Positions 1 to 64,000 of a DNA stretch of 64,000 nt are shown piece after piece. Position 1 is the first letter of the stretch. The number at the start of each line of letters is the position of its first letter. The DNA comes from Spirochaetia bacterium (lineage in GTDB: Bacteria; Spirochaetota; Spirochaetia; UBA9216). The translations under genes and the position numbers were made by a program. The notes under the pieces are model-generated. The model was not told the DNA's origin. It worked only from the letters and a program-made list of their open reading frames with translations, and did not search any database. Location of the stretch: NCBI GenBank assembly GCA_965140585.1, contig OZ223272.1, positions 288,001 through 352,000 on the forward strand, written 5' to 3'.

Positions 1-2
1 TG

Positions 3-641
3 TATGAGCTTTTCTGGCCGCGCTATTCCTATAAGAGTGCCAGAGACAACCTTAATACCATCATCTACCGCCTTCGTAAACTGCTCAACGATAAAACTGA
101 TTTCCTGTCCACCGATGTGAACTCCATTAGGTTCAAGGAAAACACTGCAATCACCGATGTTGACCGCTTCCTTGAATACATAGAGATGGGAGCAGATGCA
201 GAAAAGAAGAACAACTTTGATCATGCCATAATAATGTACAAATCGGCCATCGAGACGTATAAGGGTGATTTTCTTGAAAGCGACCTTTACTACGACTTTA
301 TCCGTGATGAAAGGGAAAACCTTAAAAGCCGTTACCGGAACCTTCTTTTCAAGATGACAATACTTTCTATCAACACCGCCGGCTTCAGAGAGGCTCTTGA
401 GTGGGCAAAGATTCTAATTGATGCCGATCCGCTCTGTGAACCGGCCTATCGACTGCTGATGATCGCAAGCGCTGCAGTCGGAAACAGAAGCGAAATACCC
501 AGATTATTCGACAAACTTAATAAGAAACTACAGACCTACTACAAGGTTACAGCCGATGAAAAAACAGTGAACCTTAAAGATCGGCTTCTTTCCGGCGAAA
601 AACCGGATGAATCAATGTGGAAGGATGAAACAATAATTTAA
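3..641 (+). CDS. SARP/AfsR-family transcriptional regulator, C-terminal part (BTAD domain); 5'-truncated by window edge
   Basis: Frame is open from position 3 (YELFWPRYSYKSARDNLNTIIYRLRKLL). BTAD-like motifs TDVDRF, YKGDFL, DPLCEPAYRLLM follow. Confidence 0.85.
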   Translation, partial: YELFWPRYSYKSARDNLNTIIYRLRKLLNDKTDFLSTDVNSIRFKENTAITDVDRFLEYIEMGADAEKKNNFDHAIIMYKSAIETYKGDFLESDLYYDFIRDERENLKSRYRNLLFKMTILSINTAGFREALEWAKILIDADPLCEPAYRLLMIASAAVGNRSEIPRLFDKLNKKLQTYYKVTADEKTVNLKDRLLSGEKPDESMWKDETII

Positions 642-661
642 AACTGCTGTACAGGGAACAG

Positions 662-2653
662 TTACAGGCCGGCCAGCTTCTTCTTGAGGTCACGGACTGT
701 TCCCTGCTTCAGAGTCAGTCGCTGCTTTAGCTCGGTTATAAATGTATTTGAATTTTCATCTCCCCGGACTTCGATAAAATCAGCCTTCCTGACTGTAACA
801 TCACCGTCAATACCGAAACCTACCATAGCGGTACCGTTAAATTCCTTTCGGGCATCTTCACAGCGCATGTTATCCATGGTTTCAACAGCATCAAGCCAGT
901 CATCAAGAAAAGAAGAAATATCAGAAGCAGTCAGTTCCGTATAGGGTTTACCGTAACGCTGTTCAAGCTGCTCGGTATTCCAGGCAAGCTCATATGAGGC
1001 ATAATTCTCATAAATCTGCTTGAAGCCCTGCCCCACCTCGTTCAACTCTTTTAATTCACCCTTCTCAATCCTTCCATACAGCTCCTCAAGCGCAGCTTCA
1101 GGTGCAATCATTCCTGAGAGATCAAGCCACTTCGACTTACCCAGAGGATTTCCTGAGCCCAGAAGCTTTCTGAGATCATCAATACTGCTGTATTCATTGA
1201 ATCGAAGCAGGGTTACAAGCGCATTTCCAACAAACCTTGTAATACCAAGCTCGTAATAATCGATCCCCCTGGCAAGAGATGTGCGTGCAATTCTTACACC
1301 GTTATGGTAGTACTTCTGGGTTGAATGTCCCGAGCTTTCTCTGAGATTTTCCAGCAGATATTTACCGCTTATCATCTTCTGCACCGTATAGGGTGTAAGC
1401 AGATGAAATGTAATGTTATCAAGAATATCAGTATCAATTCTCTGATCGCGTCTGGGCCACTTTTTGGAGTCGCGGATAGTTCCGACACTCTTTATATTTA
1501 CCCCGGGAACAAGGACGCTTTCATCGTCATCTTCAAGAAGGTAGCTGAACGGAAAATCTGAGGTATCCGGATTTGCAGTATGTCTTCCCATTACAAGAGT
1601 AAAGGCTCCGATTCTTGCCGGGAAAAGGATATACGAATTGGATGTGGTTTTCGTCCCTCTTTCCAGAATCCCCTGATGCACAGGTCCCAGCTTGTAGAGG
1701 TGATTGCTCTGGTTTGAGGCCGAACCGGCGTTCATAAAAGAGTAAAACCCTGCAATAAGCAGTGTACTTTTGTGATGGGTAACAGTATAGGGCCCGGCAA
1801 AAACAGAACAGGCCTCACCGTGAAAACCTCCGCAGTTTGCAAAAAATACAGAGTTCTCGGCTGAATACTGTTTTGAAAGCTCAGTAGCCTGCCCGATGAA
1901 ACATTTGTCCAGAATTACACCGTCCGTCACGCTGCAGCCGGAAGCCATAATAAAATCATCAGCTATTACACCGGCGCCGACGGTTGTCGGAGCGGTTTTA
2001 TTACTGTTCACCGTTCCGTTGTTAAGTCTCACTATCCCGTAAAGCTCGGCATACTCACCGACCTTGACATTACGGATATTTCCGCAGTTGGAAATCTTTG
2101 AGCCCCGGCCGATTATTCCGGTATGGGAAGTAACCTTTTTCGAATAATCATCAATGAGCGTCCGCAGCCCGTCAATCAGTTTTATCCTGTGACGGTAGAA
2201 GGCAATTACATAGGCCTCATGAGCCGAGAGTCGGTCATATATGGGAACTTCCCTGCCGCCGGCTTCGTTTATGACAGAAGCCCTTACCCCGTTTCCAAAG
2301 GATGAGTCTTCTGTAACTTCCAGGGTATTAACATCATCAATAATAACATCACTTTCAATTATATAGTTTGATATATAATTAGAGACATTGCGTATATACA
2401 CATTGTCTTTGATGACACAATTATGAAGCACAGAATTATAAACCCCGCTGGTTCTGATAATTCCGCTGGTGGTCTCAAACTTCTTTTCCATCAAGCCGAG
2501 CCTGATGTCGCCGTGAAATATTGTGTGCTTGAATCTCTGCGGATCGAAGCCGTTTTCCGAAGCAAGGACTCGTTCCCACTCTTCAGAAGAGCAGCCTCGC
2601 TCCTCCATTATCCTAATTTCTTCTTTTGTCAGCTTTCGGTATGATTCAGGCAC
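662..2653 (-). CDS. DUF4954-family protein (left-handed beta-helix repeats)
   Basis: 663 aa with hexapeptide-like repeats and GEACSVFAGPYTVTHHKSTLLIAG / NAGSASNQSNHLYKLGP motifs. GTG start preceded by GAGG. Confidence 0.8.
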   Translation of the reverse strand: MPESYRKLTKEEIRIMEERGCSSEEWERVLASENGFDPQRFKHTIFHGDIRLGLMEKKFETTSGIIRTSGVYNSVLHNCVIKDNVYIRNVSNYISNYIIESDVIIDDVNTLEVTEDSSFGNGVRASVINEAGGREVPIYDRLSAHEAYVIAFYRHRIKLIDGLRTLIDDYSKKVTSHTGIIGRGSKISNCGNIRNVKVGEYAELYGIVRLNNGTVNSNKTAPTTVGAGVIADDFIMASGCSVTDGVILDKCFIGQATELSKQYSAENSVFFANCGGFHGEACSVFAGPYTVTHHKSTLLIAGFYSFMNAGSASNQSNHLYKLGPVHQGILERGTKTTSNSYILFPARIGAFTLVMGRHTANPDTSDFPFSYLLEDDDESVLVPGVNIKSVGTIRDSKKWPRRDQRIDTDILDNITFHLLTPYTVQKMISGKYLLENLRESSGHSTQKYYHNGVRIARTSLARGIDYYELGITRFVGNALVTLLRFNEYSSIDDLRKLLGSGNPLGKSKWLDLSGMIAPEAALEELYGRIEKGELKELNEVGQGFKQIYENYASYELAWNTEQLEQRYGKPYTELTASDISSFLDDWLDAVETMDNMRCEDARKEFNGTAMVGFGIDGDVTVRKADFIEVRGDENSNTFITELKQRLTLKQGTVRDLKKKLAGL

Positions 2654-2737
2654 AGGAAACCTCTATATTTATTTATTCTAAGTTTAATTAATAGCATTGA
2701 AGTCAGCAGATATCAATAATTATCTGATTTAAGAGAA

Positions 2738-3838
2738 TCAGATGTATTCATCCCCGAAGCTCTTTTCAACCTCATCATAGAGATTTTTAATATCCTGTGC
2801 CCTATCTTTGGGACATACAAGGGTAGCCTTTTTTGTCCTGATAATAATCATATCCTCAAGGCCTATCCCGGTTATAAGATGCTCAGGATCATCGGAAACT
2901 GCAAGAACACCGCGACAGTCTGTGAAAACAGATTGCGCTGATGAGCTGCGGTTATCATCCGCATCAGCTTCACAGGTTTCTGCATAAGAGGGCCAGGAAC
3001 CTATATCAAGCCAGCTTAGCGGCATGGGCACGGCAGCAATAGTCATATCAGGATCTGCTGATGCAGGTTCCATTACAGCAAAATCCACACTTATTTTTTT
3101 CAGTTCAGGATAAATCCTGCTGATAACTGAATCAAAATCCTGTGTACCGTATGCCTCTCCGAGTTCGGTAATCCGGCTGTAAATTTCAGGTTCGTATTTT
3201 TTTACACAGTTCAGAAGAGTTGAGGCCTTCCATACAAACATTCCGCTGTTCCAGAGGTATGATTCAGGTCCGGCGGCAATGTAGGAAGCAGCAGTTTCAA
3301 GATCAGGTTTTTCCTTGAATCTTTTAAGCGTCTTTGCAGTTGAAGAGCCCTGAAGATTTTCTCCAAGTTCAAGGTATCCAAACCCGGTTGCAGGATGATC
3401 CGGAGTAATACCGAAGGTTACCAGGGTATTGTCGGAACTCTCTGCAATCCGGTAACCCTCTTCAACTATCTCACGGAATTTATCTTCGGGCTGAATGATA
3501 TGATCTGCAGTAAAAACACCTATTACCGCATCTTTATCCAGTTTATGTATGACGGCAGCACTATAGGCAAGAGCGTTCAGGGTGTCGCGTCCGACAGGCT
3601 CTCCGATAAAACGTCCGGCTCCCATCCCGGGAATCCTTGATATAATCATATCCATATGCGCGCTTCCGGCGCAGATAAATCTGTGATTATTCTCGACAAG
3701 ACCTTCAAGCCGCTCATAGGCAATCTGAAGGAGACTTTTTCCATTAACAAAGGGTATCAGCTGCTTTGGCTGTGAACCAGTACTCATAGGCCATAATCTT
3801 GTGCCCTTTCCGCCTGCTATAATTAGTGCATATCTCAT
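2738..3838 (-). CDS. manC: Mannose-1-phosphate guanylyltransferase
   Basis: IIAGGKGTRLWPMS...PKQ, EPVGRDT, ADHII, FKEKP, WNSGMF, SVDFAVME, WLDIGSW. Confidence 0.9.
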   Translation of the reverse strand: MRYALIIAGGKGTRLWPMSTGSQPKQLIPFVNGKSLLQIAYERLEGLVENNHRFICAGSAHMDMIISRIPGMGAGRFIGEPVGRDTLNALAYSAAVIHKLDKDAVIGVFTADHIIQPEDKFREIVEEGYRIAESSDNTLVTFGITPDHPATGFGYLELGENLQGSSTAKTLKRFKEKPDLETAASYIAAGPESYLWNSGMFVWKASTLLNCVKKYEPEIYSRITELGEAYGTQDFDSVISRIYPELKKISVDFAVMEPASADPDMTIAAVPMPLSWLDIGSWPSYAETCEADADDNRSSSAQSVFTDCRGVLAVSDDPEHLITGIGLEDMIIIRTKKATLVCPKDRAQDIKNLYDEVEKSFGDEYI

Positions 3839-3844
3839 TGTATG

Positions 3845-3873
3845 ATGATAAAATAATTCTAATTTGATGTCAA
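3845..3873 (-). promoter_or_regulatory. Sigma70-type promoter of manC, probably leaderless
   Basis: TTGACA (3873-3868), 17 bp, TATCAT (3850-3845), 6 nt, ATG. No SD sequence. Confidence 0.65.
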
Positions 3874-3925
3874 ACGCCGGCTGGACGCCGGTGAGGAAAG
3901 CTAAAATAATTAATAGGGGTACAAT

Positions 3926-4354
3926 ATGCTAAAAGGTATTTCACCGGTTATATCACCGGAACTTCTTAAAATTCTGCAGGAAATGGGTCACGGAGACACT
4001 ATAGTGATAGGAGATGCCAACTTTCCGTCCGCATCGATGGCTCAGAGACTTGTAAGAGCTGACGGGCACAGTGTTCCTGTCCTGCTTGAAGCTATACTGC
4101 AGCTATTTCCACTGGATACCTATGCTGAATATCAGGTAGGCCTTATGGAAGTAACACCGGGAGATCCTACAGTCCCCGTAATCTGGGATGAATACAAGAA
4201 GATAATTGCAAAACATGAAAATTTTGATGTCCAGTACGAGTATATAGAACGGTTTGAGTATTACGAGAGAGCAAAACAGGCATTCGCAGTACTCGCTAGT
4301 GGAGAAACCGCACTTTATGCAAATATCATACTGAAGAAGGGTGTAATTTCTTAA
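3926..4354 (+). CDS. fucU: L-fucose mutarotase (RbsD/FucU family)
   Basis: MLKGISPVISPELLKILQEMGHGDTIVIGDANFP...ERFEYY...GETALYANIILKKGV. Confidence 0.9.
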   Translation: MLKGISPVISPELLKILQEMGHGDTIVIGDANFPSASMAQRLVRADGHSVPVLLEAILQLFPLDTYAEYQVGLMEVTPGDPTVPVIWDEYKKIIAKHENFDVQYEYIERFEYYERAKQAFAVLASGETALYANIILKKGVIS

Positions 4355-4384
4355 AAATTATTACAAATATATTTTTATCGGTAT

Positions 4385-4413
4385 TTGACTTTTCATATGA
4401 TTTCCACTATACT
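4385..4413 (+). promoter_or_regulatory. Sigma70 promoter of the FMN-binding protein gene
   Basis: TTGACT-17 bp-TATACT, followed by AAAGGAG SD. Confidence 0.7.
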
Positions 4414-4461
4414 CCAGTATAAATAACCAACCTTTTATATCAGGTATGGAACTCAAAGGAG

Positions 4462-5373
4462 ATGCACATGAAGAAATTAGTATCAATCTTCATCGTTTTG
4501 GCCGTTCTGCTTACAGCTTCTGCAGTTTTTGCTGAAGGACAGCAGGAAGGCGCAGCTGCCGCTTACACAGACGGCGTATATTTTGCACAGGAAGACGCTT
4601 TTGCAGGTTCCGGCTACAAGTACTTTGTAGTTGTTACAGTAAACGGCGGAAAAATTACTGATGCATACTGGGGCGGAACAAACATTCAGCCAAACGGTGA
4701 CAAGAGAAGAATGTCAGAAAACAAACAGTACGGAATGGTTAAATTCGGTAAGGCTGCTTCATACTGGTACGAACAGGCTGAAGCTGCAGAGAAATGGCTT
4801 ATTGCAAACCAGAATCCGGCAGCAATGAAATATACAGATGACCATGGACATACAGATATGCTTAAAACCGACGGCGGTGCAGGTGTTTCAATCCATGTTG
4901 TTGAATTCTTTACTCTTGTTGAAAAAGCTCTTTCCAGTACAGCTGTACCGGCAGGAAACTTCAAGGCTAAAGATTATGTTGTAAATGTTAAACTTCCTGC
5001 TGGAAACACAGGTTGGGCAACAGCAGCAGACTTCATTGTTGCAAACGGAACTATTGTTGATGTTAACTACAACTCAGTTTACTCAAACAAGCCCGCTGCA
5101 GACGGTAAAGATGCAGCTTACTTCGGAAAAGATGCAAATGGAAAAGTTGATGCAAACGCTCCGTTATCCAAGGACCAGATCGGCGAAGTCTACGGCATGA
5201 AGAAAGCAGGTTCACAGTTCGAGTGGAACGAGCAGGCTGCCAAGGTTGAGGATTACATCCTTAAAAACCAGGCAATCATGGCTGTGAATGCAGACGGTAA
5301 AACTGATGCGATTGCAGGCGTAAGCGTTCATGTTAACGAATTCGTAGAGATTTTCAACAAAGCTTTTAAATAA
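4462..5373 (+). CDS. Exported tandem FMN-binding-domain protein (major membrane immunogen-like)
   Basis: Signal peptide. Two internal repeats YGMxK..(Y/F)xW.EQA...E..++.NQ...TD..AGVS(I/V)HV. Strongly biased codon usage suggests high expression. Confidence 0.7.
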   Translation: MHMKKLVSIFIVLAVLLTASAVFAEGQQEGAAAAYTDGVYFAQEDAFAGSGYKYFVVVTVNGGKITDAYWGGTNIQPNGDKRRMSENKQYGMVKFGKAASYWYEQAEAAEKWLIANQNPAAMKYTDDHGHTDMLKTDGGAGVSIHVVEFFTLVEKALSSTAVPAGNFKAKDYVVNVKLPAGNTGWATAADFIVANGTIVDVNYNSVYSNKPAADGKDAAYFGKDANGKVDANAPLSKDQIGEVYGMKKAGSQFEWNEQAAKVEDYILKNQAIMAVNADGKTDAIAGVSVHVNEFVEIFNKAFK

Positions 5374-5395
5374 GCTGACTTTACAAGTTATTCAC

Positions 5396-5434
5396 AGGGC
5401 AGATCAGCAGATAATTCTGATCTGCCCTTTTTTT
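5396..5434 (+). terminator. Rho-independent terminator
   Basis: AGGGCAGATCAG/CTGATCTGCCCT 12-bp stem followed by a T run. Confidence 0.85.
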
Positions 5435-5460
5435 ATCCTGTCACCGCTTCCGCTTTTCAC

Positions 5461-6435
5461 TCAAAACCGCTTTACATAGGCATGACAGTATGGGGCTTTT
5501 CCGTTATTAAGGTAATAGTCCTGATGGTAGTCCTCGGCCGGCCAGAAAGCTCCGGAAGGCTCAAGCTCCGTTGCAACAGCGTATCCCTTTTCAGTCAGAA
5601 TGTTTATCAGCTCCTGTGCAGCTGCTTTCTGGGTCTCATTTTCATAAAAAACCCTTGAAAGATACTGCTCGCCAATGTCCGGCCCCTGACCATTAGTCTG
5701 TTCAGGATCATGAATTTCAAAAAACAGCGTTGCAAGTTCTCGGTATGTGACCACATCAGGATCATAGAGGACCTCAATTGCTTCTACATGTCCTGTATCG
5801 GTATAACAGACCTCCTTATAAGTAGGAAACGCCTTATGACCGCCTGTATAGCCTACGGTTGTACCGATAACACCTTCAAGTCTGTTGAAGTAGTGTTCAA
5901 CTCCCCAGAAACAGCCGCCGGCGAATACTGCACGGCCGGTCTCACCTTCAGCTGGAATAAAATCCATAGAGAGAGAATTGACGCAGTGTCTGGTATTTTT
6001 TTCTGTAAAGCCTTCTCCTGTAAAAACATGGCCCAGGTGAGCCCCGCATTCCGCACACAGAATCTCGGTCCGGCTGCCGTCTGCATCGGTCTGCCGCCGA
6101 ACTGCGCCATCAATATCATCATCAAAACTCGGCCAGCCGCAGCCGGAATCGAATTTCGTAACCGATTCATAAAGCGGAGTCCTGCAGCGCCTGCAGACAT
6201 ATGTACCGGTCTCATGATAATCCCAGAACTCGCCTGTAAACGGCCGCTCCGTAGCCTTTTCCTCTATTACCCTGTATGAATTTATATCCAATCTGCTGTT
6301 AAGAAGATCTTTTGATTCACTGCTCACTATTACCTCCTCTGTGTTTTCCGGTGTTCCAGATGAGAATACCGGAAAAACCGCAAGAAAAAACAAACCAAGG
6401 GATGTTACTGCCCTAAAGTATTTATTTGATTTCAT
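5461..6435 (-). CDS. msrAB: Exported bifunctional methionine sulfoxide reductase MsrB-MsrA
   Basis: Signal peptide. MsrB: TERPFTG, CRRC, KFDSGCGWPSF, HLGHVF, RHCVNS. MsrA: FAGGCFWGVE, AEDYHQDY. Confidence 0.93.
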   Translation of the reverse strand: MKSNKYFRAVTSLGLFFLAVFPVFSSGTPENTEEVIVSSESKDLLNSRLDINSYRVIEEKATERPFTGEFWDYHETGTYVCRRCRTPLYESVTKFDSGCGWPSFDDDIDGAVRRQTDADGSRTEILCAECGAHLGHVFTGEGFTEKNTRHCVNSLSMDFIPAEGETGRAVFAGGCFWGVEHYFNRLEGVIGTTVGYTGGHKAFPTYKEVCYTDTGHVEAIEVLYDPDVVTYRELATLFFEIHDPEQTNGQGPDIGEQYLSRVFYENETQKAAAQELINILTEKGYAVATELEPSGAFWPAEDYHQDYYLNNGKAPYCHAYVKRF

Positions 6436-6548
6436 ATTAGTAATTTACTAAGGTATTCACTTCAGGAAAAGAAAAAACCATCATAATGTATAAACGCATT
6501 ATTTTTTTCACTATTCATTTTTAACATCATAATTGCTATAATTGAAGG

Positions 6549-7364
6549 ATGAAGAAGCTTTCAATAATTCTGCTGCCCCTGATTATCGCACTGACATCCT
6601 GTATGTCATTTAACGATTTCTGGAACCAGTCCTCAAAACAGTACAAATCAGAATCTCCGATAAATTTCTCATCCTCCGATATATGTGAAGCGGTTAACAC
6701 CTATCCGAGAAACGGCAACCCGGTGTTTTTCGCATCAGTTCAGAGAATGAGCAACAGGGAGCTTGAAGAAGAGGCAGCGCTGCGGAAGGCGGCAGATCAG
6801 GCATCACGTTATTATTCAGTTAATGTTGTGTCTAAATTCTACAGCGAAAAGGTGAATACATCGTTCAGATACATGGACGATCTTGATGCTTCATGGGATT
6901 TGAACCTTTCCGGGTCGCTTTATGAAGATCTCAGTATTATTGAAAGCTGGCAGGACAATTATGGAAGCTATGTACTTGCAGAACTTCAGGGACATGCACC
7001 TCCTGTAATTATATCGCCCAGATCTGCAGACAAAGAACCTTCATGGATTAACAATACTCCGGAAATTCCCGGATATATCACAAGTGTTGGAATAACACTG
7101 CAGAAAGGCTACGTGGCCGACTCGTTTGAAGCTGCTGAAGAGCAGGCTCTTGCCCAGATGGCTAAACAGATCTCAATCAGTGTATCAAACGGACAGGTAA
7201 AACTTGAAAACTCTATTGGAACCGTAACGACACAGAGTAATCTTGAAATAGCCGAGGCCAGCATACAGGGTTTTTACATCCTGGACCGCTGGCGAACTCC
7301 CGACAGCAGATACTACTACGCTCTGGCCGTCTGTCCTGCAGATAAAAACAGGTCAGATGACTGA
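6549..7364 (+). CDS. LPP20-like lipoprotein
   Basis: Lipobox LTSC. EPSWI...YITSVG...AEEQALAQMAKQI motif. Confidence 0.65.
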   Translation: MKKLSIILLPLIIALTSCMSFNDFWNQSSKQYKSESPINFSSSDICEAVNTYPRNGNPVFFASVQRMSNRELEEEAALRKAADQASRYYSVNVVSKFYSEKVNTSFRYMDDLDASWDLNLSGSLYEDLSIIESWQDNYGSYVLAELQGHAPPVIISPRSADKEPSWINNTPEIPGYITSVGITLQKGYVADSFEAAEEQALAQMAKQISISVSNGQVKLENSIGTVTTQSNLEIAEASIQGFYILDRWRTPDSRYYYALAVCPADKNRSDD

Positions 7365-7653
7365 GTTTTCAAAAGCAGTAATTTGTATAATAAGCGCAAT
7401 TCCCGAAGGCCGTGTTGAGACCTATGGAAGCATAGCCGTAAAGGCAGGAAATCCCAGGGCGGCAAGGCAGGTATCAAGACTTCTGCACAGTTCAAGCGGG
7501 AAACACGGCCTGCCCTGGCACAGAGTGATAAACTCAGGCGGCAGGATTTCTCTTACCGGCAGCGGAGCCGACCTGCAGAGGCAGCTTCTTGAAAGCGAAG
7601 GCGTAATTTTCGACAAAAGCGGGAAGGTGGATTTGGAGATATTTTGTGAATAA
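7357..7653 (+). CDS. Alkyltransferase-like protein (MGMT/Atl family)
   Basis: IPEGRVETYGSIA...PRAARQV...LPWHRVINSGG. Trp replaces the catalytic Cys, as in Atl/YbaZ. Confidence 0.9.
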   Translation: MTEFSKAVICIISAIPEGRVETYGSIAVKAGNPRAARQVSRLLHSSSGKHGLPWHRVINSGGRISLTGSGADLQRQLLESEGVIFDKSGKVDLEIFCE

Positions 7654-9052
7654 AGCAACCTCAGTAAGACCTGTAAAATTCATCAGTATTGACGGACAAA
7701 TATGCAGAATAGCACTGGTTGCAGCCGCATTCTTCTATCTGCTTGACTCAATGCTGCCTGCTGACTTTTCTTTAATTACCGGATGGCTGGGCATTGTAAT
7801 AATATTAACCGGAATCCCGCTCACAAAAAAATCATATTTAAAACCGGCAGCAGTTTTCATTACTCTTTCTGCATTTCTGCTTATTTACGAGGGCATCAGC
7901 TTTTCCACCGTAATCAATGGAGTCAATTCGATGCTCGCAATAGCAGCAATAATGACTGCACTTCAGCTGTTTCTTATCCCGATACGTGCAGGCCGGTATG
8001 ATGAGACTCTGGAAAGGTATCTGAAAGGTCGCTTCAGCAGTGAATCGGGGCTTTTCAGTTTTGTCAGTTTTATTTCACATATAGTCGGAAGTTTCATGCT
8101 GTTCGGTACAGTACCGATGATTTACACTTTTTTCGGAAAACCTATAAAAGATCTGGTAAAAGATCCGGCCCGGTTTGCCGTGACCGCTATCGGCAGGAGC
8201 TTCACTCTGGTAACCCTGTGGGCCCCCGGAGCAGTCAGTGTAGTTCTGGTTCTGGAAAGTACAGGAGCGGAATGGATGAAGGTAATTCCGGTTACCCTTC
8301 TGCTGACCATTGTTGGTTTTGCTTCTTCAATTCTGCTTGAAAGCTCGACGGCCCTCAAGGGGCAAAAAATCACAATCTCTGAGGCTCCTGAACCTGATGT
8401 GAAAAAAGCCGATACCAAAAAGATTTATATTCTCGTGGCTGTTTCTTTGATTCTTCTGGCAGGAGTTATGCTCCTGGACATTGTAAACCTGCTTACAGGC
8501 TCTTCCAGGGTTATACTGGTAGGAATCATAACCGCGGCAGCCTGGACGGCTTTTCACAGAAAAAAAAGGATAATAAAAGAAGCATTCTCCGAATACTGGA
8601 ACAGCTCATTGAAAGTAGTACCTGATCTTTCTGTACTCTTTCTTTCAATGGGGATATTTACCAAGGTAATTCAGGCATCATCATTTATAGAAATTTTCAG
8701 CAGCTGGGTTATAAATACTGCAGGCTCTCTTGGACAGTTCAATTTTCTGATTGTTACGCCATTTATTGTAATCCTGTCGCTTACAGGTATACATCCGCTC
8801 ATGGGCGTAGGCCTACTCGGCTCTCTGCTTTCTGCCGCACTTCCGGGATATTCCACAATGATTGCCCTAGGACTGCTGCTTGGAAGTGCAATATCTTATT
8901 CGGTATCGCCATTCGCGGGAACAATTATTACCCTTTCAAGGTTCGCGGGATGCTCTTCAGTAAAGGCAGCCTTCAACTGGAACGGAATGTTCTCGCTGAT
9001 CTTTTTTATTGAAGGGCTCATTATCCTGTCGGTAACAGCCCTTATTCTTTAG
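7646..9052 (+). CDS. Multi-pass membrane protein, putative secondary transporter
   Basis: 468 aa, about 12-13 hydrophobic segments in two halves. Overlaps the previous gene. Confidence 0.6.
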   Translation: MNKATSVRPVKFISIDGQICRIALVAAAFFYLLDSMLPADFSLITGWLGIVIILTGIPLTKKSYLKPAAVFITLSAFLLIYEGISFSTVINGVNSMLAIAAIMTALQLFLIPIRAGRYDETLERYLKGRFSSESGLFSFVSFISHIVGSFMLFGTVPMIYTFFGKPIKDLVKDPARFAVTAIGRSFTLVTLWAPGAVSVVLVLESTGAEWMKVIPVTLLLTIVGFASSILLESSTALKGQKITISEAPEPDVKKADTKKIYILVAVSLILLAGVMLLDIVNLLTGSSRVILVGIITAAAWTAFHRKKRIIKEAFSEYWNSSLKVVPDLSVLFLSMGIFTKVIQASSFIEIFSSWVINTAGSLGQFNFLIVTPFIVILSLTGIHPLMGVGLLGSLLSAALPGYSTMIALGLLLGSAISYSVSPFAGTIITLSRFAGCSSVKAAFNWNGMFSLIFFIEGLIILSVTALIL

Positions 9053-9067
9053 CAGTCAAGAAAAACT

Positions 9068-9394
9068 TCAGACCTCACATTCTTTCAGCTCCAGAGACTG
9101 CTTCCGCTTGAAAATATTCTTTGTCATGCATGTCATCCATTTCCAGTGCAGGATCAGATGTCCAAGTACCCCTGCTGCCATGATAATGCTGCTTATCGTG
9201 TGCATATCTTTTATAAACCAGCGGTCCATTCCAAGAACGGTAACAGCAGCATGGATGTTCCGGCCGCCCCGGTAACCGTCTCCGGAACCGATAAACAGCA
9301 GAACTATCCCGCTGAACGCCGACAGCAGAAATCCAAGTCCGATGGCTACATCCACTATATAATTAACCTTGCCTCTGCTTATTCCCTGCTTCAT
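9068..9394 (-). CDS. DUF4405-domain membrane protein
   Basis: SGIVLL...DMHTISS...GHLILHWKW. Start moved to MKQG, which follows GGAGG. Confidence 0.75.
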   Translation of the reverse strand: MKQGISRGKVNYIVDVAIGLGFLLSAFSGIVLLFIGSGDGYRGGRNIHAAVTVLGMDRWFIKDMHTISSIIMAAGVLGHLILHWKWMTCMTKNIFKRKQSLELKECEV

Positions 9395-9523
9395 ATTAAA
9401 GCCTCCTGTATTTCTTATACACAGATAATAAAGCTCCAAATTGAACGGTTTATGCAGAAATTTAAAAGATTTTGAGGAGAGCAATTTAAATAATTAATGT
9501 TATTATTTACCCCGGAGGAACGA

Positions 9524-9940
9524 ATGGGAGAAACAGTAAGATTCGGTGTTTCAATGGACAGTGAGATGGTCGAGCTGCTTGACCGGTTCACTATTGAACA
9601 GGGGCATGAAAACCGCTCGGAGACTATCCGAAGTCTGGTAAGGCAGGCCCTTGTTGAAACAAATTCAGGCGATGCTGATCCCGAGATAATAGGTACTGTA
9701 ACGCTTCTTTATCACCACTCCACCCGCCTTCCACGTGTTCTGGTTGAAAACTACCCGTCGGTACAAATTACCGCAAATATTCAGCTTCATGCTGACACCG
9801 ACATCCGCATTAAAGTTCTGGTTGTCAGAGGCAGGGGTTCGGAAGTTCATGCATGGGCACAAAAACTTCTTTCAAGCAAAAAGATAATCGGAAAACTTGC
9901 AGTTACTGCAACAGATGAATTGTTTAAAGAATTACTTTAG
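9524..9940 (+). CDS. NikR-like ribbon-helix-helix/ACT regulator with degenerate metal site
   Basis: VRFGVSMD...LDRF...NRSETIRSLVR, then IGTVTLLYHH. GGAGG SD before MGET. Confidence 0.8.
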   Translation: MGETVRFGVSMDSEMVELLDRFTIEQGHENRSETIRSLVRQALVETNSGDADPEIIGTVTLLYHHSTRLPRVLVENYPSVQITANIQLHADTDIRIKVLVVRGRGSEVHAWAQKLLSSKKIIGKLAVTATDELFKELL

Positions 9941-9952
9941 ACCTTTTTATAA

Positions 9953-10019
9953 TTGACTTCAACTGAAAAAAATAATACCTTATCATTAAGTAGCACGTTT
10001 TTATATTTTCGTGTCACTT
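9953..10019 (+). promoter_or_regulatory. Promoter plus palindromic NikR-type operator of the ABC operon
   Basis: TTGACT-17-TACCTT. Inverted repeat AAGTAGCACG-N12-CGTGTCACTT (9988-10019). Confidence 0.6.
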
Positions 10020-10104
10020 CTTGTACTGAATAACACCGTATTCAGAAAAAACTAACTGAGTTTACAAGAAGCTCAATCTCATAAAAACCTTGGAGGTATC
10101 TATT

Positions 10105-11250
10105 TTGACATTCTCAGGACAAAAACGTCTGCATTCAAACATCACAAGGCTGATGATGCTCTGTCTTATTTTTACTGCAGGAAGTTTCAGTCTCTTTGCA
10201 TCCGCGCAGCAGGAGGAACCTGCAGCACAAACCCCGTCCACACTGACGGACATGCGCGGCCGTGAGATCGAAGTTCCGGAAAATATCGACGGAATAATTG
10301 CACTTGATGCGGGCTCACTCAGGCTGCTTTGCTACATGGGTGAGACGGATAGAATTATTGCCGTTGAAGACGCCGGGCACGGGAGAGAAAAATCCCCGTA
10401 CGGCTTCTTTTCACTGGCGACATACCGGATTGCTTTTCCGGAGCTTAAAAATCTTCCAAGCATCGGGAATAAGGAAAATCATGAAGGAATTATTGCTGCA
10501 GCTCCCGACATCATAATATCATCTACAGTAGACGCCGCACAGCTTGACCAGCTGCAGCAGATACTCGGGATTCCGGTATTCGGGGTAGATGTAGATGTTG
10601 AACTCTACGATACTGAACTGTTCTACCGTCAGCTGGATACACTGGGTAGTCTTCTTAGTAAGCAAGCCCGGGCGGAAGAGCTCATTACCGGAATTGAAGA
10701 ATCATTGACAGATCTGAAGGACCGCAAATCAGAGGTTACAAATCCCGTAAAAGCCTATTCCGGAGGAATGATGTATTACGGACCGGCCGATCTGCTCAGA
10801 ACAACAGGTGACTACCTCCCCTTCAGCTTAAGCGGGGCAGAAAATGTAATGCCGACCAACCCGGCCGGAAATCTGCAGCCCTACATGACATCACTTGAAG
10901 ATCTTATTTCAGCAGCACCCGATTACGTATTTATAGATTCAGCCAATATAAATCTGTCAAAACAGGGTTTTGAGACAAACCGGGAAGTACTTGAAGAACA
11001 GGTTCCGGCATTCACCAACCGGCAGGTTTATTCAACCTTTGTTTATAAATATTACGGAACAAACTGGGAAAATCAGCTTATCAACGTTTACTATGCCGGC
11101 AAGATTCTTTACCCGGAAATATACGGCGATTTCACAATTGAAGATAAGGCCGAGGAAATATGGGAATTATTTTTTAATGTTCCGCTTAATTTTACAACCG
11201 TTACAGAACAGCAGAAGGGCGGACCTGCACAGGTTGACTGGTTTAACTGA
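10105..11250 (+). CDS. Metal-chelate (Fe-siderophore/cobalamin class) ABC substrate-binding protein
   Basis: TLTDMRGREIEVP...IIAL, EGIIAAAPDII, SLEDLISAAPDYVF. TTG start after GGAGG; start position uncertain. Confidence 0.8.
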   Translation: MTFSGQKRLHSNITRLMMLCLIFTAGSFSLFASAQQEEPAAQTPSTLTDMRGREIEVPENIDGIIALDAGSLRLLCYMGETDRIIAVEDAGHGREKSPYGFFSLATYRIAFPELKNLPSIGNKENHEGIIAAAPDIIISSTVDAAQLDQLQQILGIPVFGVDVDVELYDTELFYRQLDTLGSLLSKQARAEELITGIEESLTDLKDRKSEVTNPVKAYSGGMMYYGPADLLRTTGDYLPFSLSGAENVMPTNPAGNLQPYMTSLEDLISAAPDYVFIDSANINLSKQGFETNREVLEEQVPAFTNRQVYSTFVYKYYGTNWENQLINVYYAGKILYPEIYGDFTIEDKAEEIWELFFNVPLNFTTVTEQQKGGPAQVDWFN

Positions 11251-11252
11251 GT

Positions 11253-12296
11253 ATGAATATCTACAGCTCTTACAAAAAAGAGCAAAGTAAGCGCATTCTT
11301 TTCATATCGGCAGCAGGAGTCATTCTTGCTGCCCTTGTTGTTTTTTCAGCATCTGCAGGAACTATCAGAATTCCTCCGAAAGATGTGCTTGCCTATGTTT
11401 TCCGCTTCGATAATTCAGGCACAGGCCGCATAGTCTGGGATGTAAGAATGCCCCGTATTATTGCAGCCATGCTGGTCGGAGCCGGTCTTTCACTCTCAGG
11501 AACTGTAATGCAGTCGGTCCTGCGAAACCCGCTGGCCTCACCATATACTCTGGGGCTTTCAAGCGCGGCGGCCTTCGGAGCTTCATTTGCAATAGTATTT
11601 CTCGGTGCAGGGACGGGAACTACCTCAACTATCATTATCAGCAGTTCATTTACAGTCGCCGCTTCTGCGTTTTTCTTCTGCGCAGTTTCTACAGTAGCCA
11701 TTCTGCTGCTGACAGTATTCACCAGGATTTCGGCTGAGAGTATGGTCCTTGCCGGAATTGCGATAGGGTCTCTTTTTTCCGCCGGACTGACTTTAATGCA
11801 GTACCTGGCAGACAGCGTACAACTGGCAAGCATCGTCTCCTGGACTTTCGGAGATCTAGGCAGGGCGAACAACCGCGTGCTTGTAATCACAGCTTCTGTA
11901 CTCATTCCGCTGTTCATTGCATTTTTTTATTTCCGGTGGGATTTCAATGCCCTTGATACCGGAGAGGATACGGCTAAAAGTCTTGGAATTAAGACAGGAG
12001 CCCTGCGTATTGCGGGAATGGCAGCAGCCTCTATGATCTCGGCGGTCATAGTATCTTTTTTCGGAACCATAGCATTTATAGGTCTTTTGGGTCCCCACAT
12101 TGCCCGAAGGCTGCTTGGTTCAGACCACCGGTTTCTGCTTATCAGCTCTCCGCTGATTGGCGCAATAATACTTCTAGCCGCCGACACAGCAGCAAGAACA
12201 GTATTAACCCCGATGGTTCTTCCCGTAGGCATCCTTACCTCAATCTGCGGCGGGCCGCTCTTTATATATTTACTTGTGGCAGGAAGGAACAGATGA
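11253..12296 (+). CDS. FecCD/BtuC-family ABC permease
   Basis: VRMPRIIAAMLVGAGLSLSG.VMQ.VLRNPLASPYTLG, GEDTAKSLG, IAFIGLLGPH. Confidence 0.92.
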   Translation: MNIYSSYKKEQSKRILFISAAGVILAALVVFSASAGTIRIPPKDVLAYVFRFDNSGTGRIVWDVRMPRIIAAMLVGAGLSLSGTVMQSVLRNPLASPYTLGLSSAAAFGASFAIVFLGAGTGTTSTIIISSSFTVAASAFFFCAVSTVAILLLTVFTRISAESMVLAGIAIGSLFSAGLTLMQYLADSVQLASIVSWTFGDLGRANNRVLVITASVLIPLFIAFFYFRWDFNALDTGEDTAKSLGIKTGALRIAGMAAASMISAVIVSFFGTIAFIGLLGPHIARRLLGSDHRFLLISSPLIGAIILLAADTAARTVLTPMVLPVGILTSICGGPLFIYLLVAGRNR

Positions 12297-13045
12297 TTCT
12301 TAAGGTAGACGGTCTGAGTTTTGCTTATAAAAGCCGCCGGGTTATTGATGATGCAGGCTTTGAACTCAAAGAGGGCGAAATACTTTCAATTCTCGGTCCG
12401 AACGGCGCGGGAAAAACGACTCTTCTAAAATGCCTCAACCTCATACTTTCTCCTGACAGGGGCACAGTTTTAATTGACGGAAAAAACTGCCGTGATATCG
12501 GCCATGGTGAAATGGCCAGAAAGACAGGCCTTGTAGCCCAGCATTCCGAACCCGTCAGAATGAAGGTATATGATTTGGTTCTGCTTGGAAGAAAACCTCA
12601 CTTTCACTGGTCTCCGCGAAAAGAAGATCATACCATAGTTGAAGAAGCTATCAAGCTGATGGGCCTGGAAGAGCTTGCACTCCGCTATGCCGACGAGTTA
12701 AGCGGCGGGGAGTTCCAGCTTGTCCAGATAGTCCGGGCTCTTGCCCAGAGCCCCAGACTGATACTTTTTGATGAACCGACAAGCAGTCTGGACATCAGTC
12801 ACCAGCATCAGCTTATGGCAAGAATCAGCACCTTAATCCACTCAAAACCGATGGCTGCCGTAATGACAATGCACGACATTAATCTTGCGCTCCGCTACTC
12901 AGATAAATTTCTGCTTATCAGGGAAGGCCGGGTACATGCTGCAGGCGGGAAAGAGATAATAAATCCTGAGAATATTAAAGAGGTTTACGGGATGGAATCT
13001 GCTGTAACAGAGGCCTGCGGACATACAATCGTTATTCCGGTTTGA
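12293..13045 (+). CDS. FecE/BtuD-type ABC ATPase
   Basis: GPNGAGKTT, LSGGEFQ, LFDEPTSSLD, MHDINLA. Confidence 0.92.
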   Translation: MILKVDGLSFAYKSRRVIDDAGFELKEGEILSILGPNGAGKTTLLKCLNLILSPDRGTVLIDGKNCRDIGHGEMARKTGLVAQHSEPVRMKVYDLVLLGRKPHFHWSPRKEDHTIVEEAIKLMGLEELALRYADELSGGEFQLVQIVRALAQSPRLILFDEPTSSLDISHQHQLMARISTLIHSKPMAAVMTMHDINLALRYSDKFLLIREGRVHAAGGKEIINPENIKEVYGMESAVTEACGHTIVIPV

Positions 13046-13587
13046 TATGGAAAACCTCAATGTCTGAAATAGTAAAAACTGTCGAATTTCAGCTTCAACG
13101 ATATCCTCTTTCAAGACTGAAAGATATCTACAAAAGCTTCTTTCAGGATGAGTTCGGTCCGGGTCATATACTTGAAGCTCCGGAAGAGGCCATTAACTAT
13201 CTTAAAAAGGAGCTTTCCACTGCAAAAAGCCAGAGCCGTTATGAAGCGGAGCTCTGCGGAACCGGAAAACACTTTTGCCGTATATCTTTAGATCTAATCA
13301 TAGACGGCAGAATCAGTTTAGACCGGTATTTCTCTGAATTCATTTCCGGTGCAGCAGACTTCGCCCTCCCTGAAATTGGAGAGTGGAAAATCAAATGGAA
13401 TAATATACTGGAGAAACTGAAACCTTTGAGCCATGTAATCAACAACTTCGATGAGGATTCTGTATTTATACTCAGGAACCTTGAAGAAGGAAAGTATGCA
13501 ATGCACCACAGCAGTCTGTATAGACAGGCATATGATCCTCATTACCGGATTTTTAGAATCAGTAATTCAAATTTTGATATTTCGTAA
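13042..13587 (+). CDS. Conserved hypothetical protein, last gene of the ABC operon (start may be 13060)
   Basis: Protein-like sequence with DIYKSFFQDEFGPGHI and MHHSSLYRQAYDPHYRI. Confidence 0.65.
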   Translation: MIWKTSMSEIVKTVEFQLQRYPLSRLKDIYKSFFQDEFGPGHILEAPEEAINYLKKELSTAKSQSRYEAELCGTGKHFCRISLDLIIDGRISLDRYFSEFISGAADFALPEIGEWKIKWNNILEKLKPLSHVINNFDEDSVFILRNLEEGKYAMHHSSLYRQAYDPHYRIFRISNSNFDIS

Positions 13588-13624
13588 AAAGAAGGCGCCG
13601 GAAACCGTGAAGGGCTTCCGGCGC
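13586..13624. terminator. Terminator hairpin between convergent genes
   Basis: GCGCCGGAA/TTCCGGCGC stem preceded by an A run (U tail on the minus strand). Confidence 0.7.
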
Positions 13625-13648
13625 AAAGTGAAGGAATACAAAATGAAA

Positions 13649-16060
13649 TTATAAAGTATGGGACATTCGGTTAATTACCTCGTCCTGAATACCGTCTGTA
13701 AGGCGTGTGAAGTAGGCACTGTAGCCTGCAACCCGAACAACCAATTCAGGATGATCCTCGGGATGAACCTTTGCATCAACCATATCTTCACGGTTAACAA
13801 TATTAAACTGAATATGCTTACCGCCGTTAGTCAGGTAGGTCTTAATCAAGGCCCCGAGTTTCTTTAAATCACTTTCAGTTTTCATGTTCGTAGGATGAAA
13901 CTTCATGTTCATCAGTGTTCCCTGGTAGGGATCCTGGTTGACTTTCATGGCACTCTTGAAAACTGCTGTAGGTCCGTGGACATCCTGACCATGATCGGGA
14001 GACAATGAAGCATCTGCAAGAATCTCTCCGCCCTTTCTTCCATCTGCAGTAGCTCCTGTACAGGCGCCGCCGGGCTGATGTGCAGAAATTGAAATTGCGT
14101 TCGGCTTGAGCGAATCACCATAGGCGCATGGCAGGCTGTGGCAGGTATCGGCATGGAGCTGATAAACTTCTGCAACCATTGCATCAACTTCAGAATCATC
14201 GTTACCGTATTTGGGCACTGCAGCAAAATCAGTCTGCATTTCTTCATATCCAACCCAGTCTGCATCAAGGGCTTCCATCAGCTGCTTCATGGTGTATTTC
14301 TTTTCATCGAAGACAAGCTTCTTGATGGCGTACATGGCGTTACCTGTATTTACACCGCCGACTGCGCCGAGAACCGCACCGTTTTCAAAATCAAAACGGC
14401 GGTTAAACATATCCTTACCAACCTTGACCCCGTCTTTCATAAGTGAAGATCTGAAGACATCCGGAAAGAGATCACGCTCTGCTATAAGCTCTACGTTGAT
14501 TCGCTCATTTGCCATGCTCATCAGATGTTTTATCTGGGCATGCATTGCAGCCTTGAACTCATCAAAGGTTTTCATTTCAGTGACATCGCCTGTCTGCATA
14601 CCGACCATTTCCTCTGTATAGCGGCAGTATCCGTTATGCATGCAGATATCCATAGCCTGGGGTATGATAAAAAAGCAGGCTACCTGAGTTCTGGTTACAG
14701 AAGGAACGTTGGCATCAACACAACCTGTTGCTACATAATCTCTGGCAACTTCAATCGAAAGCTTGTTTTTGTCGCTCTGTGAAGTAAAGAAGTTGATGTT
14801 TGATTCATCACCGAGAAAGGCTGGAAGACCGAGTCCGCTTCTTACGCACTCAAGCGCCTTAACCATCAGTTTTTCAGGAGTTCCTTTATGAACACGGACA
14901 GTTATGGTGTGGTGGGGAAGATGCGTATCGAGTGCCGCATCAAGAAGAAGATAGCTCAGCTCATTTGTAGCATCGCTGCCGTCAGCCTTCTGACCGCCGA
15001 TTGTCCAGTTATACCACTTTGCCATACCCGCATTCTTTGCCCTGTTTGCCTTTCCTGATACACGGTTGATTTTCATAACTTTGCAGCGCATGATTTCAAG
15101 GAGTTCGAGAATCTTATCGTCATCGCTTCGGCCGCTGTCGATATCGGCCTTATAGAAGGGATACATGTACTGATCAAAACGGCCGGCTGTTGATGTAGGT
15201 GAAGGACATACGAGCAGGAAGGTAAACCAGAAAGACTGCAGTGCTTCATGGAATGTTTCAGCAGGTTCATATGGAACCTTGCGGCAGATTCTGGCCATCT
15301 CGACAAGTTCAGACTTTCTGTCGGCATTGCTTTCAGCCTCAGCCATCTTCTCGGCAAGATCAGCATAACGGCCTGCAAAGCGGACCCATGCTTCATAAAC
15401 AATGATTATACCTTCCCAGAAGTTTCTCTTTTCGATTGCATCTGAAGAATCATAGCGGAGGTCAAGAAGACACTGCTTTGCTTCTTCAATTACAGACTTT
15501 GCTCCGCCGTTAAGGATACGTGAGTAGTCAATTCCAACCAGAGAAAAGCCCGGGCCCAGACCGTATCCTGACATTGCAAATCCGCCGCCGGAACCTCCGG
15601 TTCTGTCCTTCCATGGAGGAAGTATTGTTCCTGATTTCATGAAAGGCCATAGACGTTCTGTCATTCCGAGAGATTTACCCATTGTCTCAACCAGGTTGCT
15701 GTTGAGTGAATTTCCGGCAAAGCGTTCGTTGAGTTCGTAAAGTTCTTTCTCATCTTCAGGATCGATGGTATAGATTTCACTTTTAAGCGACTCTACTTCA
15801 TCCTGTGTCCAAACGCCGTATTCATACTGCATCTCAAGACCGAAGGGCTTGCTTGCACCTGAGCCGCAGAGTAAGTCATCCTCTTCAATAAATATATCAA
15901 TGTTATCAAGAATATGTGCGTGCAGTTTTGATCGGCGCAGCAGCATCGGCTCTCCGGCTGTCATATCCAGCGACTCATTTGCCAGCCTGAACAGCTGAAT
16001 ACACAGCGGATATTTATTGACCCGCAGACTTTCTTTCATTCGTTCAACACGACCTGTCAT
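13649..16060 (-). CDS. Glycyl radical enzyme (PFL superfamily), function unknown
   Basis: C-terminal HIQFN...LVVRVAGYSAYF glycyl loop, GRFDQY, PKYGND, GATADGR, single-Cys loop TGCVD. Confidence 0.95.
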   Translation of the reverse strand: MTGRVERMKESLRVNKYPLCIQLFRLANESLDMTAGEPMLLRRSKLHAHILDNIDIFIEEDDLLCGSGASKPFGLEMQYEYGVWTQDEVESLKSEIYTIDPEDEKELYELNERFAGNSLNSNLVETMGKSLGMTERLWPFMKSGTILPPWKDRTGGSGGGFAMSGYGLGPGFSLVGIDYSRILNGGAKSVIEEAKQCLLDLRYDSSDAIEKRNFWEGIIIVYEAWVRFAGRYADLAEKMAEAESNADRKSELVEMARICRKVPYEPAETFHEALQSFWFTFLLVCPSPTSTAGRFDQYMYPFYKADIDSGRSDDDKILELLEIMRCKVMKINRVSGKANRAKNAGMAKWYNWTIGGQKADGSDATNELSYLLLDAALDTHLPHHTITVRVHKGTPEKLMVKALECVRSGLGLPAFLGDESNINFFTSQSDKNKLSIEVARDYVATGCVDANVPSVTRTQVACFFIIPQAMDICMHNGYCRYTEEMVGMQTGDVTEMKTFDEFKAAMHAQIKHLMSMANERINVELIAERDLFPDVFRSSLMKDGVKVGKDMFNRRFDFENGAVLGAVGGVNTGNAMYAIKKLVFDEKKYTMKQLMEALDADWVGYEEMQTDFAAVPKYGNDDSEVDAMVAEVYQLHADTCHSLPCAYGDSLKPNAISISAHQPGGACTGATADGRKGGEILADASLSPDHGQDVHGPTAVFKSAMKVNQDPYQGTLMNMKFHPTNMKTESDLKKLGALIKTYLTNGGKHIQFNIVNREDMVDAKVHPEDHPELVVRVAGYSAYFTRLTDGIQDEVINRMSHTL

Positions 16061-16243
16061 AGTAAACCCCTTATTTATGCATTAATTGCGATTTAAATTT
16101 TCTATGTAATAAATCAGTTGGCTAAGCCTAACATGTTTATTCTTTAAATAAAAACAAATCATCCCCGGAAAATTAAAGTCTGTGACATGCATACAAACAG
16201 CCTTCCGGGTAATGTGCTCATTGCATATGCAAAAGCATATGTT

Positions 16244-17404
16244 CTAAGCAATAATAACCTCATCCCCTTCTATGCTGTACGCAGTTTCTATATTCATCAT
16301 CTGATCAATATTCTTCATGTAATCAAATATAGTATTAAATAGCGGATCATCATTCTTCACCGCGTAGGGCTTGAAATCATCAGGAATGTAGACCGGAATA
16401 TAGGAGACGCGATCTATCTTTTTGTCTTTAACTGAAATCTTGGCTATCATTGAATAGTAGCAGTCTTCAGGGAAGGTCTTTGCCGCGTTGCCGGTGCCGA
16501 ATCCCTTGCGTATCTTGGCCATCTCCTGATGTTTTTTTGACGTACGCATATCCTGACGCAGAGTTTTTTTATCGCGTTCCATTTTATCAGGGTCGGTCAT
16601 TGCAAAATTGCCCAGTGAATAGAAGATAACCTTACCCTTGTAGACTTCGATAGGTTTGAGGATATGAGCATGGTGCCCCAGAATTAGATCCGCCCCGGCA
16701 TCAATTGCTTCATATGCATATTCTCTCTGATACTCGGCAATCTCGGCCTTGGTAAAATGAATACCCCAATGCATTGAAACAACAACTATATCAGCCTGCT
16801 TTTTAGCCTGAGCAATATCATCAAGCAGATGCACCTTGTCCTGTTTGTGAGCCCAGCTGTGCACTCTGCAGGGTGTTCCCGGCTGATCATGCTCTATCTG
16901 CTCATAGTATGTATGCCCGCGTGCAGGGTTAACACCGGGACGGGCTTCCTGCGCCCAGTAATCCTGCGGCAGTATTGTGCAGTAGCCGAGAAAGGCAATC
17001 TTTGTTCCGTCACGCTCAATCACTGAAAAGCGGCGGGCGTCTTCTTCGTTTTCACCGGCGCCGATAACTTCCATACCTGCATTCCTCAGATAATCAACTG
17101 TATTAAGGAAATGAAAACGGCCGTAGTCAAGCGAGTGGTTTGAGGCGAATGATACTATATCAAAGCCGGCATCCTTAAGCACCGGAGCTACTTTCGGATC
17201 TGAAGAGCAGGGCATTCGAGCCTGTGAAGCAGCAAATGGAAACAGGTCATCAATTTTTTCATCGATGAGAACGGTTTCAAGCTGACCGAATGTAATATCA
17301 GCATCCTGAAGTATTGGTGCAACATGGTCGTACAGACCATCATAGTATCCCATTCCCGGAATATTATCTCCTACCCCCAGAATGGTTATGTTTTCTTTAT
17401 TCAT
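16244..17404 (-). CDS. CapA/PGA_cap-family metallophosphoesterase-fold hydrolase (cytoplasmic)
   Basis: VGD, GQLE, ASNHSLDYG, SMHWG, GHHAH, YSLGNF. No signal peptide. Confidence 0.88.
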   Translation of the reverse strand: MNKENITILGVGDNIPGMGYYDGLYDHVAPILQDADITFGQLETVLIDEKIDDLFPFAASQARMPCSSDPKVAPVLKDAGFDIVSFASNHSLDYGRFHFLNTVDYLRNAGMEVIGAGENEEDARRFSVIERDGTKIAFLGYCTILPQDYWAQEARPGVNPARGHTYYEQIEHDQPGTPCRVHSWAHKQDKVHLLDDIAQAKKQADIVVVSMHWGIHFTKAEIAEYQREYAYEAIDAGADLILGHHAHILKPIEVYKGKVIFYSLGNFAMTDPDKMERDKKTLRQDMRTSKKHQEMAKIRKGFGTGNAAKTFPEDCYYSMIAKISVKDKKIDRVSYIPVYIPDDFKPYAVKNDDPLFNTIFDYMKNIDQMMNIETAYSIEGDEVIIA

Positions 17405-17418
17405 ATATTTAATCCTTA

Positions 17419-18798
17419 TTAAAGAAGTTCTGTAAACTCGCAGATGTTTTTACAGTCTTCGAGAGTTCTGATTGAAGATTTCAGCAGGTCAAGTTCCTGC
17501 TGAGTCTTAGGGTTAACTGCATTTTGTGCGCAGGAATCAAACTTCAGAGCAAACATGTTTTCATCCATCGGATTCTCAGGAGTACCGAAGGGGTTTGTAA
17601 CCATGCGTTCAAATGTACCTACGGCGGTTTCGATAACAACCTTAGTCCAGGCCTCCTTTCCCCGCTGCCAGTCTTCCATATATGTATAATCGATAAGTGA
17701 AGCCAGAGCCCTGACTTGCTTATCCTGAAGGTTTTCCTTACTGAAACTGTTTAAATCAACATTCCCCTTGATTAGAGCTGTAGCCATTGTAAAGGGAATA
17801 CTGAACTTCCCAATTATTGATGATTCGGGATTCCGTCTTTCATCAAGCGGCTCAAAAAGCATTTTGTTCTGAGCTCCGATTGAGACCTGAATATGTTTTA
17901 TGTCTTCAGCCTTTACATTCTCTTCTTTCGCAATAATTGAAGCTGCGGTGATTGATGAATGAGTTCCCAAACAGCAGGGCCATACCTTGAATGTAAGATC
18001 GCCTGCCTCGTAATGAATACCCAGACCGTCAAAGGCCTTCTCTGCGGTATAGTTGTCATGAAGAAATGCATGATAAAAGCCAAGCTCCCCTTCAAGCGGG
18101 GCATCAAAACCAGTAAGCCCCTCCCGGGCCATACAGCAGGCGACAATAGCATTTCTGGCAGTAAAGGATTCACGAATGGACCTTAGAGCAGTATTCGGAT
18201 TGTTGACGAGCTCACTACTGCAGGTGCTTTGACAGAGATTAAAAGAAAAAGCGCTTACAATCTGCTCAGCATTTAAACCCATAATCTTTGCAACAGCCGC
18301 GGTTGCTCCGTAGGATGAATAGATTGTGGGGATGTAAAATCCGTACTCAAGTGTATTAACATCGGCTGCCAGGGCAATGCGGACTGCAACCTCGCTTCCG
18401 AGCACCAGGGCTTCAAGAAGTTTTTTGCCTGATACGTTTCCCATCGTCTCTGCCATTGCCAGAGCTGCAGGAAAACTTGATGAGTTTGAATGGATTGTGC
18501 TTCGTAAATGAGTATCTCCGAAATCCAGAGAGTGCGCCATTGAAGCATTGGCAAACGCCGCCCAGGCTGCGGGCAGACGTTCCCGGAATCCTATTACAGC
18601 AGCTTCCCCGCTTCCTCCGGCCGACAGTTCCTTCGCAATTTTAAGCATCTGGCTGCAGCCGTCCCCCAGACCGGAAGCGCCGAGTGTAATTGCCACGGCA
18701 TCCATCACCGATTTCTTCTGAGTCTCTATAACACGCGGATCAATATCATCATATACAGTTTCTGCCACAAATTCTGCGAGAGTATGGGAAAGGTTCAT
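17419..18798 (-). CDS. MmgE/PrpD-family protein
   Basis: AAFANASMAHSLDFGDTH...H, LEGELGF, FKVWPCCLGTH, KFSIPF, PFGTPENPM. Confidence 0.92.
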   Translation of the reverse strand: MNLSHTLAEFVAETVYDDIDPRVIETQKKSVMDAVAITLGASGLGDGCSQMLKIAKELSAGGSGEAAVIGFRERLPAAWAAFANASMAHSLDFGDTHLRSTIHSNSSSFPAALAMAETMGNVSGKKLLEALVLGSEVAVRIALAADVNTLEYGFYIPTIYSSYGATAAVAKIMGLNAEQIVSAFSFNLCQSTCSSELVNNPNTALRSIRESFTARNAIVACCMAREGLTGFDAPLEGELGFYHAFLHDNYTAEKAFDGLGIHYEAGDLTFKVWPCCLGTHSSITAASIIAKEENVKAEDIKHIQVSIGAQNKMLFEPLDERRNPESSIIGKFSIPFTMATALIKGNVDLNSFSKENLQDKQVRALASLIDYTYMEDWQRGKEAWTKVVIETAVGTFERMVTNPFGTPENPMDENMFALKFDSCAQNAVNPKTQQELDLLKSSIRTLEDCKNICEFTELL

Positions 18799-18834
18799 AA
18801 AGACTCCTGGTAATCTTTTATTTCTTTTAATACA

Positions 18835-18855
18835 GGGAAGCCCTTAGGGCTTCCC
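18835..18855 (-). other. Intra-operon GC-rich stem-loop after tctC
   Basis: GGGAAGCCC-TTA-GGGCTTCCC, no U tail. Confidence 0.5.
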
Positions 18856-18889
18856 CAATTGGTTTTATTTTTAAATGTTAAGCGGGGGA

Positions 18890-19978
18890 TTATTTTGCCA
18901 TTTCAACAATATCTTTAATTATTGGATCAAGTCTGTTCCATTCATCCATAACTTCTTTACCCGGCCATGTGTAGTACTTTGAAGTTCCGCCGTTAATAAG
19001 AGTTCTCTCATAGTAATCACCCTCTGTCTCTGCGCCGAGAGCATCAATGACTTCTGCAATTTGAGCAACAATTTCATCAGGAGTGGCTGCCGGAGCTACG
19101 AACATTGAGCGGTTGGGAATAGCAAGAGCCTTGCCTTTTTCTTCACCGAAAACATCGATAAGTGTAGGAACACTCATGATGATGTCCTTTTCTTCACCGT
19201 CTTTGTAGTAGGAATAATCAGCATTGTCACGTGAGTTGATGATTGCCTTAACCTTGTCATCCTTGAGGTAGCCGCTGGCTGCCCATTCATCAAGAATAAT
19301 TATATTTATATTTCCGCCTAAAAGGCCGGCAGAGGCATCTGCATTTGTAGTTGAAACCCATCTGATATCTTTTGCTACGCCGGTTCCGTTAAACAGACCC
19401 TTCATTTTGATATCCATAACTTTTCCGGCAATAGAGGCTACTGTTACTTTTCCGGGGTTGGCTTTTGCATATGCTGCAAGTTCTTCCCAGTTGCTGTAGG
19501 GCTGATTTGCTTGAGTTACGAGAATACATCCTGAATCCGGATAGGGCTGAATAGCTCCGCATACAAGCTTAAACTGGCTTGTATCGCAGGGGTTAACTGA
19601 CCACAGACCACTGTAGTAGTTTGCAATACAGTTCATACCGATAAGCATAAGAGTCTGTCCGTCCGGATCAGCATGAACAAGCTGGGTAGCAAGGTTGGCC
19701 CCGCCGCCTGTATCGTTGTTCTCAATTCGAACTGTTGCACCTGTCTTGTCTGTAATCCAGTCTGCTACTGTATGGATATTGATATCGGTCCTTGAACCGA
19801 CAGCATAACCTGCCAGAATTGTAATGTCACCATTGGGCCATGATGCTGATTCAGAAGATTTAGCTGATGAACCTTCTGCGGATTTTGTTTTGTCACAACC
19901 GGAGAGACTGAAGATCAGTCCAACTGCTATGAGTAATACAATTACCTTTTTCATTTCTTCCTCCAAATTTATATTCAA
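18890..19978 (-). CDS. tctC: TctC/Bug-family tripartite tricarboxylate transporter binding lipoprotein (start possibly MKKV at 19954)
   Basis: Lipobox LSGC, WPNGDITIL.GY..G..TD, GGGAN...ADPDGQTL, APAATPDE. Confidence 0.85.
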   Translation of the reverse strand: MNINLEEEMKKVIVLLIAVGLIFSLSGCDKTKSAEGSSAKSSESASWPNGDITILAGYAVGSRTDINIHTVADWITDKTGATVRIENNDTGGGANLATQLVHADPDGQTLMLIGMNCIANYYSGLWSVNPCDTSQFKLVCGAIQPYPDSGCILVTQANQPYSNWEELAAYAKANPGKVTVASIAGKVMDIKMKGLFNGTGVAKDIRWVSTTNADASAGLLGGNINIIILDEWAASGYLKDDKVKAIINSRDNADYSYYKDGEEKDIIMSVPTLIDVFGEEKGKALAIPNRSMFVAPAATPDEIVAQIAEVIDALGAETEGDYYERTLINGGTSKYYTWPGKEVMDEWNRLDPIIKDIVEMAK

Positions 19979-20022
19979 ATACAGGTTGCCCTGTTATTTG
20001 CGAAGATTTTTAAAATTTCCAT

Positions 20023-21543
20023 TTATTTGACTGCTGCCGCAGCTTTTCTTTCGGCTATGGCCTTCTTGATAACAGGTCCCACGAAACCGTATATAAGAAC
20101 ACCAAGTCCTACTATGATAAATACGCAGGATATAGGTCTGCGGAAAAACTCTGAAAAACCGTTTATTGAATAATTCAGCCCCCTTCTGATATTAAGTTCA
20201 AGCATGGGCGAAAGTATGAATGCCATCAGAAAAGGCAGACTCGGCACCCCGAAGACATCCATAACTATCCCCAGCAGACAGAAGAACAGCGCGACCATCA
20301 GACCGAAGAAGCTTCCTGTAGTCATGAAAGCACCGGTCAAAGCCAGAATTACAACCATTGAATAGAGGTAGTGATAGGGAATCTTCAGCAGAGCTGGAAA
20401 GGTCTTCATACAGAATGTTTCATACAGAAGACAGATTACTGCAGCAATAAGGGCTGCAATAAAAATGATGTAAACGATCATCGGCTGTTCACGCATGAAC
20501 ATCGGACCTACGTTTATTCCCTTAACATTCAGGGCAGTAATAAACTGAACATTGGCCGCGTCTCCGGGAATACCCAGTGCGATAAGCGGAATAAGAGCAC
20601 CGCCGATTGCGGAGTTCTTGGCAATTTCGGGACAGAGAACACCGGCAATCTCACCCTTGCCCCATTTGGACTTGTCCTTTGCAAGCATTCTCTCGGTGGA
20701 ATAGCCCATAACAGAGGCAACAGGACCGCCGAGGCCCGGAAGGAATCCTACAACAGCACCGAGGATCCAGGATCTCAGTACGGGAAGTTTATTCTTTGAA
20801 AGGTCTTTTCCGGGCCACTTGTACCCGCCGACCTTGATATCGATTTTCTGTTCAGTCTTACTTGCCCTCGCATATTCAAGTAGAATAATCTTGGCGGCAA
20901 AAAGGCCAAGCATTACGCTGATAAGGTTCAGGCCCTTTAGGAACTCAAGACGTCCGAAAAGTAAAAAACGTCCGCTTGCATTTATGGGGTCTTCACCGAT
21001 TGAAGCCAGAAAGATTGCAAGGCCTACACCAATCATACTCTTTACGAGGTTGCCTTTGGACAGTCCTACAACCATCAGAATTGCGCAGAAACATAAGGCG
21101 GCATATTCCCATGGCCCAAGTTTAACCGCCCATATTGCAATGCCGCGGCAGGCAAAGATTGCAAGGATGATTGAAGGGAAGGTTCCCAGAAAGTTAACTG
21201 TTACCGCTGCGCTTAAGGGGCGGACAGGGTCTCCCTGCTTGGTAAACTCGTACCCGTCCCAGACCGTTGCCAGCGAAGAGGCAGTGCCTGGAATTCCCAG
21301 AAGAATTGAACCGATACATCCGCCGGACATACCTCCTATTACAATTGAAATAAACAGCGCCAGAACCAGGTTGGTATCCAGACGATAGGCTATAGGTAAT
21401 AAAATTACCATCAACGTTGAGCTTCCCAGGCCGGGAATAGCTCCAAGCACGATTCCGCCCAGGGCTCCCGCTATTATGTATATAAGTCCTGTAGGCGTAA
21501 AAATATTATGCAGTGCACCAAAAATTAAATCCATTATTTCCAT
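20023..21543 (-). CDS. tctA: TctA tripartite tricarboxylate transporter permease
   Basis: GAIPGLG, ILLGIPGTASSLAT.WDG, GFLPGLG, PEIAKNS..GGALIPLIALGIPGD. Confidence 0.92.
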   Translation of the reverse strand: MEIMDLIFGALHNIFTPTGLIYIIAGALGGIVLGAIPGLGSSTLMVILLPIAYRLDTNLVLALFISIVIGGMSGGCIGSILLGIPGTASSLATVWDGYEFTKQGDPVRPLSAAVTVNFLGTFPSIILAIFACRGIAIWAVKLGPWEYAALCFCAILMVVGLSKGNLVKSMIGVGLAIFLASIGEDPINASGRFLLFGRLEFLKGLNLISVMLGLFAAKIILLEYARASKTEQKIDIKVGGYKWPGKDLSKNKLPVLRSWILGAVVGFLPGLGGPVASVMGYSTERMLAKDKSKWGKGEIAGVLCPEIAKNSAIGGALIPLIALGIPGDAANVQFITALNVKGINVGPMFMREQPMIVYIIFIAALIAAVICLLYETFCMKTFPALLKIPYHYLYSMVVILALTGAFMTTGSFFGLMVALFFCLLGIVMDVFGVPSLPFLMAFILSPMLELNIRRGLNYSINGFSEFFRRPISCVFIIVGLGVLIYGFVGPVIKKAIAERKAAAAVK

Positions 21544-21555
21544 TATTTTTTATCC

Positions 21556-22050
21556 TCAGTAGAGAAGTTTAAATACCAAACCTTCGGGAAGCCTTGCGTT
21601 AAGACCTACAACATACGCAAGGTATACACAAACGCTGGCAATTACCGCATAGATAAGGCTTTTCAGAATACGCTTTTTCAGCTCAAGCTCCTTCAGCGAC
21701 AGCCTGCTCATAAGAAAGGTAAGAGTGAAGGCAATAATCGGAAGAGAGAGCATAAATCCCAGAAGGAAAAACAGAAGAGCAACTCCGATATAAACACCGA
21801 ACATGGTAAGTGCCGAGAGCCACTGTTTACGGGTAAGGAAGGTACCCGCCACCTTACCAGGCTTGATAATCAGCGCAATTCCGCAGATAAGCATAATTGC
21901 GGCACCGGTCATCGGGAACATTTTGGGACCCGGGTCACCGTCATATCCTGAAGCCCTGAGCTGCATTGAAAGAATAGTAATCAACGCAGCAATCACAATA
22001 GTAGCAACACCAAGGATAAAATCTTTCTTGTTTTTTATATATTCAGTCAT
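21556..22050 (-). CDS. tctB: TctB small membrane subunit
   Basis: DPGPKMFP motif, 4 TM segments, C-terminal LPEG. Confidence 0.88.
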   Translation of the reverse strand: MTEYIKNKKDFILGVATIVIAALITILSMQLRASGYDGDPGPKMFPMTGAAIMLICGIALIIKPGKVAGTFLTRKQWLSALTMFGVYIGVALLFFLLGFMLSLPIIAFTLTFLMSRLSLKELELKKRILKSLIYAVIASVCVYLAYVVGLNARLPEGLVFKLLY

Positions 22051-22109
22051 TTTGAAATTTCCGTTTTAAATAGTTTGGGTCTGAGCGCAGCACGAGGCGG
22101 GCAATTCAT
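22047..22109 (-). CDS. 20-aa upstream mini-ORF (MNCPPRAALRPKLFKTEISK) coupled to tctB
   Basis: AAAGGAG SD, 6 nt, ATG at 22109. Its TGA overlaps the tctB ATG (ATGA). Confidence 0.45.
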   Translation of the reverse strand: MNCPPRAALRPKLFKTEISK

Positions 22110-22208
22110 GTAGATCTCCTTTAATAAAAATTTTCTTTTCCTTTGATTCTCAGGCTAACACGTTTTAGTTTTTCCTTAAAAATCATTTTTTAAAGACGCC
22201 CGATAACC

Positions 22209-22255
22209 TGTGATAAAAGCACATTAATGGAAGTAATTTTTGTACTTTTCGCACA
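22209..22255. promoter_or_regulatory. Two candidate PucR/CdaR-family operator sites
   Basis: TGTGATAAAAGCACA (22209-22223) and TGTACTTTTCGCACA (22241-22255), both TGT-N9-ACA, 32 bp apart. Confidence 0.45.
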
Positions 22256-22351
22256 CCGGCCTGCTCAAACGGTTTAATTCGACAAAACCAGCGATTAAGA
22301 ATATAATCAAGCCTTAAGTTCCGTTTTTAAACATTCAGGAGTACAAAAACA

Positions 22352-23917
22352 ATGCTTTATCTGTCATATCTATTCCAGCATCTGAGGCAGTGCACCGTTT
22401 ACGCCGATGAAAAGAACCTGCCGGAAACATGCCCGCAGGAAGTTGATTTTATAGATGATCAGAAAAGCCTTTGCGCAGATAAGACATGGATAGGCGCGGG
22501 CGAGGAAACAGTAAGAAATCTTCAAAATGCCGAAATTGAACCCGGTACTGTAATTTTTATATGTGAACACAAATCAAATTATGTGATCCTGAACAAGAAT
22601 CCTGAAATTACGGTTATATACCTTTCCTGTCCGCGGACGAACCTTTTTATTATGATCAACAAAATACTCACTCTCAGGCAGATCTGGCTTGATAAATATG
22701 CCACAGCTGATGATCAGTCCTTATACGCAATGCTTAATCTGACATCCGATTTTGCAGAATCTCCGGTCATTCTGCTGAATCCGAATTACCGCATCGTACT
22801 CAGCTGCAAATTGGAAGAAAGCAAATTTCTAGCCGGACATCTGGACCAGACAGGAGCTCTCCCAAAAAAAATTGCAGACTCTATTTTTATAAACAGATCG
22901 GAGAAGCATTTACCGGTTGAATACAAGGTAGCCGAGAGCGGTATTCGCCTTTACGGATACCGGATATATCACGAGGATCAGCTTGTTAGTGTTATCTTGA
23001 TTGAAAGCAGCATTGAACAGACCGAGATTGACTGCAGGGGATTATGCGTCTGTGCCGGACAGGCGATTCACCGCCACATACTGCCGGCCAATTCGCTGAA
23101 GCTTGGAACCTATACAAAGGACTTCAGACAGTTCTGGATGGAAATAATGGATCAAAGCCTGACCCAGACCTTCGAGATAATTCAGAGACTGAGGCTGATG
23201 CCCTTTCCAATTGAAACCTTTGTCCGCGTGATTGTTGTAACATTCCGGAATAAAAACACAAAGCAGACGCCCTCAAGTTTTATATTTGCACAGCTGCGCG
23301 AAGTGTTTCCGGACTGCAATATGACGATTCACGAGAATGAGGTTGTGATTCTTCAAACCTATCCACAGCGGACATTCAACCTAAACCTTGACACAAAAAG
23401 GCTTGAAACCATTCTTGAGCGGCACAACGGTTTCATTGGGATAAGCAACGGAACCAGGGATTTCGGAAACCTGCGCTCACTCTATATTCTGGCAAAAAAC
23501 ACAATTCCGCTGGCCTGCGAACTTAGGGAGAACCTAAAAGAGAGGATATTCTTTTACGAGGAGTTCTGGATATATACCGCAATAGATATGTGCGCTCACA
23601 GGTTTTACGAACTTCATCACCATAACGACATAGTCTATCTGATTCATCCGGCGGTTGTGCACCTGACCAGATACGACAGGGATCATAACACAAACCTTAG
23701 GGACACCCTGTTTTATTATCTGCTGAATGACCGCAACCTGGTAAAAACAGCGGCGGTTACCTATGCTCACAGAAATACAGTCATAAATAAGGTTAATAAA
23801 ATCAACAAACTCATTGAGCTTGATCTTGAGGACGGCATTCTGCGTCAGCGTATTATATTCTCATGCCAAATGATAAGGTATCATGAAAAGTACATGAAAC
23901 GCGAACTGAAGATATAA
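22352..23917 (+). CDS. PucR/CdaR-family transcriptional activator
   Basis: C-terminal LTRYDRDHNTNLRDTL.YYL...NLVKTA...AHRNTV..KVNKI HTH. Divergent from the tct-GRE operon. Confidence 0.88.
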   Translation: MLYLSYLFQHLRQCTVYADEKNLPETCPQEVDFIDDQKSLCADKTWIGAGEETVRNLQNAEIEPGTVIFICEHKSNYVILNKNPEITVIYLSCPRTNLFIMINKILTLRQIWLDKYATADDQSLYAMLNLTSDFAESPVILLNPNYRIVLSCKLEESKFLAGHLDQTGALPKKIADSIFINRSEKHLPVEYKVAESGIRLYGYRIYHEDQLVSVILIESSIEQTEIDCRGLCVCAGQAIHRHILPANSLKLGTYTKDFRQFWMEIMDQSLTQTFEIIQRLRLMPFPIETFVRVIVVTFRNKNTKQTPSSFIFAQLREVFPDCNMTIHENEVVILQTYPQRTFNLNLDTKRLETILERHNGFIGISNGTRDFGNLRSLYILAKNTIPLACELRENLKERIFFYEEFWIYTAIDMCAHRFYELHHHNDIVYLIHPAVVHLTRYDRDHNTNLRDTLFYYLLNDRNLVKTAAVTYAHRNTVINKVNKINKLIELDLEDGILRQRIIFSCQMIRYHEKYMKRELKI

Positions 23918-23928
23918 GGTTCCCCGGA

Positions 23929-24777
23929 TTAAGAAAAATTATTCCTGCACATATCGACAATCTCGTCCCTGCGGTCAACGCCCAGCTTGTCCCTGATATG
24001 CTTCATATGCTCTTTAAGTGTATAGGGTGAGATCCCGAGCCTTTCAGCCAATGCTCTGTCCCTTTCCCGGTAAACAACCAGAGCCTCAATAACCTCCATC
24101 TCTCTGGGAGTAATACCCATGGAGTCAAGATCGGCAGGCTGGGTCAGCTGTCTGTACACCAGATCAAGATCATCAAGCTTGTTCTGCAGGCGGGTCCGCT
24201 CCATCTCTATCCGGCTCAGTTTATTTTCAGCCTCGGTTGTTAATTTTACGTAATAGATTATTTCATTTGAATAGATAGTGTATAGGACACCTATAAAGAC
24301 AAGGATATACATTATTGCATCCAGGCCGGCATTCCAGTGCACCACACCGCTCTGAAGCCTTGCAGCAATTTCAATAATAACAAATATTATACCTATAAAT
24401 AGAAATATCTTTAAAAGGGGCTTCTTCTCAAAGAGACCGTAGCGGAAACCGATTATCAAAGCAAGGATAACCAGGCCCAGTCCATGGAAGGAATTATAAA
24501 CATCAAGAATTGCAATTGCACCTACAAGAAAGAAGATACACAGCTGAACATACCTTAAGAAATTGATGTCCTTAAGTGAAGTTAAGAAGGTAATGATTGA
24601 AACTGCAAGTATAACGCTTACGGAAGGATACAGCAGTGCATCAAGAACTGAGACTCTTTGCAAAAGACCGACAAAGTTAATAATTACAACAAGCATCCCA
24701 AGAGAGGAAACTATGTAGGCGATTCTTTTTTGTACCTTAAAAACCGAAGATTTTTTAGCTGATATCCCAGAAGCCAT
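23929..24777 (-). CDS. Membrane-anchored LuxR-family regulator (about 6 TM + coiled coil + HTH)
   Basis: GITPREMEVI...LAERLGISPYTLKEHMKHIRDKLGV. Hydrophobic N-half. Start at 24777 or 24783, overlapping the upstream gene. Confidence 0.85.
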   Translation of the reverse strand: MASGISAKKSSVFKVQKRIAYIVSSLGMLVVIINFVGLLQRVSVLDALLYPSVSVILAVSIITFLTSLKDINFLRYVQLCIFFLVGAIAILDVYNSFHGLGLVILALIIGFRYGLFEKKPLLKIFLFIGIIFVIIEIAARLQSGVVHWNAGLDAIMYILVFIGVLYTIYSNEIIYYVKLTTEAENKLSRIEMERTRLQNKLDDLDLVYRQLTQPADLDSMGITPREMEVIEALVVYRERDRALAERLGISPYTLKEHMKHIRDKLGVDRRDEIVDMCRNNFS

Positions 24778-25303
24778 CGACATCTCCTGAACTCAAAATT
24801 TCATCCATTTCAGGACTTTCTACATTTTGTATTTCAGTGAGAAGTTGAGTTTCAACTGCCGAAGCATCCCATTTACCGGCAGAAACAGGATTATACTTCC
24901 CCTTAGCTCCGTCGGAGTCGGTATCCTTCACGTGGTTGCGCAGACTCTGAAGTGCAAGCAGAGCCATTCCTCTTTTTATGATCTTTTCATCACCGCCCTG
25001 AAAATTCGATATATTGAACAGCCTGGCATAGACATCCTGATCATCAAGGTCATTATGTTCAAAAACAGATTTTCCCGCGGCCCTGGCAATATGGTATACA
25101 GCAAGATTCGCAACCGAGGTCCTCATTGGCTGTGAACAGCCGGCCAGAAAGGGGATTGCGGCAATAAGCTTTGCAGTTTTGTTTTCTGATAATTTCTTAC
25201 TTTCATCAGCACTGAAACCGAATGAAGAAGAAACAACAGAAACTATGCTTTCCCATTGCCCGTCCGTGAACCCTGCTGAACTTGAATTTTCCAAAGTACC
25301 CAT
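24755..25303 (-). CDS. Hypothetical protein, possibly isoprenoid-synthase (ComQ-like) fold with C-terminal Trp tail
   Basis: GGAGG SD. NDLDDQD and LQSLRNHVKDTDSDGAKGKYNP acidic motifs. Ends DGFWDIS. The function is speculative. Confidence 0.6.
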   Translation of the reverse strand: MGTLENSSSAGFTDGQWESIVSVVSSSFGFSADESKKLSENKTAKLIAAIPFLAGCSQPMRTSVANLAVYHIARAAGKSVFEHNDLDDQDVYARLFNISNFQGGDEKIIKRGMALLALQSLRNHVKDTDSDGAKGKYNPVSAGKWDASAVETQLLTEIQNVESPEMDEILSSGDVDGFWDIS

Positions 25304-25364
25304 GAAAACCTCCCGAAAATCTAAATAGATTATAAACGGGATAAGCATTTTTAGTCACTATGTT

Positions 25365-28300
25365 TTATTCAATATATAGACAAACTTCACCCATAAGCCC
25401 CGCAGCTTCAGTTACATACTCCGGGGTGAAGGCCGCACCGGAGGGATGAAAATCTTCCCAGCTTATTCTGCTGCAGACATCTGCAGATCTGTGAAGCGGC
25501 CCAAGAAGGTTGCGAAGGTTTCCGACTATCTCAATTTCAACCGAGACAAGCCCGGCTGTAGGGGCAATTTTACCACTGACGTCAATATCCGTCTCACGAA
25601 GGGCAAAGACAGGCTGATTTCCGCCAATTCTAATTACGGCAAGAGCACCGCGGAACTCACCCAGGTGAAGCATCAGCCGTCGACCCTCAGAAGCCTTAAT
25701 CTCAGGCAGTGCTGCTGCAGGAATTTCATACTGGTAGATACAGCTGCCCGGGTAATGCTTCAGCCCCTGAAGCGACCAGTCTCCCCGCTCAAGAACCGAC
25801 GGCATTTCGATAATGCGGCGGGACGGGCTGACCCCGAAACTTCCTGTAATGTAGATATCTTCAAGCTCGGTTGATGAGCAGTACATCAGATCTATTTCAA
25901 GCACATTCTCACCGGCTACAAGCGCAGGAATCCGGTGCTTGATAAAATCTTCATCGATAAACCACTGTTCTGTCTGTTCACAGGCCCTGGAATTACAGCT
26001 GATTTTCATCCCTGCGGATTTTTCAACTGCCGCAAAGACTTCTCTCTCGGGGATGCAGTCCGCGGTAAAAGAGAACCGCAATGAAAGCGGATACTCTTTT
26101 TTATCATCAATCCAGAGGTAGCGCTGGGGTGCACCGTTGTAGTGGACAGCCTGCATGCCAAAACGTTCGCGGATAATCTTCTGAGCCTGCCATACCGGCA
26201 GCTCATCACTCCATGCCTCATCGGCAATTCTGAAACTGCAGATATCAAGGGTAAGATCGTTTTCACTTGTAAGCCTGACAGGAGAGACAGCGGGAAATCC
26301 GTAAACAAGCTCAACAGAATCATGGGGATGCCGATAGTAGAGCGAAAGAGCCTGGGATACTTCAGGTTCAGCGGTCTCATCAATAAAAAAGACCACAGTT
26401 TCCTCTGCTTCAAATGAGAGCCTGCAGTTCATTCCGCCCTGATTATCAAGTTCAACAGGAACTATGGACTGATCTCCGGAAAGCAGATCAAGCCGGGTAA
26501 GCCTTCCCCTGTCGGCGAATTTCAGAATAAGTCCATCAAGTTTTTCAGCAGCGGTATTTACAATTGTAACAGCCCTGCCCGTTTCAAGGGTACGGGTCAT
26601 CGAAAGCAGCCGGTCACAGTCGGTTCCGAATCCGTCACATATCCGCACCGGCCTTTGAACCATGGATGACATCAAGGAGACAAGCTCCCCTAAACGGCCT
26701 GCAGGATGTACGCGGAAATGACCTGTAAGCTCTGCTATCTTTCCGGATTTTTCAGCATCAACGTATTCAGGATAGGGAGTCATCCAGAAGATATGCCCCC
26801 CTGATTCAAGAAACCCGCTTAGAAGCTCAATGGTAGAGGCCATCAGAGTCTGAAGCGGCGGAACTATTACATAAGAATACCGGTGGTAACCAACCTGCAG
26901 TTTATCTCCACTTACGGCCGCGGAATCTTTCATGATAAGCTCATCACCGAAATCAAAATCAAACTGACGGGCAAGAAGTTGATGTGTCAGCTGGTTGTAG
27001 TAGTCGCCTTCGCGATTGAGATTCATCAGATGCCCATCAAGCCAGCCCATGTTCATGTACACTTTTGAAAGATCTTCATCAGCAGAACTGCCCGACTTCA
27101 TCCAGAACGTTCCCACCGGATGAATCATGAGGATATCGCGGTGAACCTCCCCGGAGGTCGTGCAGACACCCAGGCGTGCAAAGTAGTCTTCCATAAAATG
27201 AGAATATTCCCAGAATGTTGACTGATAGTTGAAAGCCGGCGGATAATCACGCTTTCTGCAGCCGCTTATCGAGTAAAGAGTCAGATGCTGACACCTTTTG
27301 TTGACACCCATCACATACTGCCAGTCTCCAAGACGTTTCTGACCGGCAAAAGAGAACTCCCAGCCGGTGCATCCGTACATCTCTGACAGGACCATTTCGC
27401 GGCGGAACTGGTTGGCAACGCTTGTACACTGTTTTACCGTAAGATACTCACTGCGCTGATCACCAAGCAGGTCTATTCCGGGAGCATGCATATAGCGGTA
27501 GTGCGGCATAACCGCCCCGTTGCAGCGGACGCCGTAGCCGAGATCGTTTTCATAAAGCATATGGCCGGTAAGTTTTACATCATGCCCTTCACACCAGTCA
27601 TAGAGCTGTCTTGTATATGAAGAAACAAAGATTTCGGTAAGTGTAAGCCAGTAATCATAGCGGGCCTTTCCCGAGCCTTCGCCCTTAAAGAAAAGAAACG
27701 GCAGGATGCCTAAAATCTCATATCCGCGGGATTCTTTAAAATACTGTGAAAAAGAATCGGTCCATGGAAGCCAGGGCCGCCCCTGTGTAAAATTCGCGAA
27801 AAAGTCACAGACGTTGGGTTCATCAGTAAAAAAGCCCTTGATTGCCGTGCCGAGTTTTTCACCGAAGCGGTCGGCATAAGCCTTATGGGTTTTATTCAAA
27901 AACAGGCGGACCGCTTCCGGGTTCATGTTATCGCTTGGCGCAGAGCCGTTATACCATTCCGAGGGGCCTGAGAGCTCTCTTCTGAAAACCAGAAAGCGCT
28001 TTTCTTCACCGGGGCCAGCGTAGGGCTCAGCAGGGAAGACCGCTAGAATATCGGCGTCGTTGGAGGGGGTTTTGTTTGTGCTTATTTCAAGGGTCAGTGC
28101 TTTGGCTGAAAAATGCTGCGGATTGGCAGCGCTTACCGCCCCCCCGACACTGCCGGAGGGCCAGGTGTCCTCATCATAGATCCAGACTTCCATGCCAGAT
28201 TTTTCGGCATGATTCAGGGCTGCATCTGTACAGTCCATCCACTCATCTGAAAGGTACTCTGTTTCAAGCCCTTCCCGTGAATGAATGAAAAAGCCGCCTA

Positions 28301-28439
28301 TGCCCTGCTCTTTCATCAGATCAATCTGACCGGTAAGCCTTTCGGGCCGGAGTGAATCGTTCCAGGCCCAGAAGGGTGCTGAACGGTACTTCGGTGAAGC
28401 CTCGTTCAGCCTTTTGTTTATCTCATCGAGTGTATCCAT
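25365..28439 (-). CDS. Cytoplasmic glycoside hydrolase, GH106 (alpha-L-rhamnosidase)-like
   Basis: PFWAWN, GIGGFFIH, WIYDEDTWPSG, GFFTDEP, PGIDLL, LSEMYG, KRDYPP. No signal peptide. Confidence 0.75.
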   Translation of the reverse strand: MDTLDEINKRLNEASPKYRSAPFWAWNDSLRPERLTGQIDLMKEQGIGGFFIHSREGLETEYLSDEWMDCTDAALNHAEKSGMEVWIYDEDTWPSGSVGGAVSAANPQHFSAKALTLEISTNKTPSNDADILAVFPAEPYAGPGEEKRFLVFRRELSGPSEWYNGSAPSDNMNPEAVRLFLNKTHKAYADRFGEKLGTAIKGFFTDEPNVCDFFANFTQGRPWLPWTDSFSQYFKESRGYEILGILPFLFFKGEGSGKARYDYWLTLTEIFVSSYTRQLYDWCEGHDVKLTGHMLYENDLGYGVRCNGAVMPHYRYMHAPGIDLLGDQRSEYLTVKQCTSVANQFRREMVLSEMYGCTGWEFSFAGQKRLGDWQYVMGVNKRCQHLTLYSISGCRKRDYPPAFNYQSTFWEYSHFMEDYFARLGVCTTSGEVHRDILMIHPVGTFWMKSGSSADEDLSKVYMNMGWLDGHLMNLNREGDYYNQLTHQLLARQFDFDFGDELIMKDSAAVSGDKLQVGYHRYSYVIVPPLQTLMASTIELLSGFLESGGHIFWMTPYPEYVDAEKSGKIAELTGHFRVHPAGRLGELVSLMSSMVQRPVRICDGFGTDCDRLLSMTRTLETGRAVTIVNTAAEKLDGLILKFADRGRLTRLDLLSGDQSIVPVELDNQGGMNCRLSFEAEETVVFFIDETAEPEVSQALSLYYRHPHDSVELVYGFPAVSPVRLTSENDLTLDICSFRIADEAWSDELPVWQAQKIIRERFGMQAVHYNGAPQRYLWIDDKKEYPLSLRFSFTADCIPEREVFAAVEKSAGMKISCNSRACEQTEQWFIDEDFIKHRIPALVAGENVLEIDLMYCSSTELEDIYITGSFGVSPSRRIIEMPSVLERGDWSLQGLKHYPGSCIYQYEIPAAALPEIKASEGRRLMLHLGEFRGALAVIRIGGNQPVFALRETDIDVSGKIAPTAGLVSVEIEIVGNLRNLLGPLHRSADVCSRISWEDFHPSGAAFTPEYVTEAAGLMGEVCLYIE

Positions 28440-28448
28440 CTGCTGTTA

Positions 28449-29732
28449 TCAGGACATGAACCTGTTCGGAATTGCCATAACAATATCCGGAATGTAGGTA
28501 ATTGCCAGAAGAACCGCAATCATAACCAGAATCATCGGAATAATTTCACGTATAACGCCGCTTATCTTTGTTTTTCCCAGTCCGGCAACAATGAAGAGCA
28601 GCATTCCGAATGGAGGTGTTGAAAGACCTATCATCATATTGAAACAGATTATTACACCGAAATGTACAAGGTCGATTCCGAATGCATTAACAAGCGGAAG
28701 AACCATCGGAACAAATACAAGCTGTATGGTGCTCACATCAAGGACACAGCCCAAAAGCAGAAAGATAACATTAACAACCATGAGGAAGACGTATTTGTTT
28801 TCGGTAATTCCCATTACAACGCCTGCAATAGCACGGGGAACCTGTTCAAGAGCGATGATATATGAGAAAAGCATTGAAGTACCTGCAAGAAGTGCAAGGG
28901 TTGCTGTATTGGCAGCGCTTTTCTTGATGATTCTCCAGAACTTTTCAGGTCCGAGGTTCCGGTAGATAATGATTGAAATAATTATCGCATAACTCGAGGC
29001 AAGAGCTCCGGCTTCGGTCGGGGTTACGATACCGAGGTAGATTCCGCCGAGAAGGAGGACTACTGTAAAAAGTGCGGGAATTGCACTGATTGAAACCCTG
29101 ATAAACTGACGTATCGCCATCATCTCACCGCGCGGATATTTACGTTTTGCAGAAACAATAGCTACATAGCCTGCAAGCATCAGAGAAAGGATGATTCCGG
29201 GAATCATACCGCCCATGAAAAGCTTGCCGATTGAAGCGCCTGAAAGCATTGCATAGATAACCATCGGGATACTCGGCGGAAATATAGGGCCGACTGTAGC
29301 GGATGCCGCTGTAAGTGCACAGCTGAAAGAAGAGTCATAGCCCTCTTTTTTCATCTGTTCAATTTCCATCAGTCCGATTCCGGAAGCATCTGCAATAGCT
29401 GAACCTGTCATCCCTGAAAAAATCAGTGATGCAGCTACATTAACCTGGGCTGTTCCGCCCCGCAGACGACCGAAAAGACCGTTACAGAATTTGAACAGCT
29501 TGTCGGTAATTTCGCCCTCGTTCATGACGTTAGCCATAAATATAAACAGGGGCGCCGCAAGCATTGTATAGTTTGAGAACATGTTTCCCGACATAACCGT
29601 AAAAACCTGCTCGAGACTTCTTCCGCTCAGAAGGAAGTAACTGATCGACGCTGCAAGCATCGCCATTGAAACGGGCATTCTGATGATGAAACAGAGAGCC
29701 AGAATCAGAAAAAGAATAAGTACTACGTTCAT
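28449..29732 (-). CDS. dctM: TRAP transporter large permease
   Basis: FSGMTGSAIADA, GPIFPPSIPM, TPTEAG, TPPFG. Confidence 0.93.
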   Translation of the reverse strand: MNVVLILFLILALCFIIRMPVSMAMLAASISYFLLSGRSLEQVFTVMSGNMFSNYTMLAAPLFIFMANVMNEGEITDKLFKFCNGLFGRLRGGTAQVNVAASLIFSGMTGSAIADASGIGLMEIEQMKKEGYDSSFSCALTAASATVGPIFPPSIPMVIYAMLSGASIGKLFMGGMIPGIILSLMLAGYVAIVSAKRKYPRGEMMAIRQFIRVSISAIPALFTVVLLLGGIYLGIVTPTEAGALASSYAIIISIIIYRNLGPEKFWRIIKKSAANTATLALLAGTSMLFSYIIALEQVPRAIAGVVMGITENKYVFLMVVNVIFLLLGCVLDVSTIQLVFVPMVLPLVNAFGIDLVHFGVIICFNMMIGLSTPPFGMLLFIVAGLGKTKISGVIREIIPMILVMIAVLLAITYIPDIVMAIPNRFMS

Positions 29733-30238
29733 TTCTGTTCACCTTCCTTCCTGATGATTTCCGTCTGAAATTTTTTCACATGCTTCCAGCAGTCAAGCAG
29801 ACTCCTTACAAGCATTTCGGCAAACATATAGATAAGCGGAGAGAATACAATTGTATACGGCAGCTTAAGAACGCCGGTTACCATCTTCTTTGCCAATAGA
29901 GAGTGGATTGACGGAATGAATACAGTAATCAGCAATATGCCGAGAGTCAGACTGCTGATAATATCAAAAACAATCTTTACTCCGGGTCTTACATGATCAT
30001 AAACCAGACCGAACACAACGTGCTCATCATTCTGCATTGCCTTGCCGACTCCGAAGAACATCGTCCACATATAAGCCAGAATACTTATTTCATACGCCCA
30101 GGGAACGGGAGCCTTTAAAACATATCTTGAGACAATTGTTACCATGAAGGTGACAAAAATCAAAAGAAACGTCAGGTTTGGAAGAACAGTCCCAAGTAAG
30201 TACATAACTGCTTTTCCGATCTTCTTTATCAGATCCAT
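29729..30238 (-). CDS. dctQ: TRAP transporter small permease
   Basis: SRYVL...WAYE...W..FFG....EHV, 4 TM segments. Confidence 0.88.
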   Translation of the reverse strand: MDLIKKIGKAVMYLLGTVLPNLTFLLIFVTFMVTIVSRYVLKAPVPWAYEISILAYMWTMFFGVGKAMQNDEHVVFGLVYDHVRPGVKIVFDIISSLTLGILLITVFIPSIHSLLAKKMVTGVLKLPYTIVFSPLIYMFAEMLVRSLLDCWKHVKKFQTEIIRKEGEQK

Positions 30239-30344
30239 TTCCTACATCCTACCTATAAATTTGCCTTAGAAAAATTAAGGAGGACCTCCGCAGGGAAGGT
30301 CTCTCCTTTAAAGAATAATTTGTTAAAATTTGATTCGCCAGTTT

Positions 30345-31355
30345 TTATTCTGCCATGGCCTGCACTTTTTCATACAGATCCATATCCCATGTTGAAGTCA
30401 TAGCTTCATTTGCTGCGTATGCAGCCTGTACATTTGCTCTGAACTCTGCAATATCAGGGTGAGTTACAGTCATGCCTTCGCCCTCGAAGAACTCAACAAG
30501 GCTGTTTTCACGTGAAATTCTTTCCTGATCGTTGAAAGCAATTGCGTAAGTCATAGCTTCCATTACTGCATCCTGCTGTTCAGTAGTCATCATGTTCCAT
30601 TTGTCCAGGTTAACACAGGGCATAATAGAATCGATTACATGGTTTGTAATAGCAAGATATTTTGTTACCTCATAGAACTTTGCGCTTTCCACTGTAGGGA
30701 GGGGGTTATCCTGTCCGCCTACGGCACCGGTTTGAAGAGCTGTGTAGAGTTCGCTGAAAGACAGAGGCGTCGGGTTAGCACCGAGAGCCTTTCCGAGGAA
30801 GAGCCATGATTCCGAACCGGGCATTCTGAGGAGTACGCCGTTCATATCAGCATAGCTGTTGATTTTCTTGTCTTTTGTATTTACTACACGTGAACCGAGG
30901 TACATGCTTCCAAGCGGCTGAAGGCCGAGTTCCTGTACAGCTGGCCATATGTTTTCTTTTGCCAAATCGCCGTTAAGCACCTTAGTCATATGATCGTAAG
31001 AGCTGAAGAAGTAGCCTGAACCGAACATGCTGAATGAAGGAATCTGTGTAGCAAAAGTCGGGAATGAGATATATGCCATGTCAGCCTGACCGCTGATAAG
31101 TGCATCGTATTCATTTTCCTGTGTGAAAAGTGTAGCGCTGTCATAAACCTTAACTTCAACAGAACCGCCGGTAAGTTCTTTTACCTTGTCTGCGAAAACG
31201 TACATTGCTTCAGTGTGTGAATCACCGGGTATTGAAACTGAAGTGAAAATGAGTTCTACGGGTTTAGCAGCGTCTTTTTCCTGTGATCCGCCTGCAAACA
31301 GCAGCATTCCTGCTCCAAGCATCAGAACAAGCATTACCAATCCAATCTTTTTCAT
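30345..31355 (-). CDS. dctP: TRAP substrate-binding protein (DctP/SiaP-like)
   Basis: LRMP (conserved carboxylate-binding Arg), ALGANPTP, ELYTALQTG.V.GQDNPL, KFYEV. Confidence 0.92.
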   Translation of the reverse strand: MKKIGLVMLVLMLGAGMLLFAGGSQEKDAAKPVELIFTSVSIPGDSHTEAMYVFADKVKELTGGSVEVKVYDSATLFTQENEYDALISGQADMAYISFPTFATQIPSFSMFGSGYFFSSYDHMTKVLNGDLAKENIWPAVQELGLQPLGSMYLGSRVVNTKDKKINSYADMNGVLLRMPGSESWLFLGKALGANPTPLSFSELYTALQTGAVGGQDNPLPTVESAKFYEVTKYLAITNHVIDSIMPCVNLDKWNMMTTEQQDAVMEAMTYAIAFNDQERISRENSLVEFFEGEGMTVTHPDIAEFRANVQAAYAANEAMTSTWDMDLYEKVQAMAE

Positions 31356-31398
31356 AAATTGCTCCTTTAGTTGAATCTATTATCTCCCCTGTCTGGGG

Positions 31399-32325
31399 TT
31401 AATTCCAAATTCCAATCTGAGATCTCATCAGGTTGATCGATCTTCTCATCTGTTCTATCTCCATCTGGCGGTTAGGAGTGAACTGTGTAAAATCCTGAAC
31501 CCTGCTGAACAGATTAATATTTAATCCGTCAAGTTCCATATGGTACTTGGCGTTAACCGGATACATCTGACATTCAATAGTGCTTGCAAAGCCTAGCAGG
31601 TCCTGAAGAACTTCCGCTTTTTTAGGCTCCTTCTCGAAATTGGCGCAGAGCCAGCTGTAAAGATCAGCATGAAAATTAGCCATGATACCGCTGTATCCGG
31701 CAGCTCCCATTTTCAGGCTCTCAAGCAGTGTTGCTGCATTTGCGTTAAATATTTTTAGAGGTGTTCCGTCAACTGCGTTGAGTTTTGCCTTCAGTTCGGG
31801 CAGGCTGCAGCAGGTGTCTTTAAGAAAACTGAATTTCCCGGTCTGAGCACACCATGAAAGCAGTTCCGGCGACATAAGTCTTTTATAAGGCTGCGGACAT
31901 TCATAAATTCCAAAGCTGTCAGCCTTAACTCCGTTAATAAGCGCCTCTATGTTCTTTTTGGCAACGTCATCGCCCTCATCAGCAGCTGCAAACTGGTTAG
32001 AGATAAAAACATAGGAATCGGCTCCGGCATCAACAACAGCCTGGGCTTCCTCTATCTGTTCATCTATTGTCGGAGCAACATGTCCGGAGACAACTATACC
32101 CAGCCCCTTCGGCCTGTTTTTAATTATAAATGAAGCCAGTGTCAGCCGTTCTTCCTTTGACAATTTAAACATCTCACTTGACTGACATACGGCAAAGATA
32201 CCGGTCACACGGCCCGCAGCATACCATTCAAGCATCTCAATTACACCGTCATAATCGATTTTATTATCTTCCGTATACGGTGTAAGCATTACCGGCCATA
32301 CACCATTTGAAATTGAATTGCTCAT
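31399..32325 (-). CDS. DHDPS/N-acetylneuraminate-lyase-family aldolase
   Basis: GVWPVMLTPY, AVCQSSEM, IYECP, Schiff-base LKDT. Start moved to MSNS. Confidence 0.85.
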   Translation of the reverse strand: MSNSISNGVWPVMLTPYTEDNKIDYDGVIEMLEWYAAGRVTGIFAVCQSSEMFKLSKEERLTLASFIIKNRPKGLGIVVSGHVAPTIDEQIEEAQAVVDAGADSYVFISNQFAAADEGDDVAKKNIEALINGVKADSFGIYECPQPYKRLMSPELLSWCAQTGKFSFLKDTCCSLPELKAKLNAVDGTPLKIFNANAATLLESLKMGAAGYSGIMANFHADLYSWLCANFEKEPKKAEVLQDLLGFASTIECQMYPVNAKYHMELDGLNINLFSRVQDFTQFTPNRQMEIEQMRRSINLMRSQIGIWN

Positions 32326-32459
32326 CCTCAAGATCCTTCCTGTATGAATCCATATTTTTATTAGTGGTTCGGATTCATCTGTAGTATAATAGTGTGTGCT
32401 TAAATTGGACATTCAGGATTATCTTTAGTACTTTTCCAAACATCAGGAGGGGAATTTTA

Positions 32460-33362
32460 ATGCTGGAAATCATAGACGAGTACTGCTGGGAGAAACATAA
32501 CAAGGTTATAACTCTTGACCAGCACGGTATTTCCGGTCTGAAAAACTTTGCACACTGGAATATGCCAACAGCATCACTGCCTACCCCGCTTCATATTCAT
32601 TCCGACATAATTGAGATTCACTGTCTGATCAAGGGAAAACGAAGCTGTCATGTTGATGATAAGGATTATACTATCACCGGAAACGAGATGTTCATCTCAT
32701 TCCCCTTTGAGCCCCATTATACCAGCAGTATTGATTTAAGCCCCTGTTCGTTTTTTGCACTCCAGATTGATACAAGCAGAAAGAAGCAGCTTCTTGGTCT
32801 CAATGAAACATACTCGCTGGCTCTATACAACATACTCAGTAGCCTGGAATACCGGCACCTGCGCTTTCCCTCAACCGATCAGAAGCTTCTAAGCCTTGCA
32901 TTCAGCAATATCAGCGATAACGACCCCCTCTCCCTCATGCAGGGGGTTCAGTATCTGTGTACCTTCCTTTTCAAGGTTCCAGAGTTCATTCCTGTACGAA
33001 AGCAGAAGAAAAATATTACAGATGAGAACATTAAACGGGCTGTTGATATCATTGACAGGGACTTTCAGGAACCTCTGCAGCTTAAAGAACTTGCGGCTAT
33101 ATCCGGCTATTCCCTGTCCAGATTTAAAAGTAAATTCAAGGAAATTGTAGGCTTTCCGCCGGCTAACTATATAACCTTCAAAAAGCTCGAATGGGCCAAG
33201 CAGCAGCTTGCAGAAACCGATCTGCCTGTAACCCAGATTGCCCTTGATGCGGGTTTTTCATCGAGCAACTACTTCTGTACAGTGTTTCATAATTCAACAC
33301 AGTACACCCCGAGCGAATTCAGAAAGACCTACCATGCAGCCTGCAAGGATGAAGAGGAATGA
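32460..33362 (+). CDS. AraC-family regulator (cupin + HTH)
   Basis: HIHSDIIEI cupin, IALDAGFSSSNYF..VF. AGGAGG SD. Confidence 0.9.
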   Translation: MLEIIDEYCWEKHNKVITLDQHGISGLKNFAHWNMPTASLPTPLHIHSDIIEIHCLIKGKRSCHVDDKDYTITGNEMFISFPFEPHYTSSIDLSPCSFFALQIDTSRKKQLLGLNETYSLALYNILSSLEYRHLRFPSTDQKLLSLAFSNISDNDPLSLMQGVQYLCTFLFKVPEFIPVRKQKKNITDENIKRAVDIIDRDFQEPLQLKELAAISGYSLSRFKSKFKEIVGFPPANYITFKKLEWAKQQLAETDLPVTQIALDAGFSSSNYFCTVFHNSTQYTPSEFRKTYHAACKDEEE

Positions 33363-33439
33363 AAGCCTTCATTGACAAATAAAAACTTGACCTTCCCACA
33401 ATAGGATCCGTGATAATTGCCTCCGGAGGAAGGGGTTTT

Positions 33440-35756
33440 ATGAATGATAGAATAAAAAGGCTCAGGGAAGCTTTAAGAGTAGATAAGTTTTCAATTTGTG
33501 TAGAGAAAGCAGAAATAGTTTTAAAATCTTTCAAGCAGAATGACGGATGGCCGCAGATAGTCAGACGTGCACAGGCAACCGCCGATTATCTTGACAACAA
33601 AACTATCTTCATCGAACCGGATGAACTTATAATCGGAAATATTGCCAGCAAGCCGATGGGCATGGAGATGGGCTCAGGCGGCCCGGGGTGGCCGGATGAT
33701 GATCTCGACGATCTGCTGTCCGGAGGACAGATATATCTCTCGGAAAAGGATAGAAAAACCATCCGCAGCATGGATGATTATTGCAGCGGAAAGGGGCGGA
33801 CACAGGATGAACGCCAGGGCTTCCATTATAATGATGAGCGGCTGTGGCCTTTTATCAAACGCGGTTTTCTCTGCCCGCCCTGGGAACGCAAAGATCTTGG
33901 ACGCGGACAGGGAGCTGCCGGAATGGGCTGGGGCCTGTGAATGGGCCCGACAACTTTGAACTGTCCTGACTACGGAAGAATCATACATACAGGAATCAGC
34001 CCCTTTATAGAAGAGGCCCGTCAGAAACTACTTGAACTCCGTTATTATGATGCAGAATCAGTAACAAAAGCCAATTTTTACAAGGCATCCCTGATTGCGC
34101 TTCCGACGATAATTAGACTGGCCGGACGCTACGCTGATCTGACCGAAACCATGGCCAATGACGAAAATGATGAAAAGCGGAAAAAAGAACTTATTCAGAT
34201 CGCTGAAATCTGCCGGCATATCCCCGGGCGTCCGTATGGATCAGTACCTCTGGCCCCTGTACAAGTCTGATCTCGAAGAAGGCAGAATCACGAAGGATGA
34301 GGCTCTTGAACTTTTCGAATGCCTCAGATTAAAGATAATGCAGCTTAATTTTGTGGGCGGCGGTAAAATCCAGCGTGAAAAATAGGCTGGAATGGCCCGC
34401 TGGCATAATTTTATTATAGGAGGCTGCGACAGCGACGGAAAGGACGCGACCAATGAATTATCGTATCTCATGCTTGACGCCGCGCTTGACTGCCAGATAC
34501 CTCACCATACGCTTACCATGCGGGTCGGGAAGGACTCTCCTATTGATTTTATAGCCAAAGGAATGGAGGTCGTTAGAACCGGTGCGGGAATGCCCGCGTT
34601 TATATCTGAAGACAGTTATATCAACTTTATAACAAAGCAGGGAATTCCGGGTGAGGAAGCCCGGGAGTTTGCAATTGCCGGATGCATGGATCTTATGCTC
34701 CCAGGAAAATCCCGATACCAGGCTTTCGGAATGAGCATAATACCGATGTACCTTGAAACTGCACTCTATAACGGTCGCGAACCGAAAAGCGGTGAACTTC
34801 TCGGCCTTGAAACAGGCGAGTTTGAATCATTTGAGAACTTCGAGGATTTCTACCGGGCATTTCTTGAACAGTGCAGACATTTTATAGGGATGGTCGTTGA
34901 GGAACACAATATCCTGCTGATGGTCCAGAGGGAACTCTACCCGGATGTAGTTACGAGCGCATTTCTTCACGATGCCATGAAAGTGGGACGGGACGGCCTG
35001 GATCGAAGACTGCCCTTTGAAAACGGTTCTGCTATCAATGTAATAGGTATGGCCAACACAGTAGATTCACTGGCCGTCGTTAAAAAGCTCGTATTTGAAG
35101 ACAAAAGCATTCCCGCCGATACCATGATTAAAGCCCTTCGGGCGAACTGGGAAGGATACGAAGATTTAAGAAAACTCTGTCTTGATTCACCGAAGTACGG
35201 TAACAACGACGCCTTTGTGGATGACCTGGCAGGCAGATTCTGGCATGATTTTGGCGAAATAGTTCAGGAGTACACTTCAATTTTTGATGCGAAGGTATTG
35301 CCCACAGCAATATCAATCACTGCTCATGCCCCCGGCGGCGCAATGACAAGTGCAACACCGGACGGCCGTAAAGACGGAGAAACCTTTGCGGACGGCTCAA
35401 TTTCTCCGGTTCAGGGTATGGATAGAAAAGGCCCGCTTGCAGCCCTTCAGAGTGCCATGAAGCTCCCTCAGGATGAGTATATGGCCACGCTTCTGAACAT
35501 GAAGTTCCATCCGGGAACCCTGAAAACAGATGAGGATCTCAAGAAGCTTGCATCAATGGTAAAAATATATCTTGTAAGCGGAGGAAAGCAGATCCAGCTG
35601 AACATCATCAGCCGGGAAACCCTGGAAGCGGCAAAGATTGAAAAAGATAAGTACAGGGATTTGATAATCCGTGTAGCAGGGTACAGCACATATTATGTAA
35701 CCTTAACATCCAGAGTTCAGGATGAAATAATTGCCCGGACAGAACAGGCAATTTAG
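33440..35756 (+). pseudogene. Second glycyl radical enzyme, paralogue of 13649-16060, disrupted
   Basis: In-frame TGA at 33938-33940, frameshifting deletion at about 34233, in-frame TAG at 34383-34385. Retains GCMD and RVAGYS. Confidence 0.9.
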
Positions 35757-35771
35757 CAAAATAAGAACTAT

Positions 35772-35819
35772 AAAAAAGGGAGCTGACTAAGAACTAATCT
35801 TAGCCAGCTCTTTTTTTTT
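35772..35819. terminator. Bidirectional Rho-independent terminator
   Basis: GAGCTGACTAAGA/TCTTAGCCAGCTC stem flanked by A and T runs. Confidence 0.85.
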
Positions 35820-35832
35820 AATTCATATCAGG

Positions 35833-36786
35833 TTAATACAGGTGACAGCTTACTTTATGGTTCTCACCCTGCACTGATTCTTTCGGCGCTTCACTTAAGC
35901 ACTTATCGAAGGCCTGAGGGCATCTGTCGGCAAAACGGCAGCGGTTATCAAGCAGGCTGTAGTCCACCGGGACAAAACCCTTAATAGGAATATCCTCCTC
36001 CTTTAATGAGGGGTCCGTACATGGAACTGCCGCAATCAGCGCCTTTGTGTAGGGATGCATCGGAGACTGAAGAATTGTCTCAGTCGGTCCGGACTCCATT
36101 ACAGCACCGAGGTAGAGGATTGATATCCGGTCGCAGATATACCTTGCAGTTGACAGGTCATGGGTTATATACAGAAATGATATATTATGCTCATCCCTTA
36201 TTTTCTTCAGCAGTTTGAGGATTCCGATCCTGATTGAAACATCAAGCATTGAAACAGGCTCGTCGGCAACTATGAACTCAGGCTTCAGCACAAGAACCCT
36301 TGCCATGCTCACCCTCTGAAGCTGCCCGCCGCTCATCGATGCCGGATATTTTGATAAAAAAACATCGGGGTCCAGGCCTACATCACGAAGAACATCTTCA
36401 ATCATCTGTGCTTCCTCTTCCTTCGATGAAGCAAGATGGTGGGTCCGTACCGACTGCGCTATAATATCGTAGACGGAACGCCTCGGGTTAAGCGAACCGA
36501 AGGGATCCTGAAATATCATCTGCATCTTCTGCCTGGCGTCTTTAAGCTGCCTCCGGTTCAGAGAGGTTATATCCATACCGCAGACATTTATCTCCCCGGA
36601 TGTGGGTTCCACCAGCCTGAGTATTGTCCGCCCCAGGGTCGATTTACCGCAACCGGACTCCCCTACTACGCCGAGGATCTCCCCGCGCCCGATTGAAAGT
36701 GAAATACCGTCCACGGCTTTAATTATATTATTACGGGAATTAAATTCCTTCTTAAGAGATCTTGTTACAAGTACAGGTTCAGTCAT
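35833..36786 (-). CDS. oppF: Oligopeptide ABC ATPase (OppF/DppF)
   Basis: [31 protein letters not shown]-terminal Cys motif. Confidence 0.9.
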
Positions 36787-37741
36787 TTTTATCTCCGTAT
36801 AGGTGGCAGAGCACAGTCCGGCCGTCAACCCTATATTCTGCCGGTTCCTTTTCCCTGCAGACAGGCATTGCTTTTTCGCAGCGTTCGGCGAAGCGGCAGC
36901 CCTTAGGGGGGTTAATCAGATCCGGCGGACTTCCGGGAATACTGTAGAGTTCCTGCTTTTCACCCAGAATACTCGGATAAGATTTTACAAGGGCCTCGCT
37001 GTAGGGATGAAGCGGCTTTTTAAACAGCTGAGCTGTTTCGGTCTTTTCGACTATCTTACCGCCGTACATGACAGCGGTCTGACTGCAGGTTTCAGAGACT
37101 ACGGCGAGATCGTGGGCGATGAAAATCGTAGTTAAATCCAGCTCTGCCTTCAGATCCTTCAGAAGAGTAAGAAGCTGACGCTGAACAATTACATCAAGCC
37201 CGGTAATAGGTTCATCAAGAATAAGCAGTCCCGGCCTGCATGCTGTTGCAATTGCGATAATCGTCCGCTGCTTCATTCCTCCGCTGAACTGGTGCGGATA
37301 GCTTCTGAACCTTCCGGAATCAAGACCGACCAGTTCAAGCTGTTCATTCGCACGTTGAACTGCTTCGGCGTTGGAAACTCCCTCATGATTTTTGATAATC
37401 TCGGTAATCTGATCGCCTATCCGCATAACCGGATTAAGTGCATGCTGGGCCTGCTGGCGTACAATCGCTATATCCTTTCCCCGGATTTTTTTAAAGTCCT
37501 GCTCGGAATACGAAAGCAGATCCTTTCCCTCAAATACAATACTTCCACCCGCAATAAATCCGGGAGGCTGCACCATTCTGATTAGTGCACTTGCAGTGGT
37601 TGATTTTCCGCAGCCTGATTCACCGATAAAACCGATGGTCTCACCTTTCTCAAGAGAAAAACTTATATTTTCAACAGCCTTTGCTGTTCCGCTCTGTGTT
37701 TCATAATGAACACTGAGGTTAGTAACTTCAAGTAATGCCAT
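36779..37741 (-). CDS. oppD: Oligopeptide ABC ATPase (OppD/DppD)
   Basis: [29 protein letters not shown]. Confidence 0.9.
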
Positions 37742-37750
37742 AGTATCCTC

Positions 37751-38626
37751 CTATAATCCCTTTGACCTGCGGTATCCGGGATTGAGAATATCGTTGATAG
37801 CAGTACCCAGAAATGTAAACCCGAGTATTATCATTACGATAAAGACAATCGGAGGAGCGATCCACCAGGGGGCCTTTGCAAGCAGCCCGGAGGCAAAGGC
37901 AAAATGAAGCATCATTCCCCAGCTCACGGATGTAACATCGCCAAGCCCCAGAAAGCTCAGGACCGATTCCGAGTAGATAGCGTTAGTTACCATAAGAATT
38001 GCCTGGGCAAACATCAGCGGAAGAACACCCGGAAGGATGTCTATGAACATAAGATATGCATCACCGGAACCTATACAGCGTGATGCCTCAATGAATGGTC
38101 TTTCCTTAAGAGACAGAACCTGTGAGCGCACAATTCTTGCCGTGGAGGGCCAGCTTATAAGAGACACAACAAGGATGATGGTCCAGAGGCTGGGTCCCAG
38201 AACGGCTGCAAGCACAATCATCAGCGGCAGTCCGGGAAGCATCATGAAAAAATCAATTATACGTCCCAGTATCAGATCCACAGCTCCGCCGAAATAACCG
38301 GACACAAGACCGATAACCGATCCGGTAACAACAGTTATAAGCGCGGCAATAAAACCGATTAAAAGCGATATTCTTGCCCCGTACAGAGTCTGACTCCAGA
38401 CATCACGAGCCATATCATCTGTTCCGAAAAAATTAACAGTGTTAGGTGCAAGCAGGGCATTCGCAGCCTCTCCCGATTTCTGCGGATCAACCGTATGCAG
38501 GAAGGGTGCAAAGACAGCGAATATCAGAATAAGCAGAATAAGAAAAAGACCGATACGCCCCTTCGGGTGAATAAGTATCTGCTTAAAGAATACTTTTGCC
38601 GTGAGTTTTGTTTCTCTCATAATCAA
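37751..38626 (-). CDS. oppC: Oligopeptide ABC permease (OppC)
   Basis: FGTDDMARD, GARISL, ARIVRSQVLSLKE, LSFLGLG, SWGMML. Confidence 0.9.
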   Translation of the reverse strand: MIMRETKLTAKVFFKQILIHPKGRIGLFLILLILIFAVFAPFLHTVDPQKSGEAANALLAPNTVNFFGTDDMARDVWSQTLYGARISLLIGFIAALITVVTGSVIGLVSGYFGGAVDLILGRIIDFFMMLPGLPLMIVLAAVLGPSLWTIILVVSLISWPSTARIVRSQVLSLKERPFIEASRCIGSGDAYLMFIDILPGVLPLMFAQAILMVTNAIYSESVLSFLGLGDVTSVSWGMMLHFAFASGLLAKAPWWIAPPIVFIVMIILGFTFLGTAINDILNPGYRRSKGL

Positions 38627-39591
38627 TGCTCCCTTCCGATTCGGGGATCAATGTACACATAGAGAAGGTCCATTATAAAGTTGGCCAGAACTATTGAAAC
38701 CGCAAACACCAGGAACAGCCCCTGAAGAAGAGGATAGTCTCTTTTCATAACGGCTTCATAGGTAAGCCGTCCGATTCCAGGCCAGGAAAAAACGGTCTCG
38801 GCCTCTATCACACCGGCAAGAGCCAGCCCGATATTTACTTCGGTAATTGTGGCGATCGGCAGCATTGCATTTCTAAGCGCGTGCTTTCTTAGAACCTGTC
38901 CGTCCGGAAGTCCTTTTGAGTGGGCAGTCTGGATGAACTCTTCATGCATTACATCAAGCATGGAGGAGCGCGTAAGGATGATGTATTCGCCGAAGTACCA
39001 CAGAAGTATTGAAAACACCGGCAGCACCATATGCTTTGCGACATCCAGAGCGTAACGGATTCCGGTATATCCGGTTGCAGGGGTTTTAATACCTCCGAAA
39101 GGAAGTACTGGAACCAGATATGCAAAAATAAGCAGAAGTACTATCCCCAGTGCAAACTTTGGAACAGAGTAGAGTGTAAGCGAAGCGGTAAGAATCACCG
39201 AATCGAGTTTCGATCCGTTTCGCCATCCTGCAATAGCCCCGAGAAATATTCCCAGAATTATTGCAAGTCCAAGGGATGTAAGAACCAGAAGCAGAGTTGC
39301 CGGAACCCGCTCCATAATAATAGATAGAACCGGTTTCTTTTTCCAGAATGATTCACCCAGATCCCCTTTTGCAATATTTTTTACATATACAGCAAACTGG
39401 TAGCTTATCGGCTTGTCAAGTCCGTATTTCTGTTTCTGCAGCTCAAACTGCGCCTCACTGCTTCTGGGATCATGAAACATCATTCTGATGGGATCACCCG
39501 GAGCAAGGCGGAAGATAATAAAGTTCAGACATAAAACTGCAAAAACAGTTATCACCATGCCTATAACCTTTTTTAGAATATATTTATTCAT
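38623..39591 (-). CDS. oppB: Oligopeptide ABC permease (OppB)
   Basis: APGDP, GLDKP, GDLGES, TAHSKGL, ETVFSWPGIG, RDYP. Confidence 0.9.
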   Translation of the reverse strand: MNKYILKKVIGMVITVFAVLCLNFIIFRLAPGDPIRMMFHDPRSSEAQFELQKQKYGLDKPISYQFAVYVKNIAKGDLGESFWKKKPVLSIIMERVPATLLLVLTSLGLAIILGIFLGAIAGWRNGSKLDSVILTASLTLYSVPKFALGIVLLLIFAYLVPVLPFGGIKTPATGYTGIRYALDVAKHMVLPVFSILLWYFGEYIILTRSSMLDVMHEEFIQTAHSKGLPDGQVLRKHALRNAMLPIATITEVNIGLALAGVIEAETVFSWPGIGRLTYEAVMKRDYPLLQGLFLVFAVSIVLANFIMDLLYVYIDPRIGREH

Positions 39592-39607
39592 CAGGTACCT
39601 CGGAATT

Positions 39608-39638
39608 AAAAGAAGGCCCGGCGTTAATACCGGGCCTT
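39608..39638 (-). terminator. Stem-loop/terminator after oppA
   Basis: AAGGCCCGG/CCGGGCCTT stem followed by CTTTT on the minus strand. Confidence 0.6.
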
Positions 39639-39648
39639 GAAACGATAT

Positions 39649-41289
39649 CTATTTTGGATGGACGCTTGAGAAGGTCCAGGGGTTGATGTAGGAAGTAAGG
39701 CCTCCCATACTCTGAACCCAGCCCTCAAGTCTGTCTGTTCTGACAGGGTCAAGGCTTTCAGGTCTTACAAGAAGTCCGTAGGGAAGGTCCTCGGCAAGTA
39801 TTGCCTGAAGCTGTTTGATATAAGCCTTCTGTGTTTCATAATCAGGAGCAGATATCATCTTTGCAAGAATCTCATCATACTCAGGATTTGCATATGCTGC
39901 GGTATTCCATCCGGTCTGGCTGTCTGCGTAATTCCATACCCAGTTTCCATTGGGACCCGGATCGCCGTAAGCAATGGCAGCCTGGTATCCGTCTGATTTA
40001 GCAGAAACGATAAACTCCCAGTAAGTGGCAAGGTCAACAGCCTTTACTGTAACTTCAATTCCCGATCTGAGCAGATTCTCCTTAATAAGTGATGCCATCT
40101 TTACATCTGCAGTTGCACTGGATGAAACCATCAGCTCAATGTTGACGTTTTCACCGGTCGCAGGATCATTGCGCAAACCGTCGCCGTCGGTATCTGTATA
40201 ACCGGAAGCATCAAGAAGAGCCGCAGCCTTATCAAGGTCGTTATCATAAACCGGAATCTGGTCATTGTATGTGTCCATTTCAGGATAGATGAAACTGTTG
40301 GCTTTCTCGGCATAACCCATATAAACAAGGTCGATGATATTATTTTTATCGATGCTGTACATGAAGGCCTTTCTAAAGTCCTTGTCTGCAAGTGGAGTTG
40401 CTGAATAAGTGTTGAATGAAATCCAGAGGTTGTTAAGACCTGGAGATCTTATAACGCTTATATTTGGATCCTTATCAAGATCGGCGGCAATCTGGGGGCT
40501 CGCACCTGTTGATGTTATCATATCGATTTCACCGCTTTTAAGTGCAGCATACAAAGCATCATCACTTCCGAAAGTTTGGAAGACAATCTCATCAACACCT
40601 GCTTTCTCACCCCAATAGTTTTCATCGGCTTCAAGCCAGAGATATTCTGAAGGAGCAAACTCCTTAACCTTGAACGGCCCGTTTCCGACAGGGGCCTCAT
40701 TCGGGTAATCAGAAAAGGTATCCTTATAGGGTTCAAAAATATGTTTAGGGAGGATTGGTGTCCACAGCGGGATTGGATATTTACCGTCGTTTACAGCTGC
40801 ATTAAGAACAATCTTTACAGTCTTGTCATCAATGGCCTCCCAGCTTGCAACATCAGTACCGGGGCCGAGGTATGTAGCGGGTATTGCCTTCGGCAGATAA
40901 TAGAGCGAAAAGCCTACATCATCGGCAGTTACCGGAGTTCCGTCCTGCCAAACGGCATCTTCATTGAGATGAAAAATCCAGGTAATGTGATCTTTTGTTT
41001 CCCAGCTTGTTGCCAGCAGCGGAACCGGATCGTAATCGGGTGAAGGCCCGATGCCCCAAAGCTGATTATAAACTATGTGCCAGAATTCAAGGCCCATGTA
41101 GGAGGTCTTCCAGGCCATATCCACAGCCAGAGAATCAAGAGCTTCACCGTCTCTGAAACCTACGGTCAGTCTGACTTTTTCATTTTTTACTTCCTGAGAT
41201 CCTCCGGCATATGCGAATATTCCGAATAACAACAGAAACAGAATTGAGATCGTGATTATCCTGCGTAAAGGATTTCGATGTGTGTTCAT
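39649..41289 (-). CDS. oppA: Peptide/nickel-class ABC substrate-binding protein (OppA-like)
   Basis: AGGSQE signal, PLLATSWE, WQDGTPVTADDV, PVGNGPF. Start moved to MNTH after GAGGAG. Confidence 0.88.
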   Translation of the reverse strand: MNTHRNPLRRIITISILFLLLFGIFAYAGGSQEVKNEKVRLTVGFRDGEALDSLAVDMAWKTSYMGLEFWHIVYNQLWGIGPSPDYDPVPLLATSWETKDHITWIFHLNEDAVWQDGTPVTADDVGFSLYYLPKAIPATYLGPGTDVASWEAIDDKTVKIVLNAAVNDGKYPIPLWTPILPKHIFEPYKDTFSDYPNEAPVGNGPFKVKEFAPSEYLWLEADENYWGEKAGVDEIVFQTFGSDDALYAALKSGEIDMITSTGASPQIAADLDKDPNISVIRSPGLNNLWISFNTYSATPLADKDFRKAFMYSIDKNNIIDLVYMGYAEKANSFIYPEMDTYNDQIPVYDNDLDKAAALLDASGYTDTDGDGLRNDPATGENVNIELMVSSSATADVKMASLIKENLLRSGIEVTVKAVDLATYWEFIVSAKSDGYQAAIAYGDPGPNGNWVWNYADSQTGWNTAAYANPEYDEILAKMISAPDYETQKAYIKQLQAILAEDLPYGLLVRPESLDPVRTDRLEGWVQSMGGLTSYINPWTFSSVHPK

Positions 41290-41299
41290 TAAGCACTCC

Positions 41300-42946
41300 T
41301 CAACTAATGTTTTTATATATAAACAGATCCCCCGTGTCGGGTAGATCGGTCCATTCAAAATTAAATTTTTCAGATGCGGCCTTTACAGGCAGGTAGGCCT
41401 CTTCCTCTCCCTGCTCCAGATCGATAAACAGCGCACCGTCTTTCCTTACGGCAACAGGCCGTATAACCTGCCCGCCTGTAAAGCCTATACAGAAAACCTG
41501 TCCGGCCATTGTATAGATATCAGGAGCCCTTTCGGCCGACTCACGCTTTCGGCCCCACTCCCGGATACGCAGATCATGAAGCCAGAACTTATCCAGAACC
41601 TGGCCGGCAAGGCTGATCAGCTTATCTGCAAAAGCGAATGACAGAGCCCCGGCAGTCTGTGCATTCCCGGCAAAAGCAGCATCCTCAGACATGGAGTCCA
41701 GAACTTCATTCTCAAATGAACTGAAAACCTGTTCAGCTATTGGATGAAATTCCTGATACTTTCCGAAGGCATGAAGGTCAACCTCTTCAAAGAGTCTGGC
41801 CGCTTCAATGCCGGAAAATGCAGGATGGAGCTCTTTCATTCCGGGAAAGTAGGGAACGTAGGCTGAAAATGTCGGAACGCCGACCAGTCCATACATGATT
41901 CCTGCAGGCTGGTCCTTTGAGCCGGAATTAAAGACTGCCGAGCCCAGTGTTTTTTCATATGCAGTGTCGCAGCATATCTGCCTTATGAAAACCGGGGAAC
42001 GCAGAAAGCCTTCTTCCGGCATGTCGTCAAGCCATTCTCCGCCGTCAAAATCATCACGGTAAAAAGAGGTTGAATGCCAGGGGGTCTGATTAAACGCAAG
42101 CCTGCTGCCGTCGGGCAGAACAAACTCATCAAGTTGATCCCGGCTTACTTCCATCATATCTGCAACTGTAACAGGTCCCGAGGCGGCTTTTTTCTGCATT
42201 AGCTCATCAGCCCTGTTCTGTCTCACAATGCTTGAAAAAATATCAGGACGGGGAGCCTGATGTTTATGAAGATAGCCGCTTCCTGAATAGACTTCCCTGA
42301 AATTAAGCTGTTCACCCCTTCCTATCCAGCCCTTTGAAAAAGCATAATCCTCCAGATCAGCTGAGCAGAGATCCCATTCATTTTCAATAATATAACTGTT
42401 TGCATGTGCTCCAACCTGGTCCCTGTATCTCTTTGCGGCCCAGTGATACCCGGAAGCTTCAATGAGCCAGACCTCTTCAGGGTCACCTATGACATAGCTC
42501 ATGCTCGTCTCGGCAAAGCCGTATTTCTCAGCTGTTTTTGCAACCAGCTCTACCCCCTCTCCTGCAGAGGACGCGAAATCAAGAACTATGCGGTTATAAT
42601 CGAAGCCGCCCAGCAGTCCCGGCCTGTCCTCATCCTCGCGTCCGGGAGTTGCCAGAAGACTGATTGAAACACCGGCGTCGTTTATTCCCATATGCGGTGC
42701 CCAGTATGACATGCATCGCTGACCGACCCATGGTATCCTTTTTTTTCCCGAAAATTGAGCAAGATCCCCGCTGTAAAAATCACTGTCTGAAATCCCGTCT
42801 GAAAGAACCATCTGCATATACCAGTGAGAATCAATATCACCGTTTTTAACCACCAGAGTTTCTCCGTCCTTTGACAGGGCCCCGGAAGAAAATGCAACCG
42901 TACAGCCGGCTCTCTTAATAATCCTGTTATTATTTAAATACGACAT
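41300..42946 (-). CDS. C69 dipeptidase/secernin-like Ntn-hydrolase
   Basis: N-terminal nucleophile GCT, MGINDAGVSI, IGDPEEVWLIE, HANSYII. Confidence 0.8.
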   Translation of the reverse strand: MSYLNNNRIIKRAGCTVAFSSGALSKDGETLVVKNGDIDSHWYMQMVLSDGISDSDFYSGDLAQFSGKKRIPWVGQRCMSYWAPHMGINDAGVSISLLATPGREDEDRPGLLGGFDYNRIVLDFASSAGEGVELVAKTAEKYGFAETSMSYVIGDPEEVWLIEASGYHWAAKRYRDQVGAHANSYIIENEWDLCSADLEDYAFSKGWIGRGEQLNFREVYSGSGYLHKHQAPRPDIFSSIVRQNRADELMQKKAASGPVTVADMMEVSRDQLDEFVLPDGSRLAFNQTPWHSTSFYRDDFDGGEWLDDMPEEGFLRSPVFIRQICCDTAYEKTLGSAVFNSGSKDQPAGIMYGLVGVPTFSAYVPYFPGMKELHPAFSGIEAARLFEEVDLHAFGKYQEFHPIAEQVFSSFENEVLDSMSEDAAFAGNAQTAGALSFAFADKLISLAGQVLDKFWLHDLRIREWGRKRESAERAPDIYTMAGQVFCIGFTGGQVIRPVAVRKDGALFIDLEQGEEEAYLPVKAASEKFNFEWTDLPDTGDLFIYKNIS

Positions 42947-43120
42947 AATACCCGCAGCTTTATACAAATTTTACATACTTCAAATTTAAATCTGAAGTAC
43001 TTTTGTAAGAATTATTCCATAAATTAGATTGTTATGTCAAACAATCAATGGAGATAATTTGATAAATAGTATATTTTGTATTAAATATTAACTTTTTCAA
43101 ATTTTATGCGGGAGGCAGGC

Positions 43121-43528
43121 ATGAGCGATACTCTGAATGCAAAACTTAATTTCAATACCGAGGCGGGAGGTACAGCGGATTCTTCAGCAGGATACTCGGT
43201 GAATGTCCTGCAGAAAGAAAATAGTCTAAAACCCTATGACATGCTTCTGATGGCGCTCGGCTCCTGCATGTACGCAACATTCGAAGAAGTTTTTAAAAAA
43301 ATGCGCATCAGTTGTGAATCAACTGATATTGAAATAGAGGGAGAAAAACGTGATGAGGTGCCTAAGTTTCTTAGATACTGCCGTGTTAAATTTACAGTAA
43401 GGGGAGCAGACAATCCGAAGAAATTTGAGCGGGCCTTCGATCTCGCTGCAAAATACTGTTCAATCTTTCAAACCCTCAGCAAGGTGGCAGAGATGTCTAC
43501 CGAGATTGAATTTACCGAACAGGCATAA
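43121..43528 (+). CDS. OsmC-family protein
   Basis: PYDMLLMALGSC...KYCSIFQTL. GGAGG SD. Confidence 0.88.
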   Translation: MSDTLNAKLNFNTEAGGTADSSAGYSVNVLQKENSLKPYDMLLMALGSCMYATFEEVFKKMRISCESTDIEIEGEKRDEVPKFLRYCRVKFTVRGADNPKKFERAFDLAAKYCSIFQTLSKVAEMSTEIEFTEQA

Positions 43529-43560
43529 AAAAAGCTGCCAGAGTGTATTAACCCGGCAGC
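43527..43560 (-). terminator. Terminator with U tail on the minus strand
   Basis: A7 followed by GCTGCC...GGCAGC. Confidence 0.6.
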
Positions 43561-43594
43561 CTTCAGTTAGTTGATTCCGATAAATCCTTCAACA

Positions 43595-43741
43595 CTAAAA
43601 ATGAAGGCTCATGGACTGATTGAGATAAGGTTTTATCTCGGGAGTAGATATAATATCTTCCCAGTTGTCGTAATTCTTTACCATTACGTCATGGCCGTTC
43701 AGGCTTGTGAACAGCGCTTTAATCTTTCTTATAGTTTTCAT
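43595..43741 (-). CDS. 48-aa small protein below the ORF-track cutoff (MKTIRKIKALFTSLNGHDVMVKNYDNWEDIISTPEIKPYLNQSMSLHF)
   Basis: GAGGTG SD 5 nt before ATG, upstream TTGATT-17-TATTTT, downstream minus-strand terminator. Confidence 0.6.
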   Translation of the reverse strand: MKTIRKIKALFTSLNGHDVMVKNYDNWEDIISTPEIKPYLNQSMSLHF

Positions 43742-43881
43742 ATCGTCACCTCATATATCTATGAAATTATCTTATATCGATAAAATAATACTAATTATAA
43801 AAACAATCAAGAGAATTTATATTTTTTTCTTGACAAATATGCATACATCCCCATTAGTTATAATTTTGACCATATTTTTAT

Positions 43882-43916
43882 AAAAAAAGGCCTGTATGGT
43901 AAAAACATACAAGCCT
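43882..43916 (-). terminator. Terminator of the ADH-OYE operon
   Basis: A7 followed by AGGCCTGTATG/CATACAAGCCT. Confidence 0.7.
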
Positions 43917-43941
43917 ATAATTGAATTATTTGGTTTATTTA

Positions 43942-45858
43942 TTAGATATTCAGTGCAGCGTAGAATCCTTCCTTGGTACACCACTCAACAGTTCTCGGCT
44001 TCACACAGTCTCCAATTTCATGAAAATCGTCGGCACAGTTCATAAAACTGTCCGCCAGAGCCTGAAGCGGCCTTAACCCCACCGCAAGCAGAACACTGTC
44101 AGTTTCCACCTCGGCAGACTGTCCGTCAATTTCATAAATGACAGAGCCTTCAGCGATTTTGGTGCAGACAGCGTTCAGAATTACATTGATTTTATCAGCA
44201 TGGTTACGGGCTTCAACAAGAAGCTCATCACGATGAGTCTTGGAAGCGTCTCCGGCAAGCTCGGACATCATCTCAATAATTGTAACCTCATGACCGAGCC
44301 TCTCAAGGTGGACTGCCGTCTCAAGACCAACCTGGCCTCCTCCGATAACAGTAACTTTCTTTCCAAGTTTATCCTCATGCCCTACAGCGGACACGGCAGT
44401 TATGGCATTTTCAACTCCCGGAATTGAGGATGGGATAACGGGTTCAGAACCCACAGCGGCAACAACCGAATCAAAGCCTTTAACCATTTCAGGAGTAGCC
44501 TCAGTATTCATCTTAACCGTTACGGGGCTTTTCTTAAGCTGTTCAACAAGCCAGTTTTTATAGTTGGCAAGCGGCCATTTAAAGGGAATATGATCTGCAT
44601 ACTCAAGCAGCCCGCCAAGAGTATCAGTTTTCTCAAAAAGAGTGACCTCATGTCCAAGTTCAGCAGCCTGCATTGCGGTAAACATGCCTGCCGGACCTCC
44701 GCCTATTACAGCAACCTTCTTTCTTTCAGTTGTCAGAGGAACTCTTTCAATTGCCTCTTCCAGCCCGCAGCGCGGGTTTACAGCACAAAGCAGATGCTGT
44801 GCATAGTTGTCAGAGTCATGACATCGCATACATTTGATACAGGGAGTAACATCATCCGCACAGCCCTCCAGAGTCTTCTTAATCCAGTCGGGGTCGGCAA
44901 AGAACTGCCGGGCGACCATGATGAAGTCGGCCTTGCCGGCGGCAAGAATATCCTCACAGTCCTGAAGTTTGGTAATTCCGCCTATTGCAGTAACAAAGCA
45001 CTTATCGATCTTACCTGACTTCTTCCAGCCTTCGGCAATATAAACATTGGGATTCGGCGGGAGGAATCCGCAGGGATGCGTCCATGTCATCCAGTCGGGA
45101 TTATGCATACCGGCACTGGCCTGAAGGATATCGCAGTATTCCTGAAGTATTTCCGCTATACGAATTCCCTCCTCCTGATCAATACCGCCCTTCTCAAACT
45201 CATCTCCGGACATTCTGATGTCAATAATAAAATCATTACCGCAGGCAGCCCTGATACCTTCGAGGATTTCTACTATATAATGGCAGCGGTTTTCAGTTGA
45301 GCCTCCGTATTCATCAGTCCTATTATTAGTTATGGGGCTTAAGAACTGAGCAATAGGGATACTGTGCCCAAAATGAAGCATTACACCGTCAAAACCTGTT
45401 TTCTTTATAACAGCAGAGGTTTCAATATACTCGTCGCGAAACCAGTCCATCTTTTCTTTTGGAATTTCGCGGCCGATTGGAGGTGACCCCATGATGGAAC
45501 ATCCATCGGATACGGTATAGCCGTCAGGGAATACTCCGATAAGCTCCATGGTACATTTAGCACCGTAAAGATGGATTCTTTCAGTCAGATCAACCAGACG
45601 GTTTGTCTTGTTTCCCATCTTGGTGTCCCATGAACAGTGCAGGCCGTCGTTGAACGCGCCGCCGAGACTCACACCTGCGCAGGTTACCAGACCTGCACCC
45701 GCAATTGCCCGCTGTTCAAAGAAACGAAGTCCCTCCTCTGTCGGATAAGGCTGCCCCGAAGAGGAACTGTGAATTGTACTGGGTGCTGAGATTATTCTAT
45801 TTTTAAGCACTACACCGCCCACACGGACAGGTGAAAATACATGCGGAAACTGTTTCAT
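43942..45858 (-). CDS. OYE-like FMN/[4Fe-4S]/FAD oxidoreductase (2,4-dienoyl-CoA/enoate reductase class)
   Basis: LKNRIISAP, RTDEYGGSTENR, CIKCMRC..C, two GGG(P/Q)xG Rossmann motifs. Confidence 0.9.
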   Translation of the reverse strand: MKQFPHVFSPVRVGGVVLKNRIISAPSTIHSSSSGQPYPTEEGLRFFEQRAIAGAGLVTCAGVSLGGAFNDGLHCSWDTKMGNKTNRLVDLTERIHLYGAKCTMELIGVFPDGYTVSDGCSIMGSPPIGREIPKEKMDWFRDEYIETSAVIKKTGFDGVMLHFGHSIPIAQFLSPITNNRTDEYGGSTENRCHYIVEILEGIRAACGNDFIIDIRMSGDEFEKGGIDQEEGIRIAEILQEYCDILQASAGMHNPDWMTWTHPCGFLPPNPNVYIAEGWKKSGKIDKCFVTAIGGITKLQDCEDILAAGKADFIMVARQFFADPDWIKKTLEGCADDVTPCIKCMRCHDSDNYAQHLLCAVNPRCGLEEAIERVPLTTERKKVAVIGGGPAGMFTAMQAAELGHEVTLFEKTDTLGGLLEYADHIPFKWPLANYKNWLVEQLKKSPVTVKMNTEATPEMVKGFDSVVAAVGSEPVIPSSIPGVENAITAVSAVGHEDKLGKKVTVIGGGQVGLETAVHLERLGHEVTIIEMMSELAGDASKTHRDELLVEARNHADKINVILNAVCTKIAEGSVIYEIDGQSAEVETDSVLLAVGLRPLQALADSFMNCADDFHEIGDCVKPRTVEWCTKEGFYAALNI

Positions 45859-45877
45859 CTATTATTACTCCATTAAA

Positions 45878-46933
45878 TTAAAGACTCGGGTCTATTAATA
45901 CTTTAAGATGCCCTTTGCGGCTTTCGGCACCGATATACTTTTCAACAGCATCATCAAGACTGAGTACACCTGTCACCATTCCGGGAAATGAAATCTTTCC
46001 TGCAGCAAGCATTTCAAGGTACATAATAACTTCTTCCTCTGTGTAGACAAAGGTGAAAAGTAAATCCGGCTCAAAAATTGAGAAACGGCCCGGAGTAATT
46101 TCAAAGGGCTCGTTGATTGTTCCGATTACCACAACCTGTCCGCCGGGTTTTACCGCCTGAAAAACACAGTTGTTGAAACTTGCATGATTTCCCGCGCACT
46201 CAAAGACAACATCGGCACCTACCGGTGTTCCAAGAATCTTTTTGATCTCGCCACCGAGATCATTACACTTCTTTGAGTTAATAAAGTAATCGGCCCCGTA
46301 CTGTTTAAGAATCGGTTCCTTCTCATCAGAAGTACCGAGAACAATAATCCTGTTAGCACCGCCCGCCTTCAGAAACTGTATTGCAGCAAGACCTATCGGT
46401 CCGGTTCCGCTGACCACGACATTATCACCGATTTTGAAGGTTGATTTTCTGATACCGTGAAGGGCAACACAGATTACATCAAACAGGACTGCATCCTTCA
46501 TATCAACTTCATCGGGAATCTTAATCAACATTGTGTGTGCTGCATCACGCACAAGAAAGTATTCGCAGTAACCGCCGTCCGGACCGCCGATACCAGGTGT
46601 ATTGGGGAAACCGTTTATGCAGATATTGGTCTTCCCTTCTTTACATGACGGACAGATTTCAGCACAGGCTGTCGGAGGTCCGCAAAGCAGTTTATCACCG
46701 ACAGCAAAGTCGGCAACACCCTCTCCTACCTCCACAACAGTACCGGCATTTTCATGACCGAGAACCATAGGTAGCTGGATAAATGGAGGATAATGTCCTG
46801 CATAAAATTCCACATCGGTACCGCAGATACCGGCATAATTCATCTTTACAACAAGCTGATTAGGACCAGGATGCGGTACAGGACGGTCCTCAAGTCTAAG
46901 GTCGCCGGGACCGTATAATGCTAAAGCTTTCAT
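45878..46933 (-). CDS. Zn-dependent medium-chain alcohol dehydrogenase
   Basis: GICGTD, GHENAG, structural Cys cluster, GTGPIG. Confidence 0.9.
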   Translation of the reverse strand: MKALALYGPGDLRLEDRPVPHPGPNQLVVKMNYAGICGTDVEFYAGHYPPFIQLPMVLGHENAGTVVEVGEGVADFAVGDKLLCGPPTACAEICPSCKEGKTNICINGFPNTPGIGGPDGGYCEYFLVRDAAHTMLIKIPDEVDMKDAVLFDVICVALHGIRKSTFKIGDNVVVSGTGPIGLAAIQFLKAGGANRIIVLGTSDEKEPILKQYGADYFINSKKCNDLGGEIKKILGTPVGADVVFECAGNHASFNNCVFQAVKPGGQVVVIGTINEPFEITPGRFSIFEPDLLFTFVYTEEEVIMYLEMLAAGKISFPGMVTGVLSLDDAVEKYIGAESRKGHLKVLIDPSL

Positions 46934-47134
46934 TCTATTTTTATCTCCTCAAATAGTGTTAGGTAATTTTTTTGATATTTAAACACTATTAAAGTCTATT
47001 TTTATCCATATGATAGCATTCTGCAGTTTGTTAGTGAAATATTTATTTCGGCGGGAATAATATACTAAAAGGAATAACTGATTTTACTGATAAAAAACTT
47101 TACAATTCTTATATTCGAATTGTAAGATCTATGA

Positions 47135-48091
47135 GTGAATAAAATAATCAAGATTCTGGCCCTGCTGTTTGGGATCTCCTTTATAGTTTTACTTTTTTTT
47201 TCAGTCCGCCTTCTTCTGCAGTCACCCTTTGTTTCTGAGAACAATAAAAATGCAGCAGAAGAGAAGATGTACCACTATGCCTTTTTTCTTCCTGCAGAAA
47301 ATTCTTCCTATTTCAGCAGATTAAAAGAAGGTGCCATTGAGGCCGCAGAATCGAGGGGCTGTGCAATCAGCTTCCATTCAATAGATTCCGATCCGCTCAG
47401 TTTTGAAATGGCCAGATATTCCGGGTTTGACGGATTTGGTCTGTATCTTTATGAAAAAGACCGGAGCAAACTTCAGTATGTATCTGAAATTCTTAAAGAA
47501 GGCTTTCCTGTAGTTCAGATCGAAAATGAAATAATTCAGGGGACCGACTCTATTTTCATCGGAACAAATAATTTTGATGTAGGAAAAGGAATAGGACAGC
47601 TGGCTCTTGATACCGGAATCGACAAACTGAATATGGTTCTTGTATACAGTAAAAAAAGTCCCGGAGTCCTGTCCGACAGGAACCTTGTTGAAATGGGTCT
47701 GAAAACTGTTCTCGGAAATAAATTATCCGTATTAAACACGGAAGAAACAAGCTTAAATCCTCTTGCCACCGGAATGCTTGCCTATGATTTATTAAGAAAA
47801 GATCCTTCAATTGATATTATTGCGCTCACAGATGCCAATGACACTCTAATGACAGTCCAAACTATTATTGATATGAATCTCGTCGGAAAGGTCCAGATAA
47901 TCGGCTTTGGGGAACATGAAACAATAAAATCATATATCGAAAAAGGAGTGCTTCTAGGCAGTATAGTCAGAAACCCGTACCGCATAGGTTTTTCAACTGT
48001 AATGGCCCTGAAAGAACTTAATACGAACGGTTACACATCTGCCTATGCAGATACAGGCATTACCATACTTTCAGGAAAGACAAATGAATAA
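47135..48091 (+). CDS. Membrane-anchored sugar-binding sensor protein (periplasmic binding protein type I)
   Basis: FIGTNNFDVG, IIGF, NPYRIG. Directly upstream of the kinase. Confidence 0.8.
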   Translation: MNKIIKILALLFGISFIVLLFFSVRLLLQSPFVSENNKNAAEEKMYHYAFFLPAENSSYFSRLKEGAIEAAESRGCAISFHSIDSDPLSFEMARYSGFDGFGLYLYEKDRSKLQYVSEILKEGFPVVQIENEIIQGTDSIFIGTNNFDVGKGIGQLALDTGIDKLNMVLVYSKKSPGVLSDRNLVEMGLKTVLGNKLSVLNTEETSLNPLATGMLAYDLLRKDPSIDIIALTDANDTLMTVQTIIDMNLVGKVQIIGFGEHETIKSYIEKGVLLGSIVRNPYRIGFSTVMALKELNTNGYTSAYADTGITILSGKTNE

Positions 48092-49565
48092 TTCAATAAA
48101 AAACAGACTGTTGCTCTATTTTACGATCAGTATGGTAATCATTGTGATTTCTCTGGGCCTTGTCTTTTACAACTCTCTGAAAATTCAGAATATAGCAGAC
48201 AAGCGTTTTGAAGACGAACAGTTTCTTCAGGAAATTCAGACGCATCTGACTGATATCCAGGAGCCTCTTGAGAATTACCTGACCACCTACTCTTCCTCAT
48301 CACTTTCAAAACTCCTGTATAAAATAGAAATATTAAATGAATCAATTCCAATTCAGCGCAAAATAACCGCGAATGATTCAGATCTGATAAAACGGGAATT
48401 GTCTTTTTTACTTGAAAATTATTTAATCCAGTTAAACCAGATTATTGAACAGAAACGCGGGCACAGGGTGAAGGAGTATACCGAAAACTATCAAAACCTT
48501 TACAACCTGTATACTTACATAACCGATAAAATAAATTACGCAAGTCTGCTTGGTTTCCGCGTCCAATTGGAAGAATACAGAAATTTTCTGAACCTTTTTC
48601 GCCGGATGCAGCTTTACAGCATTATTCAGATACTGCTTGCCACAGCATTCTCGTTTACACTTCTCATGCAGACTATTAATAATATTGTAACCCCGATGTA
48701 CGAGTTATCACTCATGGCCGGCAAACTTTCAAATGGTGAATTTGACATACCTGACATGCATTTTGATTCTGTAAATGAAGTCAATCAGGTTTCGGAAGCC
48801 TTTAATGATATGAAACTGAATATCCGCCAGTTTGTTGAAGAGCTTCATGAACAGAAAGAAATGGAACAGGAGATTATGACGGAGCGAGTTAGAAATTTAA
48901 AAATGGAACAGATGCTGAAAAGGATGGAATTGTACACACTTCAGGCACAAATGAATCCTCACTTCCTGTTTAATACAATCAATACAGGAGTACAGTTAGC
49001 TATAGTAGAGAATGCAGACAGAACGGCTGAGTTTATGGAAAGTCTTGCAGCCCTTTTCCGGTATAATATCAGAGAAAAACAGTTTTTCGTCCCGCTGCGC
49101 CATGAGCTTGACGGTTTGAAATCTTATTACAACATACTGAAAATCAGATTTCCAAAAACGCTGAATTTCGTTTTAAATGTCGATGAAGAACTCCTCGATA
49201 AATACACATGCCCGTCAATGATACTGCAGCCTCTTGTAGAGAATTCAGTACTTCATGCTTTTAAAAACAAGGAAGGCATAGGAACGATTACGGTTCATAT
49301 CAGTTTCGACGATCCAGTTCTGCTGATTTCAGTTCAGGACGACGGGGATGGTATTCCCGAAAAAACGGTCAGGAAATTATTATTTTCGCATATTCATGAT
49401 TACCAGTTCAGTTCCAAAGTAATGGGATTGGAAAATGTTATCCAGCGATGTTATTTCTTTTACCCTGATCATAAGGATGTCATAAATATAAAATCTCATC
49501 CCAACGAAGGAACAAACATTGAGATTAGAATACATACCGAGGTTCAGCCATGTATCAAATTATGA
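48084..49565 (+). CDS. YesM/LytS-type sensor histidine kinase
   Basis: HAMP, LQAQMNPHFLFNTIN, LQPLVENS, DDGDG. Confidence 0.92.
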   Translation: MNNSIKNRLLLYFTISMVIIVISLGLVFYNSLKIQNIADKRFEDEQFLQEIQTHLTDIQEPLENYLTTYSSSSLSKLLYKIEILNESIPIQRKITANDSDLIKRELSFLLENYLIQLNQIIEQKRGHRVKEYTENYQNLYNLYTYITDKINYASLLGFRVQLEEYRNFLNLFRRMQLYSIIQILLATAFSFTLLMQTINNIVTPMYELSLMAGKLSNGEFDIPDMHFDSVNEVNQVSEAFNDMKLNIRQFVEELHEQKEMEQEIMTERVRNLKMEQMLKRMELYTLQAQMNPHFLFNTINTGVQLAIVENADRTAEFMESLAALFRYNIREKQFFVPLRHELDGLKSYYNILKIRFPKTLNFVLNVDEELLDKYTCPSMILQPLVENSVLHAFKNKEGIGTITVHISFDDPVLLISVQDDGDGIPEKTVRKLLFSHIHDYQFSSKVMGLENVIQRCYFFYPDHKDVINIKSHPNEGTNIEIRIHTEVQPCIKL

Positions 49566-51040
49566 TAGTTGATGATGAAGAACCTGTTTTAGACAGTTTT
49601 GCATTCATACTCAGCAACAATACAACAGACTTTGAACTTTGCGCAAAAGCAAGGTCGGGAACAGAAGCAGTCAGGCTGATATATGAGCTCTCACCCGATC
49701 TTGTTTTCATGGATATACAAATGCCCGGAATAAATGGAATTGATGCGATCGAACAAGTCAGGAAAAGTTTTCCCAAGACCGTATTTATTCTGGCTACTGC
49801 ATATGAGCGTTTTGATATAGCTCAAAAAGCAATCCCTCTGGGTGTTTTCAGCTATATTGTCAAACCGATTTCTCGACAGAGACTCCTTGACGAACTTTCG
49901 AGAGTAAAAATCCATCTTGACAATTTAAGAGAAATGGAGCTAAGGAGTCTCGAAGATACCCAGCTTCTGAAGAAAACAAAGAATGAAGAGACCAAGCGTT
50001 TTTTATGCGGCTTAATGTGGCGAGACCACAATGAAAATGACTGGATCCGGTTTTTAAGTCTATTTTCAATAAACAGTGACCGCGGTTCAATTTATCTGCT
50101 CGAAGCCACAGGCGATATTTCTGAAGACATAAAAAATTCAAACTACGAAATTATCAAAGAAAAAATACAATATAAATTCTTCTGCCTCAGTACAATCGTT
50201 GCAGGCAGAATGCTCATTTTCTTTCCTGAAGAAAAAAGTTTAAACAAACTGGATTTTTATCTTGATGACATTATAAAAAAACTAAGCCCCTATACTTTTA
50301 TCCAGGGCAAGGGCGGGGTTTATCCCCTAACCTCACTGCACAGGTCTTTCTCTGAAGCATTCCAGCCTTTTGCAATAGCTTCTGAAAAAGAAGAGACCTA
50401 TTTCCCTGGCTGGGAAAAAATCAAGTCAGTATGCAACAGCATCATAGACACAAAGAATGAAAATGCTAAAAATATTTTTGAAGAGTTCTGGATTGAGATA
50501 TTTAATAAACTCAGCTTCCAGGTAGCTCTGGGGAAAATGGTTTCATTATTTTCTCTTGTATTAAGCAGAATAGATAAACAGGTTTTAATTTCTTCTAACT
50601 TTAATTTTGATCCGGCTGAAGAAATAATGGTCTTGACCTCTGTAGAAGAATGGCAGCGATGGTCTTCTCAAATTTTTGAAAGCCTTAGAATGCATATACA
50701 GCTGGGAAAAGACCAGTCTTACCCAAAACCGCTTATCGCTGCGATTGTTTATATAAGGGAAAATTTCCAGAAACCTATACAGCTTTCAATGGTAGCAGAG
50801 GCCTGTAATGTCACAAGCAGTTATCTAAGCAGGTTGTTTAAAGAGTATTTAGGCACTAATTTTGTTGATTATATAAATCAGTTTCGACTCAATAAAGCCA
50901 TCACATTGCTTGAAGGAAAAAAATATGCCATTAAGGAAGTTGCGTCTCTGGTTGGATATCAGGATCCAAATTATTTCAGCAGAATATTCAGGCGCCACAT
51001 GGGCATATCACCCTCAGATCTGGAAAAAGAAGGTTTATAA
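49550..51040 (+). CDS. YesN-type response regulator (REC + AraC)
   Basis: IVDDE, MDIQMPG, VGYQDPNYFSRIFR. Confidence 0.92.
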   Translation: MYQIMIVDDEEPVLDSFAFILSNNTTDFELCAKARSGTEAVRLIYELSPDLVFMDIQMPGINGIDAIEQVRKSFPKTVFILATAYERFDIAQKAIPLGVFSYIVKPISRQRLLDELSRVKIHLDNLREMELRSLEDTQLLKKTKNEETKRFLCGLMWRDHNENDWIRFLSLFSINSDRGSIYLLEATGDISEDIKNSNYEIIKEKIQYKFFCLSTIVAGRMLIFFPEEKSLNKLDFYLDDIIKKLSPYTFIQGKGGVYPLTSLHRSFSEAFQPFAIASEKEETYFPGWEKIKSVCNSIIDTKNENAKNIFEEFWIEIFNKLSFQVALGKMVSLFSLVLSRIDKQVLISSNFNFDPAEEIMVLTSVEEWQRWSSQIFESLRMHIQLGKDQSYPKPLIAAIVYIRENFQKPIQLSMVAEACNVTSSYLSRLFKEYLGTNFVDYINQFRLNKAITLLEGKKYAIKEVASLVGYQDPNYFSRIFRRHMGISPSDLEKEGL

Positions 51041-51042
51041 TA

Positions 51043-52068
51043 ATGATAAAAAAAGGGATTATATTTATTGTATTAATTCTAATTGTCTCAGTTTCATGTA
51101 GTAAAAAGGAAGAGGATAAATCAGGCGTTCGCATAGGCTTTTCTGCTGCCTCGGATACATTTCTTCTTGAACGCTGGGATCGTGATATTAAGATATTCAT
51201 GGCCGCAGCAAGAGAGTATGACGCCGAAGTAATTTTCGCAAAATCACCCGGGAATGCAATGGGACAGATACCACAGATACAGTATTTACTTGAACAGGAT
51301 ATAGATGTCCTGGTCGTTATTCCCGAAGATATGGAAATGCTTTCCGGAATAATTAAAAAAATATTAGATAAAGGTATTCCCGTCTTATCATATGACAGAC
51401 CTGTCATGAATGTCCCGATTACCGGGTATGTTTCTTTTGATAATAAAGAAGTCGGAAGACTGCTTGCACGAGCACTGCTGAAGGCCAGCCCGCGCGGCAA
51501 TTATTTAATTATAAACGGTTCTGTCCGCGACAACAACAGCTATGAAGTAAACAAGGGACTCCATCAAATCCTGGATCCTTATTTGAGAAGTGGAGAAATC
51601 AAACTCGTTGAGGAAATATGGCTTGAGGAGTGGAGTTTTGATGAAGCTACAAAAAAGATTGGAGCAGTCCTTGAAAGAACACAGGATATCCAGGCAATCT
51701 CTGGAGCCAACGATATGATAGCGGAAGCTGCAATCCGGCTTCTCTCAGAAAGACGCCTAGCCGGTCAGGTAGCCGTTGTAGGGCAGGATGCTGACCTACT
51801 CTCCTGCCAGAGAATAATGGAAGGCACACAGCTGATTACAGTATACAAACCCATTGCTCTTCTGGCAGAACGGGCAGCTCAACTGGCAGTAAATATGGCC
51901 AGAAATGAAACTCCGGAACCGGATCAGTATATAGACAATAACAGCGGCAGAGATATTCCGTTCTTCGTTGAAACTCCAATTGCTGTAGATAAAGAGAAAA
52001 TGGATGAGACCGTAATAAAGGATGGATTTCATTCAAAAGATGATGTTTACCGCAAAATTACACCCTGA
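51043..52068 (+). CDS. XylF-like sugar ABC binding lipoprotein
   Basis: ERWDRD, SYDR, YVSFDN..VG, AND, GQDAD, TVYKP. Confidence 0.85.
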   Translation: MIKKGIIFIVLILIVSVSCSKKEEDKSGVRIGFSAASDTFLLERWDRDIKIFMAAAREYDAEVIFAKSPGNAMGQIPQIQYLLEQDIDVLVVIPEDMEMLSGIIKKILDKGIPVLSYDRPVMNVPITGYVSFDNKEVGRLLARALLKASPRGNYLIINGSVRDNNSYEVNKGLHQILDPYLRSGEIKLVEEIWLEEWSFDEATKKIGAVLERTQDIQAISGANDMIAEAAIRLLSERRLAGQVAVVGQDADLLSCQRIMEGTQLITVYKPIALLAERAAQLAVNMARNETPEPDQYIDNNSGRDIPFFVETPIAVDKEKMDETVIKDGFHSKDDVYRKITP

Positions 52069-52284
52069 ATTATAAAATTGTCCTATATTTTTTTAACTAA
52101 TTTTACTCAATGTCAATAATAGCCTATCCATATCAGATAAGTCCTGTATCGGATTCATAATATCCCTATTAAAATTAATACAGTAATCAAAAGCCCATTT
52201 TATTAATCTTGAATTGATTAACTGCCTGATTGTAGTTTTTCAATATATTTATTCGATAAGGCAGAATTAGTTAAGAGGTGTTTT

Positions 52285-53805
52285 TTGGAGAAAAATTTAA
52301 TATTGCAGATGAAGTCAATCACAAAGACATTTCCGGGTGTTAAAGCACTTGAAGAAGTGGATATATCTGTAGAAAACGGAGAAATCCATTTTATAGTCGG
52401 TGAAAACGGCGCCGGGAAATCAACTTTGATGAAGGTGTTAAGCGGAATCTATCCCTATGGAGATTATGACGGAGATATTATCTTTGATGGAAAAATAAAA
52501 CATTTTCACGGAATAAAAGATTCCGTAAATGTCGGAATTGTAATTATAAATCAGGAACTGGAACTTTTTCCCAATCTAACCGTATATGAAAACGTTTTTG
52601 TCGGTCATGAACTAAATAATAAATTCTCTTTAATGGACTGGGACAGAACAAAAAAAGAAGCGAAGAAATACCTGGATATGGTAGGTATTAATGTTGATTT
52701 ATACAGTCTGGTCGGTTCATTGGGAGTTGGAAAGCAGCAGTTGATCGAAATTGCAAAGGCATTAAGCCAGAATGTAAAGTTGCTTATTTTAGATGAACCT
52801 ACTGCGGCTTTAAACGAAGACGACAGCGCTAATCTGTTACAGCTGCTGGTAAACCTCAAAAAAGAAGGCATCACTTCAATTATGATTTCTCATAAATTGA
52901 AAGAAGTAGAAGCGGTTGCCGACTCTATTACGGTTTTACGTGACGGCAAAACCGTTGCCAGAATGACAAAAGCTGAGATAAATGAACGTGAAATAATTAA
53001 AAACATGGTGGGCCGTGAGATCGATGACATATTTCCTAAAAGACCTGAATACAAAGGCGGGAATGTTGTTCTCGAAACTGTTCATTTTAATGCTTTTGAT
53101 ACCAACATTAACCGGTACCTTGTTAATGATTCGAACATAAAAATCCGTCAGGGTGAAGTGGTTGGATTTGCCGGCTTAATGGGCGCGGGAAGAACAGAAC
53201 TTGCACACAGCATTTTTGGAAATCCAAAAAAATATAAAATTACAGGTTCGACGATTGTCTTTGGAAAAGCAGTAAAACTATCTTCACCAAAAAAAGCCAT
53301 TGCGCACGGTATCGCTTATGTTTCTGAAGACAGAAAAAATGACGGATTGATACTCAGCGAAACTATAGGACAGAATATTACCATTTCTTCGTTAAAAAAA
53401 ATATCCAAAATGGGAGTAATAGATTTCTTCAAACAAAATAAGTACGCAGAGAAGTATGTAAAAGATATCGGCATTAAGACCCCGTCAATTCTGCAGCAGG
53501 TCCAAAACCTCAGCGGAGGAAACCAGCAGAAGGTCCAGGTAAGTAAGTGGTTATTTATTGAACCCAAAATCCTGATTCTTGACGAACCGACACGCGGAAT
53601 CGATGTCGGAGCAAAATATGAAATATACACAATTATTAATGATTTAGTGGCACAGGGTATGAGCATAATGATAATTTCCTCGGAGCTGCCGGAGATTCTG
53701 GGGATGTGTGACAGAGTTTATGTCATCTCAGAAGGTGTGCAAACTGCTGAATTTGATATTAAAGATGCAACTGCGGAAAAAATAATGGCAAGCGCAACAA
53801 TTTAG
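52285..53805 (+). CDS. Monosaccharide ABC ATPase (XylG/GguA/MmsA type)
   Basis: GENGAGKSTLMK, LSGGNQQKV, DEPTRGIDVGAK. Confidence 0.92.
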   Translation: MEKNLILQMKSITKTFPGVKALEEVDISVENGEIHFIVGENGAGKSTLMKVLSGIYPYGDYDGDIIFDGKIKHFHGIKDSVNVGIVIINQELELFPNLTVYENVFVGHELNNKFSLMDWDRTKKEAKKYLDMVGINVDLYSLVGSLGVGKQQLIEIAKALSQNVKLLILDEPTAALNEDDSANLLQLLVNLKKEGITSIMISHKLKEVEAVADSITVLRDGKTVARMTKAEINEREIIKNMVGREIDDIFPKRPEYKGGNVVLETVHFNAFDTNINRYLVNDSNIKIRQGEVVGFAGLMGAGRTELAHSIFGNPKKYKITGSTIVFGKAVKLSSPKKAIAHGIAYVSEDRKNDGLILSETIGQNITISSLKKISKMGVIDFFKQNKYAEKYVKDIGIKTPSILQQVQNLSGGNQQKVQVSKWLFIEPKILILDEPTRGIDVGAKYEIYTIINDLVAQGMSIMIISSELPEILGMCDRVYVISEGVQTAEFDIKDATAEKIMASATI

Positions 53806-53811
53806 GAGAGG

Positions 53812-55248
53812 TTGATGATAGAAAATAAAAATATTTTAGAAAAAGCGGCCTGGCATATTTACAAATATTTCCTCACGCTTATTTCAATGCTGAGAACCAA
53901 TATCAGAGATTATGGAATGTTCATAGCATTGGTGGTTATATTCATTGTGTTCGGTTTCATGACAAACGGAATATTCCTTGGACCATTTAACTTTACAAAC
54001 CTTTTAAATCAGACCGCTTATGTAGCGGTTCTGGCTGTTGGAATGACGCTTGTTATTGTCACAAGACAGATTGATTTATCAGTTGGTTATATAGGTGCTT
54101 TTCTTGGGGCCTATGTTGTAGTCGCTGTTGAAACCGGAGGCCAGTCGGTAATAGTTGCCCTACTTGGCGCATTGGCAATAACCGTATTCGTTGGTGCTAT
54201 AAAAGGATACTTCATCGCCAAAATCAAAGTACCTTCTTTTGTGGTAACACTTGCCGGTATGTTTATTTTCAAAGGTTTCCTGATGATACAAACCGGCAAC
54301 AGAACAATCTCAACTACAAATGATTTTTTTATCAAAGTAGGTACAGGCTACTTACCTACAGTCGAAGTAGGAGGATATGATATTGTTTCCATTATTGTCG
54401 GAAGCATAATCCTGATCTTTGCTTTGCTATCAGGAATATTGAGGCGAAACAAAAACAGAAAACTGAATATCCCAAGTGAAAAAATAGAATTATTCATCAC
54501 AAAGCTGCTTCTGCTGACCGCAGTTATCGGTTATTTAACCTATGTTTTCAGTGCCAACAAAGGCATTTCATACCTGCTGCTGATTACAGTTGCCGTTGTA
54601 GCTATCTACTTTTTCATGACAACACAAACGACACTTGGCAGAAGAATTTATGCCGTAGGCGGAAGCCCTGAAGCTGCAGAGCTGTCAGGTATAAATGTAG
54701 AAGGCATATTAATAATAGTATTTATTTCGATGGGAATATTGGCAATGATCTCCGGCGTAATGTATGTATCCAGGCTTGAAAACGCTTCACCCAAACACGG
54801 TCCGTTCTGGGAGTTATATGCAATAGCAGCGGCATTTATCGGAGGCTCAAGTGCCAGCGGCGGCGTTGGCAAAGTCGTTAACGGCGTAATAGGCGCAATA
54901 GTAATGATGTCGCTGAAAAACGGAATGGCGCTTGCAGGTATAGATGCAAACATAGAACCGATTATATTAGGCGGAGTATTACTTCTTGCTGTTGTATTTG
55001 ATATTTATACAAGAAATGTCAACCCTGTAGATTTAGTCGGAATACATTACGCAAAAAAAGTATATAAGAAAGAATTTGAAGCAGACAAAATGAACTTTGC
55101 AGAAGCCAAAGCTGAGCTCAAAGCAGCGAAAAAAGAAAACCGCACAGACCTTATAGATTTTGAATATAAGTATACAAACGCATTAGGAGCATACAACAAG
55201 ATTAAAGATAAAATCAGAGGCAGCATTGAAACTGATTTTATCAAATAA
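53812..55248 (+). CDS. Monosaccharide ABC permease (XylH/GguB type) with terminal extensions
   Basis: IDLSVG, VPSFVVTLAGM, GRRIYAVGG..EAAELSG, ELYAIAAAFIGG. Confidence 0.9.
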   Translation: MMIENKNILEKAAWHIYKYFLTLISMLRTNIRDYGMFIALVVIFIVFGFMTNGIFLGPFNFTNLLNQTAYVAVLAVGMTLVIVTRQIDLSVGYIGAFLGAYVVVAVETGGQSVIVALLGALAITVFVGAIKGYFIAKIKVPSFVVTLAGMFIFKGFLMIQTGNRTISTTNDFFIKVGTGYLPTVEVGGYDIVSIIVGSIILIFALLSGILRRNKNRKLNIPSEKIELFITKLLLLTAVIGYLTYVFSANKGISYLLLITVAVVAIYFFMTTQTTLGRRIYAVGGSPEAAELSGINVEGILIIVFISMGILAMISGVMYVSRLENASPKHGPFWELYAIAAAFIGGSSASGGVGKVVNGVIGAIVMMSLKNGMALAGIDANIEPIILGGVLLLAVVFDIYTRNVNPVDLVGIHYAKKVYKKEFEADKMNFAEAKAELKAAKKENRTDLIDFEYKYTNALGAYNKIKDKIRGSIETDFIK

Positions 55249-55264
55249 CATTTTTTAATTTGAA

Positions 55265-55340
55265 ATTAAAGTTCAATATGAAATATTGAACTTTAATGAT
55301 ATCAAAAAATAATTTGCAGAAAATATTGTATCTGTAAATT
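55265..55340 (+). other. Two intergenic inverted repeats before the binding-protein gene
   Basis: Perfect 15-bp IR at 55265-55297 and AATTTGCAGA/TCTGTAAATT at 55311-55340. Confidence 0.6.
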
Positions 55341-55363
55341 GTAATGTTTCATAGGAGGTTTAC

Positions 55364-56551
55364 ATGAAACGTTTTCTATTCACTGTGCTTATCCTGGCTT
55401 TAGTATCAGGGTTTGCTTTTGCAGGCGGTGCGCAGGAATCTGCCGGAATTAAAATTGGAGTTGTTTTACCTGACGCTTCAGAAGAAAGATGGGCTAACCA
55501 GGATGGTAAGTTCTTCCTTGAAGACCTGGAAGCATTAGGACCCGATTATCCGTTTGAGATTTTATTCTCAGAAGGTGATGAAGCCAAAGAAAAACAGAAC
55601 GTTGAAGCTTTAATAGCCAAAGGTGCTAAGGTAATTATTATTACATCACAGGGCTCCGGTGCTTCTGCGGTTGCAGCCGCACATGCTGAAGATGTTGTAG
55701 TAATTGCACATGACAGAATGGCAAAAGGCTCTTCAGACGTAGCAGATTACTATACAACATTCAACAGCTGGAATGTTGGTAGAGCAATGGGAAAACACCT
55801 TGTAGACGCTGCTAAAGCAGAAGGCTGCTCTTCATCCAACAAGGGTGATCTGGCAATCTTTGCCGGACGTGTTGCTGACTGGCCAAATGCAACATACTTC
55901 TTCGGCGGTGCTTTTGAAGAATTACAGCCCAACCTTGATATGTTCAACATAGTAAACCAGGACCCCGCTGCATTCAAGAAGCTGGCGCTGTACACAGAAG
56001 CTACATTTAACGATGCTGCAAAAGATGCTCTTCAGGCAGCAATGCAGCCAATCGATACCGACTGGAATCCTGAAACTGCAGGAATTAAAGCAGCCGGTGT
56101 TGTTGCACAGATCAAACCTACTTCAGACAAGGTGTTTGTACTGGCTCCGAATGACGACACTTCTGCTGCAATCCGACAGGAATTTGCCAAAATGTCAACT
56201 CCCTATGCCAAGTACTACACTACAGGTCAGGATGCTTCAAACGTTACTTTAGCAAGTCTGATGGGAGACACAGTAACAGGAAAGGGAACTCAGACAATGA
56301 CAGTATTCAAGGATGTATCAAAATTAGTAAAAGATTCTGTTACTATCGCCAAAAATGTCGTTGACGGTGTTGACGGATTAAAGGGTGTAACCAGCGGACC
56401 TTCAATTGACGGGGCAAAAACTGCTTATTCACCAATTGATACTCTATTGGCAACAAATCCACAGTTAACCTATGATACAATCTTTGCTACAGGCTACAAA
56501 GATGAAAATCATCCGGATTTCGCAGACATCGATTTCAGTCCTTACAAATAA
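55364..56551 (+). CDS. ChvE/XylF-like sugar-binding protein
   Basis: AGGAQE signal, EERW..DG, AHDR, APND, TGQDA, TVFKD. Confidence 0.85.
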   Translation: MKRFLFTVLILALVSGFAFAGGAQESAGIKIGVVLPDASEERWANQDGKFFLEDLEALGPDYPFEILFSEGDEAKEKQNVEALIAKGAKVIIITSQGSGASAVAAAHAEDVVVIAHDRMAKGSSDVADYYTTFNSWNVGRAMGKHLVDAAKAEGCSSSNKGDLAIFAGRVADWPNATYFFGGAFEELQPNLDMFNIVNQDPAAFKKLALYTEATFNDAAKDALQAAMQPIDTDWNPETAGIKAAGVVAQIKPTSDKVFVLAPNDDTSAAIRQEFAKMSTPYAKYYTTGQDASNVTLASLMGDTVTGKGTQTMTVFKDVSKLVKDSVTIAKNVVDGVDGLKGVTSGPSIDGAKTAYSPIDTLLATNPQLTYDTIFATGYKDENHPDFADIDFSPYK

Positions 56552-56571
56552 TTGATTTTAGAATTATGTTC

Positions 56572-56610
56572 AACGGGTGTGTCTTATTGGAAGACACACC
56601 CGTTTTTATT
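56572..56610 (+). terminator. Rho-independent terminator
   Basis: AACGGGTGTGTCTT/AAGACACACCCGTT stem followed by a T run. Confidence 0.85.
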
Positions 56611-56705
56611 TAAATTAAGCACTCTTAATAAAACAATTATCAGAAAACCGGTCAGCCATTAACCTGAAACATTTTTCTTCTGCAATTTCAGACCGACCAT
56701 ACTTT

Positions 56706-58082
56706 TTATAGAAGCTCAAAGAGCTCACAAACATTATCCAATTCATCAAAATGATTTATCATATCATAGATGGAATCGACCTGTTTATCAGTATAGGGTT
56801 TTCTTGCGAAAGACATGCAGCTTCTAAACTTATCAAGCATATGCTGTTCACTCATCGGATTCTCTCTACAGCCGAGAGGATGATTAACAGTTTTGTTAAA
56901 CTGCCCCTTCTTTGTTCTTATAGTTATATCAGTTAGCTTATTCTCTTCTTTGGTAAGCTCAGTATCAATTTTATAACGAACTTTACTGCCCAGCTCATAG
57001 ATTTCGCGGTCATCAAGTCTTTCCTGAGAAAAACTATGTAGGTCGACTTTTCCGTATTTAAGCAGTGTACCAAGAACAAACGGTATACTAAATTTGGCCA
57101 TTGCCGCAGTCTTCGGGTTATATTTGATTTCTCTGGCCTCAAGGACCATTCGTCCTACTTCATGTAAAGTAAGATGAATTTCTTCAATATCTTCAGTTTT
57201 TATATCATTTTCTTCTGTTATAAACTGTACACCTTCTATTGATGTATGAGTAGCTCTGCAGCAGGGCCATGGTTTAAAACTGATATACTCACTCTGAAAA
57301 ACCTTTCCAAGACCTTCAAGAACTTTATCCGGTGTATACGCATCACGTACATAGGCGTGAAATTACCCGTTGTCTCCACCGAAGGCATCATTAAATTTTG
57401 TTGAAATTCTCTTTGCGGCCGTCAGCACAGAAAGTACTGAAGCTTGTGCAGCAAATCCGTCACGGATCGATCTTATTACCGACTCTGAGCTGAACGCAGC
57501 CTCTCCGCTCGATGTCACCTGACTCATGTTCATAGCAATTGAATCAAGAGTCTGCTCTTCGCTTAAACCGAGAAAATTGCACGCTCCAATGACAGCACTC
57601 ATTCCGCCGTGTATTGGCGGCATATTCCACCCATATTTCAGGACATCCTCACTAATGCCAAAATCAAGCCGGCAGCATATGTCACTGGCTGCAACAAGAG
57701 CAGTTAAAAAATCCTTTCCGCTTTTTGTCCCCTCATATTCAGCAAGTGCCACCATTACAGGCATTGAAACCTCATTGGGATGAACCAATGCAAGCTCATG
57801 TGAATCTTCGAAATCAAGGAAGTGCGATAAAGCACCGTTTGCAAGGGCTGCCGTCATTGGAGTTGTTTTGCGCATGCTTGAAAACATGGTGCAGTTACCG
57901 GGGCCTCCAAGCTCAAACGCGGTATCATAGACGGCATGAATGCCCCTGTCAGCTCCGGTGGCTGCAATCATACAGGCAATTGAATCGGCTATTGATTTCT
58001 TTTGTACCTCTATTACTGATTTAGATAGATCCTTATAACGTAAATTCGCCGCGTGCTTTACAAGTCTAATAGTAATGTTCAT
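56706..58082 (-). pseudogene. Second MmgE/PrpD-family gene with one in-frame TAA
   Basis: ...FGGDNG*FHAYVRD...FKPWPCCRATH continues in frame into the 56706-57149 ORF. The stop is at 57363-57365. Confidence 0.88.
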
Positions 58083-58197
58083 AAAAAGCCTTTGTTATGG
58101 AGTCTGCTCAAACATTCTTCTTAGAAGAATAGCAAAACCATGAGTTAAATAGCTGCACATATCAGAGCAGTACAGGACACCGTCATTTTCAGAATAT

Positions 58198-58475
58198 TTA
58201 AATCCCATCACCGTTTAAAGAGTTGGCTCCTTTTTCAGAATCAAAATAATATTTTGGAAAATCTGTATCAGGAAGAGGCCAGCTCTTTTCAAATCGCCAT
58301 GAATCATCACCCATAATATGATGTCCTTTTTTATATACACAGCCGGTATCTTCTGTCCCTGATATAACCATCATGGGCACCTCTTTAAATTTTTCATATG
58401 GTAAATATTCAAGCATCGGCAGAGCCCCTGCCGGGAGTGCCTGTTCTAAACATTTTAGGTTTTTCAGGTGGATTA
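58198..58475 (-). pseudogene. Remnant of an alpha/beta-hydrolase or CocE-NonD-like gene
   Basis: VPMMVISGTED and WRFEKSWPLPDTDFPKYY...ANSLNGDG fragments. No start or full-length frame. Confidence 0.4.
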
Positions 58476-58535
58476 AGTGTTTATTTTGTTCGATACTACC
58501 TTAGCCGAATATAAGCAAATTGATTCTATATTAAG

Positions 58536-59483
58536 GTGAAAATAATTAAAAGCAATAAAGTAATCGAGGGCATAGTACCCGTAATGATTACCCCTTTTAC
58601 CAAGGACAACCGGATAGATTATAAAAGCCTTGAGAGAATCGTAGAATGGTATATAAAAATGGGAGCAGATGCTCTGTTTGCAGTATGTCAATCAAGTGAG
58701 ATGCAGCATCTATCTCTAAGCGAACGAGCAGAACTGGCCCGAACCGTAGTAAAGTACGTTGATGGGCGAATTCCTGTTGTAGCGAGCGGCCATATCAGTG
58801 ATGACCCATATGATCAAATCGAGGAATTAACAGCTGCAGTTGATTCCGGAGCCGATGGAATAGTACTGGTATCAAATCACCTGGATCCTCACCAACGCGG
58901 AACAGAAACCTTCATAGGGAACCTGAACTGGTTAATCGACAAGCTGCCCCGGGATATTCCTTTAGGAATGTATGAATGTCCGGCTCCGTTCCGCAGGCTG
59001 CTCACCGATGATGAGTTGAAATATATGGCAGATACCGGACGCTTCAACATGATTAAGGATGTATCTTGTGATCTTGAAACAATCAAGAGGCGTGTCCGGA
59101 TAACAAAAGAATCAGGAATTTCCATCTTAAATGCTAATGCCGCTATTGCATGGGATGCCATGAAAGCAGGTTCAAAGGGGTTCAACGGAGTACTTGCTAA
59201 CTTTCACGCGGACCTCTATAAGTGGTTATATACCAACGGGGAGAAATATCCTGAAGAAGCTGAAGAGCTGGCTACATTTCTCATACTCGCTGCATGTACT
59301 GAGTCCTACGGATATCCGGTTCTTGCTAAAATGTATCATAAGCAAATTGGAAATTTTGACACTGTTAAATCGAGGGCTATAACCTATGATGTATATGAAA
59401 GAGTATGGGCAATTGAACCGATTCTTAATAAACTTTCACAGGGAACTGAGTTTCACAGAGAAAAGATTAAGAATCTGAAGTAG
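58536..59483 (+). CDS. DHDPS/NanA-family aldolase, paralogue of 31399-32325
   Basis: GIVPVMITPF, AVCQSSEM, MYECPAPFRRL, IKDVSC. Confidence 0.85.
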   Translation: MKIIKSNKVIEGIVPVMITPFTKDNRIDYKSLERIVEWYIKMGADALFAVCQSSEMQHLSLSERAELARTVVKYVDGRIPVVASGHISDDPYDQIEELTAAVDSGADGIVLVSNHLDPHQRGTETFIGNLNWLIDKLPRDIPLGMYECPAPFRRLLTDDELKYMADTGRFNMIKDVSCDLETIKRRVRITKESGISILNANAAIAWDAMKAGSKGFNGVLANFHADLYKWLYTNGEKYPEEAEELATFLILAACTESYGYPVLAKMYHKQIGNFDTVKSRAITYDVYERVWAIEPILNKLSQGTEFHREKIKNLK

Positions 59484-59659
59484 AAATCAAGATTCGGCAA
59501 ATAATATTGAGCAACTTCAAATTTATTAACAAATGAGCCGCCTGTAGACAAACACATTTCAATTAATCTCTATAGAAGCTTAGCTTTATTGTTAGTTTAC
59601 GATTGGGTATAAGAAAAAGAAACTAATCATCATTGATTAATCTCTTATCATTTACTGGT

Positions 59660-59861
59660 TGCAGCAGAGAACCGAAGGTTCTCCGAGGACTTGCCTTTCA
59701 AACCTCGACATCCTGACTCGGTTTTCCAGGCCGCCTCTGGAAGCTGCCGCAGCCATCCGGGCTGCTATTCCTCGCCGGCTCGGCGCTTCCTCCGGTTCAA
59801 GTCCTCTCTTTCTGAGTACAGATAAAAAAAGACTATCCTGTTCGGATAGCCTTTTCTTATC
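59660..59861. repeat. tRNA-linked structured repeat element
   Basis: Interrupted direct copy of the tRNA 3' end at 59660-59706. 16-bp inverted copy GGTTCAAGTCCTCTCT at 59794-59809. Internal hairpins. Confidence 0.65.
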
Positions 59862-59945
59862 TGCAGCAGAGAGGACTTGAACCTCCACGAGCGAACGCCC
59901 ACTAGCCCCTCAAGCTAGCGTGTCTACCAATTCCACCACTGCTGC
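59862..59945 (-). tRNA. tRNA-Leu (anticodon GAG), CCA not encoded
   Basis: GCAGCAG acceptor stem, TGGTGGAATTGGTAGACAC D arm, CTAGC-TTGAGGG-GCTAG anticodon arm, long variable arm, GGTTCAAGTCC. Confidence 0.97.
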
Positions 59946-59991
59946 TTAATGCTCGGATAATTTAGTTTATTTTATCGATTTAGTCAACCAG

Positions 59992-60543
59992 TTACAGGTG
60001 ATATCTTGCACCAAATCCAAGTCTCAAATTGATATAAACACTGATGTCCGTTGAAGTATCAAGGTATACAGCCGGTCCGAAAAGCAGGTCAAAATACAGC
60101 GAAAGCGGGCCAGATTCATACACGGTTTTATTGCTCATAAGCAGTACATCAAAGTAATGTCCGGTCCATGAAAGAGGAAAATTATATTTGAGCTTTAACC
60201 CGAGAGATGTAGGATTATGAATAATAGAAACACCGGCGGGAAAGTATATACCCTGCTGAAGTTCATCCATAATATTAAATTGATAAAGAAATCCGCCAAA
60301 AGGCGTAACGGTAAGAGTTCTGTCAAGAAACGTAATTGGCATGCCCAGTTCCGCAGAAAGTCCCGGAATAATGAAGGTACTGCCGGCTCCTATCTGAAAA
60401 TCAAGAGACACTCCGTTTTCCGGAAGTGAAGCGAACTCCTGTCCCGAAACTGCTTCAGGCTCAGAAGAAAGTTCCTGAGCCTGAATAAATGTTAAGCAGG
60501 ATAAAAAAATCAGAATAAGAATTATTTTCTTATAATTATGCAT
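59992..60543 (-). CDS. Exported hypothetical protein, possible small outer-membrane beta-barrel
   Basis: Signal peptide (IQA-QE), alternating hydrophobic strands, C-terminal GFGARYHL. Confidence 0.55.
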   Translation of the reverse strand: MHNYKKIILILIFLSCLTFIQAQELSSEPEAVSGQEFASLPENGVSLDFQIGAGSTFIIPGLSAELGMPITFLDRTLTVTPFGGFLYQFNIMDELQQGIYFPAGVSIIHNPTSLGLKLKYNFPLSWTGHYFDVLLMSNKTVYESGPLSLYFDLLFGPAVYLDTSTDISVYINLRLGFGARYHL

Positions 60544-60804
60544 CTAGCGTCTGCGACGGCCTCTGCTTCTACGGCTTCCGCCTGTCAGCAGAATTACCAG
60601 CCCCAGAACAGCACCAACTGCACCGCTTCCCATAAAGATAATTGCCTGGGTCTCTGCGTCAGTGCTTCCCACAAACGCCTTCTCAAGCGAGTTCATAACT
60701 GATGACTGCAGATTATTATACAGATATATTCCGTATACACCTACAACGATACCAACCGCAAGAATAACAATTCCAATAATCAGTCTAAGTTGACTTTTGG
60801 CCAT
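60544..60804 (-). CDS. Small two-TM membrane protein with Arg-rich tail
   Basis: AGGAG SD before MAKSQ, two hydrophobic helices. Confidence 0.7.
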   Translation of the reverse strand: MAKSQLRLIIGIVILAVGIVVGVYGIYLYNNLQSSVMNSLEKAFVGSTDAETQAIIFMGSGAVGAVLGLVILLTGGSRRSRGRRRR

Positions 60805-60838
60805 AATAGCTCCTGATAATAGATTATCCTTTATACTA

Positions 60839-61630
60839 TCACATATTGCGCCAGAATTTATAGTTCTCTTTTTCAATTACATCAAATGAAGGCATCGGAA
60901 AGAAAACCTCTTTATCAGGTGATGCAAACATGAAGCCATGTCTAATCTGCCTGAATGATTTGTTCTTGAAAGAGAAATCTATACTCAATCCCTTTGTATG
61001 CTTCGGAGTGCTTTTAATCTCAAAAATTGCATCTCTGAGTTTTGAAGGATGAACACTCGGAAGAGGATTAGGCATAAGCGGATTGGCCTCAAAATCGTTT
61101 AGAAAATCAGCAATATTAAGGTCAAACTGAGTGTAGAGCATCTTTGGAGCGCCCTTGTTGTTGTCGGGATCAGTTATCCACTTGCCGTACTCACTGAAGT
61201 TTGAACTTGACAGTACAAGCATTTTAAGCGGAGCAATCTCAGCAAAGATCCTTAAAAAATCCGGCTGATGCACTGCGTCATATTCTGCCGGAGAAAGCGG
61301 GTAACAGGATCCGTCAGAATTGGCAAGGTGAAGGTGCTTTATTGCATCAAAATCAACATGCTCAAGAACCCTGTAAGTGCTGATAAACTTTGTAGCCTTG
61401 GGTCTGCCGTCTTCATGCGGAACCAGAGCCTCAAAACCCTTATCAATATCGAAGTAAGGATTACGGAAATCGGTATCAATTTCTGCAAAGATCAGTTTAC
61501 CATCATAATACCTTGTTGAGCCGGAACTGTAATGTCTGGCAAACTTTGAAGGTTCATACTGTGATGCTACAAGAGCCTGATTTGGATGACAGATCATGTA
61601 AAGGTATCTGCCGTACATATAATCAACCAT
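60839..61630 (-). CDS. Conserved hypothetical protein downstream of hppA
   Basis: 263 aa, host-like codon usage, starts 8 nt after the hppA stop. Confidence 0.75.
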
Positions 61631-61638
61631 AAATTAAA

Positions 61639-63708
61639 TTACCCCCAGAACGATTTTAACATAGGTGCGATAACAAGCGAAACCATAGACATCAATTTAA
61701 TGAGAATATTTATTGACGGTCCGGCTGTATCCTTAAACGGGTCACCGACAGTATCACCTACAACGGCAGCCTTATGAGCATCAGAGCCTTTTCCGCCGCT
61801 TCCGCCGGCTTCTATCATCTTTTTGGCATTATCCCAGGCACCGCCTGCATTTGACATAAAAATAGCAAGAACAACGCCTGATGCGGTTACACCGGTAAGA
61901 AGTCCGATAAGCATGTCAGGTCCGCCGGTAAAGCCTACAACAATTGGAGTCATTATTGAAACAACACCCGGCAGAATCATTTCCTTAAGAGCAGCCTGAG
62001 TACTGATATCAACACATCGTTTGTAGTCAGGTTCTTCTTCATCGTTAAGGATACCCGGTTTTTCTCTGAACTGTCTTCTAACCTCTTCAATCATCTTGTA
62101 GGCGGCTTTACCTACAGCATTCATCGCCATTGATGAGAAAAGATAGGGAATAACCGCACCAAGAAGAATACCGACAAGAACAGGAATATTTGTAAGGTCT
62201 ACACTGGATATGCCTGACTGTTCCTTGAACGAAGTAAAAAGGATGATTGCAGTGAGAGCTGCTGAGCCTATAGCAAAACCCTTTCCAATGGCGGCAGTAG
62301 TATTTCCAACCGCATCAAGATTATCGGTGATATCCCTTACCTCAGGCGGAAACTCCGACATTTCTGCAAGACCGCCCGCATTATCAGCAATAGGTCCGTA
62401 TGCATCAACAGCAAGCTGAATACCGAGTGTAATGAGCATACCTACTGCAGCAATACCAACGCCGTAAAGTCCGGCGAGTGCAAAACTTGTCCATATAGCT
62501 GCGCCTATAATAATGATTGCAGGAAAGGCACTTACCATTCCAACACCAAGCCCTGTGATAAGAGTTGTTGCGGGGCCTGTTTCACAGGATTTCATGATCG
62601 AAGTAACAGGTTTTGTACCTGTACCTGTGAAATACTCAGTCATAAGGCCAATAATAACACCGGCAGCAAGTCCAATTACGCATGATCCGAAAATATGGTA
62701 TATTCCGGCACCGCCATTAAAAGTAGCATCACCGATAAAGAATTTCAGTACTACAAAAGTCATTGCAGTAGCAAGAAGTCCTGCTCCGAAGGTTCCGGCA
62801 TTAAGCGCTTTCTGCGGATTCTTGCCGGGCTTGGTTCTAACAAACAAAGTACCAATAAGAGATGCAGCGACACCGACAGTAACCAGGATCAGCGGAAGAA
62901 GCATCATCTTAATCTTAAGTGCATCCTCTGCAACTATAGTAAGACCAAGAATCATTGAACCAGCAATTGAACCGACGAATGACTCAAAAAGGTCTGCACC
63001 CATTCCGGCAACATCACCGACATTATCACCTACGTTATCCGCAATAGTAGCCGGGTTACGTGGATCATCTTCAGGAATACCAGCCTCAACCTTTCCTACA
63101 AGGTCCGCACCGACATCTGCAGCTTTGGTGAAGATACCTCCGCCTACACGTGAAAAAAGTGCAATGGAAGACGCACCAAGCGAAAAACCTGTTACAATTG
63201 GAAGGATTACAGAGGAAAGAGTATCAACATCTTCACCAAACAGATTGGTTGTAACAACGAGAACAATAAAAAGTCCCATCAGTGCAAGACCTACAACACT
63301 CATTCCCATGACGCTTCCGCCCGAGAAAGCAACTTTAAGAGCACCGTTGAGCCCCTTATCTTTAGCTGCCTGAGTTGTTCTTGAGTTGGAAGCTGTCGCA
63401 ACCTTCATTCCGATAAACCCTGCAAGTGCAGAACAAAGCGCCCCTAATATAAAAGACAGAGACTGAAGCCTGATAGCACCCTTATTACCGATAGCAAGAA
63501 AAGCCGCTACCAGTACAACAAAAGGTACCAGAACCTTGTATTCTCTGCTTAAAAAGGCCATGGCTCCTTCAGCTACATATCCACCGATCTTCTTTAAGGT
63601 TTCATTGCTGACTTCCTGCCGGTAAATCCACCTTGATCTTAGAAGCGCATATGCAAGAGCCAGTAAGCTGCCTATAAGGACAGCATAAAGTACATATTGA
63701 ATTTCCAT
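61639..63708 (-). CDS. hppA: Membrane-integral pyrophosphatase, K+-dependent (probably Na+-translocating)
   Basis: [46 protein letters not shown] (Ala = K+-dependent), [10 protein letters not shown]. Confidence 0.95.
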
Positions 63709-64000
63709 TTACAACTCCCGTATTACATTTACGTCGGAATATTATTAGCTTGCGGATATTTGTGCAATAGCTTGAACAAATATTCACTAAATTTAATGAT
63801 TTTTTGTTCATTGTTGCGGACATATGACCATTCTTGTCTAAAATCGAGTTTCAACATAAAATAATGTCCAATGAAAAACTACCTAAAATCAGTCAATTTT
63901 TTAACCACTAAATCAGCTATAACTGTTGTAACAATTCTTTTTATAGTTATAGAAGTAGCCTTTGCAGTTCTAATGAACAGACTTGAAGCCGCCTGCGGAA

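Follow-up and report, generated by a model that had tools for sequence, protein, structure and literature searches.

An operon encoding a glycyl radical enzyme of an uncharacterised Cys-x-Asp clade together with a TTT importer and PrpD-like and CapA-like proteins

The window analysed here, a 64,000-nucleotide stretch of contig OZ223272.1 from a Spirochaetia bacterium, contains at positions 13649-23917 seven intact genes, all of which exceed the gathering score of their Pfam family by a wide margin (Table 1). Six co-oriented genes, in the order TctB, TctA, TctC, MmgE/PrpD-like protein, PGA_cap/CapA-like protein and an 803-aa glycyl radical enzyme (GRE), lie opposite the gene of a PucR-type regulator, which is exactly the layout, down to the boundaries of the open reading frames, that an earlier note on this DNA had described. 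The control region between the divergent units includes a promoter-like site 5' of the regulator gene (22279-22307(+), 11 of the 12 positions matched), and the terminator-like hairpin is located directly 3' of the GRE stop codon. For the hairpin between the TctC and PrpD-like genes we can only infer a role, e.g., in stabilising the transcript or partly terminating it downstream of the binding-protein gene. A search of positions 13000-24500 yields no Rfam match, and neither the open reading frames nor the Pfam assignments reveal an activase gene within the operon, an absence that the earlier note left unremarked.

Table 1. Genes, motifs and predicted transcription signals of the locus (coordinates are those of the window)
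Feature	Coordinates	Strand	Domain match or detail
Glycyl radical enzyme, Cys-x-Asp clade, 803 aa	13649..16060	-	PFL-like 485.6 bits, Gly_radical 98.6
Cys loop GCVD, aa 446-449 (Cys447 thiyl site; Asp449 replacing the usual Glu)	14714..14725	-	
Glycyl radical loop RVAGYS, aa 776-781 (Gly779)	13718..13735	-	
PPW/Gly-rich insert PPWKDRTGGSGGGFAMSGYGLG, aa 148-169	15554..15619	-	
Cytoplasmic PGA_cap/CapA-like protein, MslH-like calcineurin fold	16244..17404	-	PF09587 227.4 bits, E 2.6e-67
MmgE/PrpD-family protein	17419..18798	-	PF03972 (MmgE_PrpD_N) 200.5 bits, PF19305 (MmgE_PrpD_C) 97.8
TctC solute-binding protein	18890..19978	-	PF03401 62.8 bits, E 4.9e-17
TctA large membrane subunit	20023..21543	-	PF01970 363.3 bits, E 1.8e-108
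TctB small membrane subunit	21556..22050	-	PF07331 54.4 bits, E 1.9e-14
PucR/CdaR-type transcriptional regulator, divergent from operon	22352..23917	+	HTH_30 40.1 bits, E 3.1e-10; weak GGDEF_2
Divergent intergenic control region	22051..22351	.	promoter-like site inside
Perfect palindromic hairpin between TctC and PrpD-like genes	18835..18855	.	9 pairs
Terminator-like hairpin ending the transcription unit	13595..13624	-	12 pairs, 9 G-C, then T-run

The GCVD loop, the RVAGYS loop and the Gly-rich insert that had been claimed for the GRE are all present and could be mapped to exact positions. Among the matches listed, GCVD is kept in 118 of the 119 homologues (79-88% identity) and RVAGYS in all 119 close homologues; across phyla, identity to the window GRE is 70-88% and all motifs are retained. 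In a HMMER alignment with glycerol dehydratase (PDB entry 1r8w), the Gly-rich stretch appears as a true insertion immediately N-terminal to the position aligned with His164 of that enzyme. The window GRE does not reach the cut-off of any NCBIfam GRE model: the best one is TIGR01774, the PFL2/glycerol dehydratase subfamily (514.5 vs 678.2), and the scores for HpsG, indoleacetate decarboxylase (IAD) and the HPAD large subunit are 486.6, 433.7 and 345.3, with cut-offs of 1000, 1100 and 1150, respectively. The closest relative in the PDB is the B12-independent glycerol dehydratase from Clostridium butyricum (1r8w/1r9d; 428.9 bits). With this enzyme and the other GRE 1,2-eliminases and isomerases compared (PD, HypD, HpyG, HpzG, CutC, IslA/IseG, HpsG, HplG, YbiW and PflD), the window protein shares the PFL-like and Gly_radical fold, the RVAGYS loop, and a single catalytic cysteine followed two positions on by an acid; by analogy, it probably shares the eliminase logic, in which hydrogen abstraction by the thiyl radical is followed by base-assisted bond cleavage. 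However, all enzymes of this set keep CXE according to sections 5.6 and 5.7 of a 2026 review of GREs (PMC13450708), which give Cys-x-Glu for all GRE eliminases and isomerases, whereas the window GRE has aspartate in place of the glutamate and carries the 22-aa PPW/Gly-rich insert.

In a phylogenetic tree, the GRE belongs to a monophyletic clade of 16 tips (SH-like support 0.914), 15 of which have C-x-D; an insertion, 22-31 aa long, is common to all 16. Each of the 10 additional paralogs that could be parsed likewise has C-[VL]-D. Residues specific for the clade include R325, R340, R457, R554 and D449, as well as W349, which occupies the position of Tyr339 of glycerol dehydratase. The genomes that carry the clade encode 1-4 paralogs each. 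The window GRE is a member of a large, deep, uncharacterised GRE clade that is common in gut and rumen bacteria, and the review makes no mention of Cys-x-Asp. The earlier placement of the GRE outside the characterised classes thus holds, given the scores under all NCBIfam cut-offs, the replaced pocket residues of the closest PDB relative (see below) and the monophyly of the clade with Cys-x-Asp and the insert.

Gene neighbourhoods were counted at 80 homologous GRE loci, 30 of which have at least 8 kb of flank on both sides. The commonest partners of the GRE are the activase (AE; 50/80), PucR (41/80) and a MatC/CitMHS-type carrier (29/80), and a MatC or TctA carrier is found near the GRE at 35 of the 80 loci (20 of the 30 fully flanked ones). 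The linkage of the GRE to CapA, PrpD and TTT genes that the earlier note asserted is real (28, 11 and 6 of the 80 loci, and 15, 8 and 4 of the 30, respectively, with TctA counted for TTT) but does not represent the core context. The complete gene set of the window is found at 4 of the 80 loci (L043, L068, L078 and L079); Blautia and other Clostridia possess the same set in a different order. Thirteen loci are devoid of AE, PucR, MatC and TctA; 11 of these have a short or truncated flank on one or both sides, and two (L075 and L076) have full flanks. The other two intact paralogs of the source genome are encoded in minimal loci, MerR-AE-GRE-MatC and GRE-TctBAC-MerR, and MatC is present at all five further paralog loci. 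The conserved core of the clade consists of the GRE, the activase, a PucR-type regulator and a MatC-type or TTT carrier. Recurrent neighbours also include Opp/Dpp transporters, S15/CocE-NonD hydrolases, peptidase C69, proteins of the beta-lactamase and CN_hydrolase families, and RidA, and since these neighbour sets are heterogeneous, the loci may serve more than a single substrate.

These data bear on two alternative assignments of the GRE. The best PDB and NCBIfam matches could indicate that the GRE is simply a dehydratase of the glycerol/diol type, or one of the other known eliminases, in which Glu has been conservatively exchanged for Asp, but this is extremely unlikely considering that the score is below the subfamily cut-off, that the clade branches apart from it in the tree, and that, by manual mapping on the 1r8w alignment, His164, Asp447 and Tyr640 are replaced by Leu, Val and Ile, in addition to the Glu435 to Asp change. 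Furthermore, the context comprises carboxylate-type carriers, PucR and the MslH-like and PrpD-like proteins rather than aldehyde-processing or microcompartment genes; the Pfam-annotated operon neighbours include no aldehyde/alcohol dehydrogenase or microcompartment shell genes. The GRE could also be a radical decarboxylase of the HPAD/IAD/AAD type that acts on a di-/tricarboxylate or an arylacetate-like acid, with the product being excreted. Arylacetate decarboxylase (AAD; 7e7l) is the second-best PDB match (E 1.4e-120), carboxylates are handled by the known decarboxylases as well as at the minimal loci of the clade, and these loci, with a GRE, an activase, a carrier and a regulator but no downstream enzymes, would fit a single-step decarboxylation; moreover, polar pocket positions of glycerol dehydratase are hydrophobic in the GRE (Leu, Val, Ile and Trp), and section 5.4 of the review (PMC13450708) shows HPAD and IAD likewise with an acid two residues past the cysteine. 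Nevertheless, this assignment is rather unlikely: the GRE is far under the IAD and HPAD cut-offs, the Cys loop of AAD is GCVL, with no acid, there is no HPAD-type small subunit, and RidA, 2-hydroxyacyl-CoA dehydratase-like, CoA transferase and enoate-reductase-like neighbours at subsets of loci suggest further metabolism of the product in acid form.

The only sequence match of the CapA-like protein in the PDB is MslH, the Ca(II)-dependent epimerase of the C-terminal Trp of the lasso peptide MS-271 (8gq9; PMC10406935). A structure model (pLDDT 86.9) matches MslH with a TM score of 0.78-0.80, compared to at most 0.48 for the next fold; ranks 5-50 are taken by 5'-nucleotidases and phosphoesterases. 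Counterparts of the MslH dyads His88/Asp91 and His295/Asp11 and of the ligands Glu44 and Asn87 are invariant in 13 GRE-linked homologues, and that of His259 is nearly so. Unlike MslH, the window protein lacks a counterpart of the Ca ligand His261 and a lasso-peptide cluster, scores 97 bits against the MslH NCBIfam cut-off of 700, and belongs to a family tied to GREs, carboxylate carriers and Opp transporters: of the best 9 CapA-like genes in five genomes, 8 are within 10 kb of a clade GRE, and those remote from GREs belong to Opp operons that also encode alpha/beta hydrolases. The PrpD-like protein contains both MmgE/PrpD domains, and its best characterised relative is iminodisuccinate (IDS) epimerase (2hp0, E 2.4e-38 over aa 5-424), followed by cis-aconitate decarboxylases (E about 1e-23) and PrpD (E about 4e-8); the similarity is remote, so that the window protein, which is under all PrpD equivalog cut-offs and, unlike IDS epimerase, sits in an anaerobic GRE operon, is no orthologue of that enzyme.

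Because each of the two proteins has as its closest characterised relative a cofactor-independent epimerase that acts on the carbon next to a carboxylate, they might be accessory feeder enzymes that convert non-cognate stereoisomers or precursors into the form accepted by the GRE. Alternatively, they could perform true hydrolase or dehydratase steps, or act after the GRE, on its product, given that the order of steps is not fixed; a hydrolase, dehydratase or decarboxylase role is possible because both are only remote relatives of the epimerases. Dehydratases and decarboxylases occur in the MmgE/PrpD family, most proteins with the calcineurin fold are hydrolases, and CapA-like genes elsewhere adjoin esterases and aminopeptidase-like hydrolases; yet this alternative appears doubtful in view of the kinship with epimerases and the invariant acid/base dyads of MslH, and the absence of both genes from many orthologous GRE loci would be more readily understood for optional feeders. 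The earlier suggestion of hydrolysis by the CapA-fold protein followed by isomerisation by the PrpD-like one is not supported in that form: the former has an epimerase, not a proven hydrolase, as its one close characterised relative, and no evidence fixes that order of steps.

All three subunits of a TTT system (compare TctABC and the Bug, TphC and AdpC binding proteins) are encoded by adjacent genes, although at most orthologous loci a MatC/CitMHS-type carrier substitutes for TctABC. The window TctA is 69-73% identical to the GRE-adjoining TctA of L068, L078, L079 and L086. The N-terminus of TctC, MKKVIVLLIAVGLIFSLSGC, looks like a signal peptide containing a lipobox, so that the protein is apparently a lipoprotein, unlike the solved TctC proteins, to which it is only remotely related. 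No ligand can be inferred for it because the best PDB matches, terephthalate-binding protein and BugD, are so weak (E 1e-8 to 1e-11).

The source genome encodes one intact TIGR02494 activase, on contig C6 (G000:C6:338496-339434) beside a paralogous GRE. This activase is 74% identical to the one within the orthologous operon of a Spirochaetales genome (L051) and likely serves the window GRE in trans; such activation by the activase of a paralog is an assumption because GRE activases are described, in the abstract of the review (PMC13450708), as GRE-specific. The assembly contains several broken genes: one paralog each of the GRE and of PrpD, and an activase gene on C1. Both this decay and the lack of an operon activase might suggest that the neighbourhood is coincidental or that the GRE is silent in the source organism. 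This is highly unlikely, considering the integrity of all seven genes, the recurrence of the set in Clostridia in another order, the CapA-like genes that track clade GREs, the conservation of the GRE and its motifs across phyla, and the closely matching activase on C6.

The reading that we put forward, tentatively but as a real possibility, is that of an inducible operon through which a small anionic metabolite is taken up and broken down by radical chemistry, with epimerase-type feeders and an activase acting in trans. The PucR-type protein would switch on the divergent promoter, and TctBAC would bring in the compound, or its precursor or stereoisomer. With the glycyl radical installed by the C6 activase, the GRE would perform the hard step, with Gly779 as the radical store, Cys447 responsible for hydrogen-atom abstraction and Asp449, in place of the usual glutamate, as the acid/base; the reaction would most likely be an elimination or isomerisation whose oxo- or imino-acid product feeds into central metabolism. 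The substrate is most likely carboxylate-bearing and derived from an amino acid or peptide. An anionic substrate is indicated by the MatC and TctA carriers near the GRE, in the minimal paralog loci and at the further paralog loci, and its peptide flavour by the recurrent Opp/Dpp, hydrolase, peptidase and RidA neighbours. Sulfonates are also TTT cargo (compare two papers on Bilophila and taurine), which counts against this reading, as do the 13 loci devoid of AE, PucR, MatC and TctA and the heterogeneity of the neighbour sets. In its favour, similar GREs are accompanied by dissimilar feeders: the MatC-linked orthologues L042 and L051 share 87-88% identity with the window GRE, and the Blautia orthologues, which have the same PrpD/CapA/TTT set, only 73%.

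The interval 13649-23917 of the window encodes seven intact genes, namely a divergent regulator and six co-oriented minus-strand genes separated by intergenic gaps of 12-183 bp, with a hairpin and T-run 3' of the last gene. The regulator contains a C-terminal PucR-type HTH domain (HTH_30) and scores under the cut-off of every named NCBIfam equivalog; a PDB sequence search with this protein finds no relative. A promoter-like site upstream of its gene matches at 11 of 12 positions, and an Rfam scan of 13000-24500 (E <= 0.1) yields no family and no riboswitch or leader match. TctA, TctB and TctC are encoded together and constitute a complete tripartite tricarboxylate transporter (TTT) set; TctC starts with a signal peptide and a lipobox, and its PDB relatives are too remote for naming a ligand. 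Past the LuxR-type gene that adjoins the regulator, positions 25365-32412 (minus strand) encode a GH106-like alpha-L-rhamnosidase (1024 aa), TRAP components DctM, DctQ and DctP, and a DHDPS-family protein, which together look like a separate sugar-acid uptake locus.

Features of the operon and of related loci in the same and other genomes
Feature	Position	Strand	Evidence or remark
PucR/CdaR-type regulator	22352-23917	+	HTH_30, 40.1 bits (cut-off 27)
TctB	21556-22050	-	Pfam match far over gathering score
TctA	20023-21543	-	Pfam match far over gathering score
TctC	18890-19978	-	Pfam match far over gathering score
MmgE/PrpD-family protein	17419-18798	-	N- and C-terminal domains, 200.5 and 97.8 bits
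PGA_cap/CapA-like protein (P0002)	16244-17404	-	PF09587, 227.4 bits
PFL-like glycyl radical enzyme (P0001), 803 aa	13649-16060	-	PF02901, 485.6 bits; PF01228, 98.6 bits
12-pair hairpin and T-run, 3' of the P0001 stop codon	13624-13595	-	Terminator-like
MerR-activase-GRE-MatC (L097)	G000:C6:334764-340342		Paralog locus outside the window
GRE-TctB-TctA-TctC-MerR (L096)	G000:C7:291686-298302		Paralog locus outside the window
CapA-like gene apart from GREs (L122)	G002:C9		Operon end
CapA-like gene apart from GREs (L123)	G000:C7:245000-264000		Operon end
CapA-like gene apart from GREs (L124)	G001:C13		Operon end

P0001 combines the PFL-like barrel domain with a C-terminal glycine radical domain and belongs to the superfamily of glycyl radical enzymes (GREs). 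The motifs quoted in the earlier note are all present: GCVD at residues 446-449, RVAGYS at residues 776-781, and the Gly-rich stretch PPWKDRTGGSGGGFAMSGYGLG at residues 148-169, which is an insertion in the alignment with glycerol dehydratase. The best match among solved structures is the B12-independent glycerol dehydratase 1r8w (E 3.1e-127). Cys447 of P0001 aligns with Cys433 of this enzyme, and Glu435 is replaced by Asp449, so that the cysteine loop is C-V-D and not CXE. As mapped by hand on the same alignment, His164, Asp447 and Tyr640, active-site residues of glycerol dehydratase, correspond to Leu, Val and Ile, Ser282 corresponds to Thr, and Tyr339 to Trp349; the assignment of Tyr640 is the least certain because one alignment row is apparently short of one letter. 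Residue roles in P0001 are read from the 1r8w alignment and from the roles of the glycerol dehydratase residues. A comprehensive 2026 review of GREs (PMC13450708) describes the active-site His164 and Glu435 of glycerol dehydratase, states that the CXE motif is kept by every GRE eliminase and isomerase, and catalogues all characterised GRE classes, with no occurrence of "CXD" or "aspartate".

The earlier note's claim that this GRE belongs to no characterised class holds: twelve NCBIfam models match P0001, and all twelve scores are under the curated cut-offs, including those of the PFL2/glycerol dehydratase subfamily (514.5, cut-off 678.2), HpsG (486.6, cut-off 1000), HpfG (404.4, cut-off 1000), CutC (431.2, cut-off 1050) and HypD (400.4, cut-off 1100). 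Pyruvate formate-lyase can be dismissed given the single cysteine of GCVD in place of a Cys-Cys pair and a TIGR01255 score of 89.2 against 994.2. The main rival to the elimination or isomerisation favoured below is a Kolbe-type or HAT decarboxylation. An arylacetate decarboxylase, 7e7l, ranks second among the solved relatives of P0001; the scores are 433.7 for indoleacetate decarboxylase (cut-off 1100) and 345.3 for HPAD (cut-off 1150), and no HPAD-type small-subunit gene was found adjoining the GRE gene.

A HMMER scan of 1.84 billion representative proteins gives 7869 matches at E <= 0.001. From the best 150 of these, the representatives longer than 700 aa were aligned with P0001 (137 sequences; 14 shorter ones excluded), and a tree was built from this alignment and the two other intact paralogs of the genome. 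P0001 groups in one clade (SH-like support 0.914) with the two paralogs and 13 of the representatives, 16 tips in total. C-[VIL]-D is present in 15 of these members and the other has CIP, and every one of the 16 contains a PPW/Gly-rich insert of 22-31 aa. Outside the clade, among the representatives aligned from the best 150 of 7869, the loop is mostly CxE, and CxD appears in just three. Residues kept in at least 14 of the 16 clade members and in less than 25% of the 123 remaining sequences include E76, G165, R325, R340, W349, D449, R457, R554, W602 and D731; they comprise four arginines and Asp449, together with a tryptophan that occupies a known active-site position, among others. Among the matches listed, GCVD is found in 118 of the 119 homologues with 79-88% identity to P0001, and RVAGYS and the PPW...GG insert in all 119.

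Most homologues with 70-88% identity belong to gut and rumen Clostridia, among them Lachnospiraceae and Oscillospiraceae, and a few Spirochaetia records reach 87-99%. No clade-level score was obtained for 300 other sampled Spirochaetota genomes, the five best matches reaching about 670 bits, where clade members score 1100 or more. This distribution would fit lateral spread of the gene. Thousands of database sequences make this a large clade, and it is very conserved (70-88% identity between Spirochaetia and Clostridia); it is carried by anaerobes of gut, rumen and sediment, Mediterraneibacter gnavus and Blautia among them, in 1-4 copies per carrier genome. Matches above 1000 bits to the clade profile give 1-4 paralogs in each of five other genomes, and all 10 parsed paralogs carry C-[VL]-D (three more, for which the longest ORF was antisense, were left out).

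The genome under study encodes three intact clade GREs and a broken copy, which lies within the window at 33410-35756 (plus strand). This fourth paralog is about 43% identical and contains the same PPW/Gly-rich insert; its coding sequence is interrupted by frameshifts or in-frame stops, which may mark a pseudogene or reflect an error of the assembly. It is flanked by an AraC-type regulator (32394-33362) and an Opp/Dpp ABC transporter (35833-41358), with a peptidase C69 (41300-42967), an enoate-reductase-like flavoenzyme (43942-45858) and a Zn-ADH (45878-46933) further beyond.

To our knowledge, no clade member has an assigned function. Searches of the openly searchable papers found nothing on this clade or gene combination, and an unnamed cluster for it may already be in print, e.g., in the GRE network of Levin et al. 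2017. By listing, title or abstract, the literature on GREs together with PrpD, tripartite tricarboxylate or dicarboxylate yielded nothing relevant; glycyl radical with MmgE retrieved Asgard hydrocarbon genes only, and glycyl radical with PucR a single uric acid context in which the co-occurrence is confined to the reference list. Other GRE clusters of unassigned role are not mentioned in PMC6219649.

One contig scan provided 80 loci (L016-L095) whose GRE is 64-99% identical to P0001. Neighbors were identified from crude ORF calls, clustering and Pfam searches with cluster representatives, followed by a tblastn-panel recount for each family; 30 of the loci have at least 8 kb on both sides of the GRE gene. 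The counts are lower bounds because many of the contigs are short, and the related genomes in the set are not independent samples.

Gene families recurring at the homologous GRE loci (lower bounds)
Family	All 80 loci	30 full-flank loci
Activase	50	22
PucR-type regulator	41	21
MatC or TctA	35	20
MatC/CitMHS-type carrier	29	16
CapA-like	28	15
S15/CocE-NonD hydrolase	12	4
PrpD-like	11	8
URO-D-like	11	7
Enoate-reductase-like flavoenzyme	9	4
Family-5 binding protein of Opp/Dpp transporters	8	5
TctA	6	4
2-hydroxyacyl-CoA-dehydratase-like	5	4
RidA	5	2

PrpD, CapA and TctA genes occur together in 4 of the 80 loci, i.e., the near-identical Spirochaetia record L043, L068 from a Lachnospiraceae MAG, and L078 and L079 from Blautia MAGs, in varying gene order. 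Because the linkage of these genes to the GRE, proposed in the earlier note, recurs in homologous loci, it is conserved; it is, however, a variant around a more general core and not the core itself. The other two intact paralogs of the genome, both with GCLD, occupy minimal loci that contain no further enzyme, and five further paralog loci in other genomes include a MatC-type carrier (5 of 5), a PucR-type regulator (4 of 5) and an activase (4 of 5). Activase, PucR, MatC and TctA are all missing from 13 of the 80 loci. On one side or both, 11 of these are short or truncated; the remaining two, L075 and L076, are full-flank loci. P0001 is 87-88% identical to MatC-linked Spirochaete orthologues and 73% identical to the orthologues from Blautia, whose loci have the accessory genes in common with the operon; the accessory proteins are 59-73% identical to their Blautia counterparts (TctB, 44-46%). 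The GRE is therefore conserved and the accessory set around it is exchanged.

In 16 of the 80 loci, the GRE gene is overlapped by an antisense ORF as long as or longer than itself (median 865 aa; e.g., L076:9929-12493, minus strand), probably an artefact of codon usage. In these 16 loci, such ORFs displaced the GRE in the first, length-based ORF filter, which the tblastn recount corrects.

No activating enzyme was found in the operon or elsewhere in the window. The single intact TIGR02494-type activase of the genome (G000:C6:338496-339434, 356 bits) adjoins the GRE paralog that is 57.5% identical to P0001. This activase shares 74% identity with the one encoded in L051, an orthologous operon from Spirochaetales, and 45-54% with four activases encoded at orthologous loci of Clostridia; like one activase from an orthologous locus, it passes the generic activase model only and no characterised activase equivalog. 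We infer that P0001 is activated in trans by this enzyme. In PMC13450708, activases are described as specific to their GRE, and some cross-reactive ones are noted. A second activase gene (G000:C1:752986-753720), which adjoins a Cys-x-Glu GRE (C1:750357-752741), is broken into three frames with a TAA stop.

P0002 contains a PGA_cap domain with an MslH-like fold, and no signal peptide was found in it. Its only sequence relatives in the PDB are MslH entries. With an AlphaFold prediction based on 13 GRE-linked homologues (mean pLDDT 86.9, pTM 0.90) as query, Foldseek puts the fold closest to MslH (TM 0.78-0.80, E ~1e-30), the next folds being generic metallophosphoesterases (TM <= 0.48). According to PMC10406935, MslH is a Ca(II)-dependent epimerase of the peptide C-terminal residue, with the catalytic dyads His88/Asp91 and His295/Asp11 and the Ca ligands Glu44, Asn87, His259 and His261. 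Seven of these eight residues have counterparts in P0002. The alignment assigns N89, H90, D93, H212 and H247, and a motif alone assigns D13 and E43; for His261 there is none. In the 13 homologues, six of the counterparts are invariant and H212 is nearly so. Against the MslH equivalog model, P0002 scores 97 (cut-off 700). The metal-dependent bile salt hydrolases of the preprint PMC13081902 are amidohydrolases and not PGA_cap proteins.

Among the best nine CapA-like genes of five genomes (at least 390 bits), eight are located within 10 kb of a clade GRE. The lone exception and two lower-scoring copies belong to Opp/Dpp peptide-transporter operons that also encode alpha/beta hydrolases or carboxylesterases, and the gene of L122 adjoins NlpC/P60 and L,D-transpeptidase genes. 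Because the CapA-like genes without a GRE end Opp/Dpp operons, this context suggests a peptide-related role for the whole PGA_cap subfamily.

The PrpD-like protein contains both the N- and C-terminal domains of the MmgE/PrpD family and is closest to iminodisuccinate (IDS) epimerase (E 2.4e-38), ahead of cis-aconitate decarboxylases (~1e-23) and PrpD (~4e-8). A role as 2-methylcitrate dehydratase PrpD is not supported by the model scores (52 against 575, 43.4 against 950 and 43.1 against 458). We know of no catabolic role for an MslH-like calcineurin-fold enzyme or for an IDS-epimerase-like MmgE/PrpD protein. A second MmgE/PrpD-like gene (56709-58082, minus strand), 34% identical to that of the operon, is located next to a DHDPS-family gene and sugar-type ABC genes; it appears frameshifted because the tblastn match is full-length and the open frame spans just 239 aa (57363-58082).

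The carboxylate-type carriers at the GRE loci and the four clade-specific arginines point to an anionic substrate of P0001. An amino-acid- or peptide-derived compound is suggested by the recurrence of Opp/Dpp transporters, S15, C69 and beta-lactamase-family hydrolases, a CN_hydrolase-family protein and RidA, and by the Opp context of the stand-alone CapA-like genes. The GRE step would consist of thiyl hydrogen abstraction with Asp449 as acid/base, and the favoured outcome, set against the decarboxylation considered above, would be an elimination or isomerisation to an oxo- or imino-acid. The PrpD-like and CapA-like proteins would be optional feeders, most simply epimerases, through which more isomers or precursors reach the GRE; this would account for the many orthologous loci that lack them. 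As substrates or reactions, tartrate or hydroxycitrate dehydration, sulfolactate, tricarballylate cleavage, quinate, 5-hydroxylysine, malonate-type decarboxylation, peptidoglycan D-Glu or meso-DAP, and poly-gamma-glutamate fragments were considered, and no result singles one out.

A bolder reading, which we regard as rather unlikely, is that the clade is a new functional GRE class that catalyses a type of reaction new to GREs on acidic amino acids or di-/tricarboxylates from peptides. Every one of the 1-4 paralogs in a carrier genome would then be adapted to its own structural or stereo-isomer, and the MslH-like and IDS-epimerase-like enzymes would serve as stereochemical funnels. One possibility is a radical, B12-/CoA-independent fermentation entry for glutamate-/aspartate-like compounds, or the cleavage of unactivated C-C/C-N bonds. 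If true, gut and rumen Clostridia would use a radical pathway for a common nutrient that is widespread and has gone unrecognised.

Newly assigned GREs have each revealed an anaerobic pathway of host-microbe chemistry, as in the conversion of choline to TMA, hydroxyproline metabolism, the conversion of isethionate to H2S, and skatole formation. The clade departs from the Cys-x-Glu rule for GRE eliminases and isomerases as worded in the 2026 review (PMC13450708). The present data supply a set for biochemistry: a GRE with a matching activase, two binding/transport systems, two accessory enzymes, cultured carriers and signature residues. The cultured carriers comprise Blautia, Mediterraneibacter gnavus, Murimonas intestini, Fusibacter ferrireducens, Youngiibacter fragilis and Clostridium spp.

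Several additional proteins are encoded at individual loci. A TPR-repeat protein of ~270-310 aa adjoins the activase in L019, L020, L023, L060, L114 and L115; DUF4037 and DUF4125 proteins come after it in L115. L115 also encodes, between MatC and the clade GRE, a beta-lactamase-family protein (7030-8628, plus strand); its best NCBIfam model, with 200.5 bits for a cut-off of 800, is that of 3-succinylated cholic acid synthase. For the enoate-reductase-like neighbor of other loci, the best models, both under the cut-off, are BaiCD and bilirubin reductase.
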